Below are positions 1 through 64,000 of a stretch of DNA of 64,000 nt, one piece after another (positions within the stretch are counted from its first letter, which is position 1; every line of letters starts with the position of its first letter). Both the position numbers and the translations under genes were made by a program. Source of the DNA: a virus; the IMG/VR virus record IMGVR_UViG_3300050343_000117, positions 1 to 64,000 of that record; one strand, written 5' to 3'. Under the pieces are notes generated by a model. That model searched no databases. It was given only the letters and a program-made list of their open reading frames with translations, and was not told where the DNA came from.

Positions 1-486
1 AACACGAACTTGGTCATCTTTGCGAACTAAAGATTCTCCGGTGTCTACTAGAGACTCATTGCGCATACGATACATACCCTGACCTACGTTTCCGTCTTCT
101 AGGACATACCATTTAGAATCTTCCATAAGAACGTCCATGATGTCCACGCCTGTCGATTCGTGTATCTTCTGCAATTGACTGTCTGAAAGGTCTCCGTGTT
201 CTTTGATCAATGCAAGTGCAGCACCATATCGAGCAACCAACGAAGAACCGCCTGGCGCTTTGGCCATAATCTTCTTTAGATTAAATACTAGACGATGAAA
301 CGAGGTATAGTTATCACGGTATGCATCACGGTTCGCCATCTTATCCATATCAAAATCCGGATTTTTCTTACCCTCGGCATCAATGATACCTGCTTTATAC
401 GCACCTGTTTCCTCGAACTTAGTAACGAGTAGTTTCAGAAAACGAATTGTATAGACCACATCTGCGGCTGACTTTAGGATGCCCAT
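1..486 (-). CDS. Conserved T4-like hypothetical protein, truncated by window edge
   Basis: Manual translation from ATG at 486: MGILKSAADVVYTIRFLKLLVTKFEETGAYKAGIIDAEGKK...; runs off the window. Confidence 0.6.
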   Translation of the reverse strand, partial: MGILKSAADVVYTIRFLKLLVTKFEETGAYKAGIIDAEGKKNPDFDMDKMANRDAYRDNYTSFHRLVFNLKKIMAKAPGGSSLVARYGAALALIKEHGDLSDSQLQKIHESTGVDIMDVLMEDSKWYVLEDGNVGQGMYRMRNESLVDTGESLVRKDDQVRV

Positions 487-842
487 CTTATTTCTCTCAA
501 TTTATCTATTACGTATTTATCCATTTCGATACCTGTAATGTCATCATTTTTTATTGCCTGAAGAAAAACAAGGAATGGTTTGATAGTCGGCCACTGTTCT
601 AGAGGTATTTTCAACGCCAACATCTCCACCCCTGCTTCATAACCAAAGACATTGAAGATAACTATAAGGTGGTTTAAGATGAGTCTTTCTGCTAGGTCTC
701 CACTCTGGTGGTATCGATTGACCAGTCTCTTTACATACTTGAATCGTTTGAGATCATCAAAGAACTCTTCCCCGTCGATGTGCGTGGGGTTGTAGTAATG
801 TTTTGCAGCATAGACTACGATATTTTTACTATTCAACTTCAT
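474..842 (-). CDS. Conserved marine T4-like hypothetical protein
   Basis: YAAKHYYNP...EFFDDLKRFKYVKRL...ERLILNHLIVIFNVFG, a motif set typical of cyanophage/pelagiphage hypotheticals. Confidence 0.7.
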   Translation of the reverse strand: MKLNSKNIVVYAAKHYYNPTHIDGEEFFDDLKRFKYVKRLVNRYHQSGDLAERLILNHLIVIFNVFGYEAGVEMLALKIPLEQWPTIKPFLVFLQAIKNDDITGIEMDKYVIDKLREIRWAS

Positions 843-1786
843 AATATGGGTCTTCGAACTCCGGTAATCTGTACCCTTTGGGGTACATTTCCATCTTATT
901 TAGTTTATCAATAAGATCCTGAATCCAGTCAAGATTAAGTTCTCCATGGCGAGTTGTGCTGTCAGTGTCTTGCATGTACAAGTATGAGTACTTGGGTTTC
1001 TCGTTCCTCACTCGCATATCCAACACGCCTTCGTATGCAAGTTTCTTTAATTGGTAGTATTGTAGTGCGTCCTCACCGATTCGATGGTCTGGACTAAACC
1101 TAGTATACTGTGCGCACGTACGCGAGTAGAATACAAGTCGATTGAGCGTGTTAGACATATCACCGTAGTCTATCGTGTAATCCTCAGCAACTTTGCGGTT
1201 TTCCATCCATTGCCTAGCAATCGACTCATCAATACCATCACGCATCATCTTTTGTATATCATGTTCCCTAACTTTGGGTATATATGTGTGTCGCGTCTGT
1301 CTTGTTTTCAAATCATGTGTCCACGAACACTTATGCTTCATCGGTATAAAGAAATGATCCTTTTTTACGGATCTACTATCTACCTGTTTCGAAAACAGAT
1401 CGAAGAAGTCTTCTCGTGGAGTTTGAACAGATAATTGATTCGCCAGACATATCATGTCCGGTGGAGAGTCACTTAGCGCAACGGTACGATAGAGGTTTCT
1501 ACCGTAGGGGGTGATCACATCATCACCATCAACCTGTACCATGTACTCGTTGTCGCTTTCTAGGAACTTATCGAGTAGTGAGTTTTTACCTGTCGATGGT
1601 GTGCCGTCTGATTCGGTTATATGATGTTCTATATCGTTAGACGCGCAGAAATCCGCAGGCCTGTTCAACATACTCTGAATTCAGAGAGTTTATTATGACC
1701 ACGGTCTCATTTGGTTTTAGGGTATTGAATTGACGGTGTAACGTTCTTAGATTACCACTGGTCAATACATAATATTTAAAAGACAT
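829..1786 (-). CDS. Putative GT-A-fold glycosyltransferase-like protein (one frameshift near 1670)
   Basis: N-terminus MSFKYYVLTSG, then TESDGTPSTGKNS, a DxD-type motif VQVDGDD and a late GED motif. Confidence 0.5.
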
Positions 1787-1790
1787 GGAC

Positions 1791-2003
1791 CTATCCGCGA
1801 TAGATCCCCGCTTCTTTCAATTTAGCAACTAGGACATCTTTCTTACGACGCTTATCTAATCTAACGCCGTGGAGTTTACCTAACCTATCTAATTCCGATT
1901 TAGTCATATCTTCGATCAGACGAAGATCCATGCAGTGCCTTTCAGTAACTACTCGATTTGGCGGATCTTGACGAAAAAGATTTAGAATATAATCGACCAA
2001 CAT
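1791..2003 (-). CDS. Small hypothetical protein with Rho-N/HeH-like C-terminus
   Basis: MTKSELDRLGKLHGVRLDKRRKKDVLVAKL. Confidence 0.5.
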   Translation of the reverse strand: MLVDYILNLFRQDPPNRVVTERHCMDLRLIEDMTKSELDRLGKLHGVRLDKRRKKDVLVAKLKEAGIYRG

Positions 2004-2022
2004 AATAATATAACCTATTCAA

Positions 2023-2920
2023 TTACTTGACTGGTGTTTTATCACCATTCGATAAATTATCTGCACCGCTACGAGCAGGGGATTGTTTCATGTCCTTACC
2101 GCCCGCTTTGAAAGTCTTATTATGACTATCTTCTTCGTTGTCTTCGATTTTCTTCTCAGACTTCTTATGCATCGCAATGACTTTCTTGTCATGTTCGGAT
2201 GAATGATCATCATGCTTTTCACCAGCAAGTGCACCCTTCTTAGGGTCAGCCGCTTCAAGCGAATGCGGACCACATCTCTTCAAATGCAGAACGGAACTCT
2301 ACACTTTCAATCTTAGAGATTTCTGCTTTCTTGTCGGCAGTTTTAGGATTCTTTTTGATATCAGAATCGCCATCTGCTTCTGGTTCTGCATCTGGTTCTT
2401 CTTCAGAGTCATCATCTTTCTTTTTAGGTGGGAAAGGTTTCTTCTTCTTGTCCTTTGGTTCTTCTTCGGACTCTTCTTCGTCTTTCTCTACTTCTTCTTT
2501 CTTCGCTGGTTTCTTACCACCATCGATCGCGTCATCCGTTGCGGCACGCTTCTTGTGTAGATATTCATCAGAAGAATCTACATCACCATCATTGTCGATG
2601 TCCTTGTCCTTACGATCAGCGAACTTCTTATCATTTGCTTTATCGTCTACCGGATCAAGTTTCTTCTCAGACACTTCTTCGAGTTCTACTTCTTCGAAAA
2701 TCTTACCCATCTGTTTAGCACTAACCGTTTTGAAATCACCAAATTCGTTAGTTAATTTGAAAGATAACTTACCTTTATCTTGGTTCATCTGGACAGTATA
2801 TCGTTTACCGTCCTTACCTTGAATTCCGCCTTTATCTCTGATCTTGGCTTCATCCACAGTTTTTTCTCCGGAGACCATTCCCAAATACGCCTCCATAATT
2901 TTATTGATATCTGACATCAT
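2023..2920 (-). CDS. Highly charged probable internal head protein (frameshift near 2270)
   Basis: ORFs 2255-2920 and 2023-2283 join; K/E/D-rich, with a DKDIDNDGDVDSSDEYL Ca-loop-like motif seen in T4-like virion proteins. Confidence 0.55.
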
Positions 2921-2934
2921 TAGTCTCCGTTAGT

Positions 2935-3243
2935 TTACGCGTCAAAAAACATTTTGACGACTACACCAGCAAAGACGGTCGCAGATAATGTAATAATATA
3001 TTGCATTACTTTAACGGTCTTTCCTTGCTCTTGGACCGAATCTTCTATATCATCCATACGCATGGAAAATCTATTCATTCGTTCAAAGTGTTGTGAGTTT
3101 GCCTTCTCTATGTTTATAAGTTTTTCTTCTGCACGAGCTAGATCGATCATTGCATCGGAAAGTTTGTCTATCTTGTCCTCGATTCTTGCGAGGCGTTGTT
3201 CTTCACGTTGCACATGCTCTTGTAATATGGTAGTATCTGCCAT
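2935..3243 (-). CDS. Coiled-coil protein with C-terminal transmembrane helix (possible lysis/holin-like)
   Basis: Heptad-rich N-terminus, hydrophobic C-terminus YIITLSATVFAGVVVKMFF; preceded by a late promoter. Confidence 0.5.
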   Translation of the reverse strand: MADTTILQEHVQREEQRLARIEDKIDKLSDAMIDLARAEEKLINIEKANSQHFERMNRFSMRMDDIEDSVQEQGKTVKVMQYIITLSATVFAGVVVKMFFDA

Positions 3244-3348
3244 TTTCGATTAGCCCATTAAGTGTTAATTATATAAGTCGTATTTGATATAATTAATATA
3301 ATTTAATGTAATTATTCTCTGTTGACTTATTAGTTAAGGTTACGTTCT

Positions 3349-3356
3349 TATTTATA
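3349..3356 (-). promoter_or_regulatory. T4-type late promoter TATAAATA
   Basis: Exact TATAAATA on the minus strand in an intergenic gap. Confidence 0.75.
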
Positions 3357-3364
3357 CGAATTAA

Positions 3365-3684
3365 TTACCAAGCTTTGCACGACCAGTATCGCGCTTTCCA
3401 CTTCGGGCCAGGATCAGAACAATTATGTCTGGCACTGAAAACTTTTTCGACGAGCAGGGTTGTCTCTTTTGATTTCCATATTTGGATCACCGAATGAAAC
3501 CTTGACGACATTACCCTTCTCGTTCTTTGTATATACGTAGAACTTCTTAGAACCACCACGTACAGGTTTGTTCAAAGTAACTTTTCTTACCTTGATACTC
3601 TGCTTCGGTCAGTTCTAACTCTTCGTCGAGAGACTTACACGCCTCACAACACCCTTCTTCTACGTACTGTTTAAACTTTTTCAT
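3365..3684 (-). CDS. Small basic Cys-containing probable head protein (frameshifted)
   Basis: MKKFKQYVEE...AEYQGKK...KVSFGDPNMEIKRDNPARR...ARHNCSDPGPKWKARYWSCKAW, assembled across indels. Confidence 0.65.
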
Positions 3685-4060
3685 TTTGCAAGTAATGCCT
3701 TTGCTTTGGCGTACGATCGTGGAAAGCGAATGTACGAGACTTACCGTCTTTTTCGTCCTTGACCACATAACCAGATTTGGTCATCTTAGTGATCTTCGCC
3801 ATTCCCATTCTCTTATGCGCCCATTCCTTTAGTTGCGTATACGGTAGTTTTCGTAGTCAATTCGACTCCTTCTTCAAGTTCAATGAACCTTTATCTCTGC
3901 GCCTTTACTCTTTACTGCTTTTTTGAATTGCACATTTAAGTTTTTGCATCACCACGAGTTCCTCTGATCTTGAAGGAGCCTCTGAATCCGTGACAAGACC
4001 CCCATGCCTTTAGTTGCAAGCTTTGTACCAATTTCAGATGGTTTTGCGGTACTGTTTTCA

Positions 4061-4561
4061 TCAAGTCGAACTTAATATTAGTTTCTGAACTGATTCCTCT
4101 AACCCTTCACGCATAAGTTTACCACCTTTCACTCTGAATCCGTTATCTTTTAGGATTTTAGTAATAGTGGTCCTCTTTACCAAGTCGTCCATATCCTTGA
4201 GCAACTTAGTCAAACCCATGAATGCTTTATCCTGTACACTTAAAGAGGAATTCATAAACATAACACGTGCGAATGCAGCGGCCTTCTCGAACTCAATACC
4301 CTTTTTCTTATGTTTCAAGAGTTCATTAGATATCTTTTCAAAATCTGCGGCTTCATCAAGTTCAACTGACTCCTTTACAGGTTTGCCGTTTTTAGAAATG
4401 ATACCCTTGTATCCTTCCTTTTCCTTATCGGCAAGGAATTTCTTGGCGTATGTCAATAGGTGAAACGGCATCGTACGAATAGGTCCTTTCTTTGACATTG
4501 CGTACTTCACCACAAACTTATCTTTATTTGCGGATTCTCTTAGTTCAAAAAAATCTTTCAC
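4061..4561 (-). CDS. Probable internal head protein; likely continues to about 3690 via frameshifts
   Basis: Starts MKDFFELRES; contains ESVELDEA and EGLEES prohead-protease-type spacers. Confidence 0.55.
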   Translation of the reverse strand: MKDFFELRESANKDKFVVKYAMSKKGPIRTMPFHLLTYAKKFLADKEKEGYKGIISKNGKPVKESVELDEAADFEKISNELLKHKKKGIEFEKAAAFARVMFMNSSLSVQDKAFMGLTKLLKDMDDLVKRTTITKILKDNGFRVKGGKLMREGLEESVQKLILSST

Positions 4562-4562
4562 T

Positions 4563-4745
4563 TTAACTTCCTCTTGATGCGCCTCGAAATACCTTAGATG
4601 GAGCGCGGTTTGTATTATTTAATTTGAGACTGGGGCCTTGCGACCCCGTCATGTTAAACTTATTATTTTCAGAACTAGTAGACTGCAACCTTTCTCGTTT
4701 CTCTTGAGACATCTTTTTGTTGCGAGGTTTCTTAGTCTTACTCAT
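4563..4745 (-). CDS. Small basic hypothetical protein
   Basis: 60-aa K/R-rich ORF with an AAGGA RBS. Confidence 0.5.
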   Translation of the reverse strand: MSKTKKPRNKKMSQEKRERLQSTSSENNKFNMTGSQGPSLKLNNTNRAPSKVFRGASRGS

Positions 4746-4815
4746 ATTTATTCCTTATTTTAGACGGTCTTGTGCAGACCGCCTTGCTTCTCTTATTTCA
4801 GTAAACCTTTTCATG

Positions 4816-6991
4816 TTATCCTACTGCGACCGATTCACCGAACGTAGCATATTCACCAGCATCAAACGCGGTTAGTTTGGTTGGTTGCGCAGATAGATCA
4901 CTGGCATCGTAGACATAGACTGAACCACTTCGATCTCCATTGTCGTCGTCCTCTTCGGCACCAACAACAATAGTATTACGGAAAGCATCAAGGGAACCTC
5001 CGAATTTATCACCCGAAGCACCATCAAACGCAGATAGTTTAGTCGGTTGAGCAGATAGATCATTTGCATCATAAACGTATACTGAGCCAGGTCCAGGCCA
5101 CCCCGCATCACCTTCATACCAAGCACCCACAATAATCTTATCAGAGGTGGTAGCAACCGTAATCCCGAAGTTATCATCCGAAGTACCATCAAACGCGGTT
5201 AGTTTGGTTGGTTGCGCAGATAGATCATTTGCATCATAAACGTATACTGAATCCGGAAGTTATCTCCGATGTTGTCGATACGAGTATCTCATTCCAACCA
5301 TGACCTAGATCGGTATACCCAGAAAAGCACCATTGTTACTGTTAACACCAGAGGAACTTACAAAGATGTAGTTACCTGCAACTTCAATATCTCCAGTTCC
5401 GAAGTTGTCATTTCTTGGGCCTGTTACTTCTTTGATAAGAGACCCGTCTTCTTCATTAAAGATAAAGAATCTGCCGACAGATGTGTCCAGAGCTTCACCA
5501 ACGACAATTCTTCCAGAACCGTATGCAACATTACGACCAAATTGACCACCACCACCAGCGGTAGGTCTTTCGATAGACATCACTTCAGTTCCATCTTCTT
5601 CGAACAATTGGACACGTCCAGCGTTATTGTATGCACTAGAACCAACAAGGAATCTTGAATGATTTTCTTGCGTATCGACAGAGGAACCAAATTGATCACC
5701 CGCCGATCCATTTAATCGAGTAATTAAATCTGCCTGTATCGTCTGATAGGTTGAAAATACCAGTGCGACATCGGTTCTAGTACCTACGTAAAGTTTACCT
5801 TCACATTCTATTAACCATGCACCCACACCGTCTATTGAAGGACTATTGTTTTCTGCAATGAAACTGTAAACATGAGTCGTTGTTGTCCAGTGATTATTTG
5901 CACCATATGGCTACCATAGAATATAAGACCGCACCGTTTGCACCATTCGCATTAGCATTGTTGTGTGTTGATGAATCTGTGATTGTGAGTTATCTACTAT
6001 GACATAATCGTCAGTTACTATAAGTCTATTGCTTTGACCACCAAAGTCATTATTTGGTGGGTAAGGATAGTTGGATCCTAGAGACGAGTCTGTCCAGTAA
6101 TCCGTCATTCCCGATGTTAGTGCAAGGGCGCCAGGTCCATATATGGTGTTTGTTAGATTGATTTTACCATTATATGGAGAGTCTGGAGAAGAGTTTACGT
6201 GGCCTGGTCCTGCTGGACCATAACCAAATGCAACATATTCACCATCTGAAGTAGTGAAAGCACCGTATTCTGCGCCTCTGTAACCGTCGCCGATTTCTTG
6301 GTTTTGTTGGCCAGTTGGTAAACCATCAGCACCTAACGCGAATCTGTATACTTTACCTGAGTTTGGATAACCTCCTTGGTCATCATATGGCACACCTACC
6401 CAAAGACTACGTGGGTAAAGATCAGTTGGTTCCGTCAGTAACAGTCTTGGATTCTACCGAATGTCAAGAGATCCACCAGAGTCATTATCGACAGCAAGAA
6501 CCTGTTGAACATATACATATTCATAATATCTTGTAGCAAGTCGATTTCCGTCTAAAGATGCATTGTACTTCTTGCTGACCGAAGTTAGCGTCTGTTACGT
6601 TTGGTCCGTATAGTGTGCGTACTAAACTGCCAGTCGTTCTATCAAAAACTAAAATACGACCACTGTTATTGCCACCGCCAGTATAGTGCAGGTTACCTAC
6701 GAATATATTATCACCGGCCATAAAGATAGAAGAACCTACCATTTGACCACTCGGAGTAGGAAGAGTTGTGTTGTTACCATCCTGATTCATGATGAACGCT
6801 TGACCACCGAAGCTATTGCCGAACATTGCAGTAGTGGCTACAGTCCAAGTGCCTTCAGCTACTGGTGATGTAGATGATGTCGAGCCACTAGAAGATGATT
6901 CTGGTCCTACGTATGGTGGGTTGTCTGCGTCTACACCGGCAATTACTTGACCGGCATGAAACACCGCACCCGCTAAAATTTGATTTGCCAT
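4816..6991 (-). CDS. FG-GAP/integrin-alpha-like beta-propeller repeat protein (several frameshifts)
   Basis: ORFs 6521-6991, 5911-6393, 5305-5826 and 4816-5130 carry repeated xFGxxV...IVVGA...GSVYVY blades. Confidence 0.7.
4860..5227. repeat. Coding tandem repeats of FG-GAP blades
   Basis: 41-nt exact repeat at 4860-4900 and 5187-5227, plus a diverged copy near 5022-5062. Confidence 0.8.
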
Positions 6992-7013
6992 TTGTTCTAA
7001 ATTCCTTTAAGTT

Positions 7014-7286
7014 TTATGCTAAGTCTTTGTCATGGTTCAGGCCGCCTTTCTTCTTCTTGACGATGAAAGCGTTAACCCTTGCCATTCCCCATTGTTGTGG
7101 TGTGGTGCCTGGGCGGTGACCCGTTTTCCATGCCGCAACACCTCTATTATATACTTTACGCAAAGTGTCCGATGATATACCAGACTTCTTTGACTTCGCT
7201 GCGATACCATCTGGACCTTCATCAAGGTCTAGGGTATCATACATGCCGTATCTTTTTTCTTCAAGATATTTTTTAAATTTTATCAT
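7014..7286 (-). CDS. Small basic probable head protein (DUF5824-like)
   Basis: MIKFKKYLEE start; KSGISSDTLRKVYNRGVAAWKTGHRPGTTPQQWGMARVNAF. Confidence 0.6.
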   Translation of the reverse strand: MIKFKKYLEEKRYGMYDTLDLDEGPDGIAAKSKKSGISSDTLRKVYNRGVAAWKTGHRPGTTPQQWGMARVNAFIVKKKKGGLNHDKDLA

Positions 7287-8987
7287 GCCAAATCTCCTAA
7301 TCATTTTGCAAGTACTTTACATCATATCCAGTCCAAACTTACGAATTGCATTCAGCAGCATGCAAATTCATTGCAGACCTTCCATCTTATGGACTACCTT
7401 CTAATTCTTTCTTGATGTATTGCGCAACTTTAGTGTATTTATTCTTATTGATAGTCTTGGCTCCGATCTTATGCATTAAGTCTGGTACCCAGTTTTCTAG
7501 ACAACTCATTTTCTTCTGCAACACAATTAGGGACCATCTTGTTCCCTTTCTTTCTTCATACCAACTTCTTTGTACCCATCCCAACAATCTTCGTCGTACA
7601 TGTCCTTGAATGACTTGGTGTACTTGGATGGTTTAGTCTTGGCAGTTGTATCGCCAGGCGCTGGTTTGTATGCAGACTCATCATCGTCTGCCTTCTTACC
7701 ATGTTTCTTGAAGTGTGCATCACGTTTGACCTTGGTCGACTTTTCTAGTCCCTTATGGTAACGCGATGGTTGAGTACCTTCACGATCCTTTATATCTGGG
7801 TCCTGTGACTCGTACTTGATTTCAGGACTCGATGTCTTGAAGTCTTTCTTACGCATGATAGTTTTGTTCACTACTTCGAACTCACCGTTCTTATAGTTCA
7901 CCACAACAGGGAGATTTAGATCGGACTGCATATCTTTCAATACTGCTTCCGCATCTCCGTGTTTCTTTACGTCTTTGCCCTTATTCTTTGCGATCTTCTT
8001 AAACAACCGTTGGAGTTCTGTAACCTTGATAGCAGGGTCATTTCTCTTATCGTTCATACGGTCTGCGAAGTGTCGTGTAAATTCGATGTCGATGTCGAAC
8101 TTCTTCAACAAACGGTCACCGAACTTTTCTAAATCATTGAGTTGCTTTTGGGTCACGTCTTCGGAGATCAACTCCACAGACTCTAACCACTTGCGCATCT
8201 TCTTGCCATCGTTAGTCTCAACGATAACATAGTTCGCGCCTAGGATCGGATATGAGTAGCGACCTCTTCACTTTCTTTGATCACTACCATATCACCGACT
8301 TCGAACAGTTCGCCTTGCACGAACTTCTCTCGTGCTTCGGACACTGTCGCTAGTTCTATATGACTACGGAATTCGCTGGCTTCCTTCAGTCCCATACCCT
8401 TACGCACGTCGTTGAACAACTTACGTGTGTCTGGGTTAGACATTGACTTAGGAACCCCTTGCGAAAATGCAACGAAATCATTCTTTGATGCGTTCTCTCG
8501 TTGTTTAGAGGCAGACATGCCCTCAACTCCAACAGAATCCGGATCTCTCTTACCGGCGGATACTATTTTGATAGATTTGAAGTTGTAGAAACCGTGTCTG
8601 GCCTTTGTCCCATTGTACTTGTTCAACAGGACATCGAATTCTGTAATTCTGTCGTCACCTACAACCATAGTTACTGACTTATAACCTTGGTCATACAGTG
8701 CGACCATGGCGTTGATAGCGGTCTTGACCGACTTATCCACCATGATATTCCGTGCATGTTTCGGAAACATCTTACGTGTGTGTTTGATTTTGTCGGAGTA
8801 CGATAGCGGATTCTTCTTTGCGTCCTGTGACTGTGACGCAAATACTTTATAGTCTGCTTTCCCAGACTTCATGTGCTAACGCATCCATTACCTTGCCGTG
8901 ACCCATCGTAGGTGGATTCATACGACCAAACGTGAAATAGACTTCGCGTTCTTCTTCGACAAGGTATTGACTAAAATTCTTAATCAC
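7283..8987 (-). CDS. Multidomain protein: N-terminal HxGH (cytidylyltransferase-like) nucleotidyltransferase plus C-terminal virion-type modules (frameshifted)
   Basis: GTG at 8987 gives MIKNFSQYLVEE...FTFGRMNPPTMGHGKV, joining ORF 8240-8872 (KNPLSY, MVVGDDR, SAGKRDPDS, GMSASKQR) and ORF 7527-8198 (FTRHFADRMNDKRN, EDCWDGYKEVGMK). Confidence 0.7.
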
Positions 8988-9358
8988 TTTTTATCGCCCG
9001 CCTTTATTTTGTTTCTTTTACGTTCCATTTCTTGCTTACGAACGACTTTGATGAGTTTTCGGGCGGTGACGATCTAATTTTGACTGCATTGCCGGTTTGT
9101 CCAGTCGCTTCTCGATTTCTCTCTTACGAGCGACTGTCATCTCGGACTTATCTTGTCCTTTGGTAATCTTTGATACCAATGCGTTACGTGCTTGTTTACG
9201 TGCACGTTTCTTCAAGTGACATCCATTGATGCAGTTTTTCTTTCTGCACGTTTACGCGCCATGGCGATTCGTGCTTTGTTCTTTTTCATTCGCATCGCGA
9301 GTTTACGACGTTGTGTCATGTCGAGTACTTCCGATACCATGTCTTTAAATGACAGCAT
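8984..9358 (-). CDS. Very basic probable internal head protein (frameshifted; absent from the ORF track)
   Basis: MLSFKDMVSEVLDMTQRRKLAMRMKKNKARIAMARKRA, with a GAGG RBS. Confidence 0.55.
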
Positions 9359-9387
9359 GTCATTTTCCTCTATTGGTTTATTCCATA

Positions 9388-10607
9388 TTATCTACGGGCT
9401 GAATCCCAACCCTTTAATATATCGGATGAAAAGTTGTTGTATGAAAATTCCATACGGTCAACAAGTTTCACCGCGTCACCACCAAGTGTATCAATTGCAA
9501 CGTATCCTTCTTCACCAGTCACTTTGTAACCATTAGAAGTTTTCACGAAAGTATCAATCGATTTAAGTTTGTCCAAACTATTTATAAGTTTTAATTTGAC
9601 TAATACAATCAATTTTTGCAATTCAAACATCTTTATCTAGATTTGCCTTGTTTGTAGTAGAGAAAAAGTCCATCTCATCCTTCATTTCTGTTTCCAAGTG
9701 TCCTTACCACGTTGAGATTTCTTACTTGCAATCTCTTTTTTGTAGTAAGCTTGTCTATTACTTATCAATCCTCTAACATGCTTTCTTGAGTCTGGGAGTA
9801 AGGTACCTGCACGAACAAACGAGTTGTTGTAAGTCTCAATCGCCTGTGCAAGGTTCTGGTTATCTTCTAGCGCCTTCAGTGTTGTAGCAGATGTCTGTTT
9901 GAATAGACGACCGATTTGTGTCAGTAGATCATTGACTGATTTGGTTTCGCGCTCACTCATCGTCGCATTAGTCACGTCGGTCAACATCGCATCTTGTGAC
10001 CATACGTTTACAGAATTGCGAAACTTCGACACGTCCACACCGTATGATGCCTCGCATCGACTCAAAGTATTCCAGTGTATGTGGTGTGCCATACGATACC
10101 GATCTTAGCACTACGTACTTCTTTTGCTTGGTCGTAGGGTACTGCATATGCAATGGTGTTTGGATGAAACACACTGTACTTCTGACCATCGATGGTCTTG
10201 GTAGAGACATCACCCTTACCAAACAGGAAGTCCCCTTGGACAACACCCGTGATACCTAGGTCTGGTAGATACTTGAGAGCATCCTTCAACTTGGAGTTCA
10301 GATCGCCCGACGTATCATCGTCGATATCTGCGTCGGTCTTGTAGACCTTCGGGTTCTTGTTGAAGATACCTTTCTTCGCCACAAAGAACTCTCCGTCACT
10401 TGGATCTATACCGCAAAAGATTGCGGGCGCACCGTCCCATTTGACAGATACATTACCCGCACCCTTTCCCGCTAACATGTCTCGCAAACCACGTAACGCA
10501 TTGATAGCTTCACGTGTACCAGAAACTCCACCGTACAGGACTTTGTCCTCGATGTGAGTCATATGCGTATTCTTTTGCTCTGTAATGAAGTTTGCGAAGT
10601 TTTCCAT
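9388..10607 (-). CDS. DUF6267-like protein with ATP-dependent ligase/nucleotidyltransferase motifs (two frameshifts)
   Basis: MENFANFITEQKNTHMTHIED; SVKWDGAPA (motif I), VVQGDFLF (III), EEGYVA (IV), AVKLVDR (V). Confidence 0.65.
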
Positions 10608-11895
10608 TATGTACTCAGTGAATTATATTTGACTGCTAAATTGAAAAATTGTCCCAGTTTCTTTTGACCCGCGTTACCCGCTTTATTAGTTCGTATGGAC
10701 ATCTCCATAGTCACATTATCGTCTTTCGACTTTAGTTCAATGAACCAATTCTGTTTTGATGTGGTAGATGGATATGCACGAACGAACTTTACCATAGGCA
10801 AAAATACACCTAGTTCATCATTCGAAGTGATCTCTTCAAAACCGTCCTTTACCGCTTTGATAACTTTGGTAGGAACGTCGGGTGCGTCCCTCAATATTTC
10901 TGTCCGGATATAGTCTAGAGTCTTATCCTTATCTGTATTGAAAAGGTCAATGACAGCCTTACGACATGTCTCCAAGTGTTTGTCGTACAGTTCCTCATAT
11001 TTGGCACTGTCATCACGATTCAACTTTACTAGTAGTCCAGAAGTAACTCGTTTCTTGGATTTGTCATATGCACCACTAGGTGGCATACCTTGTATCTTAG
11101 AATAGACATCGGTGTGCAGTTGTCTGCGAAGGACACTTACATTACGTTGTTTCTTGAAGGACGTGAAGATAGGATTGACGTAGGTGTTGAGTTTAGGTTC
11201 TTTGGTCTTCTTACCACCCGCTTTGAGCGATACTCCCAACATTGCACCATCGGTAAACTCAATAAAGATATCGCCGGGATGGTTCTTAGGGACACCCGTA
11301 GGTTTTGCACGATATCCCCAATAGACCTGTTTGATTGATTTGTTCTTGTTTTCTTCTTGCAGATACTTGTAGACGCCCATCGCGTTCAACATCTTCTCAG
11401 TGAACTTGGAAGATTCAGACGCCTTCTGGATGGTATCGATTGCCGGCTTTGAGCATCGGACGGTTGAACACAGGTTAGAGTTTTAGGGTCCTGTTTCAAT
11501 AGGTGATCATAGAAATCTTGTACACTGGTCGTCATCGTGTAACCCGTTTCCCACGCGATGGCAGGGAACAGTTCTGTAATAGATGCGTTTAGAGTGGTCT
11601 CACCGATACCACCGGACTTAGGTTTTACCAGAATAACTACTTTGGTATCGAAACCAGAATCAATGAATATAGGGTCAACTGACTGCCCAGACTTCTCACG
11701 AACTTCTGCCTTGACACCCGCTTGGTTTAGATCACGAGCGATCTCATCCCTGTCCGTGAGACGGTCTTCTGACCGAACAACAAATACTGTGGTCTTACTG
11801 TTTTCGGATTTTTTCTCAACAGGAAGGTCCCCGAATACGTCCGGAAGATCAGACGTATTGACCTCTTCTGATAAGAACGACTTAAATGATAACAT
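10607..11895 (-). CDS. Probable head protein with PD-(D/E)xK-like nuclease motif (frameshift near 11450)
   Basis: MLSFKSFLSEE start; ASITELFP...HPGDIFIEF...GVSLKAG. Confidence 0.55.
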
Positions 11896-11941
11896 TGACC
11901 AAATTCCCTAGTAAGTTGACGTGGTTAGTGTACGATAACAC

Positions 11942-11949
11942 TATTTATA
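11942..11949 (-). promoter_or_regulatory. Late promoter TATAAATA heading the head-payload operon
   Basis: Exact consensus about 46 nt upstream of ATG 11895. Confidence 0.75.
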
Positions 11950-12664
11950 TGTCAAGGGAAGTTGAACTATTTTCTTCGTTATATTGAGCGATAGTTTCGC
12001 GGAGAGGACGCACCCAATTATCACGATGTTCGATAAACACCTGTGGTTCATGGTTGTCAACAGAGATAATCGTCACAAGTTGGGTGATAGGCATTCCAGT
12101 GCGTTCTTCCCACATAATTGCATAGGCAGACTCTTGCATGAAGTAGTTCTTAATCCAGTCAAGGCGTTTAGGTTTCATCGAAGTCTTGTAGTCAATGATA
12201 GACAATTTGCCATCGAAGACACCTACGCAATCCACACGACCAGCAACACCCAAATGGGTAGAGTACAGTGGTGCTTCTTGAGCATGGACAGTAGTCAGAC
12301 GTTCGTCAAGAATTGGTTTAATCTTTAGAAAAGAATCTATTAGATCCGGTGTACGTTTGGCCATCTTCGTCTCCCCATTGTCGGGGTTGATGGCAATATA
12401 CTTGTCATAGTCTGGATCGTTGTTGACATACTGTTCACAGATTTCGTGAACCGCAGTACCACGCGTAGATGCGCGATAGGAGACACGGTTTGCTTCTTTC
12501 TCACCGACACGTGCTCGCCATTTAGCAATGGAGTCACGAGACAGTATAGAGAGTACAGTAGTGATAGAAGGTAAGGTGATACCTTCGGGAGTTTCGTATT
12601 GACGACCAGTGTCCGTAGTTACGGCAGTCATCTCATTCAATTCCACAGGAACATGTTCAAACAT
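11945..12664 (-). CDS. PD-(D/E)xK (Cas4/RecB-like) exonuclease
   Basis: PSITTVLS, RGTAVHEICE, EAPLYS, AGRVDC, IIDYKTS, YFMQESAYA. Confidence 0.85.
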   Translation of the reverse strand: MFEHVPVELNEMTAVTTDTGRQYETPEGITLPSITTVLSILSRDSIAKWRARVGEKEANRVSYRASTRGTAVHEICEQYVNNDPDYDKYIAINPDNGETKMAKRTPDLIDSFLKIKPILDERLTTVHAQEAPLYSTHLGVAGRVDCVGVFDGKLSIIDYKTSMKPKRLDWIKNYFMQESAYAIMWEERTGMPITQLVTIISVDNHEPQVFIEHRDNWVRPLRETIAQYNEENSSTSLDI

Positions 12665-12692
12665 AATATAACCTAATCAATTTAATACTAGT

Positions 12693-12721
12693 ATTATACG
12701 TTATTAAAACGTATCTGTCAA
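12693..12721 (-). promoter_or_regulatory. Sigma70-type promoter
   Basis: TTGACA-17nt-TATAAT upstream of the exonuclease. Confidence 0.8.
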
Positions 12722-12760
12722 TAGTAAATCGTGACTATTTTTACCATACTAGTCATATAA

Positions 12761-12930
12761 GAATCCCCACAAGTACAGGGCTCCGAAGGGTACTTTATGT
12801 GTCGGTGAACCGTAACTAACTGCTTGGCATTTTCACATGCACGTTTTGAGAGATCGCAGTTTTAAGTTAGTGCGCGATGGTTGGCGCATTGTTCATCTCG
12901 TGTACCGAGCCCTGTACTGTGTGGGGAAAC
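12761..12930 (-). ncRNA. 170-nt rod-like structured RNA, 6S-RNA-like candidate
   Basis: Terminal arms CCCCACAcAGUACAGGGCUC / GAGCCCUGUACU-UGUGGGG; inner stems GGUAC/GUACC, UGAAC/GUUCA, ACUAACU/AGUUAGU; starts immediately after the tRNA-Ala CCA. Confidence 0.6.
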
Positions 12931-13006
12931 TGGTGGAGTTAGAGGGAATCGAACCCACGACCTTCTGGATGCAAACCAGACGCTCTCCCTACTGAGCTAT
13001 AACCCC
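12931..13006 (-). tRNA. tRNA-Ala(TGC)
   Basis: Cloverleaf, anticodon loop TT-TGC-AT, GTTCGA T-loop, encoded CCA. Confidence 0.95.
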
Positions 13007-13146
13007 AAAATCTTACTTTTCCTTATCTTTACCGAAGATTTTATCCCAGTTATCTCTACCTTGTTTTGATAACGTCTTGGACTGTATTGCGTCTCCGGTG
13101 ATGTCGTTTTTACTTACCATTTTGATGTCATTTATGATCAGTTTAT

Positions 13147-13222
13147 TGGAGCGGGTAGTCGGGTTTGAACCGACCGCCTCAACCTTGGCAAGGTTGCGCT
13201 CTACCAAATGAGCTATACCCGC
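13147..13222 (-). tRNA. tRNA-Gly(GCC)
   Basis: Cloverleaf, loop TT-GCC-AA, encoded CCA. Confidence 0.95.
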
Positions 13223-13229
13223 AATACAT

Positions 13230-14639
13230 TTAGTCGCATCCTAAGTCACGTCGTGATTCTTCATCATTATTAGTGACACACAAACCACTAGGTAATTCTT
13301 CCGGTACGTATCGCATCAACTCAGGATCGTACAGACTTGTCTCTAAGAACGTAACTAGGTTAGCAATTTCTTCTTCAGTCAAGTCAAGTGGTGTGAACCT
13401 ATAGTCTAGATCAACAATCTCTACTTGAGGATGTTGAGGTGATGCGGCAACTTTGTATCGTACTACATCTTCTACACTAGAGAACGACGCACCATGACCG
13501 AATACAGTAGTATCTATAAGGTTGTAAAGTGGTGGTACTTTGAACGCGAACTTATCCATATCGTCACCCGTAAAACCACCACGTCCCGCTTTGGTCGCTT
13601 CGTTTACATCACCAACTACGTCATCCCATATATCTAGGTCATGAAATCCAAGTGTCATAAACATCTCACTGGCAAGAGAACCGACAGGAGATGAAAGAGC
13701 GGGACCGTTATGACAACCGGCACACTGACCTTTACCGAAGAATACTTTCGCACCTTCTACTTCTTCTAGGGTCAATGCCTCTTCGTCACCTCGTAGGAAG
13801 TCTTGAAATGGTGCTTGGTTTGCGAGAATGGTTCTCTCGTATGCGGCAATTGCAAAAGATGCCGCTTCCAACATATCGTGCGGTTGTGACGTACCATATG
13901 CCGCTTCGAACATCATCTGATATTTCTCGTTGGTGGTTAGGATAGAACCCTCTTCCACATTCATACGGTGAACACCAAGTCCCGCAACTGCCTGTGTTTC
14001 TAGACCGGCGAGACTACGTAGGTTAGCCTCTTTGGGAGTACCTTCTGTAAAGTGACGATCCGGATCAATACCAACATTGACGATACCACCAATGACGTTA
14101 CCGAACTGACCATTCCACAACATGACTTCTTGGTAGGCAGTGTTCAGTACTGTAGGTGATGTGACGGGTTGTACATCGATGTCTTCGGGATTGACACCCT
14201 CAGCAATCATACGATGATCAAAACCGACACCACCTTCGCCAATACCTTGACGAATACCGGACTTGAATCCGTTCTGTGCGTTGTGACATGATGCACAAGA
14301 GAAAGTATCTTCCATACCCGCGATGTTGCCGTCGGTGATACCAGTCTCATGATAGATCAACTGTCCCAGTGCTACCTTCTCTGCGGTGATTGGGTTACTG
14401 GGGTCTTGGGGAATGTTTAGGAAGTCGTCACTCTCTGGGAGAATATATCCTTCATAGGAACCTGTTGGTGAGGTTCTGTCCATAATCTCACGGAGTTCAC
14501 CAATGGAGATTTCAAGTGCTGTCGGTTCTGGTACTGCCGGAGGCGCCACCGTCACTGGTTGTGGTGCGGAATCCGAAGTGCCACCCGAACAGGCGCTAAG
14601 GACGGTCGTGCATAATACTACAGATAGTAGGTTTTTCAT
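13230..14639 (-). CDS. Di-haem cytochrome c peroxidase (CcpA/MauG family) lipoprotein
   Basis: Lipobox LSA-C; NPITAEKVALGQLIY; two CxxCH (CASCH, CAGCH); PTVLN, WNGQF, FKVPPLYNL. Confidence 0.9.
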   Translation of the reverse strand: MKNLLSVVLCTTVLSACSGGTSDSAPQPVTVAPPAVPEPTALEISIGELREIMDRTSPTGSYEGYILPESDDFLNIPQDPSNPITAEKVALGQLIYHETGITDGNIAGMEDTFSCASCHNAQNGFKSGIRQGIGEGGVGFDHRMIAEGVNPEDIDVQPVTSPTVLNTAYQEVMLWNGQFGNVIGGIVNVGIDPDRHFTEGTPKEANLRSLAGLETQAVAGLGVHRMNVEEGSILTTNEKYQMMFEAAYGTSQPHDMLEAASFAIAAYERTILANQAPFQDFLRGDEEALTLEEVEGAKVFFGKGQCAGCHNGPALSSPVGSLASEMFMTLGFHDLDIWDDVVGDVNEATKAGRGGFTGDDMDKFAFKVPPLYNLIDTTVFGHGASFSSVEDVVRYKVAASPQHPQVEIVDLDYRFTPLDLTEEEIANLVTFLETSLYDPELMRYVPEELPSGLCVTNNDEESRRDLGCD

Positions 14640-14682
14640 AATATAAGAGCCTCTCAAATACTCTTTTTCAAGTTAGAAAGGA

Positions 14683-14712
14683 ATTATACTATAAAATATG
14701 AGGACTTGTCAA
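14683..14712 (-). promoter_or_regulatory. Sigma70-type promoter of the peroxidase gene
   Basis: TTGACA-18nt-TATAAT. Confidence 0.7.
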
Positions 14713-14722
14713 GGGTAAATGG

Positions 14723-15409
14723 TTATTTATTTTTAACTCGTTTGGTCGCCTGCTTCTCTGCATCAATCCACTTCTGTGCCTTCTTAGAGACAGGTTTGTC
14801 AGTGAACTTCTTAGCATCACGGAATGCAGTTAGAGTTTCTTTCTCGTAGTCTTTACCTTCAGAGTTATCTACAACCAAGAAGTTAGGTTTACCAAACATA
14901 CGTTGGAACTTACCGATATTGCGTTGTACTGCTTTCCAATACTCAGTAACACCTTTCTCGCCTAGGGTACGAGCACGTTTTGCATCACGGCTGATAGCAG
15001 TATCAAGGTCTGTGTTTACGAAAATCATTGCGACATCGTAACCCATGGCCTTTACTTTCTTTGCCTGTTCAGCAATTTTATCTGGGTCTTTACCAGTACC
15101 ATCTACTACGAGACCAAGACGACCTTTCAGATAACGCTCTTCCCTTTTCCCTGTAAGCTTCTTTGCCTTACCACGGAGTTCTTGTCCTTTCGGAGAGAAG
15201 ATGTTGTCCGGAGTCATATCCATATCAACCTTCTTCATAGCAGCTTCGAATGCGTCATCTGAGTTGACAACCTTGTAACCCATAGAAGTCAGACCTGTCT
15301 TACCGACGATGAATGACTTACCAGAACCTGGCCCACCCGCAAGAAAGATTGCCTTGAAGATTGCTGGATCGTTTACGCCTTCGTCTAAGAATGTTTTAAA
15401 AGATTTCAT
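14723..15409 (-). CDS. P-loop kinase (AAA_33 / zeta-toxin / PNK-like)
   Basis: MKSFKTFLDE start; Walker A GGPGSGKS, VNSDD, LVVDGT, lid RDAKRAR. Confidence 0.8.
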   Translation of the reverse strand: MKSFKTFLDEGVNDPAIFKAIFLAGGPGSGKSFIVGKTGLTSMGYKVVNSDDAFEAAMKKVDMDMTPDNIFSPKGQELRGKAKKLTGKREERYLKGRLGLVVDGTGKDPDKIAEQAKKVKAMGYDVAMIFVNTDLDTAISRDAKRARTLGEKGVTEYWKAVQRNIGKFQRMFGKPNFLVVDNSEGKDYEKETLTAFRDAKKFTDKPVSKKAQKWIDAEKQATKRVKNK

Positions 15410-15440
15410 TGTAATAGTATCTGTTGATGGTAGTTGTATG

Positions 15441-15448
15441 TATTTATA
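15441..15448 (-). promoter_or_regulatory. Late promoter TATAAATA for the kinase gene
   Basis: Exact consensus about 31 nt upstream of ATG 15409. Confidence 0.75.
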
Positions 15449-15456
15449 CAAAAAAA

Positions 15457-15547
15457 TGGCCGAGGGATAGGGATTCGAACCCTAGATACGCTATTAACGT
15501 ATGCCAGTTTTCAAGACTGGTGCATTCAACCGCTCTGCCATCCCTCG
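15457..15547 (-). tRNA. tRNA-Ser(TGA)
   Basis: Long variable arm, loop CT-TGA-AA, CCA. Confidence 0.95.
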
Positions 15548-15564
15548 TTAATTTTTATACTTTC

Positions 15565-15641
<77 letters not shown>

Positions 15642-15650
15642 GTAGAAAGT

Positions 15651-15725
15651 TGGCTGGGGTGGAAGGACTCGAACCTACGAATGACGGGATCAAAACCCGT
15701 TGCCTTACCACTTGGCGACACCCCA
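15651..15725 (-). tRNA. tRNA-Gln(TTG)
   Basis: Loop TT-TTG-AT, CCA. Confidence 0.95.
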
Positions 15726-15792
15726 AACCTGTTTGCTCTACTGGGCACCACTCATTCAGTTATTTAGTAAGGGGAATGAGACCCTTATTCCT

Positions 15793-15869
15793 TGGTCGGG
15801 AATGTAGGATTTGAACCTACGACCCTTCGCTCCCAAAGCGAATGCGCTACCAGACTGCGCTAATCCCCG
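15793..15869 (-). tRNA. tRNA-Pro(TGG)
   Basis: Loop TT-TGG-GA, CCA. Confidence 0.95.
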
Positions 15870-15874
15870 TACAA

Positions 15875-15948
15875 TAAAGGAGCAGTTTTCCACATACTCA
15901 GGTGACGGGCGTAACGACCAGAGTGAGTTTAGAGTCATCTCAAGACTA
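15875..15948 (-). ncRNA. Candidate structured RNA in tRNA spacer (manA-motif-like)
   Basis: GUCUUGAGAUGACUCUAAACUCACUCUGGUCG... resembles, from recall, the 5' part of phage manA RNAs; hairpin GAGUA...UGCUC. Confidence 0.35.
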
Positions 15949-15950
15949 AA

Positions 15951-16034
15951 TGGTGGGGAGAGGTGGATTCGAACCACCGAAGCTCTCGCGTCAGATTTAC
16001 AGTCTGATCCATTTGACCGCTCTGGAACCTCCCC
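15951..16034 (-). tRNA. tRNA-Tyr(GTA)
   Basis: Loop CT-GTA-AA, long variable arm, CCA. Confidence 0.95.
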
Positions 16035-16039
16035 GATAT

Positions 16040-16252
16040 TTAGTCGAGGATAATCTCCTCTCTTTTCTTCTTAGCGGGTTGACGAATACCAAGATAAGTT
16101 TCGAGAATCTCGATCTCATTATCCTTACGCTTCTGCCATTGTTGCTCAGTTCGAGCAACCCCTTTCTTACTAGTCTTCTCAAAGAACTTAGAACCTTTGA
16201 GTCGTTCGAGTGCACCTTCACGTCGGTGCTTGATTACATGCTTTCCTCTCAT
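16040..16252 (-). CDS. Small basic hypothetical protein
   Basis: ORF between tRNAs with AGGA RBS; RREGALERL motif. Confidence 0.55.
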   Translation of the reverse strand: MRGKHVIKHRREGALERLKGSKFFEKTSKKGVARTEQQWQKRKDNEIEILETYLGIRQPAKKKREEIILD

Positions 16253-16273
16253 AAACTATCCTTTCTATAAAGT

Positions 16274-16350
16274 TGGCGGAGCGGACGGGACTCGAACCCG
16301 CGACCCCCGGCGTGACAGGCCGGTATTCTAACCAACTGAACTACCGCTCC
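16274..16350 (-). tRNA. tRNA-Asp(GTC)
   Basis: Loop CT-GTC-AC, CCA. Confidence 0.95.
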
Positions 16351-16355
16351 AATAA

Positions 16356-16733
16356 TTATGGTTTCAATCCTTTTTTACCTTGGTGGTATCTTCCCCAGAT
16401 ACAGTGAGCAACTTCATGCCCAATCAACTCTGGTTCCCATTGCCACTCAGGGTCTTTAATATAAACTGTACACTCACCCGTTGACGGAATCCATAGAGTA
16501 AACGCACTCACCGAATCCCACTTTACACCTAACTTTTTCTTACGAGCAGAGTTGTACTCAGCTTGGTTCTTCAACAAAACAAAGTTAACCTTTGGGCTTA
16601 GATTCTCATATTCCTTTACAAGGAACTTAAAGTCATCCGCACCATAACGATATGTGTTAGTTACACCACTTGAGGCACAACCGCCTAAAACTAAACTAAC
16701 TATTATCGTGAACGTGTAGTTGAATAAGCGCAT
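16356..16733 (-). CDS. Putative lipoprotein with HExxH zincin motif
   Basis: LGG-C lipobox; GHEVAHC; start codon uncertain. Confidence 0.55.
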   Translation of the reverse strand: MRLFNYTFTIIVSLVLGGCASSGVTNTYRYGADDFKFLVKEYENLSPKVNFVLLKNQAEYNSARKKKLGVKWDSVSAFTLWIPSTGECTVYIKDPEWQWEPELIGHEVAHCIWGRYHQGKKGLKP

Positions 16734-17070
16734 AATGCAAAACCTTCATTAAATCTTTCCGAGCATCGTTATCGGTCCCTTTCTTACCGTAACGTTGCGC
16801 ATATTTTAAAACATTACCAATGCAGAAACCTGTACCATGACCACCGTCAACAATGAATTCAGTCGCCTGAAACTTGTCTTTGGCATAGTGCTGATTGTAT
16901 GTGGCATCGATATATTGCTTGAACTCATCAATCAACTTACCTTCACTAAACTTATAGTCCACAGTACTAATATCAGCAGCTTCTCGCATTGTCACGCCAT
17001 TCGTGTATCTCTCAAATTCTACCGTCTCATTAGTATAAGGTGGAGTGTGTGCATAAATCGTTTTACTCAT
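16696..17070 (-). CDS. DUF3310-like (phage nucleotide-kinase-associated) protein
   Basis: TYNQHY...GFCIGNVLKYAQRYGKKG...DLMKVLHY. Confidence 0.75.
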   Translation of the reverse strand: MSKTIYAHTPPYTNETVEFERYTNGVTMREAADISTVDYKFSEGKLIDEFKQYIDATYNQHYAKDKFQATEFIVDGGHGTGFCIGNVLKYAQRYGKKGTDNDARKDLMKVLHYALIQLHVHDNS

Positions 17071-17071
17071 A

Positions 17072-17359
17072 TTACCATTCTCTCAATATAGTTGTGCCTA
17101 ACATAAACAATGAAACCGTGTTCAACATAATCAACGCACGGTCTTTCCAGATAACAGATACCCAAGTCCATAGTATAATGCCTGCGAACCCGATTGTCAA
17201 GTCATACATGCGATAATCTGGTCCGGCAGAACGCATCGCCATTGAAATTAAAATCAAAATAGAAGCGACCCACTTGAGATACCAATCGAAGTCATCGGGG
17301 TACCACGAACGATCCGGTTTAGTTCGACCGTCTGCTCTTACTTGAGGGTCTCCGTTCAC
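17072..17359 (-). CDS. Small 3-TM membrane protein (PnuC-like/DUF6552-like)
   Basis: DWYLKWVAS...WKDRALIMLN; three hydrophobic segments. Confidence 0.6.
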   Translation of the reverse strand: MNGDPQVRADGRTKPDRSWYPDDFDWYLKWVASILILISMAMRSAGPDYRMYDLTIGFAGIILWTWVSVIWKDRALIMLNTVSLFMLGTTILREW

Positions 17360-17709
17360 GATTTACTTCCGATAGTACGACGAACGATATCGTTGTGATT
17401 GAACTCTGCCCAATACAACTCAAATGCAACACCGTCTTTTACACCTTCGAACTGGTGAATCTTACCAGGCCTGACTTGGGTAAACTCACCCGCACGTAGT
17501 AGGGTTTCATCAACAAGACCGTCTTGGTCATCTTGCCATACGCGCACGATCATCTCACCAGATTCTACAAAGAACCCGTTCCACTTATATTCATGGAGAT
17601 GTTCGGAGCACTTGAAACCTTTCTTGTATTCGATACGATGAAACTCTAGAACGCCATTCGCATGAATGAGTTCTGTCTGTCCCCAAATCTTTCCTGCCTT
17701 CATAGTCAT
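17356..17709 (-). CDS. Cupin-domain protein
   Basis: KIWG, CSEHLHEYKWNGFFVESG, PGKIHQF. Confidence 0.75.
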   Translation of the reverse strand: MTMKAGKIWGQTELIHANGVLEFHRIEYKKGFKCSEHLHEYKWNGFFVESGEMIVRVWQDDQDGLVDETLLRAGEFTQVRPGKIHQFEGVKDGVAFELYWAEFNHNDIVRRTIGSKS

Positions 17710-17734
17710 ACTACTCTCACTGGATCATAATTAT

Positions 17735-17819
17735 TGGTGCGAAAGGAGAGACTCGAACTCTCACGCCGTGAAGCACTGGTACCTAAAACCAGCGTGTCTA
17801 CCAATTCCACCACTCTCGC
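17735..17819 (-). tRNA. tRNA-Leu(TAG)
   Basis: Loop TT-TAG-GT, long variable arm, CCA. Confidence 0.95.
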
Positions 17820-17823
17820 ATAT

Positions 17824-17899
17824 TGGCTGGCGAGGCAGGGCTCGAACCTGCGACAACGTGATTAACAGTCACGCGTTCTACCAACTGAACTACTCGCCA
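17824..17899 (-). tRNA. tRNA-Asn(GTT)
   Basis: Loop CT-GTT-AA, CCA. Confidence 0.95.
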
Positions 17900-17912
17900 A
17901 AATTATGTGTAT

Positions 17913-17941
17913 ATTATATCAAAAACTAAGAGGACTGTCAA
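17913..17941 (-). promoter_or_regulatory. Sigma70-type promoter driving the tRNA cluster
   Basis: TTGACA-17nt-TATAAT, 13 nt before tRNA-Asn. Confidence 0.8.
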
Positions 17942-18315
17942 GTGTCCAAATCGTTTAAGTTCACGACCCCTTCATGGAGCCACTTTTCTTCTAAAGGGGT
18001 CAGTTTTTCGTTCTCATACTGACGCGCCTCTATTTCATCAGGATGATTATGGTATCCCTTAGTAAGATTGAGAAGGACATATCGCAAATAAAACATTACA
18101 ACACCCCTCTCTTTTATCTGATAACAATGTTGCAACTCATGTCGATATAATTTAACAAGAGATCGCCGTGTCATCAATTCTGATTGTGCTACCGACCCTG
18201 TAGCATACTTACGTGGACGCATGATCATATATGGCCATAACACTACACCACGAAAACGAGACCTCCAAGGAAATATAGACTCGCTCTCGCTTTTGTACAC
18301 AATCTTAAACTTCAT
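17938..18315 (-). CDS. Small zincin-like metallopeptidase
   Basis: RHELQHCYQ...YHNHPDEIEAR. Confidence 0.65.
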   Translation of the reverse strand: MKFKIVYKSESESIFPWRSRFRGVVLWPYMIMRPRKYATGSVAQSELMTRRSLVKLYRHELQHCYQIKERGVVMFYLRYVLLNLTKGYHNHPDEIEARQYENEKLTPLEEKWLHEGVVNLNDLDT

Positions 18316-18429
18316 CTTTACCCCATCGTCTTAGTGTCTCTTTATGTATAGTTTTGTGACAGTAGTACATCGTAATACCGCCAAATACCATAGGGCACAA
18401 AAAGACCGCAAGAATACCCAATTTAAGAA

Positions 18430-18642
18430 TCACGCGTTTGCCCGTTCCACCATCTCTTCATGGGTGACTTTGCGTTTCGCTAATTCGTTACGGAACTTCT
18501 GTTTCAACTTAGGTGTGCGACATGATAAAAACTCATTCCACAACGATTCCGTCGAAAGGTTCTTTACATAGAAACGTGATGTCGTGACCTTTAATGTCAT
18601 ACGATCTTTCACGATACTATCTTCTTTGTACTTAATTGGCAT
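18430..18642 (-). CDS. Hypothetical protein
   Basis: 70-aa ORF with GAGG RBS. Confidence 0.5.
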   Translation of the reverse strand: MPIKYKEDSIVKDRMTLKVTTSRFYVKNLSTESLWNEFLSCRTPKLKQKFRNELAKRKVTHEEMVERANA

Positions 18643-18649
18643 TGTTACC

Positions 18650-18898
18650 TCACAACTTTAATATAGGGACCACAACATTTTTACCCTGTGGTTCGTCTTC
18701 TTCTTTTCCACCGCACCAAGAACATTCTTCTCCTCGTGCGACATATATGTAACCGTCATGCATACAACTATGTGGCCACATCACGGTTTTTGCGTTTTCA
18801 TAAAAACACTCGTTAAAAGTGTCATCCCACTCTGAGTTACCTGTTTTGGAAATAGGCGACTCCGCAATCTCAATCATCCTTCCTTCTCCACATCCCAA
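18650..18898 (-). CDS. Small Cys-motif hypothetical protein
   Basis: HSC...CSWCG; real start probably MIEIAES. Confidence 0.5.
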   Translation of the reverse strand: MGCGEGRMIEIAESPISKTGNSEWDDTFNECFYENAKTVMWPHSCMHDGYIYVARGEECSWCGGKEEDEPQGKNVVVPILKL

Positions 18899-19212
18899 AC
18901 AATACGACGTTTCGGCACTGAGGGTAACTTAGTCCTCTGTACCCACAAGTGACCATTCTTCTCCGCGTCACTGAATATAGCAACAGTGATGAAGAATGCA
19001 CCAAGCACCATAAGGTGGCCACCTACACTGTAGATTCCATACATCCACGTGTACCCTGCCCAGAAAGTGAACACTACTGACCACATCACCGACAAGTAGA
19101 ACATGAGAATAAACTGTACAAGTTCATTCGGAATGTGTCTCAGTGGATTGACTTTCAAATCAAAGAAATATCTATAGAAGTCATAAATCGCAAATCCGAT
19201 ACTCTTGAACAT
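18874..19212 (-). CDS. Membrane hypothetical protein
   Basis: NPLRHIP...LSVMWSVVF; 2-3 TM segments. Confidence 0.6.
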   Translation of the reverse strand: MFKSIGFAIYDFYRYFFDLKVNPLRHIPNELVQFILMFYLSVMWSVVFTFWAGYTWMYGIYSVGGHLMVLGAFFITVAIFSDAEKNGHLWVQRTKLPSVPKRRIVWDVEKEG

Positions 19213-20453
19213 TAGAACTGACCCTCTTCAGTAGACCCCGCCATCGCGGCAGTTGATTTAGAACCCAATGTAGTTGTAATGGCATCGAAGTAACTGACAC
19301 CCACTTCTCTCTGGTGCTTCGCACCTGTGTATCCACGTGACTCTGCGGCAAACTCTGCTTCTTGTAACAACGAGTATGCGTACATACCTTCGTCTTTGTA
19401 TCGGTTTGCGAAATCAAAGACAGAGTAGTTAGTCTGGTGGAATCCTGCAAGTGTGATAAACTGGAACTTGAATCCCATCTTACCCAACTCACGTTGAAAA
19501 TCTTTTAGTTCTTGATCGCCTGGAATTGACTTGCGCCAGTTGAATGACGGTGAACAGTTGTATGCCAACATTGCGTCGGGGACTGCACCTTTGACTGCGT
19601 CAGCGAAACGCTTCGCATCCTTCAAGTCGGGTGTCGATGTTTCACACCAAACGAGGTCTGCGTATTCTGCGTATGCCTGTCCGCGTTCACATCCGAATTC
19701 TAAACCTCTACCCTCTTCGAGCATGTAGAACCCTTCTTGTGTGCGAGCAGTCATAGATCCACTACTACCTTGTCGGTGTCTCTTAATATATTTCTTATCA
19801 AGTTCACAGACGTTGCTTGAGATTAGTTTAGCAGACTCAGCATCGGTACGAGCAATAACGACTGTATCAGTGCCAGCAACGTCACTCGCAAGGCGAGCGG
19901 CATTAAGGTTGCGTAGAGCTTGACTAGTCGGTATGAGAACCTTTCCTCCCAAGTGTCCGCACTTCTTCTCGGCAGCAACTTGGTCTTCGAAGTGAACAGC
20001 GGCAGCACCCGCCTCAATGAGGTTACGAGAAAGTTCATACGCATTTAGAACTCCACCGAATCCTGCTTCAGCATCGGCAATAATAGGGGCAAATTCAAAC
20101 CCGTTTCCATTTTCCAGATATTCGATCTGGTCTTGGCGTCGAAATGCATTATTGATGCTACGCACAACATTAGGAACGCTATCGACAGCATATAACGACT
20201 GATCCGGATAAACTTCGCCATGAGAGTTGGCCGACGCAGCCACTTGCCATCCCGAAAGATATATCGCTTTGAGTCCTGCTTTGACGTGTTGTACTGCTTG
20301 TTGGCCATTGTATGCTCCAAAAGTATTGATGTACTCATTATCTTCGAATAACTGACGCAGTTTAGTCGCACCCATCTTTGCGAGGGTATGGTCGATTTGA
20401 ACCGTGCCTTGTAATCGATTCACATCCTGTTGTGAATAATCTCGTTTTTTCAT
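19212..20453 (-). CDS. aceA: Isocitrate lyase
   Basis: IYLSGWQVA, YPDQSLY, IIADAEAGFGG, HFEDQ, catalytic KKCGHLGGKVL, ARTDA, LAYNCSPSFNW, HQREVG, STEEGQF. Confidence 0.97.
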   Translation of the reverse strand: MKKRDYSQQDVNRLQGTVQIDHTLAKMGATKLRQLFEDNEYINTFGAYNGQQAVQHVKAGLKAIYLSGWQVAASANSHGEVYPDQSLYAVDSVPNVVRSINNAFRRQDQIEYLENGNGFEFAPIIADAEAGFGGVLNAYELSRNLIEAGAAAVHFEDQVAAEKKCGHLGGKVLIPTSQALRNLNAARLASDVAGTDTVVIARTDAESAKLISSNVCELDKKYIKRHRQGSSGSMTARTQEGFYMLEEGRGLEFGCERGQAYAEYADLVWCETSTPDLKDAKRFADAVKGAVPDAMLAYNCSPSFNWRKSIPGDQELKDFQRELGKMGFKFQFITLAGFHQTNYSVFDFANRYKDEGMYAYSLLQEAEFAAESRGYTGAKHQREVGVSYFDAITTTLGSKSTAAMAGSTEEGQF

Positions 20454-20475
20454 AGTATAGTCCTACAATAATGTA

Positions 20476-20550
20476 TGGTATCCCGTAGGGGACTCGAACC
20501 CCTGTTACCGCCGTGAAAGGGCGGTGTCCTAACCTCTAGACGAACGGGAC
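20476..20550 (-). tRNA. tRNA-Glu(TTC)
   Basis: Loop CT-TTC-AC, CCA. Confidence 0.95.
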
Positions 20551-20559
20551 ATTTTCAGT

Positions 20560-20588
20560 ATTATAACAAAAGACAACGTCTTTGTCAA
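20560..20588 (-). promoter_or_regulatory. Sigma70-type promoter for tRNA-Glu and aceA
   Basis: TTGACA-17nt-TATAAT. Confidence 0.8.
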
Positions 20589-20592
20589 TACT

Positions 20593-20850
20593 TTAGTTGA
20601 TTTTTTCTACTAGGATCGTCACCTCTCCTAAATCACCTCTAACTGTGATAGCCCAATCAAACACATCAACGTGTACTGTATTGTATTGGTAGTCCTTAGT
20701 CACTTCATCTGCAGCGCGGTCTATCGCCCGTTCTGCATCACCGTACACACAGATTAGTCCACCTGTATAATCGTACAATATATATGCATTATTTACCTCT
20801 GCTTCTTCTGGAAACAACCCCGTTGGAAGCGATGCATAATCGATTGACAT
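20593..20850 (-). CDS. Hypothetical protein
   Basis: 85-aa ORF translationally coupled to the upstream gene. Confidence 0.5.
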   Translation of the reverse strand: MSIDYASLPTGLFPEEAEVNNAYILYDYTGGLICVYGDAERAIDRAADEVTKDYQYNTVHVDVFDWAITVRGDLGEVTILVEKIN

Positions 20851-21371
20851 TAGTATTCCTCTTTATAGAAGATGTGGTCTCCAATCCTACCAATCAATCT
20901 CATCCGTTCGTGGGAACTCCACTCAGGTTTTACATAATTAGCATGGTAGTGTGTAGACCCTTCTGTTATTCCATTGTACTTACGGAAGAAAATCATATCT
21001 CGTGCCACGTCCTTTGCACGTAACCAAGAATATGTTTCTACTGGTTCGTCTGAGAGACCATCACAATACCAACTGAACTGACACATATTGCGTCTAGGTA
21101 TTATAAGCCCTCTGTCGGTTCCCCATTGACTCAGTACTGCTTGTTTGACGACCCCACATATAGATGATGGATAACGTCGATCTTTCACACGATTGAGAGT
21201 AACATCCGCAACCGCATATTGTCCGGCAAGACTTTCGCTCCTTGCTTCATGGTATATATTCAATGCCAGACATTCGACTTCTTCATTCATATCATCATCT
21301 TGTGCGTTGACATAGTTTATATATCCAATTACAGATATTGACACGAGGAACGATAATATGCGCAATCTCAT
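20850..21371 (-). CDS. Cell wall hydrolase (SleB/Hydrolase_2)
   Basis: CLALNIYHEARSE, VTLNRV, CQFSWYCDG, THYHANYVKPEW, IGDHIFY. Confidence 0.9.
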   Translation of the reverse strand: MRLRILSFLVSISVIGYINYVNAQDDDMNEEVECLALNIYHEARSESLAGQYAVADVTLNRVKDRRYPSSICGVVKQAVLSQWGTDRGLIIPRRNMCQFSWYCDGLSDEPVETYSWLRAKDVARDMIFFRKYNGITEGSTHYHANYVKPEWSSHERMRLIGRIGDHIFYKEEY

Positions 21372-21651
21372 TAGACTGTCTTACGCAGTAGTTTTAGAAG
21401 TTTCGCTAACTCTTTCTTTTGTTTAGGACTGGGGTTAGAACCCGACTTTGCGAGTAGTACAGCGTACTCTCTGGCAATGTTTGATTGATAACTCACTATA
21501 TACCCTCCACGCTAAAGTAGTCACAAACGCATTTCATCGCGTCTATGAGTTCGATTTCTTCTTTGGGACATAGGTATGGAATATGATCAGACAATGTTCT
21601 GACCATCAATTGATCAATACTATCATCGTCTACTTCAAGTTGAACTAGCAT
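21371..21651 (-). CDS. Two small ORFs (21496-21651, 51 aa; 21371-21496, 41 aa)
   Basis: Manual translation MLVQLEVDDD... and MSYQSNIAREY...; overlapping stop/start junctions. Confidence 0.45.
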
Positions 21652-21686
21652 AAAACACCTCAATAGTTATTAGTAACATGAGGTGA

Positions 21687-21715
21687 ATTATACTATATTA
21701 TGAGGGGGGTGTCAA
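21687..21715 (-). promoter_or_regulatory. Sigma70-type promoter
   Basis: TTGACA-17nt-TATAAT. Confidence 0.8.
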
Positions 21716-21719
21716 GTAA

Positions 21720-22508
21720 TTACTGACCAATCTTTGCGAAAGTTTCGTGTAGAAAGTCTGCAAAGATGACTTGACTCCTCTCGCCTGGATGACCAAACTC
21801 TTTCATATCATCTATTGATCTACAGATGGTAAATAGGTCTTTATCTCGACCCATACCTATACGACTAGTATTCTTCAAAGACCCTATAGAATCTAACAAC
21901 CACTTTTTGTAGTCTGGAATGGAATCGATAAGAAACTCTTTATTTTGTATTTTTCCTGAAGCATCATCCGGACACTTGTCTGATAGTATCGACATGATGT
22001 TAGACCAATTCCTTGAATGAAACACTCCCTGAATCAATTGTATCCCTGCCGCATCACATATTACTTCAAGTGATTTCATCTTACTGATAGTGTGCATAAT
22101 GTCTGTCTTAGAATCATATGCGTTCTTAAACATGTTTTCATAAGAGTCCCTAAAGCTTCTATCATATATGGTATTAGTGCGCAATTGAGAAAACTGCGTG
22201 GTACTGGTCTGCCTACCAATACTCTTTTCTCGTTTAGGCGGCATGTACTCCACAACCTCTTTGCGTTGCCATGCAGACCACAGGACTACTATATGAGTAA
22301 CTTTATTAGGGTTGGAGTGCAAGAAGTCAATGACCTCTCTAAAGATCTTATCATTACATGCTCCACAAAACCCACGGTTTTCATACTCTATATCGAGTTT
22401 ATCCGCGAGCAGATGAGTAAAGGTTAGTGGCCAATGGGTCGGTGGGACATCATCAAACCCTTTCAGTTCGTCTCCCCAGACGAAACTACAACCGGCAGTC
22501 AAAAGCAT
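21720..22508 (-). CDS. SGNH/GDSL-like hydrolase or acyltransferase
   Basis: N-terminal GCSFVWG, GACNDKI, C-terminal GHP. Confidence 0.55.
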   Translation of the reverse strand: MLLTAGCSFVWGDELKGFDDVPPTHWPLTFTHLLADKLDIEYENRGFCGACNDKIFREVIDFLHSNPNKVTHIVVLWSAWQRKEVVEYMPPKREKSIGRQTSTTQFSQLRTNTIYDRSFRDSYENMFKNAYDSKTDIMHTISKMKSLEVICDAAGIQLIQGVFHSRNWSNIMSILSDKCPDDASGKIQNKEFLIDSIPDYKKWLLDSIGSLKNTSRIGMGRDKDLFTICRSIDDMKEFGHPGERSQVIFADFLHETFAKIGQ

Positions 22509-22750
22509 TACTGGAATAGTTCCTCGTACAATTCATAAACTTCATTAGCCTCTGTGCGAGACTCTTCCATGTTCTGCTTGTGATAGATAGTAGAAAGTTT
22601 ACGGAAGTGCTTCTTATCAACACCGTACTTCTCGTTAGTGACATCGACGATGTCCTTCATCAACTCTTTCTCTGCATCAATACGTAACATACTGTCAGAC
22701 ATCTCTCTAATCGCATCTGCGACTTTCTTTTTATCTTCTGGTCCTATCAT
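22508..22750 (-). CDS. DsbA-like double-stranded DNA-binding protein
   Basis: IREMSDSMLRIDAEKELMKDI...KKHFRKLSTIYHKQN resembles T4 DsbA. Confidence 0.65.
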   Translation of the reverse strand: MIGPEDKKKVADAIREMSDSMLRIDAEKELMKDIVDVTNEKYGVDKKHFRKLSTIYHKQNMEESRTEANEVYELYEELFQ

Positions 22751-23022
22751 ACTACTAATTTCACTCCACTTGTTGCTTCCGTCCATGCGGCGGAAAAATC
22801 ATCATTAGTTAGTGTGCATAGAACATATTGTTGGAAAGAAACCTTCTCAGGATTTTCCTTACTTGTCATACACACACCACGTGCAAAACCGATACCTTGA
22901 TCGCCATGAATCAACATACGTGGGTCTTTGAGAGTAACTGTACCGTTACTATTCATACCATCCAAACGACCTACGTATTCTCCACTTACTGTGACTACTG
23001 TCACCACATCATTATTCTTCAT
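22747..23022 (-). CDS. Sm-like fold hypothetical protein
   Basis: DVVTVVTVSGEYVGRL...YVLC...ATSG. Confidence 0.55.
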   Translation of the reverse strand: MKNNDVVTVVTVSGEYVGRLDGMNSNGTVTLKDPRMLIHGDQGIGFARGVCMTSKENPEKVSFQQYVLCTLTNDDFSAAWTEATSGVKLVV

Positions 23023-23695
23023 TTTCAATCTCTTCAATTAACATATCACGCATCTGTCTTGCTTGCGCATCTTCAGGGTTATCTACACTACCGTTATTCA
23101 CAAATTTATATGCGAGGGTAATGCGTTGACACTCAGCGTATGCAGCGTGCCAACAGTGTAGGTCTTCTTCATGACCCGCACCAAAATAGTAGTGACGACA
23201 TTGCCAGCCAGGCACATCCGGAATCTTTATGATTTCGTCGTTCTTCTTGTCATAGTACTCAAAGAAACCATCTCCGGTCTCTGACCACGTAAACAAGACT
23301 TGATACGCATTGGCATCAAAGTTAGTATGCCAACCTACAAACCCACCAGGCGGATAGTAAGATAGTAGGGCAGATGTATGTGCGCCAAGTTCTGACGCAA
23401 AGTCATATTTGACCTTTTGCATAAATCCACCCCACATCTCTTTGTCTTCACGCACCATTTTGGAGATTGGTTGTGCGAAGTATCTATCGGGCGGGCCAAC
23501 CAGACCATCACGGCCGCGAGACAAACAGTCTTCGAGGTACTCACGAGATGTGTAGTACGACCCCAAGTCTACATCCTTGCGTTCATGATAAGTCCAATAC
23601 TTTTCGTCGTTGTACGACGGTTTAGACAGCATCTCATCTGAGAAACTGTTTAGAGTCTCTAACAACTCTTTATTACGAATAACTACCTCAGTCAT
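23012..23695 (-). CDS. Putative 2OG-Fe(II)-type double-stranded beta-helix oxygenase
   Basis: YYPPGGFVGWHTN...WHAA...RITLAY; paralogue of 45376-46021. Confidence 0.55.
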   Translation of the reverse strand: MTEVVIRNKELLETLNSFSDEMLSKPSYNDEKYWTYHERKDVDLGSYYTSREYLEDCLSRGRDGLVGPPDRYFAQPISKMVREDKEMWGGFMQKVKYDFASELGAHTSALLSYYPPGGFVGWHTNFDANAYQVLFTWSETGDGFFEYYDKKNDEIIKIPDVPGWQCRHYYFGAGHEEDLHCWHAAYAECQRITLAYKFVNNGSVDNPEDAQARQMRDMLIEEIENEE

Positions 23696-23697
23696 TA

Positions 23698-23883
23698 TTA
23701 AATATCATCTCCATTCATAAATCTTTCATTAGCTTTCTTTAGATCGTTTTCGGTACAAGCACCCATCTCTAAAAGATATGCTACTGCGGCATTAATTCCC
23801 TCTTGTCTTCCCATCTTCTTGCCGATATAATTTGCGGTACCCATTAGTACTAATGTCATAATAGTTTGTGAAATTGGGTCCAT
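23698..23883 (-). CDS. Small membrane hypothetical protein
   Basis: N-terminal hydrophobic helix; 61 aa. Confidence 0.5.
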   Translation of the reverse strand: MDPISQTIMTLVLMGTANYIGKKMGRQEGINAAVAYLLEMGACTENDLKKANERFMNGDDI

Positions 23884-23894
23884 TACAGATATCC

Positions 23895-25295
23895 TTATAG
23901 TGTGAAGCCATCAAAGTTCATCTTTTCGGACGAAATTCTCTGACCGGAGTTTGAGTTATCAAAGGCGGGACCATTATCTACCTCTTTATTTAGGGGAGAA
24001 TCGTTTTGGTCTACATCAAATAATCTCATCTTACTCCGGTCAATGCCCACAACAAATCGTTGATATGTACTAGGATCATTATACCGATTTTTTAACTGCT
24101 TTACTAATATCTGTCCGTTTGCATTCAGCTCATCATTACTGATCAGTGCAAACATCAAGTCTGCTGTGGCGGGAAGTCCAAACGATTCGGACGTGTCCTC
24201 CAGACCCACATCATCGTTACTATAACCAGAACGAGTAGTCTGCGTTGCAGAGAATACAGGAACATCAAACTCAACAGCAAGACCTCGCAATTCTTCTGCG
24301 ATAGACTTGATATATGTATAAGAGTTGATAGAACCCCCCATTGACTTCATCCTAGAAGACGCACAGATGTTCAGGTAGTCAATAAAAATCATATCCGGTG
24401 TGAACTTCTTCTTTAGTTTCAATTCGTTCAGCAACGCACGGAAGTGACTGGCGTGTGCCTGTCCCGTAGGATACTCCTTGATAATCAACTTACCGTTAGT
24501 CTTATCTGCGATACCCTTTACACGATTTGAAAACATGTCCTTACTCAGATGTTCCAACTGATCTATCGGGACGTTGAGTAGATTCGCATCGATCCTTTCT
24601 GCGATACGTTCTTCAGCCATCTCCATAGTGATATAAAGGACATTCTTCCCCTGTGACAAGGCAGCACCAGCACAATGACACATGAAGAGAGACTTACCGA
24701 CACCCGTACCCGCCAACGCGATGTTGAGGGTTTTATTAGGTATTCCACCTTTAGTAATTCGGTTAAAGTAGTCCAGATCGAACGGAATACGCTCTTCTTG
24801 TTCATGATAGAAGTCATATCGTGCATCCACAGATTCAAGATAATCGTGACCAATGTTAGTGTCAAACGTTACAGATAATGCCTTCGATAAAACATCGGGT
24901 ATGGCATTCTTGGATAGTTCTTGGTGTTTACCATCAATGATAGTTATAGATTCCATAACTGCATTGAATACCGCACGGTCTTGACACCACTTCTCAGTGC
25001 GTTCGACTAACCATGACAGATCCTCCTCAGCATACTTGAAGATGTCTGGGAGTATATCCATTGTGTGACGATAATGTTCATCCGACATTCTATCTTCTGA
25101 GTCAATCTCAATCTTGAGTGCCTCTTTGGATGGAAGATTACTATACTTGGCGATATACGCATTGAACTCTTTGAAGATACTTTTGTAAGTACCCTCAAAG
25201 TATTCAGGGGAAAGGAAGGGGGCGACCTTCCTCATATACGAATCGTTAGTCAGTAGATTTCGAAGAATCGTCTGCTGTAGATTGATTTCCGTCAT
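23895..25295 (-). CDS. 41: Replicative DNA helicase gp41
   Basis: LAGTGVGKSLFMCH, YITMEMAEERIAERIDAN, IDYLNIC, SATQTTRSG, SESFGLPATAD. Confidence 0.95.
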   Translation of the reverse strand: MTEINLQQTILRNLLTNDSYMRKVAPFLSPEYFEGTYKSIFKEFNAYIAKYSNLPSKEALKIEIDSEDRMSDEHYRHTMDILPDIFKYAEEDLSWLVERTEKWCQDRAVFNAVMESITIIDGKHQELSKNAIPDVLSKALSVTFDTNIGHDYLESVDARYDFYHEQEERIPFDLDYFNRITKGGIPNKTLNIALAGTGVGKSLFMCHCAGAALSQGKNVLYITMEMAEERIAERIDANLLNVPIDQLEHLSKDMFSNRVKGIADKTNGKLIIKEYPTGQAHASHFRALLNELKLKKKFTPDMIFIDYLNICASSRMKSMGGSINSYTYIKSIAEELRGLAVEFDVPVFSATQTTRSGYSNDDVGLEDTSESFGLPATADLMFALISNDELNANGQILVKQLKNRYNDPSTYQRFVVGIDRSKMRLFDVDQNDSPLNKEVDNGPAFDNSNSGQRISSEKMNFDGFTL

Positions 25296-25608
25296 TTGTA
25301 TCCTTAGTCTGTAAGTAACCTTCATTGATTGCAACGTCTAAAATATCACCCAATACTTCACTCGCAAATCCTTGCAAACTAATATTGTCTATGGTGTACT
25401 CAACATTCTCTGTGGCGACGACATCAAAATTATAACTAATGTTTCCCGCCTCACCATTGATGCGGACATTATTGTACCGAATCGTGGTGTTCTCATATGG
25501 AGAACGCAATAGTTCTACGTTCCATAGGTCACTATTATCATCCCCGATTGCGGGGACTAACTTATAGTCTAAGTTTTCGGACGGCTTGTCCAAGTCTAGA
25601 TCTTTCAT
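25246..25608 (-). CDS. gp40-like protein (uvsX-40-41 synteny)
   Basis: Position between uvsX and 41; acidic, 120 aa. Confidence 0.5.
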   Translation of the reverse strand: MKDLDLDKPSENLDYKLVPAIGDDNSDLWNVELLRSPYENTTIRYNNVRINGEAGNISYNFDVVATENVEYTIDNISLQGFASEVLGDILDVAINEGYLQTKDTNDGNQSTADDSSKSTD

Positions 25609-26660
25609 TACACTGCTTCCTCAACTATCTCTTCCGAATTTAAGACACTATTATACCCTATTTTATAGGTCTTGGCAAGGAATTCAGAAAAATCACTTGA
25701 CTCAAAAATAGGTTCCCAGAAGTCAGCGGTCATGGTTTCTTTCAATCGCAATTTAGAACCAAGGACCTCACCTGTAGTCAAGTCAACACGTTGATACCAA
25801 CCATTGGACGGTTTGTCGACATACCCACCCGCAAGGGCAACATCAAGAAGACCAGAGTACTTCTGTACACCACCTTCCCACGATACTCCGATTGGAATCT
25901 TGGATTGCTCTTTGACATAACGAGACTTCTCAACTTTGATGACAAAGTCGTATCCAACTACTTCAGTACCTTGTTTATCTTGACGACGACCGATAATCCA
26001 GATATTGTCGGCAGAGTAATAGATACCAGTACCGCCACCTACAACATCTTTCGGAAACAAACCAATCTCTTTGTAAGTGTGATTGATTGCAAGCATCGGA
26101 ATGTTTTTCATCGCAAGGTATGGAGTGGACATACGGAACAGACCTTTCAGTGCCTTCGCACGTGACATGTCTGCGACACCCTTTTCATTGAGTGCGTCTT
26201 CCAGCTCTTTCTTAGACGCAAGGTTACCGATAGAGTCAATGACAATAATGACATCATCTTCACGGTCAAGGTTCTCTAACTGGTTGATCATATCAAACTT
26301 GAGTTCTTCAACGTTTGCAATCGGTGTGTGCAATACCCGACTAGTATCAATACCGAACTGAGTGAAGTATGACTGAGGCGAACCGAACTCTGAATCATAG
26401 AACAACATGACTGCGTCTGGTTTCGCGTTGAGATATGCACCCGCCATAAGTAATGCGAATGATGTCTTGAAGTGTTTTGATGGTCCAGCAAGGACAGTCA
26501 GCCCAGGCGAGATACCACCGTCTACGGAACCAGATAACGCGACGTTCACCATTGGAACGTCGGTCGGAACCATATCTTTTTCTGTGAAGAACTTACTAGT
26601 GGAGAGTGTCGCCGTCTCCTTTATCTTCGAGTTCTTCTTCAGTTTGTCCATTATCGACAT
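25608..26660 (-). CDS. uvsX: RecA-like recombinase UvsX
   Basis: LAGPSKHFKT, FYDSEFG, IDSIGNLASKKE, DMSRAK, GGTGIYYSAD. Confidence 0.95.
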   Translation of the reverse strand: MSIMDKLKKNSKIKETATLSTSKFFTEKDMVPTDVPMVNVALSGSVDGGISPGLTVLAGPSKHFKTSFALLMAGAYLNAKPDAVMLFYDSEFGSPQSYFTQFGIDTSRVLHTPIANVEELKFDMINQLENLDREDDVIIVIDSIGNLASKKELEDALNEKGVADMSRAKALKGLFRMSTPYLAMKNIPMLAINHTYKEIGLFPKDVVGGGTGIYYSADNIWIIGRRQDKQGTEVVGYDFVIKVEKSRYVKEQSKIPIGVSWEGGVQKYSGLLDVALAGGYVDKPSNGWYQRVDLTTGEVLGSKLRLKETMTADFWEPIFESSDFSEFLAKTYKIGYNSVLNSEEIVEEAV

Positions 26661-27582
26661 TATTGTTGCCTCCAAAATCTACAAATGTAATGTTGTTTAC
26701 TTTTTCACGTTCATCGAGGTCATATTGTACACGATAAGCACTATTGATGTCAAGTACTTTTTGCAATAAATCGAAACTAGTTTCAGTTCCATCCTCAAAT
26801 TCATGTGTAGAGAAGTTTAAAAACGCTCTCGTATCTTTTGGAAGACATGCGCCACCAAACCCACGTTTACCATCAAAACCTGGCACACGGGTGTGACCCA
26901 TACCTACACGTTCATCCTTGCCGGCGGCACGAACAATCGTGTTATAGTTACAACCATAAAGGTTGACTAGATCATATAGTTGATTGAAGAATGTGATCTT
27001 CGTAGACAGGAACGAGTTGATTGTGTACTTCACAAACGACGCCTCATACGCGGTCATACGGTGATAGTCATTAGACTCACACGCACTGAAGATTTCGTAG
27101 ATGTCAATCAAGTCATTTACTGCCTCGGGCATACCACCCATGACATGAAACTTCGCACATACAAAGTCTGCCTTCGCATTCTTCTCTGTCAAGAATTCTG
27201 GGTTGTAGACGAAACGGTCTACTTGTTCTCTGTTCATTGCAGAGTATAAACGGTCAACTGACTCCGGAGTAATCGTAGACTTCACGACTACCAATGCATC
27301 GGTATAGACCAAACAGTTCGCAACTGCTGCCTCAACAATAGTAGAGTCAACCGAACCATCGTCATTCGATGGAGTAGGAGCGCACACGAAGAAACACTGT
27401 GGGTGGTTCTCTCGCGGCATGTGTTGTAAGTTTTCAACTGAAGTATCATACTTCGGGTCATAAAAGTTGAAGTCTACGAGAGGATGCGTGAATGCATACT
27501 CGACCGCTTGACCCACAAATCCATGACCAATGATTCCAATACGGAATCGGGAAGGGTTACCCTCAGGCATTATTCTAGACAT
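26596..27582 (-). CDS. UDP-glucose/GDP-mannose dehydrogenase family protein (short phage form)
   Basis: GHGFVG, CAPTP, KSTITP, YNPEFL, KYTINSF, GFGGACLPKD. Confidence 0.9.
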   Translation of the reverse strand: MSRIMPEGNPSRFRIGIIGHGFVGQAVEYAFTHPLVDFNFYDPKYDTSVENLQHMPRENHPQCFFVCAPTPSNDDGSVDSTIVEAAVANCLVYTDALVVVKSTITPESVDRLYSAMNREQVDRFVYNPEFLTEKNAKADFVCAKFHVMGGMPEAVNDLIDIYEIFSACESNDYHRMTAYEASFVKYTINSFLSTKITFFNQLYDLVNLYGCNYNTIVRAAGKDERVGMGHTRVPGFDGKRGFGGACLPKDTRAFLNFSTHEFEDGTETSFDLLQKVLDINSAYRVQYDLDEREKVNNITFVDFGGNNNVDNGQTEEELEDKGDGDTLH

Positions 27583-28523
27583 TATTCAATCCCATTATAA
27601 GTTTTATACCATTCGTAAAATCTTTCAACACCTTCAGCGATACTTACCTTCGGTTCGTACCCTAGTGCTTTCAGCTTGGTGGTATCAGACCAAGTCTCTA
27701 ATGTGTCTGCTGGATGTTTTGGAGCAAGATTCTTAATCGCATCTTTACCCGTATTTTTCTCAATTTCATTGATGAAGTCCATCAACGCAACCTGTTCACC
27801 ACGTCCTATGTTGAAAATCTCACCGGACTCAATGTCGGTGTTATCTAAGACGACTTCAATGCCATCTAAGATATCATCCACAAAGGTAAAGTCACGTTTC
27901 ATATCACCATAATTATACACGGTTATTTCCTTACCGTCAAGTATATTTTTAGTAAAGTCAAACAACGCCATGTCTGGACGACCCCAAGGACCATAGACTG
28001 TGAAGAAACGCAGACCGACAGTGTCCAGACCAGATGACTGCATCTGACATTCGTTTGCCCACTTAGTATAACCGTATGCGTTTAGTTGCTTACCTGTCTC
28101 TTTACCTTCGACCCACGGTACTGGTGATCCCGCGTATACGCACGAAGTAGATGCATAAACAATACGAGTATCTGGTAGATGTTTTTTACAGATATCAATA
28201 AGGTTCTGTGTAGCATCTATGTTATTTGCGTGGTAGGACTTCTCTTTACCCAGAGAGTCACGAACGCCTGCCATTGCGGCAAGATGGACAATAGTATCCG
28301 GTTTGAATTCACGCAATAACGCCTCTACCTTTATATCATCACAAAGATCGCAACCCCAAATATCAATATCGAAGTGGACCATACGATCGCGCTTTAATGA
28401 GGGGGTGTATAAATGATTATTAAAGTTGTCCAAACCCTTTACAGTCAGACCGCGTTTCTGTAATCTATCGCATAACTGACTTCCGATAAATCCTGCCGCG
28501 CCTGTTACTAATACTCTATTCAT
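27582..28523 (-). CDS. NAD-dependent epimerase (UDP-glucuronate 4-epimerase/WcaG-like)
   Basis: TGAAGFIG, HLAAMAGVR, YGYTK, LRFFTVYGPWGRPDMA, RDFTFVDD. Confidence 0.92.
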   Translation of the reverse strand: MNRVLVTGAAGFIGSQLCDRLQKRGLTVKGLDNFNNHLYTPSLKRDRMVHFDIDIWGCDLCDDIKVEALLREFKPDTIVHLAAMAGVRDSLGKEKSYHANNIDATQNLIDICKKHLPDTRIVYASTSCVYAGSPVPWVEGKETGKQLNAYGYTKWANECQMQSSGLDTVGLRFFTVYGPWGRPDMALFDFTKNILDGKEITVYNYGDMKRDFTFVDDILDGIEVVLDNTDIESGEIFNIGRGEQVALMDFINEIEKNTGKDAIKNLAPKHPADTLETWSDTTKLKALGYEPKVSIAEGVERFYEWYKTYNGIE

Positions 28524-28524
28524 T

Positions 28525-29467
28525 TCAACTATTCCTGTATATAAATTCCAATGCTCTATCCGCCTCAACTGTCAATGGACGGTTCTCATACCAATTACCT
28601 GTTTCACGGTCAAACTCACGACATAGGTCTGCAATCTGTGTTGCGGTGATGGGATAACCTTTCGCATATGCATTACCGGCAACCGCAATCATTATCTTGT
28701 ACATCTTAGAATACCAACCAGTTTCATTGATTGTTTGGTACTCAACACCTAACCGTTTAGGGCCAAAACGGACAGTCGCGGTATGACGACCATCTGTAGT
28801 CGGTGTTATTTAGACTATTCTTACGATGTTGAATTACCGCACTCTGCATCTCTGGTGGCAATCTATCTAGAAAAGTATTACCCGTCTTCTCGTGGTATGG
28901 ATGTTTTGCAATCAACTCAGAGGTATTAAGGGGGTCACCTTGATTGGTGATAAAAAAACTTTTGGCGTTAGGATACTGGGCAGGGACATAATACATACGT
29001 GCGAGATCTTTAGTCTGAGGATCTCCGATATCACCAAGTTCGGTATTCAGCGCATACCAGAATGCCTTGATGCGGTCATTATCAATAGTTTCATCTAGTC
29101 TAAAGACAATTCTAAATTTGAGATGGTCGTCTCGACTTGATGCAGTGTTGTACACAACATAGTCGTACCGGCCGAAGGTTTCATACAACTGTTCATTAAG
29201 GACTCGTACATCACTAGAGTAACTGTGATCATCAACATCAACGCAACACCAGCCACCCCAATAGTTAGTAGATTTATTACTGCGCGTCGTACCCACTTCG
29301 AAAACAGCAGGACTAATAAGAGGACTAGAGTTATTTCCACCTTTCTCTCCTTTCTCACCGTACATGTTCTTCAATGTTTTGACAAACTTATCCCACTCAT
29401 CCAGTACCATGTGGCGATGAGTCTTGTTATCAAACTGATTCTTGAAGATAGTTAATTCATAATTCAT
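28525..29467 (-). CDS. Primase-polymerase-like (AEP/VirE-N-like) protein, frameshift near 28760
   Basis: SPAVF...R...WCCVDVDD, YNTASS, KFRIVF, DPQTKDLARMYYVP; C-terminal helical part continues to the stop at 28525. Confidence 0.55.
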
Positions 29468-29473
29468 GCAAGC

Positions 29474-29502
29474 ATTATACCATAATCATTAATGACTGTC
29501 AA
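29474..29502 (-). promoter_or_regulatory. Sigma70-type promoter
   Basis: TTGACA-17nt-TATAAT. Confidence 0.8.
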
Positions 29503-31989
29503 CCGAAGAAGTCCTCTAGTGATGCCTGTGGTTCTGCTGTCCAACCAACCGCGTCGAGAATCGGCTCTAGAGGATCTAGGAAAGTCTTCTCAAACATGAG
29601 ATCGTAATCTACAAACTGGTGCAGTCCTAACTCTTCCGGAAGATTGAGCGGATATGAAATCACGTTTTCTCCCAGACGATTAGGAACTTTTAGGTAGACA
29701 AACTTGATCTTCTCACCCGTCTTGACTGTCTCATACTGCATATCAAGTTTCTTTTGTTTGATCGCGTTGTTATAGCATAATGCGCCGCGCACATGTATGG
29801 GGGTACTCTTCTTGTAGATAGTCTTACGATCTTTCCACTTATCAAGATTAGACACCACGAGGAAACGAGACCTCTTCTGGCGGAAGGGATTTGAAGTGAG
29901 AACGGAAGTCACGGATATATCCTTGGGTGTCTACCTCAGTACCTTCTACGATGACGCGGAAGATCTCTTTCATCTTGTCACGAACCACCTGTGGAGTCGA
30001 AGATTTTATTGCCTCAATACCCATCATTTTTAGTTTGGGTTCCGAAAACTGTACTCCCTCCGAATTTATTACGTTACACAAGTACCTCTTCTTAGCCATC
30101 CAGATACCACGGTCAGCAATAATCTCTCGTTCCATCTCCATACGATTTTCATATGCACCAGTCACCTTAGCCATATCCGCATAAGATGTTTTCAAAACTT
30201 TCTCGAAGTGTTCTGCGCAAATCTTGTCTAGGAACTTTACTGGATTGTTAGGAGCAAACTTGTCAATAAGGCCCCCCATCCTAATATAAACAGAGTCCGT
30301 ATCAATGGCCACCACATAGTCTTCTTCAGTTTCAAGTATTTTTTGCATTTCATTATTAACGGCCCTCTCTGCCCACTTAATTGCAAGTTGTCCCGCAAGG
30401 GTAATAGATTCTGCGACACGTTGATCGAAGTATCTAAACCAGCGATTACCCAGCGCACCATAGAGTGAGTTCATCAAGATTTTAATTGCCATCTGCTGGT
30501 TATCCAAAGATGAAATCTTATATGCCAGACCATTGGTCGGAGTGTCTTGATATTGTTGCTGCAACTTTAACATCTGGTTTTTGATGATCTTACGTTCAGC
30601 ATAGTATTGTTTAATTACTGTAGGAATAACTCCCTCACGGTCATGAGAGAATCTGACACCTGTAGGGGCAATAGAATGACAGAGTTTAGAATAATCAAAG
30701 TCGTCAGTATACATAGTACCGTCTAGTATTTTATCTACAGACATATTAGGCACAATACCATCCAGAACAGTCTCAGGCGACATGTTGTATTGCACAATGA
30801 TATTCGGATAAAGTGATGCAAGGTCGAATGACGTAACCCAATCATGAGAACCTACCTGTGGTTCTTTAACATAACCGCCGGGATATGATGTTTTGGGTTT
30901 GTCTTTCTTGGGAGGCACTACGATGTTCTGTTTGTTCAACATGCGATAAATGATCGAGTCCCAGATATTCGTGGTACCCAAGGTATCCCCGTAGTTAACC
31001 CCACCGCGATATGCCATGGTTAGTACCAGAGAAATAAGATCTAGTTTCTCATCGATTCTATGGACTAACTCCACGTCCTTCACGTTATAGTCAATAAACT
31101 TCTGATAGTCCTCTTTGTACAGAGTGTGCAGATTGCCGTGTTCCGCATAAGAGAGTTTACGTTCTTCCAACACCACATAGGCAATATGATCTAGTCGATA
31201 GGATTCTTGCCGACCCAAGGTATTCAGGGTAAACTTTTGAAACACCTCAAGGTAATCTAGATGTTCGACACCCTCAATGATGTATTCTTGATTAGGGCGA
31301 CCATTGATAGTCACGTTGCGTTCGCGGACCGCACCCCAAGGTGAGAGACGTTTTAGTAACGTGTCGTCACCAAACAGTTTGACACAGCGATTAATGATGT
31401 ATGGGATATCAAAGAATCGCGTGTTCCATCCAGTAATGACATCGGGAGCATAATGTTGGAAGTGATCTACAAACTTTCGGATTAGGTCAATCTCATTATC
31501 ACACTTGATAAACAGAACGTCCTCACGCGTGGGCGTATAATCATTAAGACCCCAGACCCAGTAGTTGCCGTCATTCTTGCGAATCGCAATTGAGATGATA
31601 GGATGTGCCGCATCTTTTGGTTCGGGGAATCCCGCATCGGATGCAACCTCAATATCGATATTGAGAACGCGAACTAGTTCACGGTCGAACGATATATTGT
31701 CTGGAAACTCTTGAGCAAGATACTGTGCGCAATAGTTGTTGTTTCCATATACTTCAAAGTTAGATACGTCTGCATATCGTTTCAAGAAGTCTGTCGCATC
31801 GGACATAGAATCCATCTGGCACTCTACGACGGACTGGCCATCTAGAGTTTTCCAATCGGACGGAGTGTCGCCTGCGATATAAAGGTTGGGTTTGAATTGA
31901 ATACGTTTCTTGACTTGCTGTCCGTTCACGTATCCACGATAAAGTATGTTGCTGCCCATGCGCAGCACGTTGGTATAAAATTTTGTCAT
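29499..31989 (-). CDS. 43: Family B DNA polymerase gp43 (frameshift near 29850)
   Basis: DIEV exonuclease, [41 protein letters not shown] junction. Confidence 0.95.
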
Positions 31990-31995
31990 GCAGCC

Positions 31996-32024
31996 ATTAT
32001 ACAGAATTCAGGGGGGTGTGTCAA
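31996..32024 (-). promoter_or_regulatory. Sigma70-type promoter of gp43 (near-leaderless)
   Basis: TTGACA-17nt-TATAAT ending 6 nt before the ATG. Confidence 0.75.
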
Positions 32025-32821
32025 TCAATTACCTTAAAAAAATTGTGTCGAGTCCACGGTTGTTCTTGCTTCTTATCTGAGTACCCATGATGGTCCTGAG
32101 TTACCGCAAGACGTTTTGAAATCACCTGAGTAGTTGGCGTAGGTATCCCAGTGCGATGTCTGTCTCTCTTATTGAAGTAAATCCCAATGTCACGACCAAC
32201 ACCTATTGTATCACATTCGTTCCAAGGATGCAAGGCGGTATTACGAATTCCATAATAATTAATATCTGGGCGATGTAGATAGGTTGTGGTATATGTTCTG
32301 AAAAGACGTTGTAGAACACAGTAAGGTCCACAGTTAATCGGGAAATTGTTCTGAGTCATCATATGGTGGGACCAGTGTGCGAAACTCCTGTCCATGCAGT
32401 ACATGCCCATGAACAGTCCTATATTCGCGTAGAGCGTGTTCTCTGCGTACTCAGATAGTAGTTTGAATGATTCGTATCTCTCTTCGAGTAACCAAGTGTC
32501 ATGCTCCATAATCCAGAACTTTTCGTCTGACTGACCTTGTTGTCGCATGAGTTCCCAGTGAGAACACATCCCTGCCTTCTCTGTAGGTGAGTGGTCTTCC
32601 TTTCCATTTCCTGAATTTAGGTCTAGAGTCATGAGACTTTTGGACCATGTGTAACTATCTACATGCTCTTCAAAATTTTCGGAATCTGGTGTGATGGCAT
32701 CGAAGGTTTCTATGGAGTCAATGTAACCATCATCGATAGCACGTTGAAAGGAATATCGGGAGAGTGATGCGTACTCTTCTGATCGTTCATCACCTTTCAT
32801 TACAATCTGTATCGCTTTCAT
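32021..32821 (-). CDS. GT25-like glycosyltransferase
   Basis: ETFDAITP, EKAGMCSHWELM, WIMEHD. Confidence 0.55.
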   Translation of the reverse strand: MKAIQIVMKGDERSEEYASLSRYSFQRAIDDGYIDSIETFDAITPDSENFEEHVDSYTWSKSLMTLDLNSGNGKEDHSPTEKAGMCSHWELMRQQGQSDEKFWIMEHDTWLLEERYESFKLLSEYAENTLYANIGLFMGMYCMDRSFAHWSHHMMTQNNFPINCGPYCVLQRLFRTYTTTYLHRPDINYYGIRNTALHPWNECDTIGVGRDIGIYFNKRDRHRTGIPTPTTQVISKRLAVTQDHHGYSDKKQEQPWTRHNFFKVID

Positions 32822-33534
32822 TCTACGGGTAACCTGTCCTGTGATTGATGATCATTATGTGTTTTGGGAACATGTTCTCTATGAATATACTCCCAAGCAA
32901 TACTATAACGGTATCGATCGCTTCTGTTTCTATAACATCCATGCACTAAGTTAGGATGAAAAAACACTGCAAATGGTCGATCTAGTTCCACATCTACTAT
33001 ATCAAAATCTTCTTCGTCAACCCTCATCCAATTGAACACACCATGTGTCCGATGATTATGTTCATAATATTTGGTATGAGATTTAGGTACCACTCTGAGA
33101 CAACCATTCTCTTTATCAGCACCGTTAACAAAAACATCACAACTAACCAGACGGTTTGGATCAGCTTCAATATAATGATTGTCTTGATGCCATCCTACAG
33201 AAAACCCCTCATGGGGTACCATAGGGAAAAACTTTGAGATGTAAGTATCTATGTCTTCTTGATCTAATAAGAAACGAGCAGTGTCCACGAGCCTTTCGTT
33301 GTGTCCCAACTCGCCAAATACTTCACTGCGCATCATAGCCCCATCTAACTTACAGGGATTTCCTCTTTTGTTTATAACCCACCCGTTGCGATTATCGAAA
33401 AGTCTAACGGCATACTTTCGATACTTATCACACTCATCATTAAGTATTTGATGCTCATGAACTGTTAGGAAATCAGTAATGATCACGTAACCTAGTTCAT
33501 CAAATTTTGTTATATCGTAGTTCATAGAAACCAA
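32818..33534 (-). CDS. Phytanoyl-CoA dioxygenase-family (PhyH) 2OG-Fe(II) oxygenase
   Basis: FDELGYVII, WHQD, ENGCLRVVPKSH, FHPNLVHG, NRSDRYR. Confidence 0.85.
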   Translation of the reverse strand: MVSMNYDITKFDELGYVIITDFLTVHEHQILNDECDKYRKYAVRLFDNRNGWVINKRGNPCKLDGAMMRSEVFGELGHNERLVDTARFLLDQEDIDTYISKFFPMVPHEGFSVGWHQDNHYIEADPNRLVSCDVFVNGADKENGCLRVVPKSHTKYYEHNHRTHGVFNWMRVDEEDFDIVDVELDRPFAVFFHPNLVHGCYRNRSDRYRYSIAWEYIHREHVPKTHNDHQSQDRLPVE

Positions 33535-33558
33535 AAAAAAGGGAGACCAATGTCTCCC
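33533..33558 (-). terminator. Intrinsic terminator after hsp20
   Basis: GGGAGAC-attg-GTCTCCC followed by T8. Confidence 0.8.
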
Positions 33559-33565
33559 TATTTAT

Positions 33566-33688
33566 TTACATAATAGATGTTATACAAAATAACATCGTAG
33601 TCATACATAGTAGATTGATACTTATGAGACCAAATTTTTCTAGGTCTTCAGAATCACGTCTAGCCATGTAGTCCTTTATCTGCTGCAT
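33566..33688 (-). CDS. 40-aa membrane peptide overlapping the hsp20 3' end
   Basis: GAGGAG RBS; MQQIKDYMARRDSEDLEKFGLISINLLCMTTMLFCITSIM. Confidence 0.45.
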   Translation of the reverse strand: MQQIKDYMARRDSEDLEKFGLISINLLCMTTMLFCITSIM

Positions 33689-34142
33689 CTAAACTCTCCT
33701 CGTTTAAAAGTTGTGGTTCAAGTGTGTTTAAACCGTTAATTTCAACCTTACGAGGCCGCTGAGAATCAGGGATTATTACCTCCAGACGGATGGCAAGTAG
33801 CCCGTTCCTGAAATCAGCTCCCATTACTTCAACATACTCCGACATGCGGAATTGTCTTTCGAACTTCTTCGTTGAGATTCCTTTATGGATGTAATCTCGA
33901 TCCGAATCTTTTATCTGTCCTCTAATGGTCAGTGTTCGGTTCTTTACTTCGATTTCGAGTTCGTCTTCGGCGAAACCGGCGACGGCTAACTCGATTAGGT
34001 ATTGATCCTCTCCCGTCTTTAGAATATTGTGCGGGGGGAACGTATCACCAGAGTTGCGTGAGATTCGATCTAATTCATCGATCATGGTATCAAAACCAAC
34101 GAATGCTGAACGTGGGAACAATTGCTTTGCTGTTAATGTCAT
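33660..34142 (-). CDS. hsp20: Small heat-shock protein Hsp20 (IbpA-like)
   Basis: FVGFD, FPPHNI, IELAVAGF, YIHKGIS, ADFRNGLL. Confidence 0.92.
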   Translation of the reverse strand: MTLTAKQLFPRSAFVGFDTMIDELDRISRNSGDTFPPHNILKTGEDQYLIELAVAGFAEDELEIEVKNRTLTIRGQIKDSDRDYIHKGISTKKFERQFRMSEYVEVMGADFRNGLLAIRLEVIIPDSQRPRKVEINGLNTLEPQLLNEESLDAADKGLHG

Positions 34143-34203
34143 GTTGTGACTCCTAATTATATTAGCAAGTTTATTATGGATACCCGACCATTCGGCATAT
34201 CCG
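34143..34203 (-). promoter_or_regulatory. ROSE-like RNA thermometer in hsp20 leader
   Basis: Hairpin 1 GGAUAUGCCGA/UCGGGUAUCC; hairpin 2 CUUGCUAAU pairs with AUUAGGAG (the SD) with a bulged G. Confidence 0.65.
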
Positions 34204-34248
34204 GTACTATATATACAAACTATGAGAATAAAAGTAACAAAAGTGTTA

Positions 34249-34491
34249 CTATTCTAAATTATCTTCGTCATCAATATTAATTATAGGCAACGAAGCATCA
34301 ACCAACACAACCTTCTCATTTTCAATCATGTCGATTATTTCTAACGTAACATTTATGTCCATCTGAATATAGGACATTTTTCTCTCGCACATTTCGAGAT
34401 GCTTACGATAAAATTCTAATTCTTGTTCTTTTTCTACTTTTCTTGCACTTATATTGGCAAGAGAAATTATATTGTTCTTTTTGCCAGACAT
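34249..34491 (-). CDS. Coiled-coil hypothetical protein
   Basis: RKVEKEQELEFYRKHL...TLEIIDMIENE. Confidence 0.55.
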   Translation of the reverse strand: MSGKKNNIISLANISARKVEKEQELEFYRKHLEMCERKMSYIQMDINVTLEIIDMIENEKVVLVDASLPIINIDDEDNLE

Positions 34492-34500
34492 ACTTCGTCC

Positions 34501-35043
34501 TTAATAGTACATTGATGGGTCCGGAATTCCTTCTATTCCAAATGAAAAGGATACACGAGATTCTCTAGGGAATACTTGGTGATGAGTTGAACGAGGTAAG
34601 TAAACATACATACCCGGCTCAAAGTCAAACGGTTCATTATCGTTTATGCCTTCCACCTTTAGACCGACAGTACTAATAACCTGAACTAAGAACACATCCA
34701 TAGCATCTTTGTGCCATGGATAAGAACCACTTGCACGACCAAAACCACTAAACGCAATGTTAGTGATTTTGTTCTGGTGCAGCGTGAACACATCTTGTAA
34801 CTCTGTATAGATGTTCTTCGCAAACTCTGGTGAACTACCACGAGTATGGAAGTTGTTCAAACCTATACGCATCTTATCTGAGTTTCTGTCGTATAGGTCA
34901 TTTGGATGCGAGTCCATCATTTGCATGAACTCGTTCCAATTGTAAGTCTCTTTCATATCAAACGGAAGTTTGCCTACGAACGGAGTCTTGGTGCGAATAT
35001 TCTCTTCGCGATCTTCAAATATATCATAACAAGTATTTGACAT
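34501..35043 (-). CDS. JmjC/cupin-like oxygenase
   Basis: PWHKDAMDVFLVQV...PGMYVYLPRSTHHQV...RVSFSF. Confidence 0.7.
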   Translation of the reverse strand: MSNTCYDIFEDREENIRTKTPFVGKLPFDMKETYNWNEFMQMMDSHPNDLYDRNSDKMRIGLNNFHTRGSSPEFAKNIYTELQDVFTLHQNKITNIAFSGFGRASGSYPWHKDAMDVFLVQVISTVGLKVEGINDNEPFDFEPGMYVYLPRSTHHQVFPRESRVSFSFGIEGIPDPSMYY

Positions 35044-35453
35044 CAGCTATTCCCAATGTTATATTTTGGTTGCAGTGTCCATTCAGACTTGTCCTTATAT
35101 GAGATTATCTTTATCTGTCTCATAGGAGCACAGTCACGAGCAACCTCTTTATTGACTATTGCGACTAGGCCCCAATCTTGCAATAGTGTTGCGATCGTAT
35201 TGCGTCTTTCAATATCAGACACTTCTAGATTTGATTTTTTGCCGTCCAGTAAAAACAACTCCTTGAAATGGACGATGAAGTACCTACCCTGCTTATGCAA
35301 GATATGGCACGATTGATATAAGGTGTTGTCTCTACGCGAAGCAACCCCTATACGCGTTAATGTTTCTCTGACTTTTAGGAAGTCATCTGGTTCTGATAGA
35401 CTGATTTCCAACATCATATCAGAATTCCACTGAACGAGATTATTCTCTTCCAC
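35043..35453 (-). CDS. regA: Translational repressor RegA
   Basis: PDDFLKVRETLTRIGVAS, LYQSCHILHKQGRYFIVHFKELF. Confidence 0.95.
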   Translation of the reverse strand: MEENNLVQWNSDMMLEISLSEPDDFLKVRETLTRIGVASRRDNTLYQSCHILHKQGRYFIVHFKELFLLDGKKSNLEVSDIERRNTIATLLQDWGLVAIVNKEVARDCAPMRQIKIISYKDKSEWTLQPKYNIGNS

Positions 35454-35820
35454 CTTTGGTAACCTTTTGTTTGATAGTTTTTATTTGTGATTCCGTTAAG
35501 AGCCCTATGACTTGCTTTGCCTTCTGTTCACTGTAACCAAAATATTCCTTGATACATTCCATGTCAGCCCTTTCATCAGGTTTATCCCATTTAGAGAATC
35601 GTTTCTTTTTCCTTACAATATTTATAAGAAAGTCGTACTGCATCTTACCATCTAAGTGATGTAATCTATTCATTTCGTTGGACAAAAAAACCGTGTCCGG
35701 AAAGTATGACAGAGATCTATTAACTAGGAAACCATTGTATTTTTTTACGCACTCCGGATCTTTATCTACCAAGTTAATTTTAGAGGTGTTGATACTATTT
35801 AGGAAGTCAAATGGACTCAC
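35440..35820 (-). CDS. 62: Clamp loader small subunit gp62
   Basis: FLVNRSLSYFPD, QYDFLIN, RKKKRFSKW; synteny. Confidence 0.9.
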   Translation of the reverse strand: MSPFDFLNSINTSKINLVDKDPECVKKYNGFLVNRSLSYFPDTVFLSNEMNRLHHLDGKMQYDFLINIVRKKKRFSKWDKPDERADMECIKEYFGYSEQKAKQVIGLLTESQIKTIKQKVTKGGRE

Positions 35821-36761
35821 GCTTTAATCTCCACGTTCGCCATAACTTCGGTCATACATGCGACTAGATTCAGTTCGTGGTCAGCAACAAACGCATTCTT
35901 GTACTGGTAATCCGCGAGGATAAGAACCAACTGGGGAATACTGTTTGGTGCGACGTGGTCATACATTTTATCATAAATGCTACGGAAGATTGACGCCGGA
36001 TCAACGTCTATATTATTGACTACCCACGTCCTCATCTTCTTGAAGTTCTTGTCACGAATCGCACTGAATAGCTGGGTGTAAGTATCTGAGATATCCGCAC
36101 TCACGCTATTAGGGACATTGAGCGTTCCAGAGATTGATCCTCTCTGACACTCATTCAGTACGCGTCTCCAATCTGGTGCATGTTTCATGATGACGTTTGC
36201 CACCACGTTGTTATCGTACTCCACACCCTCCTCTTGCAAGATTCCTTGGAGACGCTGCATGAACCCACCACATAGCGAGGTCATAGTTTTCTTGTTGAAA
36301 TTGAAGGCGTACTTTGAACACCTTGAGTGTAACGGTTCAATAATCTTGTTCTCAAAGTTACACGTCATAATGAAACGACAATTCTTCGAGAACTCTTCGA
36401 TGAACCCACGGAGAGCAGGTTGCGTCGATTGGGGGTTTAGATAATCTGCCTCATCTAGGATGACAACCTTGTAACCACCGGACAAAGACACGGACGATGC
36501 GAACTGTTTGATCTTACCTCGCAGTGTGTCGATGTTGCCTTCTTCCGACCCATTGATGACGATATAGTCTAGGTCTAGTTCCTCACATATCGCACGTGCG
36601 ACTGTGGTCTTACCAGTACCGGCCGTGCCGGTGAACATCATGTTGAGGATTTCACCACCATCCACAATGTTCTGAAATGTTTGTTTTAAATCTTCCGGAA
36701 GAATTGTTTCGGAAACTTTCTTCGGACGATACTTTTCAACCCATAAAAACTCATTGCTCAT
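35817..36761 (-). CDS. 44: Clamp loader large subunit gp44
   Basis: LWVEKYRP, GTAGTGKTT, ILDEADYL, PLHSRC. Confidence 0.95.
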   Translation of the reverse strand: MSNEFLWVEKYRPKKVSETILPEDLKQTFQNIVDGGEILNMMFTGTAGTGKTTVARAICEELDLDYIVINGSEEGNIDTLRGKIKQFASSVSLSGGYKVVILDEADYLNPQSTQPALRGFIEEFSKNCRFIMTCNFENKIIEPLHSRCSKYAFNFNKKTMTSLCGGFMQRLQGILQEEGVEYDNNVVANVIMKHAPDWRRVLNECQRGSISGTLNVPNSVSADISDTYTQLFSAIRDKNFKKMRTWVVNNIDVDPASIFRSIYDKMYDHVAPNSIPQLVLILADYQYKNAFVADHELNLVACMTEVMANVEIKA

Positions 36762-36875
36762 TACAACTCCATAATATAAATTAACTTTCAATAGGGGGAT
36801 ATTATACTACAAAATCCCCCCTCATGTAAACCATCTGTAGACAATTATTTATAATAAATAACGCCCCATTGATCA

Positions 36876-37457
36876 CTATTCAGCGTATCTATGGTTCACT
36901 TTGGCGTGACGCATTTCATCTTGTCGAACATATTTTATCATATCAGACAATCTTGCATCGGATAGTAGTCCGTAGTACTCAATCGCAATCTGTGGCGCAG
37001 GGACGTTCTCAATCTCACCTGACTCAATAAGTTCCAGATAAGTGGTATAACTACGTACTGCCTCATCTTCGAAGTATCCTGTCATACGATGCGCTGTCTT
37101 GGGAAACAACATGTATAGCACCAGATAGTAATGCCAGAAGATAAATTGTGCGATGATGATTATTATACGTTCTAGTATAGATGGATGGACCACTTCCATA
37201 AAGAACATTAGATGTTTTCTTTCGTTGGTTGCTTCGTCTAGAAGCTCTTGTATCTTATGGCCGTTCCCGCGTTCCAATCGACGAAGGCTCACTAGGTGGG
37301 TAAGCATTCCTCCGACCATGCCGGGAACCCCTGCAACTGTTTCTAAAACAAGTGCACGATGACCGTACCGTTGACCGAAGAATGTGTCCGCAAAAAAGCG
37401 AAAGAATGCAGTTTGAGATCTGGCTAAAGTGTCAGATATTTTAGTAGTAAATTTCAC
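36876..37457 (-). CDS. aox: Alternative (ubiquinol) oxidase
   Basis: LETVAGVPGMVGGM, EATNERKHL, YFEDEAVRSY, PAPQIAIEYY, RQDEMRH di-iron ligands; GTG start after GGAG. Confidence 0.93.
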   Translation of the reverse strand: MKFTTKISDTLARSQTAFFRFFADTFFGQRYGHRALVLETVAGVPGMVGGMLTHLVSLRRLERGNGHKIQELLDEATNERKHLMFFMEVVHPSILERIIIIIAQFIFWHYYLVLYMLFPKTAHRMTGYFEDEAVRSYTTYLELIESGEIENVPAPQIAIEYYGLLSDARLSDMIKYVRQDEMRHAKVNHRYAE

Positions 37458-37472
37458 AGTGCTCTCCAAGAA

Positions 37473-37548
37473 TGGAGCTCGGAACAGGAGTCGAACCTGC
37501 GACCTGCTGATTACAAGTCAGCTGCTCTACCAACTGAGCTATCCGAGC
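37473..37548 (-). tRNA. tRNA-Thr(TGT)
   Basis: Loop CT-TGT-AA, CCA. Confidence 0.95.
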
Positions 37549-37777
37549 GCATTCGTTTCTTACGTTTTTCTGTAAGTGTACGTACTATGTATATCCGCGT
37601 GAAGGCCACGACTGAAATACCTGCTGTAAGTGTTGTGGATAAAACTATAGGATCTGTATTTCCCCACTGGACAATCACCAACCAAGTGAAGAAAATATTT
37701 AGTGGGTAGTTTATTAAAGTTCCTAAAGAAACGTGTATAAGGGTTTCTCTCGCAACTTCTCTATCGTACCATTTCAT
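37511..37777 (-). CDS. Two-TM membrane hypothetical protein, 3' end overlaps tRNA-Thr
   Basis: ETLIHVSLGTLINYPLN...VVAFTRIYIVR. Confidence 0.55.
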   Translation of the reverse strand: MKWYDREVARETLIHVSLGTLINYPLNIFFTWLVIVQWGNTDPIVLSTTLTAGISVVAFTRIYIVRTLTEKRKKRMRSDSSVGRAADL

Positions 37778-37882
37778 AAGGGTCGGCCTTTTGAATCAAA
37801 TAATTCATTATATAGTGTTTAATCAGTTCGAATCGCATCTCAGGGTAAAGACATAATGATTCAAAAGACCGAAAAGGGGGAT

Positions 37883-38119
37883 TTACTTTTTCTTAGATTT
37901 AGAAGTCTCTGCGGCAGCTGCTACTTCTTCTTCAGCAAATGCTTTTGCTACCTTCTCATAAAGAGCCACAACCTGAATTGCTTGGTCGCGTAGCTGTCCA
38001 ATAGTAGTAAGTTCTTCACCTTTGAAACCACCACGAGTCACAACGGTATCTACAACCGCGACACAGGAACGTGATACGCGGTTAGAAAGGTCGTTTAAGT
38101 TTTTTTGATCTTCAGTCAT
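37883..38119 (-). CDS. Hypothetical protein
   Basis: VAVVDTVVTRGGFKGEELTTIGQLRD; GGAG RBS. Confidence 0.65.
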   Translation of the reverse strand: MTEDQKNLNDLSNRVSRSCVAVVDTVVTRGGFKGEELTTIGQLRDQAIQVVALYEKVAKAFAEEEVAAAAETSKSKKK

Positions 38120-38120
38120 G

Positions 38121-38798
38121 TTATGCTCCGTAAGTAGATGACTTTTCAAGCGCAATAAAGTATTGCGTGCTAGAATTAATGGATCTGAAGTGTGAGATCA
38201 ATTTAGTTGAAATAGAAACCTCATAATCTTCACCCAACAACTTCATGTTATTCACACCCATGATGAAGTTGAAATCAGCACCTTCAGGGAATTGACCTTC
38301 AACTAACACAGAGAATGAGTTAGACGTAGAATCTTCTGTATCCACAACCGTAACTTCAATAGAGTTTCCGGATGGACGAATCGAGATATTTTCATAACCG
38401 AGCGCAGATGATGCACGTTTGATCTTACTTAGGGTTTCATTAGTGAGTAAGAATTTGACTTCACACTCAGGCATGACGATATCTTTCTTAGGTGCAGAGA
38501 GCATCTCAGGGTCGGAGTAGAAGTATTTCACCGATGATAAACCACTGCCGTCAGATACGGTACAGAAGCTTTCACCAAAAGTAATTGATGGGCGATCTAC
38601 CAATGTCAATACTGACAAGAACTCAGAGAGGTCATAAATACCGAACGTATTCGGGAAGCTCTCATCGATCTCAGCACGGGAGACAATGTTTTTTGCAATA
38701 GACATAGTCTTGAGAACGTTGCCGCCATTGACTACGATGTTTGGGTTAATAGTCGAAAAGTTTCTCAAGATCTCGACCGTTCGGTTAGATAGTTCCAT
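38121..38798 (-). CDS. 45: Sliding clamp gp45
   Basis: LRNFSTINPNI, FGIYDLSEFL, YFIALE. Confidence 0.93.
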   Translation of the reverse strand: MELSNRTVEILRNFSTINPNIVVNGGNVLKTMSIAKNIVSRAEIDESFPNTFGIYDLSEFLSVLTLVDRPSITFGESFCTVSDGSGLSSVKYFYSDPEMLSAPKKDIVMPECEVKFLLTNETLSKIKRASSALGYENISIRPSGNSIEVTVVDTEDSTSNSFSVLVEGQFPEGADFNFIMGVNNMKLLGEDYEVSISTKLISHFRSINSSTQYFIALEKSSTYGA

Positions 38799-38827
38799 TG
38801 ATTGATTCCTCAGTTAATATGTTACAC

Positions 38828-38856
38828 ATTATATAATATTTTGACGCGTCTGTCAA
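38828..38856 (-). promoter_or_regulatory. Sigma70-type promoter of gp45
   Basis: TTGACA-17nt-TATAAT. Confidence 0.8.
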
Positions 38857-40576
38857 GTACTTTCTCGCATTCTGCTGAAATTCTTGTCCTTGACAAACGA
38901 CAACTTGCGTTCGAAGTGAGCATCTTCCAGTTCAGTCTTGTGAGAAATAACAAAGACATTAGTGTCTTCTTTCAACGTGTCAATAATCTTCATAAGGTTA
39001 TCAACACCTTCACCGTCCAACGAAGAGTCGAACGTTTCATCTAGTATCAACAGATTAGTAGATACCGAATTTTTCATCTTGGCTATTTGTCGCCAAGTAA
39101 ATAGTAGAGACAAATCTATACGTTGTTTCTCACCTTCGGAGAAAGAATCGTACGAGAACGTGTCGCGGTAACGTGACCGGATGGTCTCACTAAAACTATC
39201 GTCCAACTCAAAGTGGACAAAGAAATCTAGAATCTGTAAGTACTTGTTGGTCAACTCATTGATGACCGGCACGTACTGTCGAATGATTTTAGTCTTGATT
39301 CCAGTGTCTCGTAGTAACTCACTTGCAATGCGGTTATACGATGATTTCTCATTCAGAACAAACTTATCATCTGTCAGTCCGTGTAATTCGGAATCCAGCA
39401 TTGTTAGATCTGTATTTGCCTGGCCCATATCACCGTCGCTGTTAGTCATATCTTGCAAGTCTTGTTGTATCTTACCGATAGATCGTTGCAGACGACTAAT
39501 AGTCTGATTGTTATTGTTTAAAGTATTCTGATCTGCAAGACAGCTAGACATCTGTTCCTCTAGGGTCGTTATCTCTGTCTGGTACTGTTTCTGTTGTTCC
39601 TCTGCCTTATCCATTGCAGACTTTAGTTCTTTCGCCTTAGAGGTCGCAGCATCCTTCTTATTCTTTCGCAAGTCTTCTGCAATGTCTTGGTCGCACGTAG
39701 GACATACCTCATTATCATCAAAGAACTTTGCCTCTTTAACCACAGACTTTACCTGTGACTTAAACTGTGCATAATACTCATCCAACTTACTCTTATTGGC
39801 ACGAATACTGCATAAGTTATCTGTAATGGTAGGCATCAAATTATTGACAGTCTCAGATAAAGTAACATTCAGTTCATTGAGTTCCGCGATCTCTGACTGG
39901 AGCTCTGCGATATCTCCCTCTTTATCTTTACGATGCTGAGTGTTGATTGCAGTTAAATCACGGATGTACTTCTTCTGTGAATTTATCTTAGTTTTGATCA
40001 TCTCAATAGAATGGTTGTTGCCCTCGAGCTCGCTTTTGAGGAGAGAGATTTTCTCCTTGAGTATCACATTCATTTTGGAAAATATGTTAATATCAAGAAG
40101 GTCTTCTATCACGTCACGCCGAGAGGTTGAGTTGAGTTGCATGAACGGGACAAAAGACGACGAGCCGAGAACAACAATTTGGTGAAAACTCTTGTGAGAC
40201 ATCTGTAGGACGTTCTTCTCAAGAATCTCTTGATATTCTCTTGCGTGTGAACTCTGGTCGATCATAGTACCATCTTTCCAGATTTCAAACTTGGCGGGTT
40301 TGATTCCCCGCACTACACGGTACTGTATACCATTTACAACAAAGGTTACTTCAGTAACACATCCTTTGTTATTGATCGTGTTAACTAATTGGTTCTTGGT
40401 GATCTTACGGTGAGCCTTACCAAACAATGCAAACGACAACGCGTCAAGCATTGTAGACTTCCCTGCACCGTTTTCACCAACAATAAGATTGGTAGACTGT
40501 CTAGGAAGTTTATATCATTATAATAATCACCCGTCGAAAGAAAGTTCTTCCAACGTAGGGTTTCAAATTTAATCAT
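38853..40576 (-). CDS. 46: Rad50/SbcC-like recombination ATPase gp46 (frameshift near 40500)
   Basis: WKNFLSTG, GENGAGKST, CPTC hook, SFSEGEKQRIDL, LILDE. Confidence 0.93.
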
Positions 40577-41632
40577 GCAATTTCTACGCTCTGTGCTTCA
40601 ATCATTAGTTCAGATACTACGTCGGTGATTCTTTCCTTATCTAAATCAGTCTCGACCTCTTGTATGTAATTATAGATTAAAGTTTCCGTGTCGTCAACCC
40701 TTAAATCCTCATCTGAGACATTTTCACCACGAAATTCTTTAAAATCTTCGGCAATCTTGAGCTCATGAATCTTCTGTCGCTGGATTCTCTCGACATATCT
40801 TTCAAACTTCTGCATATCTGAACGATTAGACACAATCAATTTGACAAACTTACCATCTAGATATGAGAGGATCCTCGAAGAAATTAATGGTGTTCTCATC
40901 ATAATAAATCTTATGAAACAGTGTGACCGTGTTCTGAATAGGCATCATCTCACGAGTCTCTGTATCAAAGACATGGAAGAACTTTCTATCATGTGCATCG
41001 TTCCAGAAGAATTCCATCTGTGCGCCAAGATAATGGATGTTACCTTTACTTGACTTAGTGTGGAAGTGTCCAGACAGCACGGTCTCGAAGCGTTGTAGAG
41101 GTTTAGGGTCCATACCCTCTTTACATACTAAACCCTTGTCCATTTCAAACCCTGCGAGTTCGAAGTGACCACCAATGACATCTGCACCACAATTCTCTAG
41201 GAACTTCAAGCACTCTTTCTCATTCTCAGGGCATATCCAAGGGACAAGACCAAACTTGACACCGCCATAATCACGCACAATAGGGTCCATGAGAATGTCC
41301 ACCTCATTGATATAGTGACCCATCAACTCCTTGAGAGAGTTCAACTCGATAGTGTTTTTGAAATAAACGTCGTGGTTGCCAGGAATGATATCCATGTGAA
41401 TATTATACTCACGGAGTTTATCCAAGAATATCTGGCGGTTGTGGTTCAACGCTTTGAGGTTGATAGTCTTACGGTTATCATAGTAGTCACCCAGATGTAA
41501 AATCTGAGTAATACCATTTTGTTTCAAATAAGGAAAGAACACCTCACTGTAGAAGCGTTCTTGGTAATCCATAAAGATATCCGAAGAATTACGACATCCG
41601 CAGTGGGTGTCGTTAAGTATTGCTATTTTCAT
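40573..41632 (-). CDS. 47: Mre11/SbcD-like nuclease gp47 (frameshift near 40870)
   Basis: NDTHCG, HLGDYYDNRK, GNHD, SGHFH. Confidence 0.93.
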
Positions 41633-41662
41633 AAATGACTCAACTCAATTTATATGACGACT

Positions 41663-41691
41663 ATTATACTACAAAAAAAGGTGTCTGTCAA
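41663..41691 (-). promoter_or_regulatory. Sigma70-type promoter of gp47
   Basis: TTGACA-17nt-TATAAT. Confidence 0.8.
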
Positions 41692-41812
41692 GTTTAATCT
41701 GAAAATCTTCCGTCTTTTATGAGGTGGTGTAGTCGGTGTGTGAAGATAGTCCACAGCAAACAAAATAGGGAATCCTCTTTGTAGGTTCCTGCTTTGCACT
41801 CATAAGTCCACA

Positions 41813-42404
41813 TCATTCTATAAAGTCCGATAGGTCTGAGTCTACGTATACAGCACGTTTCTTTCTTTGCTTTTTCTTCTTTCACGTATTCTTTGAATTC
41901 TGAGTCTGCACTCTTTACTACATCAATACGTTGTCTGAGAGTGTCAACAAAGGGAGATGATTGTTGCTGATATACACCATCCTCATTGTCACCATCCATG
42001 AATGCGCTGATATCTGCCTCAGCAATATACTTCATTTTGATGTCTTGTTGTTTCTTTTCTTTTTGGATTCTCCGAAGAAAAGCATACCATGATATCTGTG
42101 TGAAGTATGAAAATGCATTAGGTTTACCGGATCGGGTAGCTGCTTCGATGTCATAATTCTCAATTGCTTTGAGACAATTCTCGACAGCATCCATAACCAT
42201 CTCTTCCCGATAAGTATATCGGACAAAGTTTGCTCTGTGAGAAAGGCCTTCTGCGATCTTTAGAAAACATGTAGCAATATAATTAGTTACTACAGGATGA
42301 TCCTTACCGTTTTCTTTTGCTTCTTTTACAGTGGTACAATATTCGACAACTGCATTTGAGAAGTCTTTGTTACTTACGTAGTGCGGTTTTTCTTTAGGCT
42401 TCAT
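41813..42404 (-). CDS. 55: Late sigma factor gp55 (C-terminal frameshift)
   Basis: HYVSNKDF, KIAEGLSHRANF, YTYREEMVMDAVENC, NAFSYFTQI, AFLRRIQKEKKQ. Confidence 0.93.
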
Positions 42405-42432
42405 AATATATAACTCGTTTAATTTAGTACGT

Positions 42433-42461
42433 ATTATACCAAAATATTACTGGTCTGTCAA
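42433..42461 (-). promoter_or_regulatory. Sigma70-type promoter of gp55
   Basis: TTGACA-17nt-TATAAT. Confidence 0.8.
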
Positions 42462-42872
42462 TCGGTTACTATCAACTACTCTATTTCTTAGGTCGCTAGA
42501 TGAGAACCTATGAGACCTTTCATTGAAGTATAACTGTATGCCGCGTTTACGACAAATATCCTTTCCTGTAAAATCTAAATCTCGATACTCTTCACCCATG
42601 ATACGCAAGTCTATTTGGTACATGGCAAGAATATCTTCTAAGTCTTGTTCAGTTACATAAGGGATGATTTCATCAACATAGCCCACAGCATTCAACTGAG
42701 TGTATCTCTCGACAATAGATTGTACAGGGGGGTTTTTAAAAGATCGGTCTAATGAGGGGTCTACTTGTAATCCACATATGAGATAGTCACAGTGTGCTTT
42801 CGCATCTCGTAACATAGCGACATGACCCGCATGAAGAAGGTCGAATGACGAACATGTAAATCCAATTACCAT
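42447..42872 (-). CDS. Glycerol-3-phosphate cytidylyltransferase-like (TagD family)
   Basis: FDLLHAGH, YLICGLQVDP, VDEIIPY, RSHRFSSSDLR. Confidence 0.85.
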   Translation of the reverse strand: MVIGFTCSSFDLLHAGHVAMLRDAKAHCDYLICGLQVDPSLDRSFKNPPVQSIVERYTQLNAVGYVDEIIPYVTEQDLEDILAMYQIDLRIMGEEYRDLDFTGKDICRKRGIQLYFNERSHRFSSSDLRNRVVDSNRLTDQ

Positions 42873-42889
42873 TAATTTCTCACTTGCCC

Positions 42890-42918
42890 TTGACATATCT
42901 CATTTTATAGTGTATAAT
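42890..42918 (+). promoter_or_regulatory. Antisense-oriented sigma70 consensus promoter
   Basis: TTGACA-17nt-TATAAT on the plus strand. Confidence 0.6.
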
Positions 42919-42950
42919 CTAGCCTTGTCCCCGCCGGGTAATATAGCAGA

Positions 42951-43395
42951 TTAATTCATCAACATTCCGTCGACATCGGAGTCCAATTCTTCGTCTTCGG
43001 TTGATTCTTCCTTCATTTCATCTAACCAATCATCTAATGATTTAGGTTCTTCATCAAAATCATTTTCTAAAGACTTGAAACTCTTCTTCTTCAAGATAAT
43101 GAGCAAGTTCCTTAATAGCAGTCCGGTACTGTTGAACCATTTCTTTAGCAGGAACCGCAAGAGACATAATTTTATCAGTAAATATTAAAATACAATTGGT
43201 TGGAGTATCTTGATATACCATGTATGTCTTAAACGTGAAGAATTTTTCACCATTCTTCAGTGTGTTCTGCATCAAACTCATTGCGTTATTAACTACAATA
43301 GACTCTGGGGCCTCATCTAATACTTCACAGATAAGTTCCTCACCCGTTATTAATTTCAAATGTCTAACCGAAGAACTCATCTTCATCATTATCAT
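42951..43395 (-). CDS. Sm-like hypothetical protein downstream of uvsW (frameshifted acidic tail)
   Basis: HLKLITGEELICEV; conserved position after uvsW. Confidence 0.65.
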
Positions 43396-44898
43396 TCTAC
43401 TCTTATAGGTTTTAGGTCAATAGGGTAAATCTTATATTTAAACCCTTCTTTAGTATATATCTTTATTCTTTCGGCACTATGTTTCAAAGTAAAATTCTTA
43501 TGAGATTTGACATGGAGATCGTCAGCGATATCAATAAGCTTAGTAGTCCTACCATCGTCAGACTGGCGCAAGCCACGACCAATTGACTGGAGCACTTTAA
43601 CTTGAGATTTCGATGGAGTCGCAAATACAATATTATGCAAATTGCGGATGTTGATGCCAGTGCTGAAAGTGCCAAGAGAGGCAACAATAATAGCGTCATT
43701 TTCTTTTTCTACGATACCTCGTATCTGTTCACGATCAGTGGCATCCACCTCACCCGACACATAGAATACTTTGCGTCCTTCTGGTGAAAGATCCTTTGAT
43801 CATTTCATACAACACCTTTCCGTGTTTCTCTACAAACTGAAACATAACTAAGGTATTGCCCTTTTGATCCAACGCAATCTTACTTATAAACTTATTACGT
43901 GGTTCATATGTGACAATGTAATCAAGTTCATCTTGATACTTCTTGTCTTTCATCATGTTACATATATCATTGTGGTACCGCAATAACAGATATTGAGATA
44001 TCCAACTCTGCAAGTTCTTTTGTTCTTCTGTAAGTTCCACGGTGCGTGTCACCGTAAACGTCGGACCAAATAAACCTTCTAGCACCAGTTTGTTTGTTTC
44101 AGTACCATCCAGAGTACCTGTGAGACCAAATCTGTATTTGTGCTTCTGTGCACTTGTCCATCATAGTGGACAATGACTTTGCTTTGAAAAGATGTACTTC
44201 ATCACCAAAGATAGTGTCGAACTGTGCTCGAACCATTCTTTACCGAACTTGTAGATTGATTGCCATGTAGAAATTATGACACGCGTTTGTCCGTAACCTT
44301 TTCTTTACCGGAGTAGATCTTATGGCAGAACTCATCGACATCGTACCCATAGTCTGCAAAGTCTTTGTACATCTGTTCCACTAAAGAAGTAGTAGGGACT
44401 ACAACCAGAATTTTCCCGTCAGTGACCTCATAGCAGTACCGAAGCAAGTTATAAATGATAAATGATTTCCCGCTACCAGTAGGACTAAGTAGTATACAGC
44501 GTCGATGCTCAACTCCGTGAGAAATAGCTCTGTACTGATAGTCCCTAGGCTTGAAGGGAGCATCAAGAACAGATAAAAACTCAACCAGAGCAGGGTGATC
44601 GATGTCGTCTCTAAACGACGGTATTCCATAGATTTCATGTTCGAGTATCTCAAGTTGATAAAAACGATCCGCACAAAAACGACGTAGGTGTTGATATAAA
44701 CCTACGTTCATTTGTTTAGACACCATATTGTAAAGTTTTACTTTACCGTCCCAGTGCCTAGACTTGTACGCTGGCATAAACTTGTAGCCAGGTACAAAGA
44801 AGGAGAAGTACTCCCTCAATTCATTTTCTTGTGCTGGATGTGCCTCTACCATAAAGTGGGAATGGTCTTTCATCCGTGATTCGTATCTTATTATCCAC
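43392..44898 (-). CDS. uvsW: RNA-DNA helicase UvsW (several frameshifts)
   Basis: PRDYQ, SPTGSGKS, VVVPTTSLVEQM, GTFSTGINI, LQSIGRGLR. Confidence 0.92.
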
Positions 44899-45338
44899 CG
44901 GCTTCGAACTTTCTCCAATCAATCATGTTCTTGATGGTCTGGTGTCTCCACTTCAAAGTGTCAACAATTTGCACCAAGGTATCTATCAGAGTCTTATGGT
45001 ATAAAACCTTTTCCTCAGACTTCTGAATTTCTGGGTCACTATCGTAGTAGTAATCCATCTCACCTTTCAATATTCGTAGTCCACCAAATGGGTCTAAGTC
45101 CCAACCCTTCTCACGAAGAGTCTGTTCGTCCATCTTCCCATTATAGTACAACCACTTATCTTTCAATAATGTTTTCTGGTTGTTCTCAGCACGTTTCAAT
45201 TGCAATTTTGCAAGAGCAAGATACTGTAAGTACTTTGCATGTAACTTAGGTGTCTGCCGCGACACCTCATCTAACTGGTGTTGCGGTATATTACTGTCCT
45301 CATCCCATTCGGAATAGGACACTCTCCAAATCAATCAT
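44891..45338 (-). CDS. uvsY: Recombination mediator UvsY
   Basis: TPKLHAKYL, KWLYYNGK, IKNMIDWRKFEAG; position before uvsW. Confidence 0.85.
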
Positions 45339-45366
45339 ATAGAAACCTTAATCATATAAGGTATAT

Positions 45367-45395
45367 AGTATAACACTAAGTCGTTATAAAGTCAA
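45367..45395 (-). promoter_or_regulatory. Sigma70-like promoter of uvsY
   Basis: TTGACT-17nt-TATACT. Confidence 0.6.
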
Positions 45396-46021
45396 CACAA
45401 TCTTGCCAATAATCTTCGTCATGACCTAGCACATAACTCAAGGTCATCCTGTAACAGTTGGTCCTTGCGGCATGGTAGACCACATCACCAGAACCATATG
45501 CGCCAAAGTGTCCCGCCTTTAGATTCCAACCTTGTTCGTCCTGAACAGTGATGACTTCTTGGGTCTTTGGGTCTACATATTTAAACCACCCATCTCCTCT
45601 TTCTGACCAAGTAAAGATGAGGTTATATGCGGAGGCGTTTGCATTATTATGCCAACCGATAAACCCTTGGGGTGGGTATAGCGTGGAAAGGGCACTATGT
45701 TGTACACCCAGTTCTTCGGTCAAAGACGCATTTAAATTATGCCAAGTCTTTGCGTACTCTTCTGGGTGTGTACCCTTGTAGTGGTCGGGTTTGATAGGAT
45801 AACATACCGAAGTGGATGCGGCACCGTCATGGTTTTCTCCCATGTCGATGATTCTCCACATTTCATCTTCACCAGTATAGTGATCCGCCATACCCTCCAT
45901 CTCCGGAAACATGCATCGATTGGTTTCCTCCGGTTGATATAGTTCACGGTAAGTATACCGGAAGTCTTCGAGAATACTCAAAACACCCGCATTCTTGATT
46001 TGAGTATTTCTTGAGGCTCAT
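45376..46021 (-). CDS. Putative 2OG-Fe(II)-type oxygenase, paralogue of 23012-23695
   Basis: YPPQGFIGWHNN...YHAA...RMTLSY; probable 5' frameshift. Confidence 0.55.
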
Positions 46022-46485
46022 GACAGAACAAATTCACTAAATCTGAATCCCGCATCAAAGTTAACATAGGTGACATCACCAGTTGTTGATGCTAGCTCAA
46101 CTGACCCCAATGATGTAGGAATGCAGTTTTTATATAGTATTTGTGCACAGAAGTTATTATGACTAGTTAACACAATGACTCGAATATCGTGGTATGGATC
46201 TCCTTCTCCATATACGGAACCCTCCAACCACTTCTGCATTTCTTTGTATGCGGTTAAGTCTTCGTCTAGTATTAGTGTCAACGTTAATTCACCATAATCA
46301 ATAGAGTCGCCGGGAACAGGTAATCCACCCGAAAGTCTTGGATTAGCCATAACAGCAGCACCCACTGTAGAGCCTGGATGTTGTACCGACTGCGCAAAGA
46401 ACTCTAAGTTACCATAGTTTTCTCGTTCGATGACAACACGGAATCCGGTAGGTTGCAAGAAGTTTTTATTTTCTGTAAGTGCCAT
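46018..46485 (-). CDS. 3: Tail tube terminator gp3-like protein
   Basis: NFLQPTGF, PGDSIDYGELTL, LDEDL..Y.E...W; late promoter at 46508-46515. Confidence 0.8.
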   Translation of the reverse strand: MALTENKNFLQPTGFRVVIERENYGNLEFFAQSVQHPGSTVGAAVMANPRLSGGLPVPGDSIDYGELTLTLILDEDLTAYKEMQKWLEGSVYGEGDPYHDIRVIVLTSHNNFCAQILYKNCIPTSLGSVELASTTGDVTYVNFDAGFRFSEFVLS

Positions 46486-46549
46486 AATATGTCCTCTGTA
46501 TGCATCTTATTTATACAGGTTGATAAGTGCCTTCCTTGGCGATCTTACT

Positions 46550-46756
46550 CTATTCCTCTTCTGGTGAAGTTGCATCTGTGCCAGTCTTGTCTGCAACATC
46601 TTTAATCAAATTAGATGTTACATCCAACACACCTGCGGTCACACCAAAGACATCGGAACCGACACCTTTAATAACACCACCAGTACCGTCAATGGTTGCA
46701 TCGACAGTTGAGCAAGCAGATAAAACTAATGCGAATGCAATTGCAATAAAACGCAT
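46550..46756 (-). CDS. Small lipoprotein
   Basis: Signal peptide with LSA-C lipobox; AGGAG RBS; late promoter at 46858-46865. Confidence 0.7.
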   Translation of the reverse strand: MRFIAIAFALVLSACSTVDATIDGTGGVIKGVGSDVFGVTAGVLDVTSNLIKDVADKTGTDATSPEEE

Positions 46757-46867
46757 AGTATTCTCCTGTTTTCTAGATTACTGGATGACCAGATTCCGAA
46801 CGCTTACCCATATAGGGCATCCCCCCACTGTTACTTTGTTCAGTTCTTGAACACAGTTATTTATATA

Positions 46868-46894
46868 CAAAAAAAAGGGAGCCCGAAGACTCCC
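46868..46894 (-). terminator. Intrinsic terminator after gp23
   Basis: GGGAGTC-TTCG-GGCTCCC followed by a T-run. Confidence 0.85.
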
Positions 46895-46941
46895 TAAAAA
46901 CGACTAGTAAACTAGTTCTAATTTTTATATGTTACTTAGAC

Positions 46942-48273
46942 TTACGATGTTACCATCAAGTTGTCTACGCGCATGATGCGGTAGTACGTGTTCTTACCAG
47001 CAGAACTCTGTACACCTGCTCCACCGTTAGCATCTGTAACGAATGGGTTTGCAGCCATGCCGTAACGAGTCTTGAAACCAATCTTAGGTTGGAAATCATT
47101 CTCGCCAACTGCCTTGACCATCTGTAGTGGTACGTATGGGCAGTAGAATACACCAGCGTCATAAGCGTTAGAACCCTTATATCCGACAGTAATGTAATCG
47201 ATTGATGCATATGGATCGATGTAAACTTTCATCTTACCGTTTAGAGTACCAGCAAAAGTATTACCAGTATCATCTACAGAAAGACCAGCGCCTACTTGAT
47301 AGTCCAACTGACCAGAAGCAGCAAGTGCAGTAGCAACGTCTGAAGAACAGATTACGATGTTACCCTTACCACGACGAGTTGACTTAGCAATCTCGTTCGC
47401 TTCACGATCTAATTGAATTACTAGACCTTTGAACTTCTCTGCTGACCATCGTCCGTCTGCATCAGCAGTTAGATCGAATACGCCTTTAGCAGCGATTGAT
47501 GCTTGTTGTGCACCTAGAACAGCTTGAGTGTTTACTGTACGAATCACTTCACGGTTGATTTCCGCTAGGATTTCAGTTGAAAGAATGTTCGCTAGTTCTG
47601 TTTCTGCGTCAAGACCGTGGATTGCTTTCAAGTCTTGTGCAAGTTCTAGAGAGTACTCTGCCTTCAATGCACGTGACTTAGCAACAACAGATTGCTTCTC
47701 GATTGAGAAACCCATTTCTGCGAAGTCTGGACCAGTGTTACCTAGAGATTCAGCAACAGAAGTGTTCATTGGTCGACCAGCAGCATCTAGTTCACGAGTT
47801 GATGCAGGGTCTAGGTCAGCTGGATTGAATCCAGACATACCTGATGAATCACTAGTCTGTGATGAACCAGTAGAACCAGAGAATGCTGAGTTTGGTTCGT
47901 TTAGACCTAGAGCTTCGTCACCAATCTGTGTATCGTAGTGCGACTTCATAGCAAAGATAAGACCAGTAGGTCCTGACATTGGCTGTACACCACATACGTC
48001 ATATGCCATTAGGTTTGGCATCGCACGACGTACTAGGGAAATCATTACTGGGTCCCAGTTACCGATTGGTGCAGCACCACCGTTCTGTGCGTTAGTTGGA
48101 GTTTCAGTTAGGAAACCAGCAGATGCAGCACGCTCTTCCATCATTGCTTTTTCTTGGTTTTCTAGGATTGCAGCAGTTACCGCTTTGCGGTGATGATCTT
48201 GGATCTTACCAGCAGATTCTTCATTTAGTACTGGTGACCACTTCTCGATCAATTGATCGTATGAATTGTTCAT
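46942..48273 (-). CDS. 23: Major capsid protein gp23
   Basis: KWSPVL, LVRRAMPNLMAYDVCGVQPMSGPTGLIFAM, SRALKAEYS.ELAQDLKAIHGLDAE, YCPYVPL, FKTRYG. Confidence 0.97.
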   Translation of the reverse strand: MNNSYDQLIEKWSPVLNEESAGKIQDHHRKAVTAAILENQEKAMMEERAASAGFLTETPTNAQNGGAAPIGNWDPVMISLVRRAMPNLMAYDVCGVQPMSGPTGLIFAMKSHYDTQIGDEALGLNEPNSAFSGSTGSSQTSDSSGMSGFNPADLDPASTRELDAAGRPMNTSVAESLGNTGPDFAEMGFSIEKQSVVAKSRALKAEYSLELAQDLKAIHGLDAETELANILSTEILAEINREVIRTVNTQAVLGAQQASIAAKGVFDLTADADGRWSAEKFKGLVIQLDREANEIAKSTRRGKGNIVICSSDVATALAASGQLDYQVGAGLSVDDTGNTFAGTLNGKMKVYIDPYASIDYITVGYKGSNAYDAGVFYCPYVPLQMVKAVGENDFQPKIGFKTRYGMAANPFVTDANGGAGVQSSAGKNTYYRIMRVDNLMVTS

Positions 48274-48285
48274 TTTTCTAATTCC

Positions 48286-49335
48286 TTATTTCTTAGAGGT
48301 TTTACGCAGAGCAGTAATGTAACCTTCCATCATAGAAGATACTTCAACTTCTTCTTCAGCTTCTTCTGAAACTGATTCTTCGATTTGCTCTGGGATTTCT
48401 TTTGAGAAGTATGACTCTTTGACAGTGTTTACTTTAGTTGTGAATGTTTCTTCACTATCAAAGTCTACGCTTTCTAGAAGGTCTTTTAACTTCTCCGCTT
48501 GAGTGTCTGCTAGGTCACGAGTTGCTTCAGCGATGATTGACTCACGCTTGTAAGTTTCTAGTTCTCCAGCAAGTGAAATTGCGTCACCAGTAGTAGCGTT
48601 CAAACGCTCTTCTAATTCTTCTACTTGTGATGCTAGATCGTCAACTAGGTCTACCTTAGACTCTGGGACTTCAATGTAAGACTCTACAAATACGTCTTTC
48701 ATTTTTGCCATGAACCCTTCAGCGATTTCGGTACGTAGACCGGATTGGATCGCTAACTTGTTCTCTTCCATCCAAGATTCAACAACATAGTTTAGGTAAG
48801 AATCGACTTTACCGACTAGGTCAGTTTTAATCGAATCGACTTCTTCAGCAAGTTCTTCAGTGTATTGCTCTTCAAGACGCGAAACTTCTTCAGACAGCTT
48901 TGACTTAACTGCTGCTTCAAAAATTACCGATGTCTTTTCCTTGAACTCTTCTGATAGAGTTGCTTCACCTTCAACGATTGCAGCTAGTTCAGACTGAGTC
49001 TCAACTTGTTCTGCAACTAAGTCTTCTGCGTCAACACCTTCACAGACTTTGTCGTATGCTGCCATTAGATCGCTCTTCTTCATTTTAGAAGCGGTCATAT
49101 ACATTGCATTCAACATGCCTGCTTTAGTTTTCGGCTTAGGCGGGGTTGCCTTAGAAGTTGCGTCCGCTGCTTTGTCTACAGATGCAATTGATTCTGGTTC
49201 AGAAACTTCCTGACCATCACCTTTTGCGCCTTTAGCCGACGGAGCTTGTGCTTCTTCGAGAGTTTCCTCCACGATTTCGTTAGACTCAATCTCAGTATCG
49301 CGGATTTCACTTTCTACTTGATTTAAATCAGTCAT
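48286..49335 (-). CDS. 22: Prohead core scaffold gp22
   Basis: LSEEFKEK..IFEAAV, VDSYLNYVVE; acidic coiled coil. Confidence 0.9.
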   Translation of the reverse strand: MTDLNQVESEIRDTEIESNEIVEETLEEAQAPSAKGAKGDGQEVSEPESIASVDKAADATSKATPPKPKTKAGMLNAMYMTASKMKKSDLMAAYDKVCEGVDAEDLVAEQVETQSELAAIVEGEATLSEEFKEKTSVIFEAAVKSKLSEEVSRLEEQYTEELAEEVDSIKTDLVGKVDSYLNYVVESWMEENKLAIQSGLRTEIAEGFMAKMKDVFVESYIEVPESKVDLVDDLASQVEELEERLNATTGDAISLAGELETYKRESIIAEATRDLADTQAEKLKDLLESVDFDSEETFTTKVNTVKESYFSKEIPEQIEESVSEEAEEEVEVSSMMEGYITALRKTSKK

Positions 49336-49345
49336 AGTGACTCCT

Positions 49346-50005
49346 TTATGTTTTAGATTTGATTAACGAGAGGAAATTCTTAAACTCACGAATTTGCACT
49401 TCTGGACGATGTGCAATCGGCGCTTGCTTGATTTCAGTCTCTATCTCTTCAATGACTTGAGGTTGAAGTATACCATTATTCCATACCCAGTCAACACCTT
49501 CCATAATCCCATTAACGAAAGCTTCAGGTGCACTAGGGTCCTGTACAATATCTACAGTATTCAGAATAAAGTCTTCTTTGACGTACATAATGCCGCCTTT
49601 ACTCTCAAGACTTCCCATACCACGAGTTGACACTCCTAATTGAACACCACCCTCTAAGAGACCTTTTACGATCTTTCCCATAGGGGTATCTAATATTTGT
49701 GCCTTTCCGACCACATCATTTCCCTCAAGTTTGAGGTCTGTGATGAGATGCGAAACTTTATCCAAGTTAACGGTTGGTCCTTCAGGGTGATTGAGTTCCC
49801 CTACAGCACGTTTCTTGCTAACTTGGTCTTCAACGTATTTATTTACCGCATTCTCCATAATGGCCTTTGGGTAAATACGTCCGTTACGATTCTTTTTGTC
49901 TGCTTGCGCAAATACACCTTCAATGACGAAATTTTTCTCACCATTCTCTTTAGCTTCGACGATACACTGAACGTCGTTTTCTACGTATTCGCTAATCAGT
50001 TTCAT
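49346..50005 (-). CDS. 21: Prohead protease gp21
   Basis: NRNGRIYP, GELNHP, GVSTRGMGSL, DIVQDPSAP. Confidence 0.95.
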   Translation of the reverse strand: MKLISEYVENDVQCIVEAKENGEKNFVIEGVFAQADKKNRNGRIYPKAIMENAVNKYVEDQVSKKRAVGELNHPEGPTVNLDKVSHLITDLKLEGNDVVGKAQILDTPMGKIVKGLLEGGVQLGVSTRGMGSLESKGGIMYVKEDFILNTVDIVQDPSAPEAFVNGIMEGVDWVWNNGILQPQVIEEIETEIKQAPIAHRPEVQIREFKNFLSLIKSKT

Positions 50006-50006
50006 T

Positions 50007-50204
50007 TTATTTTCCTAAGTCTTTGAGGACTTGTTTCGCGGTTGACTCCGCTTCTTTTTGTGACTTAAACGTATCGACAGAATCACCATCGATAGTTAGG
50101 TGAAATCCTTTCGCAGTTTTTGTGATAACAACAGGATACTTGGACATCTTCTTGTTGAAGACTACCTTGTCCTTTGATTCACGAATTTGTTGAAAAGTTT
50201 TCAC
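50007..50204 (-). CDS. Small prohead core protein (gp68 position)
   Basis: MKTFQQIRES start; late promoters at 50224-50231 and 50240-50247. Confidence 0.6.
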   Translation of the reverse strand: MKTFQQIRESKDKVVFNKKMSKYPVVITKTAKGFHLTIDGDSVDTFKSQKEAESTAKQVLKDLGK

Positions 50205-50255
50205 AATAAGTCCCCTTTAGGAGTATTTATACAAAAAAATATTTATAACTGAAAT

Positions 50256-50534
50256 TTATTCAACTTCTGACTCAGATTCATAAGAATCATCTGCATCTAG
50301 GACAGCTTCGATCTCTGAATCATCGACATCCAGTTCTTCAGGTTCAACACCATTGAAGATTTGATCTGCAACAGCAACCTTCTCAGCATTAAGAGATTGT
50401 TGAACTTTATCGCCTAGGATATCGTTGAATAGACTTTCTGCGTTACTGAAACTTCCCGTCTGTAATGCATTGACAAAATCCAATGCTGGGTTCACTTCAA
50501 CTTCTTGTTCTATTGTTTGCTCTACTTCACTCAT
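50256..50534 (-). CDS. Acidic prohead core protein (gp67-like)
   Basis: Acidic 92-aa ORF directly after the portal. Confidence 0.65.
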   Translation of the reverse strand: MSEVEQTIEQEVEVNPALDFVNALQTGSFSNAESLFNDILGDKVQQSLNAEKVAVADQIFNGVEPEELDVDDSEIEAVLDADDSYESESEVE

Positions 50535-50536
50535 TA

Positions 50537-52041
50537 TTAAAAGTCCTCTTCTGTATCATCACTATTGGCATTTTCGGATTCGACCTGTTTTGCCATATCT
50601 TCGATGTCCTCATCATTGAACATCATTACATTTTTCATTACCCACTCACGTGAGAAGTATTCACCGACATAACTAGAGATTTGATCCATAGTCTGTAGAC
50701 GTTCACGCAGTAGTTCCGCGTCTTTCATCTCAGTGAAATGGTTGTCCCTAGAGAAGTCAACCTGAATTTGGTTCTTCCAAGCTTCCCAGTCCTGTTCAGT
50801 GCATATTCCTTTTAACAACAAGTTGCTTCTTTAGAATACCGATGAATAAACTGGGCAAACTTTTTACGCAGACGGTCAATGAACTTTTGGAACTTGACTT
50901 CGTCACGGTTGATCTCTGTTGTACGACCCAAAGAGAACTGAGACTCTTGCTCTAAACGCGATAGAGGTACGTTCAATGAACGATACAACTTCTTTTGAAA
51001 ATAAATGATATCGTCAATCTGACCTAGGTTTTCTCCGCCTGGTAATGTGCTTATCTCTGTGCCACGACCACCTTCTCGACGTGGTAACCAGAAGTCTTCG
51101 AGCATTGACATGTGCTTACGGTCATCTTTGATTTCACCATTGTTCGCATCATAAACAATCTTGTTACGATATCGAGACATGATGTCTTTAATATGTTGTT
51201 CCGCCTTACCCTTTGGTAAGTTACCCACGTCAATATAGAATATACGACGTTCGGGTGCACGTGCGAGACGATAGATGACCAATGAGTCTTCCATCATACG
51301 CAACTGGTTTACGGGTTTCATTGCCTTCTGTAGATACGACAGTACACGTTTCTTACTGGTGTCTAGAAGACCTGAAGTGACATACGAAACAGAATCCGAA
51401 GTTAACTTGATGCCGTTATTCGCACCGGCACGTTCCTGATAGATGTAGAAATCGTTAGTTTTGTCTACGACCTTTGCACCTGTCTTCGCATCCTTTTTAT
51501 ATTGCACCTCTTTTACTTTACGAATCTTAGTTGCATCAACAGGGCGTACCTCTTGAATACCTGCTTTTAGATTCGTGTCATTCACTACTAGGTGATGATA
51601 GATTCGTCCGTCGACATACCATGAACGGAACATATCGTGACCATACTCTTCGAAGTTCAACATGGAGACAACTCCATCGAACTCTTCTGTGATAGTCTTT
51701 TTGATTTTGTCTGAGTAGTATCAACCTTGTCTAGATTGATAGTGACGGAGCTTTCTAGTTCGGACGAAACGATTGCTTCGTTGATGATATCTTCGATTGC
51801 AGCATCACACTCTGGGTGTTCTGCCATACTGACGATATTTCTTGATTAATTCTTGGTTGTCCTTCGCAGCAGTGCCTTCCATGTCGACATACTGACCGAA
51901 GTACGAACCTGAGGCAGTGACGTATCCAGCGCCGTCCTCATCCACCTTCGGGACGATGGAAGGAGCTTTCTCGTTTTCTTGATTTAGTTTCTGAACCTTT
52001 TTTAGCTCAAACCCAAATGCTTGGAATACATTGTCTGCCAT
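50537..52041 (-). CDS. 20: Portal protein gp20 (frameshifted)
   Basis: WYVDGR, EDSLVIYRLARAPERRIFYIDVGNLP, EDFWLPRREGGRGTEI. Confidence 0.95.
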
Positions 52042-52103
52042 ATTAACCTCTTATAATAAATTGGGGGTGGAGAACCACCCCCGTCATATTACTTATAATA
52101 CCT

Positions 52104-52636
52104 TTAACTAGTGGTATTTGACTCCCAGTACTGAATTTGAGAATGCTACTTCGAACTCTTCGACAGCATCGTTAGTCTCGTATGACTTAGCTCAATCGAT
52201 GACCAACACTGTTAGGAAAACAACCACGGAACTTGTATGTCTTTAGTACACTGAACCATCCTTATCTAGTTGTTCTACAACTAGGTCCGCTTGATATCCG
52301 ACTGGATTAGTAATCCCCGAATTCGCACTATGACCGTTGATTCCGTTCATCCATCGTTCCATTGCGTCACGTACTTCAAAATCGGTATCGTTCAATATGT
52401 TACTGTCCATCGGTTCGAAAGTACGATCACCTGCGATCTTTAGAACTGACGACCACGGAAAGGTACATCAATTACCGCCATGTTGATGCTGGTAATTGTG
52501 CAGCTTTACACATGAAAGATGTTAGTTCAACATCACCACCGGCGTACGCTGGGAAGTTTACGGTTGCGCGGAATAAGTTAGCACGCGCACCACCACCTTT
52601 TAGTTTTGCTTTGAAATCATCTACTCTTAATGACAT
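52104..52636 (-). CDS. 19: Tail tube protein gp19 (multiple frameshifts; absent from the ORF track)
   Basis: Manual reading MSLRVDDFKAKLKGGGARANLF..., PFRGR.LKIAGDRTFE, QYWESNTTS; synteny. Confidence 0.85.
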
Positions 52637-52648
52637 GATTATTTCCCC

Positions 52649-54211
52649 TTATACTGTGCCAACGACTTCTTCAAACTCAACACCAGTTCGAACAGCTACG
52701 AAGTTTAGAGTTACGTAGTTGATTGAACGTGCTGGTTTGATGAAGCAAGATGCAATAAATTCGTTGCGGTCAACAACTTCTGGAGTATTGTTTGTATCAT
52801 CACAAACAACACGGAAGTCAGTGATACCACGACGACCCTGAATTTCACGTAGGAATGGTTCTACGATGTTGACGAACTCTGCACGAGTAAACTCATCGTT
52901 GAATTCAAACATTACGTTTCTCCAGCGCGACTAATCGCTCGTTCGATGACTAGGAATAGTCGACGAACGTTGATTCGATCGAATGCAGATGGACGTGAAT
53001 AGGTGAGTCTTGTCACCATACAGCATAATGCCCTGGCCAGGCATGCTGACGATTGGGTTGATACGCCCGACTTGTACATAACATCACGTTCTGTTTTGCT
53101 TGGGTTAACTAGTACCTCTGTGACACCTACGTATTGACCGCGGCGTGAACCTGCTGGTGAGAACCAAGGAGCAGAGACTGCATCTGTTGCAGCCATAACA
53201 CCCGCTGTTGAAGATGCTGCTGGAATCCATTCATACTTATCTTCGTATTTGTTGTAAACTTTGATGTGGTTACCATCAACAATTAGATAAGAAGAATTTT
53301 CTGACAAAGCAGAAACATAACTTCCAATACCGGCCGAAATACTGTCATTTAAAAGATCTTGATATTTCACGGATGCTACCGCAACACAATCTTTTCGTTG
53401 CACTGCAATCGAGTTTAAGTATTTGTGGATACTTGGAGCATTGAACTGTGCACCAGCTGGAGCAATTAGGAAATCGATTTGAATGTTTTCTTTGTTTGCG
53501 AATGCGTCATATCCCGTAGTGTACTCACCTTGTGAGAGTTGTCCGTTGCTATCACCACCTGCCAATTGGTATTCACCTAAAATAGGTGCTGAGTCTATAT
53601 TACCCGCTCCGTCGTCGAAGTCTACTGTTGCAACAGTAACCCAAGATGATTGTGAATTGATAACGTCAAGTACAAAGTTGTTAGAACCGTTTTCTAGTCT
53701 AGCACCCTGTTCAACAGATAAAAATTCAAACTGTTCTAGAACCGTGTGTGGAGTAGTTGAACTGTCAACAACAATGACGTGAATCTCGTTTTTAGAATCG
53801 TCTGGAGCTGATGAGAATTGCGATTCGTAATCCCATCCTGAAAATTCCGCTCCACCAGCAACAGAGACAAGAATGTTATCTCCAAGTTTGCCTGGATTTC
53901 TTTGCGGTAAATAGACCGAACGAAGCATATGCTTGATCATCACTTCCGGCACGAACAACGTACAGAGAAGAAGAATATTTTAGGAAATACGAAGCGGAGA
54001 GAAAATCTCCGGAGTACGCATCACCCATGTCTGGAGTGCCAAAGACAGCAGCCAGTTCAGATTCGTTACCGACTAGAACAGGTGTGTTTACTGGTCCCCA
54101 ATTAAAGTCACCTACAATAGCGCCAGTTGTAGAAGTGACCGAAGGTACTGTGCCTGTTAGGTCAATTTCTTTTATCTGAACTGCTGGTGACTCGGAGAAT
54201 TTAAGAGTCAT
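52649..54211 (-). CDS. 18: Tail sheath protein gp18 (frameshifted)
   Basis: SPAVQIKEIDLT, WGPV, WFSPAG.RRG, FDRINVRRLF, FEFNDEFTR, IKPARSINY. Confidence 0.93.
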
Positions 54212-54275
54212 AATAGTGTCCTTTTAGTTAAGGTATAATAAGTTAAACATAATACGGAAAATAAATCAATGTATC

Positions 54276-54283
54276 TATTTATA
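54276..54283 (-). promoter_or_regulatory. Late promoter of gp18
   Basis: TATAAATA. Confidence 0.75.
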
Positions 54284-54295
54284 CTTTCCGGAAGT

Positions 54296-55903
54296 TTACC
54301 ATTCATTAGGGTTATAGTCAGTCCAATCCATGCTATATGGGTCGGACAAGTCTGAAAGAGGAACATAATCACTACCATCATCGATTATTCCGAACGGTGG
54401 TATATCATCCTCAATTTCTTTCATACGTTGATCAAATAACATCTGTTTGATATCCACGTCAGCAACATTACCAAATGATTGCGTCCCAACAAAGTATCCA
54501 AACATTACTAGATTCATCATTAAGTCATCATGATTACCATCACTGGCCTCAAATGATGTTCCTCTGGATACAAACGTAGATATCTCCATGATAGTATTCT
54601 CATCAACAATATCTAGTTTGTGGCCTTCGATAATATCCTTAATTGAAGAGCATCCTATTCTCTTTACCTTCCTGTCCATACGGATACCGATAGCATCTGC
54701 TTTGACCGCAGACTCTAGGTGAATATTCTCATATTCTAGATCCTGATAAAGACCTACGCACACTACCATACCTTGGTCATTATTCTCTACGACGACATAC
54801 GCCTCATTGTATATTGTTGCATACTTGTATATAATGTTAGGATATAGTATAGGTGATATTCTATTGTTACGATATACACAAACCTGTCTGAAAGGTTGTA
54901 CCGATACATCAATTATATTAAATGTAGAATAATCCTGACCCCGCCCTTGACAAACATCGACAGTCATGATATACTGGTGTTCTTCAATAGGTTCTTGATA
55001 CACTAAAAGATCTCCACCTTCATATCGATGGATAGGTTCTCTGGCACGTAAGTCAAGCAACACTTGACCCTCAATAAGAGTATTACCAGTACCAAAGAAA
55101 GTATTACCAAACTCTTGGTCAAACTGCAACTGGGAAGTGTTAGCAATAGTCTGTGCTTTCCACTTATCATCTCGGCCAGGAACATCCCACCAGTCAACAC
55201 GGAATGGTTTGTATTCATTGACCTTCTGTACCGCACCTTCCCATAGTTTCTGATACGTGTTACCTATACCGTTCGCAGTACTTGTTATGATAACTTTTGT
55301 ATCTTTACCAGATGAGATTACTGGATACGTAGATGTGTAGAACTCTGCGGCATTCTCTACAAACGCAAACTCATCTAGGAATAGAAGGTTGACCGACATA
55401 CCACGAATGGATGACCCAGAAGTTGCCGCAGCAATGATGCGAGAGTTGTTAGAGAACTCGATAGAACCTTTGTTCAGTGCTTTACACCCAGGCTGCAAGA
55501 AGAACGGAAGATTCTCTAACATGAGTGTTACACGAGATAACATCTCACGTGCGGTGGCACCTTTGTTTGCAAGGATTGCGATGGTCTTTTCAGGATGGAA
55601 TAGTGTATACCATAGAAGGTATCCTACAGAGGAAATTGATTTGCCTGACTGTCGACATGCTAGAACAATAGAGAATCGATTATCATTGAAGTGGTCAAAC
55701 ATCTTCTCCTGATAATCGTACAGTTTGAATGGCACTAGACCTTTATCTAGGTGCACGACCTTAACGTACTTCTTACAGAAATACGAAGGGTTCTCCATAC
55801 ATTTTTTATATTCGCGGAGTTTCTTTTTGTCCCACTCCTCTGCAACACCATCTCGTTTGACTTGTGGGTTACCTAGATAGGAATTCTTAGTATAGGATGT
55901 CAT
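54296..55903 (-). CDS. 17: Terminase large subunit gp17
   Basis: YLGNP, RQSGKS, LFLDEFAF, STANG, DDLMM. Confidence 0.96.
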   Translation of the reverse strand: MTSYTKNSYLGNPQVKRDGVAEEWDKKKLREYKKCMENPSYFCKKYVKVVHLDKGLVPFKLYDYQEKMFDHFNDNRFSIVLACRQSGKSISSVGYLLWYTLFHPEKTIAILANKGATAREMLSRVTLMLENLPFFLQPGCKALNKGSIEFSNNSRIIAAATSGSSIRGMSVNLLFLDEFAFVENAAEFYTSTYPVISSGKDTKVIITSTANGIGNTYQKLWEGAVQKVNEYKPFRVDWWDVPGRDDKWKAQTIANTSQLQFDQEFGNTFFGTGNTLIEGQVLLDLRAREPIHRYEGGDLLVYQEPIEEHQYIMTVDVCQGRGQDYSTFNIIDVSVQPFRQVCVYRNNRISPILYPNIIYKYATIYNEAYVVVENNDQGMVVCVGLYQDLEYENIHLESAVKADAIGIRMDRKVKRIGCSSIKDIIEGHKLDIVDENTIMEISTFVSRGTSFEASDGNHDDLMMNLVMFGYFVGTQSFGNVADVDIKQMLFDQRMKEIEDDIPPFGIIDDGSDYVPLSDLSDPYSMDWTDYNPNEW

Positions 55904-56283
55904 TCATCTGAGTCTTGATCAATTACTTTCTCATCTCCCAACAGCATACGCTGAAGGTCTGTAGTGGAACCGACGAATAGATTATTATTAGTAGTAGTAG
56001 AATCGGCAGGTTTGTCTTCTTTGGTGAGTTCTTTCTGCTTTTTGTTGAGGTCCATCAACTTGTCATTGACATCTGCGATGCCTTTGATCATACCAGATAG
56101 AACCTCAAACGCACGAGGATGTTCACTCTCACGTGCGACTTCTATCATGAGTTCTAGAGACTCACGACCTTTTTCAATTAGGTCATAATAAGTATCACGA
56201 GAGTACTCATAGTCTTGTTCGTGGACGAAGTTCTTTTTCTGTTCTTCGTCAAATACAGCTGGCGGTTTACTGTTGTCTCTCAT
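55900..56283 (-). CDS. 16: Terminase small subunit gp16
   Basis: DYEYSR, EHPRAFEV, NNNLFVGSTTDLQ. Confidence 0.92.
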   Translation of the reverse strand: MRDNSKPPAVFDEEQKKNFVHEQDYEYSRDTYYDLIEKGRESLELMIEVARESEHPRAFEVLSGMIKGIADVNDKLMDLNKKQKELTKEDKPADSTTTNNNLFVGSTTDLQRMLLGDEKVIDQDSDE

Positions 56284-56299
56284 AATATATATCTATGTC

Positions 56300-58336
56300 T
56301 TATATAAAGTTAGGCTTCGGTAACGTCCAACTCGACGCACCGTTATCAAACTGATCATATGAAGTCACACTAGACACGTCCCATCCACTCAAATCTTGGT
56401 TGAATGATGTTGCGTTCTCGAACATCTCACCCATATCTGTTACACTAGATGTGTCCCAGTTGGCGATGTCTGCGCTTCCGTTATTGCTGAACGAAGGACA
56501 GTCTTGGAACATTTCGTTCATAGTGTCCACGTTAGATACGTTCCAAGCACCGATGTTGATGTCAAAGTCTTCGTTCTCTTCAAACATCTCTGACATATCT
56601 TTGACATTAGAAACATCCCATCCACCGATATCTGCACCGAAAGGAGCTGGAACACCAGTCCACACAGAACCAGCAACGGCAAACATTCCTGACATATTGA
56701 CAGCACTTCCTGTGTTCCAACTAGAAATATCTGAGTTTGTTACTGTGGCATTGAAATAAGTATTTTTGAACGTGTCGTAGAAACTAATCACATTAGACAC
56801 ATCCCAACTACCGACACCTTGACCCGTAAATTCAGATGCATCAAACATATCTGCCATTGTTCTTGCGTTAGAAGTGTCCCATCCGCTTAGGTCTTGATCG
56901 AATGAAGATTCGGTGAAGGTTTGATCAAATCTGAATACAGCTGAGGTGTCCCAACTACCAATAGGTTGGTTGAAGACGTCATTGGCATAAAACATTGACT
57001 GTAAAATTACACCGTGGACACCAGCGCTGCTCAGTGGGTAACCACCTGTCGGAGCGTAATCGTCCCAATCATGCATGTAATCAAAGTCTGAGTAAGTGTT
57101 TTGATTGATTGTGACACCAGAGTCCGTCCAGTAAGACGCAACTACGTCAGTGATAGGTGTGGTTTTATCTGCACAAATAGTCCATCCACTAATGTCCTGA
57201 TTGAATACTGCTTCACGGAACATAGATGTGAAGTCTCTATTTTTAGAAACTTCCCACCCAGTAATATCACTCGTGTTAGATGCAAAGTTTGACTCTCTAA
57301 GCATCTCTCTTGCGGTTACGACTTCGGACATATCTAAATTGGTGATATTCGCACTACCCAAAGTAGATGACTGCGAAGACTCATCGAAGAACATCCAGTC
57401 GGTATGCATCAATGGCTCATCTGAAGTGAAACCTACGTTTGGAGTCCAAGTGTATCCCGGCGGAGCGTAATGAGTCCTCCAATCGATGGATGTCGGGTCG
57501 TTTGTTACACCTTCGATACTATATGAGTATACTGTTGGTGGTTCTGGTATATACCTAGGACCATCCGGTGAAAAACTTGTTACTTGTGTATTAAACCCAT
57601 AGTCTCCGTCTGGACTAACATCTATAGGATCTGGGGTTGTATTTACAATAGATCCCGCAGTATCTTCTGGATCATCTATAAGATTCAGGTTCGTGTTCAC
57701 CTCACGGATAATAGGTCCTGTGTTCTCTGGCCCATAGAAGTTGACTTTCATTTCAAACGTCAATGTGTATACGATCGTCCGTCTTTGCTCAATCGCACCT
57801 TCATAATCATCAGCAAAGTCTAGTCCTGATAATATGACAGGGACATCTTCCTTTATGTCTGGTTCATCAGCAAAAGGTTTTACGGTCAACGTGTATTGTG
57901 GTGCGAAGTATGGTATAATTTGCTCTACGACTTGTAGTGCATCATCCTGAGATTTGGCATATACTGATAGAGAGAATCCTACGGTGTAAGGAACTCCGAC
58001 ATAGATCTTTCTCTTAGATCCGGTCTCAGTAGATATAACAGATCCAAATCCATTAACTTTAGGCAACTGTCGTGTTGCATCATATGCGATAGAAGAAATT
58101 TCGAAAGACATACGAGGAAGCTTTACAGCAACTCTTCTTTCTGCACTTTCTCCGTTCTCCATTTCAGATAGACGTTCTAAGAATGACCTTTTAGGAGCAT
58201 AGGATAATGGTACTTTAACCTGTGACAATACTTTACCGTTCGAGTCTGTTCTCAAAACATGTATGTCATCGAACATTGAACCGAATACGGCAACGCATGT
58301 ACGAACGCGTTTGTGGTAGAAGTGTCCTCCCATCAT
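56300..58336 (-). CDS. 15: Tail terminator gp15 fused to DUF285/BspA-like surface repeats
   Basis: N-terminal KVPLSYAPK, LPRMSFE, QVVEQIIPYF; C-terminal FNQDxSGWDxSxVxxMxxMF repeats. Confidence 0.85.
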   Translation of the reverse strand: MMGGHFYHKRVRTCVAVFGSMFDDIHVLRTDSNGKVLSQVKVPLSYAPKRSFLERLSEMENGESAERRVAVKLPRMSFEISSIAYDATRQLPKVNGFGSVISTETGSKRKIYVGVPYTVGFSLSVYAKSQDDALQVVEQIIPYFAPQYTLTVKPFADEPDIKEDVPVILSGLDFADDYEGAIEQRRTIVYTLTFEMKVNFYGPENTGPIIREVNTNLNLIDDPEDTAGSIVNTTPDPIDVSPDGDYGFNTQVTSFSPDGPRYIPEPPTVYSYSIEGVTNDPTSIDWRTHYAPPGYTWTPNVGFTSDEPLMHTDWMFFDESSQSSTLGSANITNLDMSEVVTAREMLRESNFASNTSDITGWEVSKNRDFTSMFREAVFNQDISGWTICADKTTPITDVVASYWTDSGVTINQNTYSDFDYMHDWDDYAPTGGYPLSSAGVHGVILQSMFYANDVFNQPIGSWDTSAVFRFDQTFTESSFDQDLSGWDTSNARTMADMFDASEFTGQGVGSWDVSNVISFYDTFKNTYFNATVTNSDISSWNTGSAVNMSGMFAVAGSVWTGVPAPFGADIGGWDVSNVKDMSEMFEENEDFDINIGAWNVSNVDTMNEMFQDCPSFSNNGSADIANWDTSSVTDMGEMFENATSFNQDLSGWDVSSVTSYDQFDNGASSWTLPKPNFI

Positions 58337-59211
58337 TACGATATATCTCCAAATGGGTTGGTCTCAGTGAAATCGACAAAGTCATTTGCGAAGTCGTCAA
58401 ACACTTCATTCTGTGACAGTGGTTGAATTTCGTTTATACCTTCGTTTATGGTGACTAAATTAAATGAAGCATACATTCCGATAACTGGCATATCAGTTGT
58501 CCATAGATGGAATTTACCATCTGTAGCGCCAGTATGTGCTATAGTCAACAATCGAGTTTGACTGTTGAATGATGTGACCTCTCCTTCTATTCGATAATCA
58601 CCAAAGTCTTGATAAACCTTTTCGCCCGGATAGTAGTAGTTATCTTCACCTGTATTTTCCATAACCAATTCGTATTGGAATGCGTGTTCACGTTCAACAC
58701 GATCAATAGCATCGATACCAGTGTCAAAATCTTCATCCGAAAACTCGAACAACTCGCAAGTCATACGGAATTGTGGTAACTGGGATAATTGATAGAACGG
58801 TGATTCAGTCTCGACCTTCTTGACCTCAAATAGAGATTCAGACAATGGGAGATATATCACATCACCCTCTCTAGGGCGGAATTGCGCTTCTGATAGACGA
58901 TCACCAATGAGCTGTCTCCATCGACGACGTGCAATAACAAAGGTTGCTTGGTCTCTTAGTTCAATACCAAACTTGGTGAATAGGTCTCCGTCACCTTCAA
59001 ACGATTCACCGTTTTCGATGTAGACTTCGACTTTATATGCGTCAGAGAATTGAGACTCAATAGAATCTAGGAAGATCTCTTCTCTCTCAACAACTTCTCT
59101 CGGCAAGTAATATACGTCTTGACCATAGAATTGGATTGCTTCTATTAAAAGATCTTCGTAGAGGTTTTGTTCTTCTCTATGCTTTAAACTGATATATGGA
59201 TTAGTTGCCAT
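58336..59211 (-). CDS. 14: Neck protein gp14
   Basis: EAIQFYGQDVYYLPRE, KFGIE, RPREGDVIY, PFYQL, NPFG. Confidence 0.9.
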   Translation of the reverse strand: MATNPYISLKHREEQNLYEDLLIEAIQFYGQDVYYLPREVVEREEIFLDSIESQFSDAYKVEVYIENGESFEGDGDLFTKFGIELRDQATFVIARRRWRQLIGDRLSEAQFRPREGDVIYLPLSESLFEVKKVETESPFYQLSQLPQFRMTCELFEFSDEDFDTGIDAIDRVEREHAFQYELVMENTGEDNYYYPGEKVYQDFGDYRIEGEVTSFNSQTRLLTIAHTGATDGKFHLWTTDMPVIGMYASFNLVTINEGINEIQPLSQNEVFDDFANDFVDFTETNPFGDIS

Positions 59212-59214
59212 GTC

Positions 59215-59985
59215 TTACCCCATGAAGAACATCGGACCTTCGTCTTCTTCGTTACGGAATTTTTCCATCATTCGTTCGATGTCTGCTAGCGCATCTTCAT
59301 ATATTAGACGAGCATTAACGGTCACCCCGCCAGGCAATGCCATACCATCAAATTTAATTAGGTTGGTGCCCCATTGACGCTTGATCAATGCGGTTGCATA
59401 TTCTTTTAGGAATCGGTGATTCCATAGCGAGTTATATTCGTTTACTGTTTCGTCTGGATTACGAATACCATAAACCTCAAAGATAACATAGTCATCTACT
59501 TTAAGGTTCGTTTTGGAAACATGTAAATTAACACGATTATATTGTCTGTCAAATGTAATCTGAGGTGTACCACCTAGTTTCATATCTAATAGTGCTAGAT
59601 TTTGTTGCATCTGTTCATAGTGCGCAAGGTCACCTAGCATACCCCCTTGACGGGTAAAGTCAGAAATGGTATATGCCATCAACTGCCATGCATCACTGAA
59701 CCATCCGGTATGAGCATTTCCAAATGTCATAGGGATCATACGAACGATGGCGGAAAGATCTAGATCGTCACTAAAATCCACATACTGATTATCGACATCG
59801 GTCTGAGTCAATTGGTGCTTTAGATAGTATCGTTTAGATCCATCTGGATGATGTTCACGGAACCACTGCAACGCCTCATCAATTCGGTCGTCGAGTTGTT
59901 CTTCGTCAATGTTGACTTCAACTACCGGATGCCCTAAGGCACGCAGGCAGTAATCAATCAATTCTTCTCTACTTGTTGAATACAT
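59215..59985 (-). CDS. 13: Neck protein gp13
   Basis: LIDYCLRALGHPVVEVN, KEYATALIKRQWG.NL.KF.G..LPGGV. Confidence 0.92.
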   Translation of the reverse strand: MYSTSREELIDYCLRALGHPVVEVNIDEEQLDDRIDEALQWFREHHPDGSKRYYLKHQLTQTDVDNQYVDFSDDLDLSAIVRMIPMTFGNAHTGWFSDAWQLMAYTISDFTRQGGMLGDLAHYEQMQQNLALLDMKLGGTPQITFDRQYNRVNLHVSKTNLKVDDYVIFEVYGIRNPDETVNEYNSLWNHRFLKEYATALIKRQWGTNLIKFDGMALPGGVTVNARLIYEDALADIERMMEKFRNEEDEGPMFFMG

Positions 59986-60013
59986 TACTATAGTCCAGTA
60001 TTAGTTACCCTTC

Positions 60014-60033
60014 TATTTATACGTTTATTTATA
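60014..60033 (-). promoter_or_regulatory. Tandem late promoters of gp13
   Basis: Two TATAAATA boxes at 60014-60021 and 60026-60033. Confidence 0.75.
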
Positions 60034-60047
60034 CGTAAAATAAACAT

Positions 60048-60073
60048 AAAAAAAGGGGACCGAAGTCCCCTTT
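60048..60073 (-). terminator. Intrinsic terminator after the fibre gene
   Basis: GGGGAC-TTCG-GTCCCC followed by T7. Confidence 0.85.
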
Positions 60074-60095
60074 CATATCTTGGTCGAAACCTAGA

Positions 60096-63000
60096 TTAGT
60101 TTACAATAGTACCATTCACATCGTATACATCGATACGATAGTGAGATGGTGCCGCGCCACCTAGTTTGTCAGCGTCATCTGAAGCAACAGACTCAGCAAC
60201 ACGTAGTGAAGACTCAGCTTCTACTTCGTCAACCTTGATCTCACCAGTTACAGATGAGTAAGTGATGCACAGACCACCAGATAGACAATCTTTAGTACGT
60301 TGTTCTGTCCAGTACTTGTTGATTGATCCTTCTGAGACGTTATCAGTATTCCACGCTTCGATTGCAACTACACCAGATTCTAGTGCAGAGATGCGACCAG
60401 TGTTAGAGTTGACAACACCTGTGATCGAACCATCAGCAGATTGGAATGCAGCAACGATTTCTGTTAGAGAATCTAGTGACGCTGGGTCAGTGTTCTCTTT
60501 GATGAAATCGAGTTGCGTCTGAAGACCAGTGTCCGCGTTTTGACGATCAATGACTTCTTGTGCAAGGTCACTAGCGATTTGACCTTCTGCTTGAGTTGCA
60601 CGAGCAACTTCAGTCGAAAGGTCAGAAGTCAACTGAGTATCCGCTGCAGAACGAGTAGCCGCTTCTAAAGAAACTTCAGAAGAGTTTGCATTGTCACCAG
60701 CGATTCGAGCAGCAGTTTCGACAGCAAGAGCAGCCGAATGGTCTGAATCTGTTCCGATTCGAGTGGCCATTTGTGATTGTAGAGTATCGATCTCACCTTC
60801 AGCAGTAGTTAAACGACCATCGTGAGCAGTTACTTGGGTCTGTAGTGCAGCATCACCAGCACCACGTGCAGACTCTTCAGCAGACAAGTCTGTTTCAAGT
60901 GCAGTGATGTTGTTTTCAGCAGTAGTCAATCGACCACCGTTTGCAGTGATAACACCAGATAGATCTGAGTCAGCATTTTCAAACGCAGATACGATCTCAA
61001 CCAATGTGTCTAGAGATGCAGGGGAACCGGCAATAATAGTACCGACCTGATTCTGTAGACCAATGATGTCAGACTCTAGAGCAGCATCAGCAGAACTACG
61101 TGCAGATGTTTCTGACACGATGTTCGCAGCGTTGACTGCTTCCGCAGATGTTGCACGAGCAACTTCAGCAGTAATCTGTGACTGTAGACCAGATACGTCA
61201 CCGGACTGAAGTACTTCAAGAGCGTCTATCTCTGCTTGTAGAGCTGCGTCAGCAGAACTACGTGTACTTGCTTCCGAACTGACGGCCGCAATTCGAGCAG
61301 CAACTTCTGCGTCATGATCAGTTTGACTTGCTTTGGTTCCAATGGATGTTGCTACTGTCGCAGAGAAGTTCGCGTCGTCACCAAGTGCCGCAGCTAGTTC
61401 GTTCAACGTATCCAATGCCGCAGGGGCAGCGTCTACAGTTGCCGCAACAACACCATCAACATACCCTTTGTTAGCAGCTTGTCCAACGTCTGTCGGAGTA
61501 TCAACTCTAACATCCGAACCACTTAGCATGACAATACCGTCTTGGAAGTCGAATGTTCCGCCAGGACCAGTAGCAGTTATTGAACCACCAGATGCAATCT
61601 GAAGTTGATCTGTTGCCAAACGACCACTTACTAGATCAGTCCACTCGTAGTCTGTACCAGTCCACTTGACGAATTCGCCAGCATTAGCAGTAGGAATGTT
61701 TAAGTGTTGGTCGATCTCTGCCTTAGTGGCATTACCGAAACCACCACCAGTGATTGTTGACGAACCGAAGTTTACTATAGAACCTTCGAAATCGACAGTT
61801 CCTGTTTGAACTTTTAGGTCATTCGATTCAATGTGATCAATGAATCCACGAGCAGCATAAACATCATTAGCGTTCTTGATGTTGTTACTATCCATGTCAA
61901 GTTCAGCAGTCATCTGAATATCAGTTGAACCTGAAGATGTGCTGATACCAGAAGTACGTGAGTTTGCAGCAGCAATTGCCGCAGCGTTTGCGACTTCTGC
62001 CGCAGTCGCACGAGCGACTTCTGCGTCATGATCTACTTGACTTGCCTTAGTAGCAATTGAAGTAGTGACAGTTGATGCGAAGTTCGCGTCGTCACCAAGT
62101 GCCGCAGCTAGTTCGTTCAATGTGTCTAGTGCCGCAGGAGCAGCATCTACTGTAGCAGCAACAACCTGATCAGCATATGCCTTGGCATCTGCTTCAGCAG
62201 CGTCTGCTTTCGCGGTTGCGTCAGCGGATGCAGTTGAGATTGCTTCTGACTTAGCAGTAGCGATTGCAGTAGTTAGAGATGAAGTATCTCCAGACTGAGA
62301 TTGAGACAATGTGTCTAGTTCTGCGTGTACTTCGTTAACCGCACCTGCAACAGTCTGAGCAGTAGTGTCTAGTGCAATTATAGATGCACCCTGCTGGAAG
62401 ATTTTAAAGTCGTCGAATGCGACCGCAGTCCCATTGACACCAAAGTAAAAATCTACATATGCATAGGTGACGCCTGCTGGCTGAGGCCAACTGTGGGTTC
62501 TTTGGTGATAGTCTTCCCCAGTACCAGAATATAATAGATTAACCTGATACTCATGAGGATGATCAGCGGTTTCCCACTTGACATCAATACGGTGACCATG
62601 ATTCAAAGGACCAGCAACTTGTTGTACGAACGTATTCAGTTCGTACGTTGCACTTGGCTCTAATCCAGTTAAGACCATTCTTGCGACTGTTCCACCACCA
62701 TTCAGATTTCTGATTATGAAACTCTGACCAGTTTGTCCTTCTTCAATCCATGTCGGCCAAGTTGTATCACCAGTATACGGGCTATTTGACGCAAACTGCG
62801 TACCGTCTGGGTGTGCCGTGATAGTCACGTTCTGTGTTATTGGACTAGAAGAAGTCCAAACAGATGGTGAATATACACTAGGTATTTCTGTATTACCTTC
62901 ACCAACGAATGCGTCTAGTGTTGCAATTGCAGAAGTGTTTGCTCCGATAGATGCTGTCACTGTCGAAGCGAAGTTTGCGTCGTCACCTAGTGCAGCTGCC

Positions 63001-63986
63001 AACTCGTTAAGAGTATCCAGTGCAGCAGGAGCGGCGTCAACAGTTGCAGCGACAACTTGATCAGCATATGCTTTAGCACTTGTTTCTGCAGCATCTGCCT
63101 TAGTAGTTGCGTCTGCTGAAGCACTTGCTTCTGCCGCATCTGCCTTAGAAGTTGCGTCTGCTGAAGCAGTTGAGATTGCTTCTGACTTAGCAGTTGCAAC
63201 ATCATTAGAAAGGTCATTAAGTACATCGACAACTGACTTTTGCGCACCTAAAATTTCTACTGATGCATCATGCATAATTTCAGAGAAATGATAAAATCCA
63301 CTGGCAGTTCCAGAAATCTGATCATCGTTGAACGAAGATACTGGCGAAGAAGGGTTCTCTGCGTCATACGCATAAACCCATGACTTACCTTCATTAGGAT
63401 TAGTATCCCAATTATTCATCCACGCATCATCTCCGCGATCGCTCACATATACCTTATCGCCGATTTTTGTCATAGACCAAGTAAATCTGTTTGATAACGC
63501 ACCATTATAGTTGCCGCCTTGTGGTGCGGTAATTTCAAGAGGTGATGATGAAAGGTTATTCTTGTCGTATACGTAAAGAGAACCTTGCTGACTATCGTAA
63601 CTGGAACTACTCGTGCCAGGTGATGCAAATCGCGCACCAACAAACAACTTAGTGTCTGTTTCTACCATAGAATGGCCAAACGCGTCATCTTGAGGAGAAC
63701 CTAATTGGGTATTATACCAAGAATTTTCTGGCGACATAACTGATTCTAGATACGCCGATGAACCAGAGTTTAACGAAGATAATGAGTATACATACAAACC
63801 GCCAGTTTCAGAAGGACTACTTCCTGTTGCAACATACAACTTAGTCCCATCTTGAGATAACATTAAGTTTTCTGCATAACTATAAAAACCATTTCCAGAA
63901 ATAAGGTTTACAGGAGTTCCGGAAAAGCGTTTGTAAATCAAACACTGCAAGAGCACCACTACCATCTGAAGTGTCATTATTTCCAT
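60096..63986 (-). CDS. Long modular fibre/whisker-type structural protein (5' end probably outside the window)
   Basis: Ala-rich coiled coils, repeated APAALDTLNELAAALGDDANF modules, interspersed beta-rich domains; sits at the wac/fibritin position before gp13. Confidence 0.75.
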   Translation of the reverse strand: MEIMTLQMVVVLLQCLIYKRFSGTPVNLISGNGFYSYAENLMLSQDGTKLYVATGSSPSETGGLYVYSLSSLNSGSSAYLESVMSPENSWYNTQLGSPQDDAFGHSMVETDTKLFVGARFASPGTSSSSYDSQQGSLYVYDKNNLSSSPLEITAPQGGNYNGALSNRFTWSMTKIGDKVYVSDRGDDAWMNNWDTNPNEGKSWVYAYDAENPSSPVSSFNDDQISGTASGFYHFSEIMHDASVEILGAQKSVVDVLNDLSNDVATAKSEAISTASADATSKADAAEASASADATTKADAAETSAKAYADQVVAATVDAAPAALDTLNELAAALGDDANFASTVTASIGANTSAIATLDAFVGEGNTEIPSVYSPSVWTSSSPITQNVTITAHPDGTQFASNSPYTGDTTWPTWIEEGQTGQSFIIRNLNGGGTVARMVLTGLEPSATYELNTFVQQVAGPLNHGHRIDVKWETADHPHEYQVNLLYSGTGEDYHQRTHSWPQPAGVTYAYVDFYFGVNGTAVAFDDFKIFQQGASIIALDTTAQTVAGAVNEVHAELDTLSQSQSGDTSSLTTAIATAKSEAISTASADATAKADAAEADAKAYADQVVAATVDAAPAALDTLNELAAALGDDANFASTVTTSIATKASQVDHDAEVARATAAEVANAAAIAAANSRTSGISTSSGSTDIQMTAELDMDSNNIKNANDVYAARGFIDHIESNDLKVQTGTVDFEGSIVNFGSSTITGGGFGNATKAEIDQHLNIPTANAGEFVKWTGTDYEWTDLVSGRLATDQLQIASGGSITATGPGGTFDFQDGIVMLSGSDVRVDTPTDVGQAANKGYVDGVVAATVDAAPAALDTLNELAAALGDDANFSATVATSIGTKASQTDHDAEVAARIAAVSSEASTRSSADAALQAEIDALEVLQSGDVSGLQSQITAEVARATSAEAVNAANIVSETSARSSADAALESDIIGLQNQVGTIIAGSPASLDTLVEIVSAFENADSDLSGVITANGGRLTTAENNITALETDLSAEESARGAGDAALQTQVTAHDGRLTTAEGEIDTLQSQMATRIGTDSDHSAALAVETAARIAGDNANSSEVSLEAATRSAADTQLTSDLSTEVARATQAEGQIASDLAQEVIDRQNADTGLQTQLDFIKENTDPASLDSLTEIVAAFQSADGSITGVVNSNTGRISALESGVVAIEAWNTDNVSEGSINKYWTEQRTKDCLSGGLCITYSSVTGEIKVDEVEAESSLRVAESVASDDADKLGGAAPSHYRIDVYDVNGTIVN
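61365..63070. repeat. Three near-identical coding repeats in the fibre gene
   Basis: 42-nt exact match at 61365-61406 and 62079-62120; third copy near 62970-63070. Confidence 0.8.
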
Positions 63987-64000
63987 ATTGCAATATGGAA

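Follow-up and report, generated by a model that had tools for sequence, protein, structure and literature searches.

A T4 CTS-like N-terminal tag on nine unrelated genes of an uncultured marine T4-like phage

Introduction

In phage T4, the internal proteins IPI, IPII and IPIII carry a capsid-targeting sequence (CTS; Mullaney and Black 1996, summarised in PMC9026906 and PMC9958956). In the account of IPIII amber-suppressor work given in PMC9026906, targeting is assigned to residues 4 and 7 and processing to residues 8 and 10, and CTS fusions are described there as reaching the host. T4 also packages an enzyme, the ADP-ribosyltransferase Alt; it is reported to form part of the prohead core, to undergo trimming by gp21 and to reach the host together with the DNA (PMC9958956, PMC9026906). 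According to PMC9958956, most T4 core proteins are degraded after assembly. The giant phages phiKZ and SPN3US, as summarised in PMC9026906, are similar in that a prohead protease related to that of T4 cleaves many head-internal ejection proteins behind Glu, but they use an S/A-x-E cut motif and long propeptides and are without a 10-residue T4-type tag.

The DNA analysed here is the window, a stretch of 64,000 nt corresponding to positions 1-64,000 of IMG/VR record IMGVR_UViG_3300050343_000117 (full record 137,471 bp). The source phage is uncultured, marine and T4-like, and its lineage is Kyanoviridae-like. Nine of its genes share an N-terminal tag which we consider likely to be equivalent in function to the T4 CTS, and very probably homologous to it; the products would be co-packaged and clipped, and would most likely leave with the DNA. 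We found no paper describing such a tag system.

The nine tagged genes

All nine N-termini quoted in an earlier note on this DNA were found at the coordinates given there, on the minus strand, in the genes below. Scores in bits are those of a position-specific matrix built from the nine tags of the source phage only, and C48C1 is a relative used for comparison.

3423..3684, minus strand: tagged gene 1, MKKFKQYVEE, 25.9 bits; split by a frameshift here, intact with 105 aa in C48C1; second piece phrog_7595
4061..4561, minus strand: tagged gene 2, MKDFFELRES, GTG start, 16.4 bits; 166 aa, lysine-rich
7014..7286, minus strand: tagged gene 3, MIKFKKYLEE, 22.4 bits; 90 aa, DUF5824 (PF19141, E 1.2e-19)
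7527..8987, minus strand: tagged gene 4, MIKNFSQYLVEE, GTG start; cytidyltransferase-like nucleotidyltransferase with C-terminal domains; present here as three or more ORF pieces, 469 aa long in C48C1
9036..9358, minus strand: tagged gene 5, MLSFKDMVSE; small, very basic; two pieces here, 123 aa and pI 11.9 in C48C1
9388..10607, minus strand: tagged gene 6, MENFANFITE; DUF6267 (PF19782, E 5.6e-64); here in three pieces, in relatives about 407 aa long
10607..11895, minus strand: tagged gene 7, MLSFKSFLSEE, 20.6 bits; phrog_2496; here in two pieces; leads the block
14723..15409, minus strand: tagged gene 8, MKSFKTFLDE, 22.2 bits; intact P-loop kinase of 228 aa (AAA_33 / Zeta_toxin)
50007..50204, minus strand: tagged gene 9, MKTFQQIRES, GTG start, 19.1 bits; 65 aa, between the gp67-like gene and gp21

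The tag is an amphipathic stretch of about 10 residues with the pattern M-x-x-F-x-x-[F/Y/hydrophobic]-[L/I/V]-x-E. Its conserved positions are F4, an aromatic or hydrophobic residue at 7, L/I/V at 8 and Glu at 9 or 10. Phe occupies position 4 in all nine genes (with an extra residue in one tag), and position 7 is always F, Y, M, L or I. Seven tags show [L/I/V]-x-E at positions 8-10 (the one at 8987 being offset by one residue) and the remaining two show [L/I]-R-E at positions 7-9. Since the tagged genes have no upstream nucleotide cassette in common and codon usage inside the tag varies between genes, the tag is conserved at the peptide level. Once the first 12 residues are trimmed off, no product of one tagged gene matches that of another in BLASTP at E <= 0.01.

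The 5′ end of the tag is AT-rich and lysine-rich. This would suit a different role for the shared N-terminus, either as an efficient translation start or as a helix binding another shared partner or a membrane, on proteins that stay outside the head. We regard such a role as improbable: F4, F/Y7, L8 and E10 are strict at the peptide level while codons are free, which does not fit a translation signal.

The earlier note had counted several enzymes among the tagged products, and this holds at the family level only. The kinase assignment of gene 8 comes from Pfam (AAA_33, 43.9 bits for a cut-off of 27; Zeta_toxin, 42.3 bits for a cut-off of 22.3), and a Walker A loop, GGPGSGKS, lies at residues 25-32. 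Gene 4 is assigned as a cytidyltransferase by PHROGs (phrog_395, E 1.7e-51; also phrog_3041); searches against Pfam (E <= 0.01) and against PDB sequences found nothing for it. The cytidylyltransferase-like family is defined by the nucleotide-binding motif (T/H)xGH; the motif FGRMNPPTMGHG is visible in the gene 4 product. In DUF6267, K-W-D is invariant and G near-invariant, to be compared with the ligase motif I lysine, KxDG. A model of its N-terminal domain (pLDDT 67.5) was aligned with VIA-align, and the nine best chains were all ligases, with weak scores (1xdn_A, Z 5.5, rmsd 3.5, 108 aligned; 5cot_A, Z 5.0); Foldseek returned nothing at E <= 0.001. The model weakly suggests a ligase-like domain, with the nucleotidyltransferase fold of ATP-dependent RNA/DNA ligases. 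Family profile searches (Pfam, PHROGs) assigned gene 2 to no family.

Specificity of the tag and recovery of T4 internal proteins

Candidate starts were defined as ATG, GTG or TTG followed by at least 40 open codons. Among the 3,326 candidates of the whole 137,471-bp record, the nine tags take ranks 1-9 (16.4-25.9 bits) and the next start scores 8.2 bits; a profile scan of the genome thus singles out all the unrelated ORFs for which a common start pattern had been proposed. In a reversed-genome control, none of 2,000 candidates reached 10 bits. Within long ORFs, 13 of 48,542 nine-mers score at least 10 bits, some of the nine tags being among them. In a leave-one-out analysis seven of the nine tags keep a top-nine place; the weak tags MKDFFELRES and MENFANFITE fall to ranks 27 and 42, respectively.

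Applied to T4, the source-phage matrix places ipI, ipIII and ipII at ranks 3, 4 and 5 of 3,030 starts (10.5-11.4 bits; identities from the T4 record), a recovery which argues against a role unrelated to the head. The matrix also has T4 hits that may be no cargo: rank 1 is gp61.1, and rank 2 falls within the uvsW reading frame.

The T4 CTS and the tag are alike: both are N-terminal peptides of 10 residues in which position 4 is aromatic, position 7 hydrophobic or aromatic, position 8 L/I/V and position 10 Glu. In both cases the carriers are unrelated basic proteins and a gp21-type protease is encoded. The differences concern number, cargo and lineage. There are nine tagged genes here (ten at >= 8.3 bits in C48C1) compared with three in T4, and the cargo includes predicted enzymes of 230-470 aa, whereas that of T4 comprises only small proteins. 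At position 4 the tag has Phe, which IPI also has, and not Tyr. The source phage is Kyanoviridae-like, not a member of the Straboviridae, and the packaging of its tagged proteins is predicted. As with T4 Alt, an enzyme would reside in the head (reported for Alt, predicted here), but the predicted enzymes of the source phage bear the IP-type tag itself.

Head machinery and proposed route of the cargo

The components expected to receive and process such a tag are encoded in the window.

49346..50005, minus strand: gp21-type prohead protease (Peptidase_S77, E 8.4e-40; phrog_207, E 7.4e-78), the presumed tag-cleaving enzyme
48286..49335, minus strand: gp22-type scaffold (prohead core), the presumed docking structure; assigned by position and composition, the C48C1 counterpart in the same place being annotated as head scaffolding protein
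46942..48273, minus strand: gp23-type major capsid protein; residues 53-58 read GFLTE|T (compare SFLTE|A in T4 gp23)

The head genes follow the T4 order: portal, gp67-like gene, small tagged gene, gp21, gp22, gp23. Tagged gene 9 belongs to this head operon and sits where T4 has gene 68; its C48C1 orthologue starts with MRTFKELREA. The end of the tag is of the same cut-site type as the FLTE of the capsid protein, a further point against a role outside the head. The N-terminus of the protease itself, MKLISEYVEN, is weakly tag-like (4.3 bits).

We propose the following route. With the first half of its tag, a freshly synthesised protein would dock to the prohead core built on gp22; the last three residues of the tag, [L/I/V]-x-E, would serve as a gp21 cleavage site, of the type at which the capsid protein is trimmed. 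In this way the basic products of eight genes (3.4-15.4 kb) and of the one head-operon gene may enter the prohead during its assembly, be clipped behind Glu 9-11 and stay in the DNA-filled head. The putative cargo comprises the cytidyltransferase-like nucleotidyltransferase, the P-loop kinase, the ligase-like DUF6267 protein and small, very basic proteins. At infection these products would most likely exit with the DNA, like T4 internal proteins.

A portable tag in related phages

The profile scan was extended to related phages, as the earlier note had suggested. In 80 related metagenomic loci (978,977 bases) it gave 326 matches scoring 10 bits or more, of which 325 are in coding orientation and one is on the other strand. 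Almost every match is located no more than 35 codons from an ORF start, and the matches represent 27 cargo clusters. Kinase homologues carry the tag in 118 of 120 cases. Among 33 distinct tags of these homologues, F4 is kept in 33, F/Y7 in 32 and L8 in 31, and positions 2, 3, 5, 6 and 9 are variable. DUF6267 tags from 79 loci show the same conservation pattern. In phage Melnitz-3, one hit of the matrix may belong to the interior of a longer P-loop gene.

Genes in syntenic positions of the window and C48C1 are alike in the tag only and carry unrelated cargo; for instance, MKDFFELRE is the sole part which tagged gene 2 has in common with a 424-aa C48C1 protein. The tag is portable: at least two dozen unrelated cargo families bear it in relatives, which swap cargo behind a constant tag. 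The cargo is also basic. The median mature pI is at least 8.8 in 24 of the 27 clusters, and in C48C1 the nine tagged ORFs have a median pI of 9.6 compared with 5.1 for 170 untagged ones (Mann-Whitney p = 3e-6).

It is conceivable, and we advance it tentatively, that the CTS is of ancient origin and serves T4-like phages in general as an address label, one which an abundant marine lineage has expanded into a plug-in system. If so, any gene recombined behind the 10-residue tag would become virion cargo, and the 27 cargo clusters of the 80 loci would represent a fast-changing library of ready-made basic enzymes (ligase-like, nucleotidyltransferase, kinase and others). Such cargo would act in the host at DNA entry, e.g. 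in nucleic-acid repair or against host defences, and the injected proteome of uncultured phages could be readable directly from sequence.

Tagged proteins in virions of S-SM1

In cyanophage S-SM1, the matrix gives at least 10 bits to only two of 4,501 starts: SSM1_190, a cytidyltransferase (MKKFSAFLNE), and SSM1_192 (MLSFKELQEK). Both belong to the 41-protein proteome that mass spectrometry gave for purified virions of this phage, their peptide counts being 25 and 10 (Sullivan 2010, PMC3037559, Table S8), and tagged homologues within virions are difficult to reconcile with unpackaged proteins. They resemble the genes of the source phage in having the tag at their start and in being encoded in the corresponding gene cluster; S-SM1 differs in having two tagged genes only. 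Tagged gene 4 is 42% identical to SSM1_190 (T4-GC190) over 203 aa. The pair is reported as structural proteins, and section 26, Table S8 and the sequence file of PMC3037559 make no mention of a targeting tag.

The S-SM1 DUF6267 protein is untagged, and it is absent from the Table S8 rows examined (PMC3037559). In the older S-PM2 and Syn9 virion proteomes included in that table, T4-GC190 and SSM1_192 were not detected. Three more S-SM1 virion proteins of the same gene cluster are without the tag; therefore the tag is not the sole route into the virion, and membership of the gene cluster might itself correlate with packaging.

In a rival reading, the tag does bring the proteins into the prohead core, but not for delivery as working enzymes to the next host. 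The tagged proteins could act within the prohead, in core building, DNA condensation or charge neutralisation, or be degraded. All of the cargo is basic, as a DNA-binding filler would be, gene 9 occupies a core-gene place in the head operon, and degradation is the fate of most T4 core proteins (PMC9958956). In addition, the enzyme roles are predicted and the DUF6267 fold match is weak. We nevertheless consider this reading unlikely, though less so than a role outside the head. The S-SM1 cytidyltransferase persists in mature virions, its 25 peptide counts comparing with 18 for the portal (PMC3037559), and in T4 the host receives CTS fusions (PMC9026906). Furthermore, the P-loop of the kinase and the catalytic-type motifs of the nucleotidyltransferase are kept across many relatives.

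The earlier claim of a T4 CTS-like tag on packaged proteins is strongly supported: the three T4 internal proteins are recovered, CTS positions 4, 7, 8 and 10 are equal, and both tagged S-SM1 proteins are found in the virion proteome. The predicted packaging of the tagged proteins, enzymes included, appears well supported because of the matrix specificity, the T4 recovery, the protease together with the FLTE site, the basic cargo and the S-SM1 virion proteins. From the analogy with T4, we infer that the tag is cleaved and the tagged proteins injected; the docking partner, the copy number and the function in the host we infer as well.

Promoters and timing

Late promoters ahead of the tagged genes had also been claimed. 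Sequence matches to the late-promoter-like TATAAATA are found at these sites:

11942-11949, minus strand: head of the block; overlaps TTGACA-17-TACACT (11955-11927)
15441-15448, minus strand: ahead of the kinase gene
50224-50231 and 50240-50247, minus strand: two copies ahead of tagged gene 9

Genome-wide, TATAAATA occurs 25 times on the minus strand compared with 6 for a backwards control. The two sites named by the earlier note (11942 and 15441) are real matches, but only heads of the cluster are marked: three of the nine tagged genes are preceded by the element, and overall enrichment is lacking. In the 80 related loci it lies upstream of 36 of 323 tagged genes (11%) and 83 of 972 untagged ones (8.5%; p = 0.18), a point in favour of a role of the tag unconnected with packaging. 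Among relatives, the kinase gene and the gene leading the block are the only ones that the element regularly precedes (8/9, 5/5, 3/3, 3/3).

The statement that positions 1-11900 contain no sigma-70 promoter is accurate for the minus strand, where nothing scores above 9/12, but TTGACA-17-TACACT lies just beyond. This sigma-70-like promoter at the block head leaves room for early synthesis and action in the producing cell, and it is speculative that a payload is delivered before any transcription. The kinase and the block head have TATAAATA, and the untagged genes nearby for an exonuclease and a cytochrome c peroxidase have perfect 12/12 sigma-70 promoters, a point which we count in favour of the CTS-like reading.

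Frameshifts in the contig

Relative to C48C1, five of the nine tagged genes (3684, 8987, 9358, 10607 and 11895) are split by frameshifts. Taken at face value, these interruptions would make the block a set of decaying pseudogenes whose payload is not made. We judge this very improbable. The same contig has its portal gene in four pieces and split genes for the tail sheath and tail tube; since essential genes are broken alike, assembly errors are indicated, and the pattern points to an error-prone contig. Of the 63 tagged DUF6267 copies seen in relatives, 60 have a length of at least 400 aa.

The N-terminal tag in the window

Nine genes of the window, all on the minus strand, begin with a common pattern of about ten residues, M-x-x-F-x-x-[F/Y/hydrophobic]-[L/I/V]-x-E, here called the tag. 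The N-termini quoted in the earlier note are all present where it placed them (starts at 3684, 4561, 7286, 8987, 9358, 10607, 11895, 15409 and 50204), three of them with a GTG start. A position-specific matrix was trained on residues 2-10 of the nine tags and used in scans of six genomes. In the whole record, the profile scan which the earlier note had proposed places the nine tags, with 16.4-25.9 bits, above all others of the 3,326 candidate starts; the next start has 8.2. None of 2,000 candidates in a reversed-genome control reaches 10 bits, and inside long ORFs 13 of 48,542 nine-mers do. Upon leave-one-out, seven of the nine tags remain in the top nine, and two weaker ones, MKDFFELRES and MENFANFITE, drop to ranks 27 and 42. 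Orthologues of these two are stronger in Phage C48C1 (MLDFKNFITE and MKDFFELREA) and in the Methylophilales phage Melnitz-3 (MINFSKYITE). When T4, C48C1, S-PM2 and HTVC008M are searched with a 14-column profile of the tag, five sites are returned, all of them in C48C1; in T4 no candidate passes the initial filter of this search.

Once the tag is removed, the nine products show no BLASTP match to one another, although two of them match Pfam DUF5824, each over a different part. As the origin of the pattern, a cassette at nucleotide level or a mobile promoter-leader is rejected. The tagged genes have no common upstream sequence and their tag codons differ, therefore the tag is conserved at the peptide level.

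Relation to the T4 capsid targeting sequence

Judged from sequence, this marine T4-like phage carries on nine of its proteins a tag of the T4 capsid targeting type. The likeness proposed in the earlier note is borne out by the window-trained matrix, which recovers the T4 genes ipI (11.4 bits), ipIII (10.5) and ipII (10.5) as ranks 3-5 of 3,030 candidate starts. Rank 1 is gp61.1 (MKTFKEFIKE, 17.2 bits) and rank 2 is a site within the uvsW frame. T4 gene 61.1 (NC_000866, 18966-19130, minus strand, 54 aa) is annotated as hypothetical, and its likeness to the tagged proteins is confined to the first 10-18 residues.

T4 gp23 is cut after Glu65. The tag ends in [L/I/V]-x-E and thereby matches in type the maturation site of the capsid protein, which reads GFLTE/T in the window and SFLTE/A in T4 (slash at the cut). 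Suppressor scanning of the IPIII tag, as given in a review, assigns residues 4 and 7 to targeting and residues 8 and 10 to processing (Kuhn and Thomas, PMC9026906), and these are exactly the positions which are conserved in the tags of this phage. An independent sample is provided by homologues of the P-loop kinase (start 15409), which were picked by whole-protein homology: 118 of the best 120 carry the tag at 10 bits or more within their first 12 residues. Among 33 distinct kinase tags, F4 is found in 33, F/Y7 in 32 and L8 in 31, while positions 2, 3, 5, 6 and 9 vary freely. The same tag positions are conserved on the DUF6267 protein (start 10607) in 79 of 80 related metagenomic IMG/VR loci.

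Tag and cargo in related phages

The closest isolate is C48C1 (Kyanoviridae, 156 kb), with ~80% nucleotide identity and 31% of 2-16 kb covered. Ten of its genes score at least 8.3 bits, and they lie in the syntenic block and the head operon; the C48C1 annotation misses two true starts. At one syntenic place both phages share MKDFFELRE on unrelated cargo (166 aa in the window versus 424 aa). At another, the window has MKSFKTFLDEG on the kinase and C48C1 has MMKFKTYLNEG on an unrelated 203-aa protein.

The 80 loci, collected with a DUF6267 fragment, comprise 978,977 bases and 25,898 candidate starts. A score of at least 10 bits is reached by 326 starts, 325 on the coding strand and a single one on the opposite strand; almost all are found no more than 35 codons from an ORF beginning. 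These tags are carried by 27 cargo clusters, the largest being a single-linkage merger of the cytidyltransferase, DUF5824 and other proteins. Melnitz-3 bears the tag on DUF6267, the cytidyltransferase, a basic protein and others. HTVC008M has degenerate versions only, and the DUF6267 proteins of S-PM2 and S-SM1 lack the tag. The kinase belongs to a large family (of 8,000 database proteins scored, at least 7,636 fall within E <= 1e-5); that of the Ralstonia jumbo phage RsoM2USA begins with a perfect tag (MTTFKEYLLE, 11.9 bits), and two from Straboviridae have looser, shifted versions.

The mature cargo is basic, with a median pI of at least 8.8 in 24 of the 27 clusters. In C48C1, the median pI is 9.6 for nine tagged ORFs versus 5.1 for 170 untagged ones (Mann-Whitney p = 3e-6), 15% of which exceed pI 8.5. 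According to reviews, proteins with a capsid targeting sequence in T-even phages are basic too (PMC9026906).

The virion proteome of cyanophage S-SM1

Purified S-SM1 virions contain 41 detected proteins (Sullivan et al. 2010, PMC3037559). Among them, the T4-GC190 'cytidylyltransferase' has 25 peptide counts, compared with 18 for the portal and 22 for gp22, while SSM1_191 and SSM1_192 have 12 and 10. Two more virion proteins come from the same gp41-gp61 gene cluster. With the matrix, only two of 4,501 S-SM1 starts reach 10 bits, that of the cytidylyltransferase SSM1_190 (MKKFSAFLNE) and that of SSM1_192 (MLSFKELQEK), and both belong to the virion proteome. The window cytidyltransferase (start 8987) shares 42% identity with SSM1_190 over 203 residues (E 2e-49). 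Two points count against this line of support: the proteomes of S-PM2 and Syn9 did not show T4-GC190 (PMC3037559), and three S-SM1 virion proteins of the gp41-gp61 cluster are without a tag. The window gene at 2255-2920 was considered as an SSM1_191 homologue and rejected, as BLASTP does not support it and a short acidic motif is all that they have in common.

Packaging of the tagged proteins is well supported by the T4 analogy, the statistics and this proteome of a relative. We infer their cleavage, injection and function.

The head operon and the promoters

The window genes are read from the minus strand and the head operon is arranged in T4 order.

Head operon features
54296-56283, minus strand, terminase
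Between terminase and portal, minus strand, sheath and tube genes
50537-52041, minus strand, portal, split into four ORFs
50256-50534, minus strand, acidic gp67-like gene
50007-50204, minus strand, 65-aa tagged gene
49346-50005, minus strand, gp21 protease (Peptidase_S77, E 8.4e-40)
48286-49335, minus strand, gp22 scaffold
46942-48273, minus strand, gp23 capsid protein

The N-terminus of the window gp21 itself, MKLISEYVEN, is weakly tag-like (hydrophobic residue at 4, Y7, V8 and E9; 4.3 bits). It recalls the role suggested for gp21 propeptides in the T4 literature, which is to direct gp21 to the core.

On the minus strand, the core motif of T4-type late promoters, TATAAATA, is found 25 times versus six times for a backwards control. 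The earlier note placed tagged genes behind such promoters. The sites it quoted are real, but there is no overall enrichment in the 80 loci, where TATAAATA lies within 100 nt upstream of 36 of 323 tagged starts versus 83 of 972 untagged ORFs (p = 0.18). In these loci, it regularly precedes the kinase (8/9) and the opening gene of the tagged block (5/5, 3/3 and 3/3), a pattern which would fit an operon headed by the late promoter from which it is transcribed.

Promoters of the tagged block and its untagged neighbours
11927-11955, minus strand, sigma-70-like promoter (TTGACA-17-TACACT) overlapping the late-type TATAAATA at the block head
12721-12693, minus strand, perfect sigma-70-type promoter of the exonuclease gene
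14712-14683, minus strand, perfect sigma-70-type promoter (TTGACA-18-TATAAT) of the cytochrome c peroxidase gene

At 11927-11955 the TTGACA hexamer immediately abuts TATAAATA (TTGACATATAAATAG), and the same is seen in C48C1 upstream of the gene at 60526.

Cargo functions and implications

The kinase matches Pfam AAA_33 and Zeta_toxin, each above its cut-off. The cytidyltransferase owes its family match to PHROG alone, and a PDB sequence search gave no match. Other cargo comprises DUF5824, phrog_2496 and small basic proteins. For DUF6267, a PDB sequence search returned nothing at E < 0.2, Foldseek gave no significant match, and the ESM Atlas matches are unnamed viral clusters only. Its full-length model (pLDDT 67.7) yields generic helical-bundle matches only. 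For the N-terminal domain alone (pLDDT 67.5), the nine best VIA-align matches are all ligase adenylation domains with weak scores, the best being 1xdn_A (Z 5.5, rmsd 3.5, 108 aligned). The gp22 scaffold modelled in complex with the tagged DUF5824 protein of 90 aa scored 0.00 in two runs without controls, which is uninformative either way.

If the tagged proteins are indeed packaged, this would account for a puzzle of 2010, the 'cytidylyltransferase' in purified cyanophage virions. A T4 head-loading tag would be conserved from coliphages to ocean phages, and a simple sequence rule would predict the capsid-carried proteins of uncultured T4-like phages. Two T4 internal proteins counter host defences, namely IPI and, by complementation, IPIII. 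Since capsid-carried proteins are also the first phage factors which the host meets, the tagged set provides a short list of anti-defence or takeover candidates from a marine phage group that is among the most abundant. Marine phage heads could also be loaded with foreign proteins by means of the tag, as is already done with T4. Literature searches, which covered sources other than bioRxiv preprint supplements, found no paper describing a T4-type tag system in marine phages, and the search terms are absent from Petrov 2010.

Contig integrity and neighbouring genes

The full record has 137,471 bp, with an estimated completeness of 83%, and the window is its first 64 kb. Compared with C48C1 the contig has many frameshifts (for example in 50537-52041, 52912-54211 and 7527-8987). 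They are probably assembly errors, because essential genes are also hit: the portal (four ORFs), the sheath (two) and the tube. Homopolymer runs are not obvious as a cause in the junction sequences. A large untagged gene, placed centrally within the tagged block, is likewise in pieces; it has ~725 codons here versus 420 aa in C48C1.

Untagged gene within the block
4816-6991, minus strand, several frameshifted pieces, FG-GAP-like repeats (PF14312, weak)

Twelve tRNA genes are present (12931-20550 and 37473-37548), most of them in two groups on either side of the tagged kinase gene. The ipI gene of T4 likewise adjoins a tRNA cluster. Also flanked by tRNA genes is a gene of the di-haem cytochrome c peroxidase/MauG family (13230-14657, minus strand, 475 aa, lipoprotein-like; PF03150, E 4.2e-22), an unusual auxiliary gene for a phage, with a 473-aa counterpart in C48C1. 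Where the tagged block ends, a gene at 2935-3243 (minus strand) lies behind a late-type promoter (TATAAATA, 3349-3356). Its product of 102 aa has a coiled coil, a C-terminal hydrophobic segment and weak matches to XhlA and the 'hemolysin' phrog_937, and may be a lysis-related membrane protein.

Follow-up and report, generated by a model that had tools for sequence, protein, structure and literature searches.

On balance, a block of genes in a marine T4-like phage is best read as a late capsid-cargo block that includes enzymes, one of which, DUF6267, would be a divergent covalent nucleotidyltransferase of the RNA-ligase type. The block lies in the stretch of DNA that we analysed (the window), which comprises 64,000 nt (positions 1 to 64,000 of IMGVR_UViG_3300050343_000117; the source genome is 137 kb). 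All of the genes are on the minus strand. The features concerned are these:

15448-15441, minus strand: TATAAATA, candidate late-promoter motif, 31 nt upstream of the kinase ATG
15409-14723, minus strand: P-loop kinase, 228 aa, leader MKSFKTFLDE, unbroken in the window
11949-11942, minus strand: TATAAATA, candidate late-promoter motif, 46 nt upstream of the ATG at 11895 (first gene of the block 11895-7014)
11895-10607, minus strand: protein of unknown function (phrog_2496), 428 aa, leader MLSFKSFLSE, frame broken in the window by two additional bases near 11446-11448
10607-9388, minus strand: DUF6267, candidate ligase-like covalent nucleotidyltransferase, 406 aa when intact, leader MENFANFITE, in three pieces in the window
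9358-8990, minus strand: small basic protein (phrog_23027), about 123 aa, leader MLSFKDMVSE, frameshifted in the window
8987-7283, minus strand: nucleotidyltransferase protein of modular build, 564 aa when unbroken
7286-7014, minus strand: DUF5824 protein, 90 aa, leader MIKFKKYLEE
3684-3350 (end approximate), minus strand: small DUF5824-type gene, leader MKKFKQYVEE, frameshifted
49508-49936, minus strand: T4 gp21-type prohead protease, Peptidase_S77 E 4.7e-41, open frame of 222 aa

Three long genes (11895-10607, 10607-9388 and 8987-7283) are disrupted in the window by single-base indels, and 22 gap positions fall in 3.1 kb of the window relative to a 95% identical relative. The indels at 7554, 8246/8254, 8871, 9637, 10053, 10068/10069 and 11446/11448 are absent from contigs of four metagenome runs (seawater or marine metagenomes, from four studies). 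Intact genes are thus present in the population, and the frameshifts that an earlier note on this DNA had wanted polished are either mistakes in this assembly or changes peculiar to it.

Seven genes of the region (starts at 15409, 11895, 10607, 9358, 8987, 7286 and 3684) share an N-terminal leader with Phe at position 4, Phe or Tyr at 7, Leu, Ile or Val at 8 and Glu at 10. Position 7 is Met in the 9358 gene, and the leader of the 8987 gene is offset by one residue, with the other six in exact register. T4 IPI starts MKTFKEF and T4 IPIII starts MKTYQEFIAE; in the T4 leader, residues 4 and 7 serve targeting and residues 8 and 10 processing, according to the available portion of PMC9026906. The earlier note had seen a start resembling a capsid-targeting sequence on DUF6267, the kinase and the nucleotidyltransferase, and a T4-type leader does begin all three. 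At start codons of the 137-kb genome the motif occurs nine times, against a mean of 1.2 and a maximum of 5 in 30 codon shuffles; six of the nine matches lie within 3684-15409, where the 9358 gene (with Met7) is the seventh leader-bearing gene. Among homologues, the leader was recognized by eye in all 129 printed N-termini of the nucleotidyltransferase, down to 36% identity. Of 119 DUF6267 representatives, 51 carry it and another 25 begin directly at the core.

Judged by promoter motif, which precedes two of them, the leader-bearing genes may be late, and their leaderless neighbours have early-type promoters. The motif TATAAATA, whose putative late-promoter role we carry over from T4 by analogy, has 13 occurrences, all on the coding strand, versus 3.3 expected, and six of nine related loci have it at the same spacing before the kinase. 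Within 6500-16500 just two sites match the sigma-70 promoter at 12 of 12 positions; they precede the leaderless exonuclease and peroxidase genes, which sit between the kinase gene and the 11895 gene.

Published virions provide a further line of evidence. The product of the S-SZBM1 cytidylyltransferase gene 140 was detected by LC-MS in CsCl-purified particles together with that of gene 139, as the available part of PMC9146016 reports, and gene 140 starts MRFRQFIIE, which resembles the leader. The DUF6267 homologue of the same phage (gene 141) has no leader, and it is absent from the list of 30 virion proteins in that part of the paper. NMNAT-like or cytidylyltransferase proteins are placed in the virions of S-CBWM1, S-SZBM1, S-SCSM1 and S-CREM2 by the accessible text of PMC10665884. 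Virion delivery of the cargo enzymes, as the earlier note proposed, is thus supported by four independent lines (a leader matching the T4 positions, late-promoter motifs, a gp21-type protease gene and detection of nucleotidyltransferase homologues in published virions) and is probably correct. The remark that no kit of this form was known to have been described holds only by half: these two papers already place NMNAT-like or cytidylyltransferase proteins in cyanophage virions, although in their available portions they apparently discuss neither the loading mechanism nor the leader nor DUF6267.

The leader could play another role than packaging, as some other binding motif or a translation-start context, with the proteins acting in the cytoplasm late in infection. 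Its hydrophobic 4-7-8 spacing presumably resembles that of clamp-binding (PIP-like) peptides. The virion detections may also be contamination, given that the authors of PMC10665884, in the text available, themselves caution that abundant non-structural proteins can co-purify with virions. However, all four T4-mapped positions match, Glu10 included, and the motif sits exactly N-terminal on seven otherwise unrelated proteins. Moreover, the leader accompanies late-promoter motifs whereas leaderless neighbours have early-type ones, and the S-SZBM1 virion list (PMC9146016) contains the nucleotidyltransferase, with its leader-like N-terminus, and not the leaderless DUF6267. A role unconnected with packaging is, in our judgement, quite improbable.

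Read as capsid cargo, the region recalls T4 IPI, IPII, IPIII and Alt, which are loaded by a targeting sequence and trimmed by gp21. Common to both are a leader some 10 residues long (positions 4 and 7 aromatic, 8 aliphatic, Glu at 10), a gp21-type protease gene, a late-promoter motif, genes that flank a tRNA cluster, and a cargo locus whose gene content varies among relatives. The putative cargo here differs in consisting mostly of large predicted enzymes and a modular protein, whereas that of T4 consists of small basic inhibitors, and none of the proteins shares homology with the internal proteins of T4. The gp21-type protease would be the enzyme expected to trim the leaders. We infer the packaging of DUF6267 and the kinase, the cleavage of the leader, and all catalytic activities and substrates.

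Pfam PF19782 matches the three pieces of DUF6267 at E 5.6e-64, 7.9e-10 and 2.8e-14, and the translations contain VSVKWDG, VVQGDFLFG, GEEGYVA and AVKLVDR, which are the motifs I, III, IV and V that the earlier note had named, in ligase order. Residues K56, D58, G59, D126, E367, G368 and K381 are invariant across 111 aligned members, as are N150 and Y154 (motif IIIa), which lie in order between motifs III and IV; K56, D58 and G59 are invariant also across 88 sequences with short cyanophage forms included. DUF6267 shows the succession of motifs expected of a covalent nucleotidyltransferase (KxDG first, then III, IIIa, IV and V), with residues assigned to motifs by pattern and not by superposition.

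AlphaFold models of DUF6267 have pLDDT values of 93.9 and 93.1, with residues 1-9 disordered. In the Foldseek comparison that the earlier note had suggested, the best PDB match of a 298-aa form was a tRNA ligase (6n0t); among the matches listed, 20 of 47 rows named tRNA, RNA or DNA ligases and another 5 were complexes with a ligase or capping enzyme. The matches are one-sided toward ligases, but each is weak: the best PDB E-values for the models were 0.13 and 0.18, and no PDB match reached E 0.001 or better. In BFVD, once members of the family are set aside, the first named match was an RNA ligase model from phage Atu_ph07 (probability 0.97, E 7.6e-3). At the sequence level, Pfam RNA_lig_T4_1 gave weak matches in 4 of the 111 members (best E 6e-4, all under the cut-off), and in the best stretch of an hhalign comparison with 39 Rnl1 sequences (E 0.13 over 19 columns) the EGYVA...K of DUF6267 falls on motifs IV and V of T4 Rnl1; phmmer and hmmsearch of the PDB retrieved no ligase. 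Taken one by one, none of the structural or sequence matches to ligases reaches significance, and the models point weakly, though consistently, to a ligase-type fold. On our preferred reading DUF6267 would be a very divergent covalent nucleotidyltransferase of RNA-ligase architecture, nearest to the Rnl1/Trl1 type. With these enzymes DUF6267 shares a KxDG that lacks the following Arg of DNA ligases, an acidic motif III, the lack of an OB domain, and a similar spacing from EG(Y/F)V to Lys (14 residues, versus 13 in T4 Rnl1). It differs from them in carrying, instead of a C-terminal domain, a helical bundle (40 to 130 residues) inserted after motif IIIa and before motif IV, in the replacement of the second Lys of motif V (VKLVDR), and in showing no significant sequence or profile similarity to them.

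Such a protein might instead be the phages' DNA ligase, a non-orthologous substitute for T4 gp30 that joins Okazaki fragments, or repairs nicks and damage in the phage genome as it enters or replicates, and has no part in counter-defence. A search for ATP- and NAD-dependent DNA ligase families, which matched the T4 positive control, came up empty for 7 of the 9 DUF6267-carrying records (G000, G001, G002, G003, C48C1, S-RIM2 and S-SZBM1), but four of these seven records are incomplete (83-91%). In cyanophages the DUF6267 gene adjoins the replication genes gp43, UvsX, gp41 and MazG, and its Foldseek matches include DNA ligases; Stenotrophomonas phage DLP_6 and Pseudoalteromonas phage XG4, however, possess DUF6267 plus a canonical ATP-dependent ligase. 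To our knowledge, all known DNA ligases have an OB domain and motif VI. DUF6267 has neither: the 406-aa protein ends 25 residues, a single helix, after K381, so an OB domain cannot fit. A late promoter and a leader would also be ill-suited to a replication enzyme, and we find a DNA-ligase role unlikely.

The protein encoded by 8987-7283 is a nucleotidyltransferase, as the earlier note held, with the motif TxGH and not HxGH as then given (the translation has FGRMNPPTMGHGK). Its 564 residues comprise, in order, the leader, a TxGH/SxSKxR cytidylyltransferase-like domain, an SH3-like piece, the linker WLESVELISE, an unknown module and a DUF5824-like tail; the 7286-7014 protein is assigned to the same family through its homologue L005 (DUF5824, 1.6e-19). 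With (H/T)xGH and a second SxS/TxxR-type motif the protein has the hallmarks of the HxGH class, and all 35 sequences compared have T27, G29, H30, S158, K161 and R163 in common. An intact homologue passes Pfam CTP_transf_like at 22.2 bits (cut-off 21), the PHROG 'cytidyltransferase' matches at 5.9e-72, and Atlas matches are confined to viral CTP_transf_like clusters. An NCBIfam search gave no match, and the profile retrieved none of the solved HxGH enzymes, NMNAT included, at E up to 10. The enzyme is 35% identical to that of S-SZBM1 gene 140 (E 1e-48) and 39% to that of S-RIM2. Like these cyanophage virion nucleotidyltransferases it has DUF6267 as a neighbour; unlike them it is fused to further modules.

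The nucleotidyltransferase gene lies downstream of DUF6267 in all 73 loci with room for it, and the pair occurs also in S-RIM2, S-SZBM1 and Stenotrophomonas phage DLP_6. The expectation that the three genes co-occur across related phages therefore holds for this pair and fails for the kinase, which is present in 3 of 5 near-complete related genomes (the complete phage C48C1 being one of the two that lack it) and in 9 of 36 loci with at least 6 kb upstream.

Under the capsid-cargo reading, the leader would attach to the prohead core, the phage's gp21-type protease would cleave following Glu10, and the trimmed cargo proteins would exit the head together with the DNA. DUF6267 would most likely be nucleotidylated at Lys56 and most likely then seal or tag polynucleotide ends in the newly infected cell, with the TxGH nucleotidyltransferase as its constant partner and the P-loop kinase as optional extra cargo. 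We raise only tentatively the possibility that DUF6267 is a new polynucleotide ligase family, carried in the capsid and injected by abundant marine T4-like phages, cyanophages included. If so, nucleic acid repair would precede any phage gene expression, the ligase would act either on tRNA that the host has cut or on phage DNA that is nicked or has been damaged by sunlight, and across the T4 superfamily the capsid-targeting tag of T4 would address a shuffled set of enzyme cargo in general.

The 15409-14723 protein is, as described earlier, a P-loop kinase with an Arg lid (GGPGSGKS and R141/R145/R147, all invariant in 22 close homologues), matching Pfam AAA_33 (4.4e-11) and Zeta_toxin (8.7e-11). 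It resembles T4 Pnkp in a P-loop GxPGSGKS followed by N-x-D-D and an Arg-rich lid, and its P-loop and NSDD align to T4 Pnk at E 5e-4 over 46 residues. However, this match is no better than that to adenylate kinase or zeta toxin kinase: the closest solved relatives are adenylate kinases (E 0.005), and T4 Pnk is not among them at E up to 1. The 228 residues hold a kinase domain only, with no phosphatase domain.

These observations bear on the proposal that the kinase, DUF6267 and the nucleotidyltransferase form one injected kit that would repair tRNA cleaved by anticodon nucleases, by healing and sealing its ends, and/or restore NAD+ in the face of NADase defences. T4 Pnkp and Rnl1 heal and seal such tRNA, and T4 expresses both early; the promoters here would be late. 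In its favour, the kinase has the P-loop and DD motif of T4 Pnk as well as a PHROG match to 'polynucleotide kinase' (4.5e-7), tRNA ligases are the top structural matches of DUF6267, and the nucleotidyltransferase is termed NMNAT-like in the cyanophage literature (PMC10665884, in its available part), although its profile matched no solved NMNAT. PNK3P and 2H phosphoesterase profiles found nothing in G000, G001 or C48C1, in a search in which T4 itself gave a weak match at pseT, under the family cut-off. With a kinase that is optional and not specifically Pnk-like, and with no 3'-end-healing enzyme found, the idea of three co-functional enzymes is not supported, and we think such a kit unlikely.

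All three genes adjoin tRNA genes, as the earlier note observed: of the twelve at 12931-37548, eight fall within 12931-16350. This location proves little, because ipI and ipIII, the internal-protein genes of T4, also border the T4 tRNA cluster. Gene fusions bear on the same question. In P0001 the kinase and DUF6267 share one frame, reminiscent of the LIG-KIN of fungal Trl1, itself a Foldseek match (9r3w); the junction, however, retains an internal Met and a leader, and P0001 may be two adjoining genes or a polyprotein cut later. In P0004 and P0121, ESV-type linkers connect DUF6267 to cargo modules unrelated to it, so fusion reflects a common destination; what the linkers join looks like reshuffled capsid cargo and not like the steps of one pathway.

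The genome from which the window derives encodes a T4 gp21-type prohead protease and therefore belongs to a phage that is T4-like in head assembly. The parent IMG/VR record, of which the window makes up the initial 64 kb, comprises 137,471 bases and is rated 83% complete; the closest relative in GenBank is Phage C48C1 (156 kb), which aligns to 38% of the 8.6 kb queried at 77.5% identity. Seven genes of the window open with the leader pattern M-x-x-F-x-x-(F/Y/M)-(L/I/V)-x-E, and all genes under discussion lie on the minus strand. The leader motif is enriched, with 9 matches genome-wide against a mean of 1.2 over 30 shuffles.

Features of the window and its genome
Starts 15409, 11895, 10607, 9358, 8987, 7286 and 3684, minus strand: genes opening with the leader pattern
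15409-14723, minus strand: P-loop kinase (AAA_33, Zeta_toxin)
13230-14657, minus strand: di-haem cytochrome c peroxidase/MauG-like lipoprotein (Pfam CCP_MauG, 4e-22)
11945-12664, minus strand: Cas4-like PD-(D/E)XK exonuclease (PHROG exonuclease, 4.6e-75, for the homologue in related locus L005)
10607-9388, minus strand: DUF6267 (Pfam E 5.6e-64, 7.9e-10 and 2.8e-14 on three pieces)
8987-7283, minus strand: nucleotidyltransferase, encoding FGRMNPPTMGHGK
About 5305-6991, minus strand: 580-aa protein after the putative cargo block (13608-15347 in L005), no family matches
3349, 9579, 11942, 15441, 35619, 36846, 46508, 46858, 50224, 50240, 54276, 60014 and 60026, minus strand: TATAAATA sites
Encoded in the genome: T4 gp21-type prohead protease (Peptidase_S77, E 4.7e-41)

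In T4, the first 10 residues of internal protein IPIII suffice for loading, with residues 4 and 7 governing targeting and residues 8 and 10 governing gp21 processing (PMC9026906). The window leaders match the T4 capsid-targeting sequence (CTS) at all four of these positions, with one extra residue in the leader of the gene at 8987; the T4 N-termini themselves read MKTFKEF (IPI) and MKTYQEFIAE (IPIII). The layout is also shared: within 66000-78000 of T4 the tRNA cluster lies between the internal-protein genes ipIII and ipI, just as leader-bearing genes border tRNA genes in the window, where 12 tRNA genes lie at 12931-37548, 8 of them at 12931-16350.

Single-base indels break all three long genes in the window, and against a 95% identical relative there are 22 gap positions in 3.1 kb, with homopolymers not the sole sites. 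The indels at 7554, 8246/8254, 8871, 9637, 10053, 10068/10069 and 11446/11448 are absent from contigs of four seawater or marine metagenome runs from four studies, indicating that the breaks belong to this assembly and that the genes are intact in nature. Two of these contigs, 1.4-1.6 kb long, show exactly two of these gaps relative to the window and otherwise no more than one differing letter. Moreover, among 80 related IMG/VR loci the DUF6267 matches to the three pieces share one frame wherever coordinates were checked, and the eight DUF6267 frames examined in full are open. The 580-aa protein gene appears in the window as three ORFs (6521-6991, 5911-6393 and 5305-5826) and is probably split by indels, as are the cargo genes. 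Positions 7200-11900 are an error-rich stretch with many single-base indels, in contrast to the kinase gene, which is identical to that of L005. For folds and searches we used intact homologues from L005 (N-terminal piece 94% identical).

The leader is conserved in the nucleotidyltransferases and modular in DUF6267. Judged by eye, every one of the 129 nucleotidyltransferase N-termini listed carries it, down to 36% identity. Among 119 DUF6267 representatives, 51 carry a strict leader, another 25 begin at the core, and the remaining 43 bear extensions of other kinds, often variants; residues 1-9 are disordered in the DUF6267 model.

The nucleotidyltransferase is a modular protein of 564 aa, consisting of an enzyme domain, an SH3-like piece, the linker WLESVELISE, an uncharacterised module (window 7794-8186) for which PDB and Pfam searches gave no match, and a DUF5824-like tail. 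The earlier note had called it an HxGH enzyme; the motif class is present, but its actual form, read in FGRMNPPTMGHGK, is TxGH. T27, G29 and H30, together with S158, K161 and R163, are invariant among 35 homologues. The intact protein narrowly clears the Pfam CTP_transf_like cut-off, matches the PHROGs 'cytidyltransferase' families strongly and finds viral CTP_transf_like clusters in the protein Atlas. No NCBIfam model or solved relative was found, and its profile gave nothing relevant against the PDB, so NMNAT, PPAT and cytidylyltransferase specificities are all possible.

Relatives of this enzyme have been reported in virions. LC-MS of CsCl-purified S-SZBM1 particles listed 30 proteins, including a cytidylyltransferase (gene 140) and the product of gene 139 (PMC9146016). 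Gene 140 is a homologue of the window nucleotidyltransferase, with the N-terminus MRFRQFIIE, and gene 139 has a tail motif in common with the window protein. S-SZBM1 gene 141, a DUF6267 gene without a leader, is missing from the 30-protein list (PMC9146016). The cytidylyltransferase-type enzyme is also reported in S-CREM2 virions, and NMNAT-like proteins are cited in the virions of S-CBWM1, S-SZBM1 and S-SCSM1; the authors suggest that these are injected, while cautioning over possible co-purification (PMC10665884). Loading directed by the CTS is already known, as are cytidylyltransferase-like proteins carried in virions. In the literature searched, which covered few subscription journals, we found in print neither a link between the two nor a DUF6267 or kinase bearing the leader, nor the likeness of DUF6267 to ligases. 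A 'cytidylyltransferase' has repeatedly been detected in cyanophage particles, a puzzle so far, for which the leader would provide a simple mechanism. On sequence alone it would further mark out other proteins predicted to be injected, making the cargo of uncultured ocean phages readable.

The motif TATAAATA, which we take to be the T4 late-promoter consensus, occurs 13 times in the window, all on the coding (minus) strand, where 3.3 would be expected. One site lies 31 nt ahead of the kinase ATG, with equal spacing in six of nine related loci, another lies 46 nt ahead of the ATG (11895) of the first gene in the block 11895-7014, and others are near head genes. The site at 9579-9586 falls within DUF6267. 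Only two perfect sigma-70 matches are found in 6500-16500, ahead of the Cas4-like exonuclease gene (12721-12693) and of the di-haem peroxidase gene (TTGACA-18-TATAAT at 14712-14683), which are the region's two leaderless genes. Judged by these predicted promoters, the leader accompanies the late motif, and its absence accompanies the early one. Together the 13 sites outline where late transcription units probably lie.

DUF6267 is a large family, with 2,546 clusters at 50% identity (E up to 0.001). Its members occur in 467 phage records, chiefly of Synechococcus and Prochlorococcus myoviruses, and in a few phages of Pelagibacter, Methylophilales, Vibrio, Stenotrophomonas and Pseudoalteromonas; no paper naming the family was found in the literature searched. 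Every motif string quoted by the earlier note was found in the translations. Across 111 aligned members K56-x-D58-G59, D126, E367-G368 and K381 are among the invariant residues and succeed one another as ligase motifs I, III, IV and V do. Confident AlphaFold models (pLDDT 93.9 for the 406-aa protein and 93.1 for a 298-aa cyanophage form) have a helical bundle splitting a beta-rich core. Just 25 residues follow motif V, and the protein therefore has no OB domain.

Sequence methods gave no link between DUF6267 and ligases. PDB sequence and profile searches found no ligase, the protein Atlas returned only unnamed viral clusters, and Pfam RNA_lig_T4_1 matches 4 of the 111 members, all under its cut-off. 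Aligning the family profile by hhalign with T4 Rnl1, Rnl2 and gp30 singly, and with 39 Rnl1 homologues, yielded only a 19-column stretch (E 0.13), which sets EGYVA...K of DUF6267 on motifs IV and V of Rnl1. Foldseek gave no single significant match, though its matches are one-sided. For the long form, DNA ligases are 4 of the 50 PDB matches listed and have the highest probabilities of that list. In BFVD, family members aside, an RNA ligase (E 7.6e-3, probability 0.97) is the first named match, and capping enzymes and further RNA ligases rank after it. With the short form, tRNA ligase 6n0t heads the PDB matches; of the 47 listed, 20 are ligases of tRNA, RNA or DNA from several families, and 5 more are complexes that contain a ligase or capping enzyme. 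The ligase-type fold proposed by the earlier note is consistent with the motif order and the direction of the structural matches, but no match is significant by sequence or structure. From these weak but converging lines we infer that DUF6267 is a candidate for a very distant covalent nucleotidyltransferase of RNA-ligase architecture.

If DUF6267 is a ligase, a gene in most T4-like cyanophage records searched would gain a function. Canonical DNA ligase families were not found in seven of nine DUF6267-carrying records (with T4 as positive control), so the family may explain how these phages manage without such an enzyme and could itself be their DNA ligase. Against this, two phages carry DUF6267 together with a canonical DNA ligase, the protein lacks an OB domain and its promoter context is predicted to be late. 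RNA_ligase PF09414 was not found in the 5 records searched. The substrate of DUF6267 may be either RNA or DNA.

The assignment of the gene at 15409-14723 as a P-loop kinase was borne out by its family matches. Its P-loop and NSDD align with T4 Pnk (E 5e-4 in a single comparison), while among solved structures it comes closest to adenylate kinases (E 0.005) and the zeta toxin kinase. Unlike T4 Pnk, it has no phosphatase domain. PNK3P-type 3'-phosphatases and 2H phosphoesterases were not found in two genome records (G000 and G001) or in C48C1, and a complete T4-style healing pathway is therefore not visible.

The earlier note had proposed a candidate pre-packaged heal-and-seal kit of three enzymes. 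Co-occurrence in relatives holds for DUF6267 and the nucleotidyltransferase, which adjoin in each of the 73 loci that can accommodate the pair and are also neighbours in S-RIM2, S-SZBM1 and soil phage DLP_6, but not for the kinase, present in 9 of 36 loci with at least 6 kb upstream and in three of five near-complete genomes, and not found in complete C48C1. DUF6267-nucleotidyltransferase fusions occur in either order (representatives P0003, P0042, P0070, P0071, P0109 and P0119, and S-PM2). The one kinase-DUF6267 protein, representative P0001, retains a Met and a leader internally where its two parts meet, and ESV-type linkers join DUF6267 to unrelated modules (P0004, P0121, P0071). Because of that junction leader and those modules, fusion points to a common destination no less than to a common pathway. 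We rejected the fusions as pathway evidence, given the linkers and unrelated partner modules at the junctions.

The gene directly upstream of DUF6267 varies among loci. In the window it encodes a 428-aa protein without Pfam, NCBIfam or PDB matches, whose GDIFI...SLK we would guess to be PD-(D/E)xK-like. This protein occurs in only 4 of 80 loci, yet is 38-40% identical to the same-position gene of S-RIM2-type cyanophages, which suggests cassette exchange at this position. The exonuclease gene is a predicted early gene between putative late cargo genes. The peroxidase gene is an uncommon kind of auxiliary gene to find in a phage. It sits amid tRNA genes, and 21 of 80 related loci have it; its product starts with a signal-peptide-like stretch and matches NCBIfam MauG-like models at 1e-23 to 1e-31, under their cut-offs.

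Follow-up and report, generated by a model that had tools for sequence, protein, structure and literature searches.

A conserved structured RNA encoded directly behind tRNA-Ala in a group of marine T4-like phages

What sort of gene occupies the 170 or so nucleotides directly behind tRNA-Ala(UGC) in a marine T4-like phage, and what might its product do? The locus lies in a window of 64,000 nt, the first part of a 137-kb virus record (IMG/VR IMGVR_UViG_3300050343_000117; 83% complete). A first-pass annotation proposed a discrete structured non-coding RNA at 12761-12930 and likened it to the 6S RNA of E. coli. The first of these proposals stands: the element is a conserved, structured non-coding RNA gene of about 170 nt, maintained on the tRNA strand with covarying helices, and it founds a new family, absent from Rfam 15 and restricted to a single group of marine T4-like phages. 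The 6S label is tempting but unsupported, and is removed here. The features of the locus are these:

12931..13006, minus strand: tRNA-Ala(UGC), CCA encoded (ARAGORN; Rfam tRNA, 69.7 bits); the RNA starts at the next base
12759..12930, minus strand: structured RNA, 172 nt with its U-rich tail
12752..12763, minus strand: U-rich tail UUCUUAUAUGAC, 6 U in 12, weaker than in most relatives; terminator-like by scan
12693..12721, minus strand: consensus sigma70-type promoter, 12 of 12, which drives the downstream PD-(D/E)XK exonuclease gene and marks the end of the RNA unit
11945-12664: PD-(D/E)XK exonuclease gene (Pfam PDDEXK_1)
14683..14712, minus strand: consensus sigma70-type promoter, 12 of 12, ahead of a 475-aa peroxidase gene

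The RNA's first base, 12930, immediately follows the CCA of tRNA-Ala(UGC), as both ARAGORN and Rfam place it; the abutment and the start originally proposed are thus correct. The end had to be moved: the conserved unit reaches 12759 (...GGGGAUUCUU), two bases further than the earlier interval. The same annotation saw no credible ORF, and indeed the RNA strand of the element has none of 30 aa or more; the opposite strand has two, of 52 and 62 aa, which extend into the tRNA.

Thirty-one distinct homologues were found, in IMG/VR contigs, in the GenBank phage C48C1 and in a single contig assigned to a Porticoccaceae genome bin; their lengths are 151-197 nt (median 169), and five large records have one copy per genome. 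An initial covariance model, R1, came from a 5-sequence MAFFT alignment in which divergent copies were poorly aligned; it was replaced by R2, built with a hand-set structure, which scores the window copy at 168.5 bits (E 1e-39). R2 matches 34 of 80 loci collected via the neighbouring exonuclease gene, and R1 matches 37 of 38 further viral loci from a pattern scan. Cellular homologues were sought in 185,579 species genomes with one degenerate core pattern, which the most divergent clades would escape; of its 64 hits in bacterial genomes, R2 matches L178 alone. A second pattern, aimed at the divergent clades among viral contigs, returned 14 contigs, none additional to the known set. Genomes that carry the RNA have 7-12 tRNAs; relatives that lack it have one or two, and no tRNA-Ala. 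Rfam returned tRNAs and sub-threshold chance matches only, whether in a gathering scan of the window, a scan of 12600-13300 (701 nt) at E <= 10, or a scan of eight homologue loci at E <= 1. Full-text searches of the literature turned up neither a description of this RNA nor a 6S mimic encoded by a phage. C48C1, whose GenBank record names no host, has a 31-aa hypothetical protein annotated within the homologous stretch; in the sole GenBank genome that carries the RNA, part of the gene is annotated as protein.

The fold is unusually stable. RNAfold gives -63.5 kcal/mol for the minus strand of 12761-12930, against -39.1 +/- 3.6 for 200 dinucleotide shuffles, none of which is as stable (z -6.81); the C48C1 homologue has a z of -4.27. 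Its parts are as follows:

12907..12927, minus strand: 5' arm of P1a/P1b, RNA positions 4-24, with C12 bulged (minimum-free-energy pairs)
12764..12783, minus strand: 3' arm of P1a/P1b, RNA positions 148-167
12902..12906, minus strand: 5' strand of P1c, GGUAC (partner GUACC, 12789-12793)
12891..12897, minus strand: 5' strand of P2, GAUGAAC (partner GUUCACC, 12804-12810)
12871..12888, minus strand: side hairpin H, UGCGC-loop-GCGCA (fold, alignment)
12856..12869, minus strand: 5' strands of P3 (62-66) and P4 (71-75) (partners 12813-12823)
12841..12855, minus strand: one-sided internal loop GAUCUCUCAAAACGU, nearly invariant (column conservation, 31 distinct sequences)
12827..12840, minus strand: hairpin P5, whose GCAU/AUGC stem is invariant and whose loop varies in sequence and length

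In the RNAfold structure the two ends of the element form 8 + 12 bp, interrupted by a single bulged C, and therefore the terminal helix of about 19 bp seen at first reading is correct. The nested stems of that reading also survive: GGUAC/GUACC, CUAAC/GUUAG and GCAU/AUGC are all in the model and kept in relatives, and the same is true of the GAAC/GUUC core of the stem read as UGAAC/GUUCA. (P2 as modelled in this copy also pairs U36-A125 and G34-C127, while A35, opposite C126, is unpaired.) What must be given up is the overall shape, a rod with large internal loops: the covariation-supported fold is a three-way junction of seven helices about a branch point, and its only large loop is one-sided, some 15 nt opposite 2-4 nt, followed by the 4-bp hairpin.

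Covariation carries this fold. Double changes occur at 19 of the 20 pairs of P1 (93.1% of cells paired), 4 of 5 in P1c, all 6 modelled pairs of P2 (93.0% paired), 4 of 5 in P3 and 5 of 5 in P4. P1c, set off from P1b by a 3'-strand bulge of 5 nt in this copy, is among the top mutual-information pairs. P5 behaves differently: two of its four pairs never vary, none has a double change, and 99.2% of cells are paired. Loop and hairpin together make a core of about 30 nt that is nearly invariant across the family. Hairpin H is not always kept: it is missing in two of the 31 copies (L120, L109) and unrecognisable in three more (L029, L015, L025). For the structure as a whole, pairing is kept in 92.3% of 1476 cells, compared with 72.0% in shuffles, none of 500 reaching the observed value; double changes are found at 42 of 50 modelled pairs among the 31 distinct sequences, and the covariation score of 0.528 falls to 0.07-0.10 if the partners are shifted by 1-3 columns, all on an alignment that was fitted to the model and so favours it. 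RNAalifold, independently, finds 31 pairs, 24 of them with compensating changes; a structure-blind MAFFT alignment retains 38-50 of the 50 pairs per sequence. Among the 45 highest column pairs listed by mutual information, 21 are model pairs, the top five included; the other 24 mostly link columns that are adjacent or belong to separate model pairs, as clade signal would, and no convincing tertiary pair beyond the model emerges by this measure. Covariation among related phage contigs, named in the first-pass annotation as a check on the RNA, is thus amply present. The strand is also fixed: G.U pairs outnumber A.C by 60 to 30, and tRNA, promoter motif and U tail share one orientation.

Together with the RNA and its fold, the linkage to a tRNA and the promoter and terminator-like signals are shown by the sequences. 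A tRNA precedes the RNA by 0-20 nt in 31 of 31 copies; the spacer is 0 nt in 21, 1 nt in one, 7-11 nt in eight and 20 nt in one. That tRNA is tRNA-Ala(UGC) in 29 copies (ARAGORN) and tRNA-Asp in L025; L116 has an Rfam tRNA match ahead of the RNA without an ARAGORN call. Since the RNA lies flush with the 3' end of the tRNA, tRNA 3' processing would free it, as had been supposed. A T4-type late-promoter motif, TATAAATA, stands no more than 260 nt ahead of the first base of the RNA, preceding the tRNA, in 26 of the 31 copies. The window has 13 occurrences of the motif, all on the coding strand (3.3 expected), with none between 11950 and 15440; in this copy the sigma70-type promoter at 14683..14712 is the only strong one upstream of tRNA-Gly, tRNA-Ala and the RNA. 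At the other end, a tail with at least 7 U in 12 follows the RNA in 23 of 31 copies. The closing CCCC/GGGG pairs precede this tail; the 'stem' would be the whole 150-nt domain, which is unusual for an intrinsic terminator, and the terminator scan flags only a local stem that is spurious.

Six RNA-library runs contain 11-30% of sampled words, and the contigs of four of these were compared with the locus. In one run (X15), a single contig spans tRNA-Gly, tRNA-Ala and the RNA, the last in a relative's version, and continues into the exonuclease gene; in another (X16), one contig covers 12847-13009; in a third (X17), one contig, identical to the window, covers 12675-12850, including the promoter region; the fourth (X18) covers 13036-13470 only. 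These contigs include the flanks of the element and may derive from DNA; they give no start, end or level for the RNA.

How might these features work together? We think it somewhat probable that the element specifies a late-made, stable RNA, cut from the tRNA transcript, with an invariant core that docks a putative partner; we infer that the RNA is processed, that it is stable, that it acts in trans and that a partner exists. The RNA would be the second half of a small unit, after tRNA-Ala. In most relatives, the T4-type late promoter just ahead of the tRNA would drive this unit; in this copy, where the late motif has decayed, transcription of the unit would start at the early-type promoter that serves the peroxidase gene upstream. 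Nucleases of the host that process tRNAs would then separate RNA from tRNA; the end-to-end helix and the U-rich tract would terminate transcription and protect the two ends, leaving a stable product. The covarying helices may form a scaffold that displays a nearly invariant 15-nt single strand beside an invariant 4-bp hairpin stem. Such a strand and stem on such a scaffold make the pattern expected of a specific docking site for protein or RNA, which argues that the RNA would act in trans, binding the putative partner as a platform or a decoy. The absence of the late-promoter motif near the RNA and the weakness of the U tail in this window count against the proposal.

A plainer account would keep the element in cis, as a 3' module that terminates or insulates the tRNA unit, blocks 3' exonucleases, or aids tRNA-Ala maturation by offering a site for double-strand cleavage, the RNA as such being without function. 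On this view helix and U tract call for no partner; it fits the GC-rich closing pairs and the U-rich tail that follows them in 23 of 31 copies, the strong promoter of the next gene, which begins about 40 nt beyond, and the restriction of the RNA to genomes where the tRNA block occurs. However, a terminator needs neither a three-way junction nor a 30-nt core held constant while every helix around it changed; in addition, the other 11 tRNAs of the window have no such element, and the distance between tRNA and RNA ranges from 0 to 20 nt. We regard the cis account as unlikely, with a real minority chance of being right.

A bolder account names the partner: loop and hairpin would capture host RNA polymerase holoenzyme or a defence or RNA-decay nuclease, making the RNA a decoy, produced late and belonging to a structural class not seen before. 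This is a long shot. If true, it would do the job of 6S or AsiA by other means, or block a late-acting nuclease; it would be the first phage-encoded RNA of such a kind in the T4 group, and a clue to a 50-year-old question, that of the purpose of the small RNAs in T4-type tRNA clusters.

Searches for the partner of the proposed trans-acting RNA yielded none, which counts against the proposal. The 662 ORFs of the 137-kb record were compared by tblastn with four other genomes that have the RNA and four relatives that lack it (two complete, two about half complete). Seventeen non-nested ORFs of at least 60 aa are present in 5 of 5 RNA-carrying genomes and 0 of 4 that lack it, a profile confounded by relatedness. 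Two were set aside as overlapping tRNA genes or antisense to longer ORFs, and three for partial matches (the 347-aa ORF 63880-64923 and two ORFs on the plus strand). Of the 12 that are left, one is the neighbouring 475-aa peroxidase and one a 61-aa ORF (23698-23883); for the ten others Pfam gives one tail-assembly chaperone, two weak DUF matches and seven blanks, and no recognisable RNA-binding domain is found in the 11 genes scanned (the peroxidase and these ten). As to an RNA target, the invariant loop has no complementary 10-nt site outside the RNA gene in the five RNA-carrying genomes; a single site occurs in each of two relatives without the RNA, and complements of 8-9 nt are scattered. 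A search for the Ro60/TROVE domain (PF05731) at E <= 1 gave no match in the 83%-complete record, and no Y-RNA family appears in the Rfam gathering scan of the window or the E <= 10 scan of 12600-13300.

The role first suggested for the RNA was that of a 6S-like decoy, which would bind host sigma70 RNA polymerase and so, in the late phase of infection, silence the promoters of the host and of early genes in a phage without AsiA. Several features invite the idea. The RNA resembles bacterial 6S (RF00013) in length, about 170 nt, and in its paired 5' and 3' ends, and a decoy role would fit late expression, given the late-promoter motif ahead of the unit in 26 of 31 relatives; the gp55 homologue that the suggestion assumed is present, AsiA is not detected in the 83%-complete record, and the phage's early genes carry consensus sigma70 promoters. 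The likeness in sequence is likewise real for the window copy: E. coli ssrS contains CTTAAAACTGCGA and ends ...GGAGATTC, matching its internal 13-mer and its termini. That likeness is confined to this copy. L057 has 10 nt of the 13-mer, and the match is down to 6-8 nt in the remaining 29 copies; in local alignment to E. coli 6S, the window copy scores 26 against a best shuffle of 25, and the other 30 copies 13-21, inside their shuffle range (shuffle means 15.2-16.3, maxima 20-27). Likeness to Porticoccaceae 6S is at shuffle level also, and the only bacterial genome bin with a copy of the RNA has a genuine 6S elsewhere (85.1 bits).

The structure points the same way. A 6S RNA is a single long hairpin of irregular outline, in which a large central bubble, open on both sides, parts the closing stem from a long internal one; the phage RNA has a three-way junction and no such bubble, and its 4-bp hairpin would probably be too short to mimic upstream promoter DNA. 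Moreover, in this window the RNA would itself need a sigma70 promoter. Family models fail in both directions: the RF00013 search that had been suggested draws a blank over all 137 kb of the record at E <= 10, with a model that detected 6S in only 5-7 of 14 control genomes (gathering score 46.4 bits), and R2 does not score E. coli ssrS. Nor does any 6S family appear in the Rfam scans of the window, of 12600-13300 or of the eight homologue loci. Assignment to the 6S family is thus rejected, and a 6S-like decoy role is improbable in a high degree. Ms1 RNA is reported as related to 6S (PMC9130861); passages of PMC8545117 and of bioRxiv 10.1101/2024.10.31.621285 concern host 6S RNA and the unrelated '6S' RNA of lambda.

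A new self-cleaving ribozyme, with a putative cut at its own 5' end that releases tRNA-Ala with a finished 3' end, is very improbable indeed. The RNA is flush with CCA in 21 of 31 copies, invariant nucleotides of junctions and loops on covarying helices are typical of ribozymes, and there is a reported precedent for the role (PMC10879173). However, no Rfam self-cleaving family (HDV-like, hatchet, twister, pistol, hammerhead) matches in the window or the eight homologue loci; no more than 3 unpaired nt stand ahead of the end-to-end helix, an arrangement that would not fit an HDV-like nested double pseudoknot; and with spacers of 7-11 nt in eight copies and 20 nt in one, a cut would not finish the tRNA in those copies.

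That the element is a DNA-level one (cruciform, origin or recombination site), as its long inverted repeat might suggest, or a small protein gene, as the C48C1 annotation of 31 aa has it, is scarcely credible: the preference for G.U over A.C on the RNA strand and the covariation of nested, bulged helices and a three-way junction speak against the first, and the lack of any ORF of at least 30 aa on that strand, with substitutions that are compensatory rather than codon-like, against the second.

The preferred reading, a stable RNA acting in trans, can be set beside several known systems. Small RNAs from bacterial tRNA trailers, such as the sponge RNA that derives from the 3' external spacer in a tRNA operon, are processing by-products that act in trans; they are short and weakly structured, whereas the RNA described here is large and multi-helical, with an invariant core, a terminator-like tail and usually a late-promoter motif of its own. 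ARAGORN finds 12 tRNAs and no tmRNA, two-piece forms included, in the window, and no tRNA or tmRNA match overlaps the element there (ARAGORN, Rfam) or in the eight homologue loci (Rfam); passages of PMC9004378 treat a phage tmRNA. The HDV-like 'theta' ribozymes of gut phages are reported likewise to lie immediately 3' of a tRNA (PMC10879173), where they could define the tRNA 3' end; the RNA here differs in topology, in its lack of any Rfam ribozyme match and in its spacer of 0-20 nt.

Position is shared, finally, with RNAs C and D of T4 (rnaC and rnaD; species 1 and 2), whose role is given as unknown in PMC3014915. These, too, are non-coding RNAs of a T4-type phage, 119-139 nt long and directly behind the last tRNA of a cluster; rnaD begins 1 nt after tRNA-Arg. 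Homology to them is rejected: R2 with filters off finds nothing above noise on the T4 locus, at best 10.4 bits (E 0.08), outside both genes. The differences are of structure as well: rnaC has a tRNA-like T arm, whereas the RNA here has no tRNA match, an end-to-end helix of 20-30 bp and another conserved core. The small stable RNAs of the T4 tRNA cluster have been known for decades, and a marine relative is now seen to have an unrelated RNA in the same place. Unusually clear covariation and a sharply defined invariant core make this RNA a well-defined experimental object; C48C1, if in culture, could serve to test the role of tRNA-linked phage RNAs.

A structured RNA stands directly behind tRNA-Ala(UGC) in the window, and it represents a real, new RNA family of marine T4-like phages. 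Its immediate setting is as follows.

12931-13006 (-): tRNA-Ala(UGC), one of 12 phage tRNAs
12930-12759 (-): the RNA, starting at the base next to the tRNA, ORF-free, ending ...GGGGAUUCUU
12721-12693 (-): consensus sigma70-type promoter (12/12), beyond an inverted repeat, serving a PD-(D/E)XK exonuclease gene

The fold of 12761-12930 (-) reaches -63.5 kcal/mol, against -39.1 +/- 3.6 for shuffles (z -6.81; 0 of 200 shuffles as stable). Its two ends form a helix of 8 + 12 bp from which a single C bulges; a 5-nt bulge, 5 further pairs and nested stems follow inward. The first-pass annotation had described just such an ORF-free element adjoining the tRNA, accurately. Two neighbors are recorded here. 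The inverted repeat (TGACTA...TAGTCA, 12732-12755; 6 + 6 bp, 12-nt spacer), which separates the RNA from the exonuclease promoter's -35 box, looks like an operator, and a similar palindrome (TGACYAAT...ATTRGTCA type) occupies the matching place in close relatives. The space from tRNA-Gly to tRNA-Ala is taken up by a 64-aa putative ORF with a TTG start (13013-13207 (-)).

Relatives were collected by several routes. A blastn search of 50,697 GenBank phages gave one record extending past the tRNA, phage C48C1, with the gene order of the window: 475-aa gene, tRNA-Ala, element, exonuclease. In its copy the termini and a central block are conserved; the helix arms differ in sequence, yet are again complementary. 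A 31-aa 'hypothetical protein' CDS annotated within this homolog (OQ984149 59600-59695; 3176-3271 of the fetched locus L001) is probably a mis-annotation. Core-pattern scans of IMG/VR yielded 7, later 45 contigs, and an exonuclease-based fetch supplied the best 80 of 485 relatives' loci. The first covariance model matched 37 of the 38 loci newly obtained by pattern search. The second, R2 (nine sequences, hand-set 50-pair structure), matched 34 of those best 80 exonuclease loci at E <= 0.01 and gave no match in the other 46; in the 22 of these inspected, other sequence takes the place of the RNA. Among 185,579 species genomes there were 64 pattern matches, only one of which passed R2, on a 93-kb contig binned as Porticoccaceae. 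On that contig (L178 6000-6193 (-)), tRNA-Gly and tRNA-Ala are found together with the RNA and the promoter block; either it belongs to a phage and was mis-binned, or it hints weakly at the host. A second pattern, for divergent clades, found 14 viral contigs, none beyond those already known. The resulting set holds 31 distinct sequences, 151-197 nt long (median 169).

Some loci carry additional pieces. A second, truncated copy at L011 2747-2903 (same in L013; G007 35800-35956) retains the 3' half; in place of its 5' half stands foreign sequence that includes a hairpin and a U run. Between tRNA and RNA start, at about L025 2757-2776 and upstream of L098 5768, parts of the 5' arm recur as short repeats that look like scars of local duplication.

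The proposal that the element is a structured RNA is borne out by covariation among the relatives: 42 of the 50 modelled pairs show both-sided changes across the 31 sequences. Standard pairs fill 92.3% of 1476 pair cells, against 72.0% when shuffled (0 of 500 shuffles reach that), and the covariation score of 0.528 falls to 0.074-0.104 with every partner slid by 1-3 columns; because the alignment had been fitted to the model, these figures are biased in its favor. Three checks are independent of the fit. A plain MAFFT alignment keeps 38-50 of the 50 pairs per sequence; RNAalifold on its own predicts 31 pairs, 24 with compensating changes; and 21 of the 45 highest column pairs listed by mutual information are model pairs, the top five among them. 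The other 24 mostly involve neighboring columns or join different model pairs, and most look like clade signal. G.U pairs outnumber A.C pairs by 60 to 30 on the RNA strand, the pattern expected if the minus strand is read as RNA.

In the supported fold, the end-to-end helix P1 (about 20 bp) is followed by a 3'-side bulge of a few nucleotides (5 in the window copy) and by 5 further pairs; the short helix P2 then leads to a three-way junction. From this junction springs a GCGC hairpin, absent in two of the 31 copies (L120, L109) and unrecognizable in three more (L029, L015, L025). The other branch is the arm P3-P4, at whose end a one-sided loop (GAUCUCUCAA..CGU; about 15 nt) adjoins a terminal hairpin; the 4-bp stem of that hairpin, GCAU/AUGC, shows no covariation because it never changes. 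Some copies have an extra hairpin on the arm's 3' strand.

A tRNA precedes the RNA in all 31 copies, with a spacer of 0 nt in 21, 1 nt in one, 7-11 nt in eight and 20 nt in one. ARAGORN calls it tRNA-Ala(UGC) in 29; L025 has tRNA-Asp, and L116 an Rfam tRNA match with no ARAGORN call. The sequence TATAAATA, which we take to be the T4 late-promoter motif, is present in 26 of 31 copies no more than 260 nt ahead of the RNA start; in most of these, where the context was inspected, it stands about 10-45 nt before the tRNA, and in at least one (L011) it is more distant. The window contains 13 occurrences, always on the coding strand, compared with an expectation of 3.3, and the record encodes a gp55 homolog (36.7% identity over 120 aa, E 4e-16). 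Past the helix, 23 of 31 copies have a U-rich tail (at least 7 U in 12 bases). Taken together, these signals make the usual unit a late promoter, tRNA-Ala, the RNA and a U tract, with no ORF; the RNA would be produced from this unit. The window copy is exceptional: its late motif is decayed, U makes up only 6 of 12 tail bases, and the nearest strong promoter is the sigma70-type one of the 475-aa peroxidase gene. In three studies, contigs from RNA libraries cover the region without showing transcript ends.

Presence and absence of the RNA in larger genome records follow the tRNA set, so the RNA is part of the tRNA block. The five records with it (G000, G007, G008, G010, W01) have one copy each and 7-12 tRNAs including tRNA-Ala; the four relatives without it (G002, G003, G011, G012; two complete, two half-complete) have 1-2 tRNAs and neither tRNA-Ala nor the peroxidase gene. 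That gene (13230-14657 (-)), a di-heme cytochrome c peroxidase/MauG-like (Pfam CCP_MauG, E 4e-22) with its own 12/12 sigma70 promoter, is present in 5/5 genomes with the RNA and 0/4 without. Twelve genes of at least 60 aa co-occur with the RNA; Pfam scans of 11 named no RNA-binding protein. Beside the tRNA block, a 242-aa ORF (14723-15451 (-)) matches two families of P-loop kinases, AAA_33 and Zeta_toxin (E about 1e-10), as a polynucleotide-kinase-like enzyme would.

The mode we lean towards, with a little over even confidence, is a stable RNA, made late in most relatives, that docks a putative partner through its invariant loop and hairpin. A purely cis-acting terminator or processing module is unlikely. 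Still less probable is the decoy resembling 6S RNA that the first-pass annotation proposed, although late promoters, gp55 and the failure to detect AsiA in the 83%-complete record would suit such a job, without arguing positively for it. The likeness proposed there holds for the window copy, which shares a 13-mer and similar termini with E. coli ssrS; it fails for the family, where the nearest relative retains 10 nt of the match and the remaining 29 copies 6-8 nt. The 13-mer sits in the 5' half of the window copy and the 3' half of 6S. Local alignment with E. coli 6S scores 26 for the window copy (best shuffle 25) and 13-21 for the other 30, within the shuffle range (means 15.2-16.3, maxima 20-27). 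The Rfam 6S model has no match at E <= 10 in the whole record, R2 gives no score on ssrS, and the two-sided bubble between two long helices that marks 6S RNA is missing from the phage fold; 6S membership is therefore rejected. The Porticoccaceae bin has its own canonical 6S (85.1 bits), unlike the phage RNA. A ribozyme is slightly less probable again. ARAGORN and Rfam scans of the window and homolog loci returned no ribozyme, tmRNA, tRNA-like or Y-RNA match to the RNA, and no Ro60 gene was found in the record.

R2 found no homology to RNAs C and D of T4, which occupy the same place and whose roles are given as unknown in PMC3014915. The family is of a known kind, the small stable RNA of a phage tRNA cluster.
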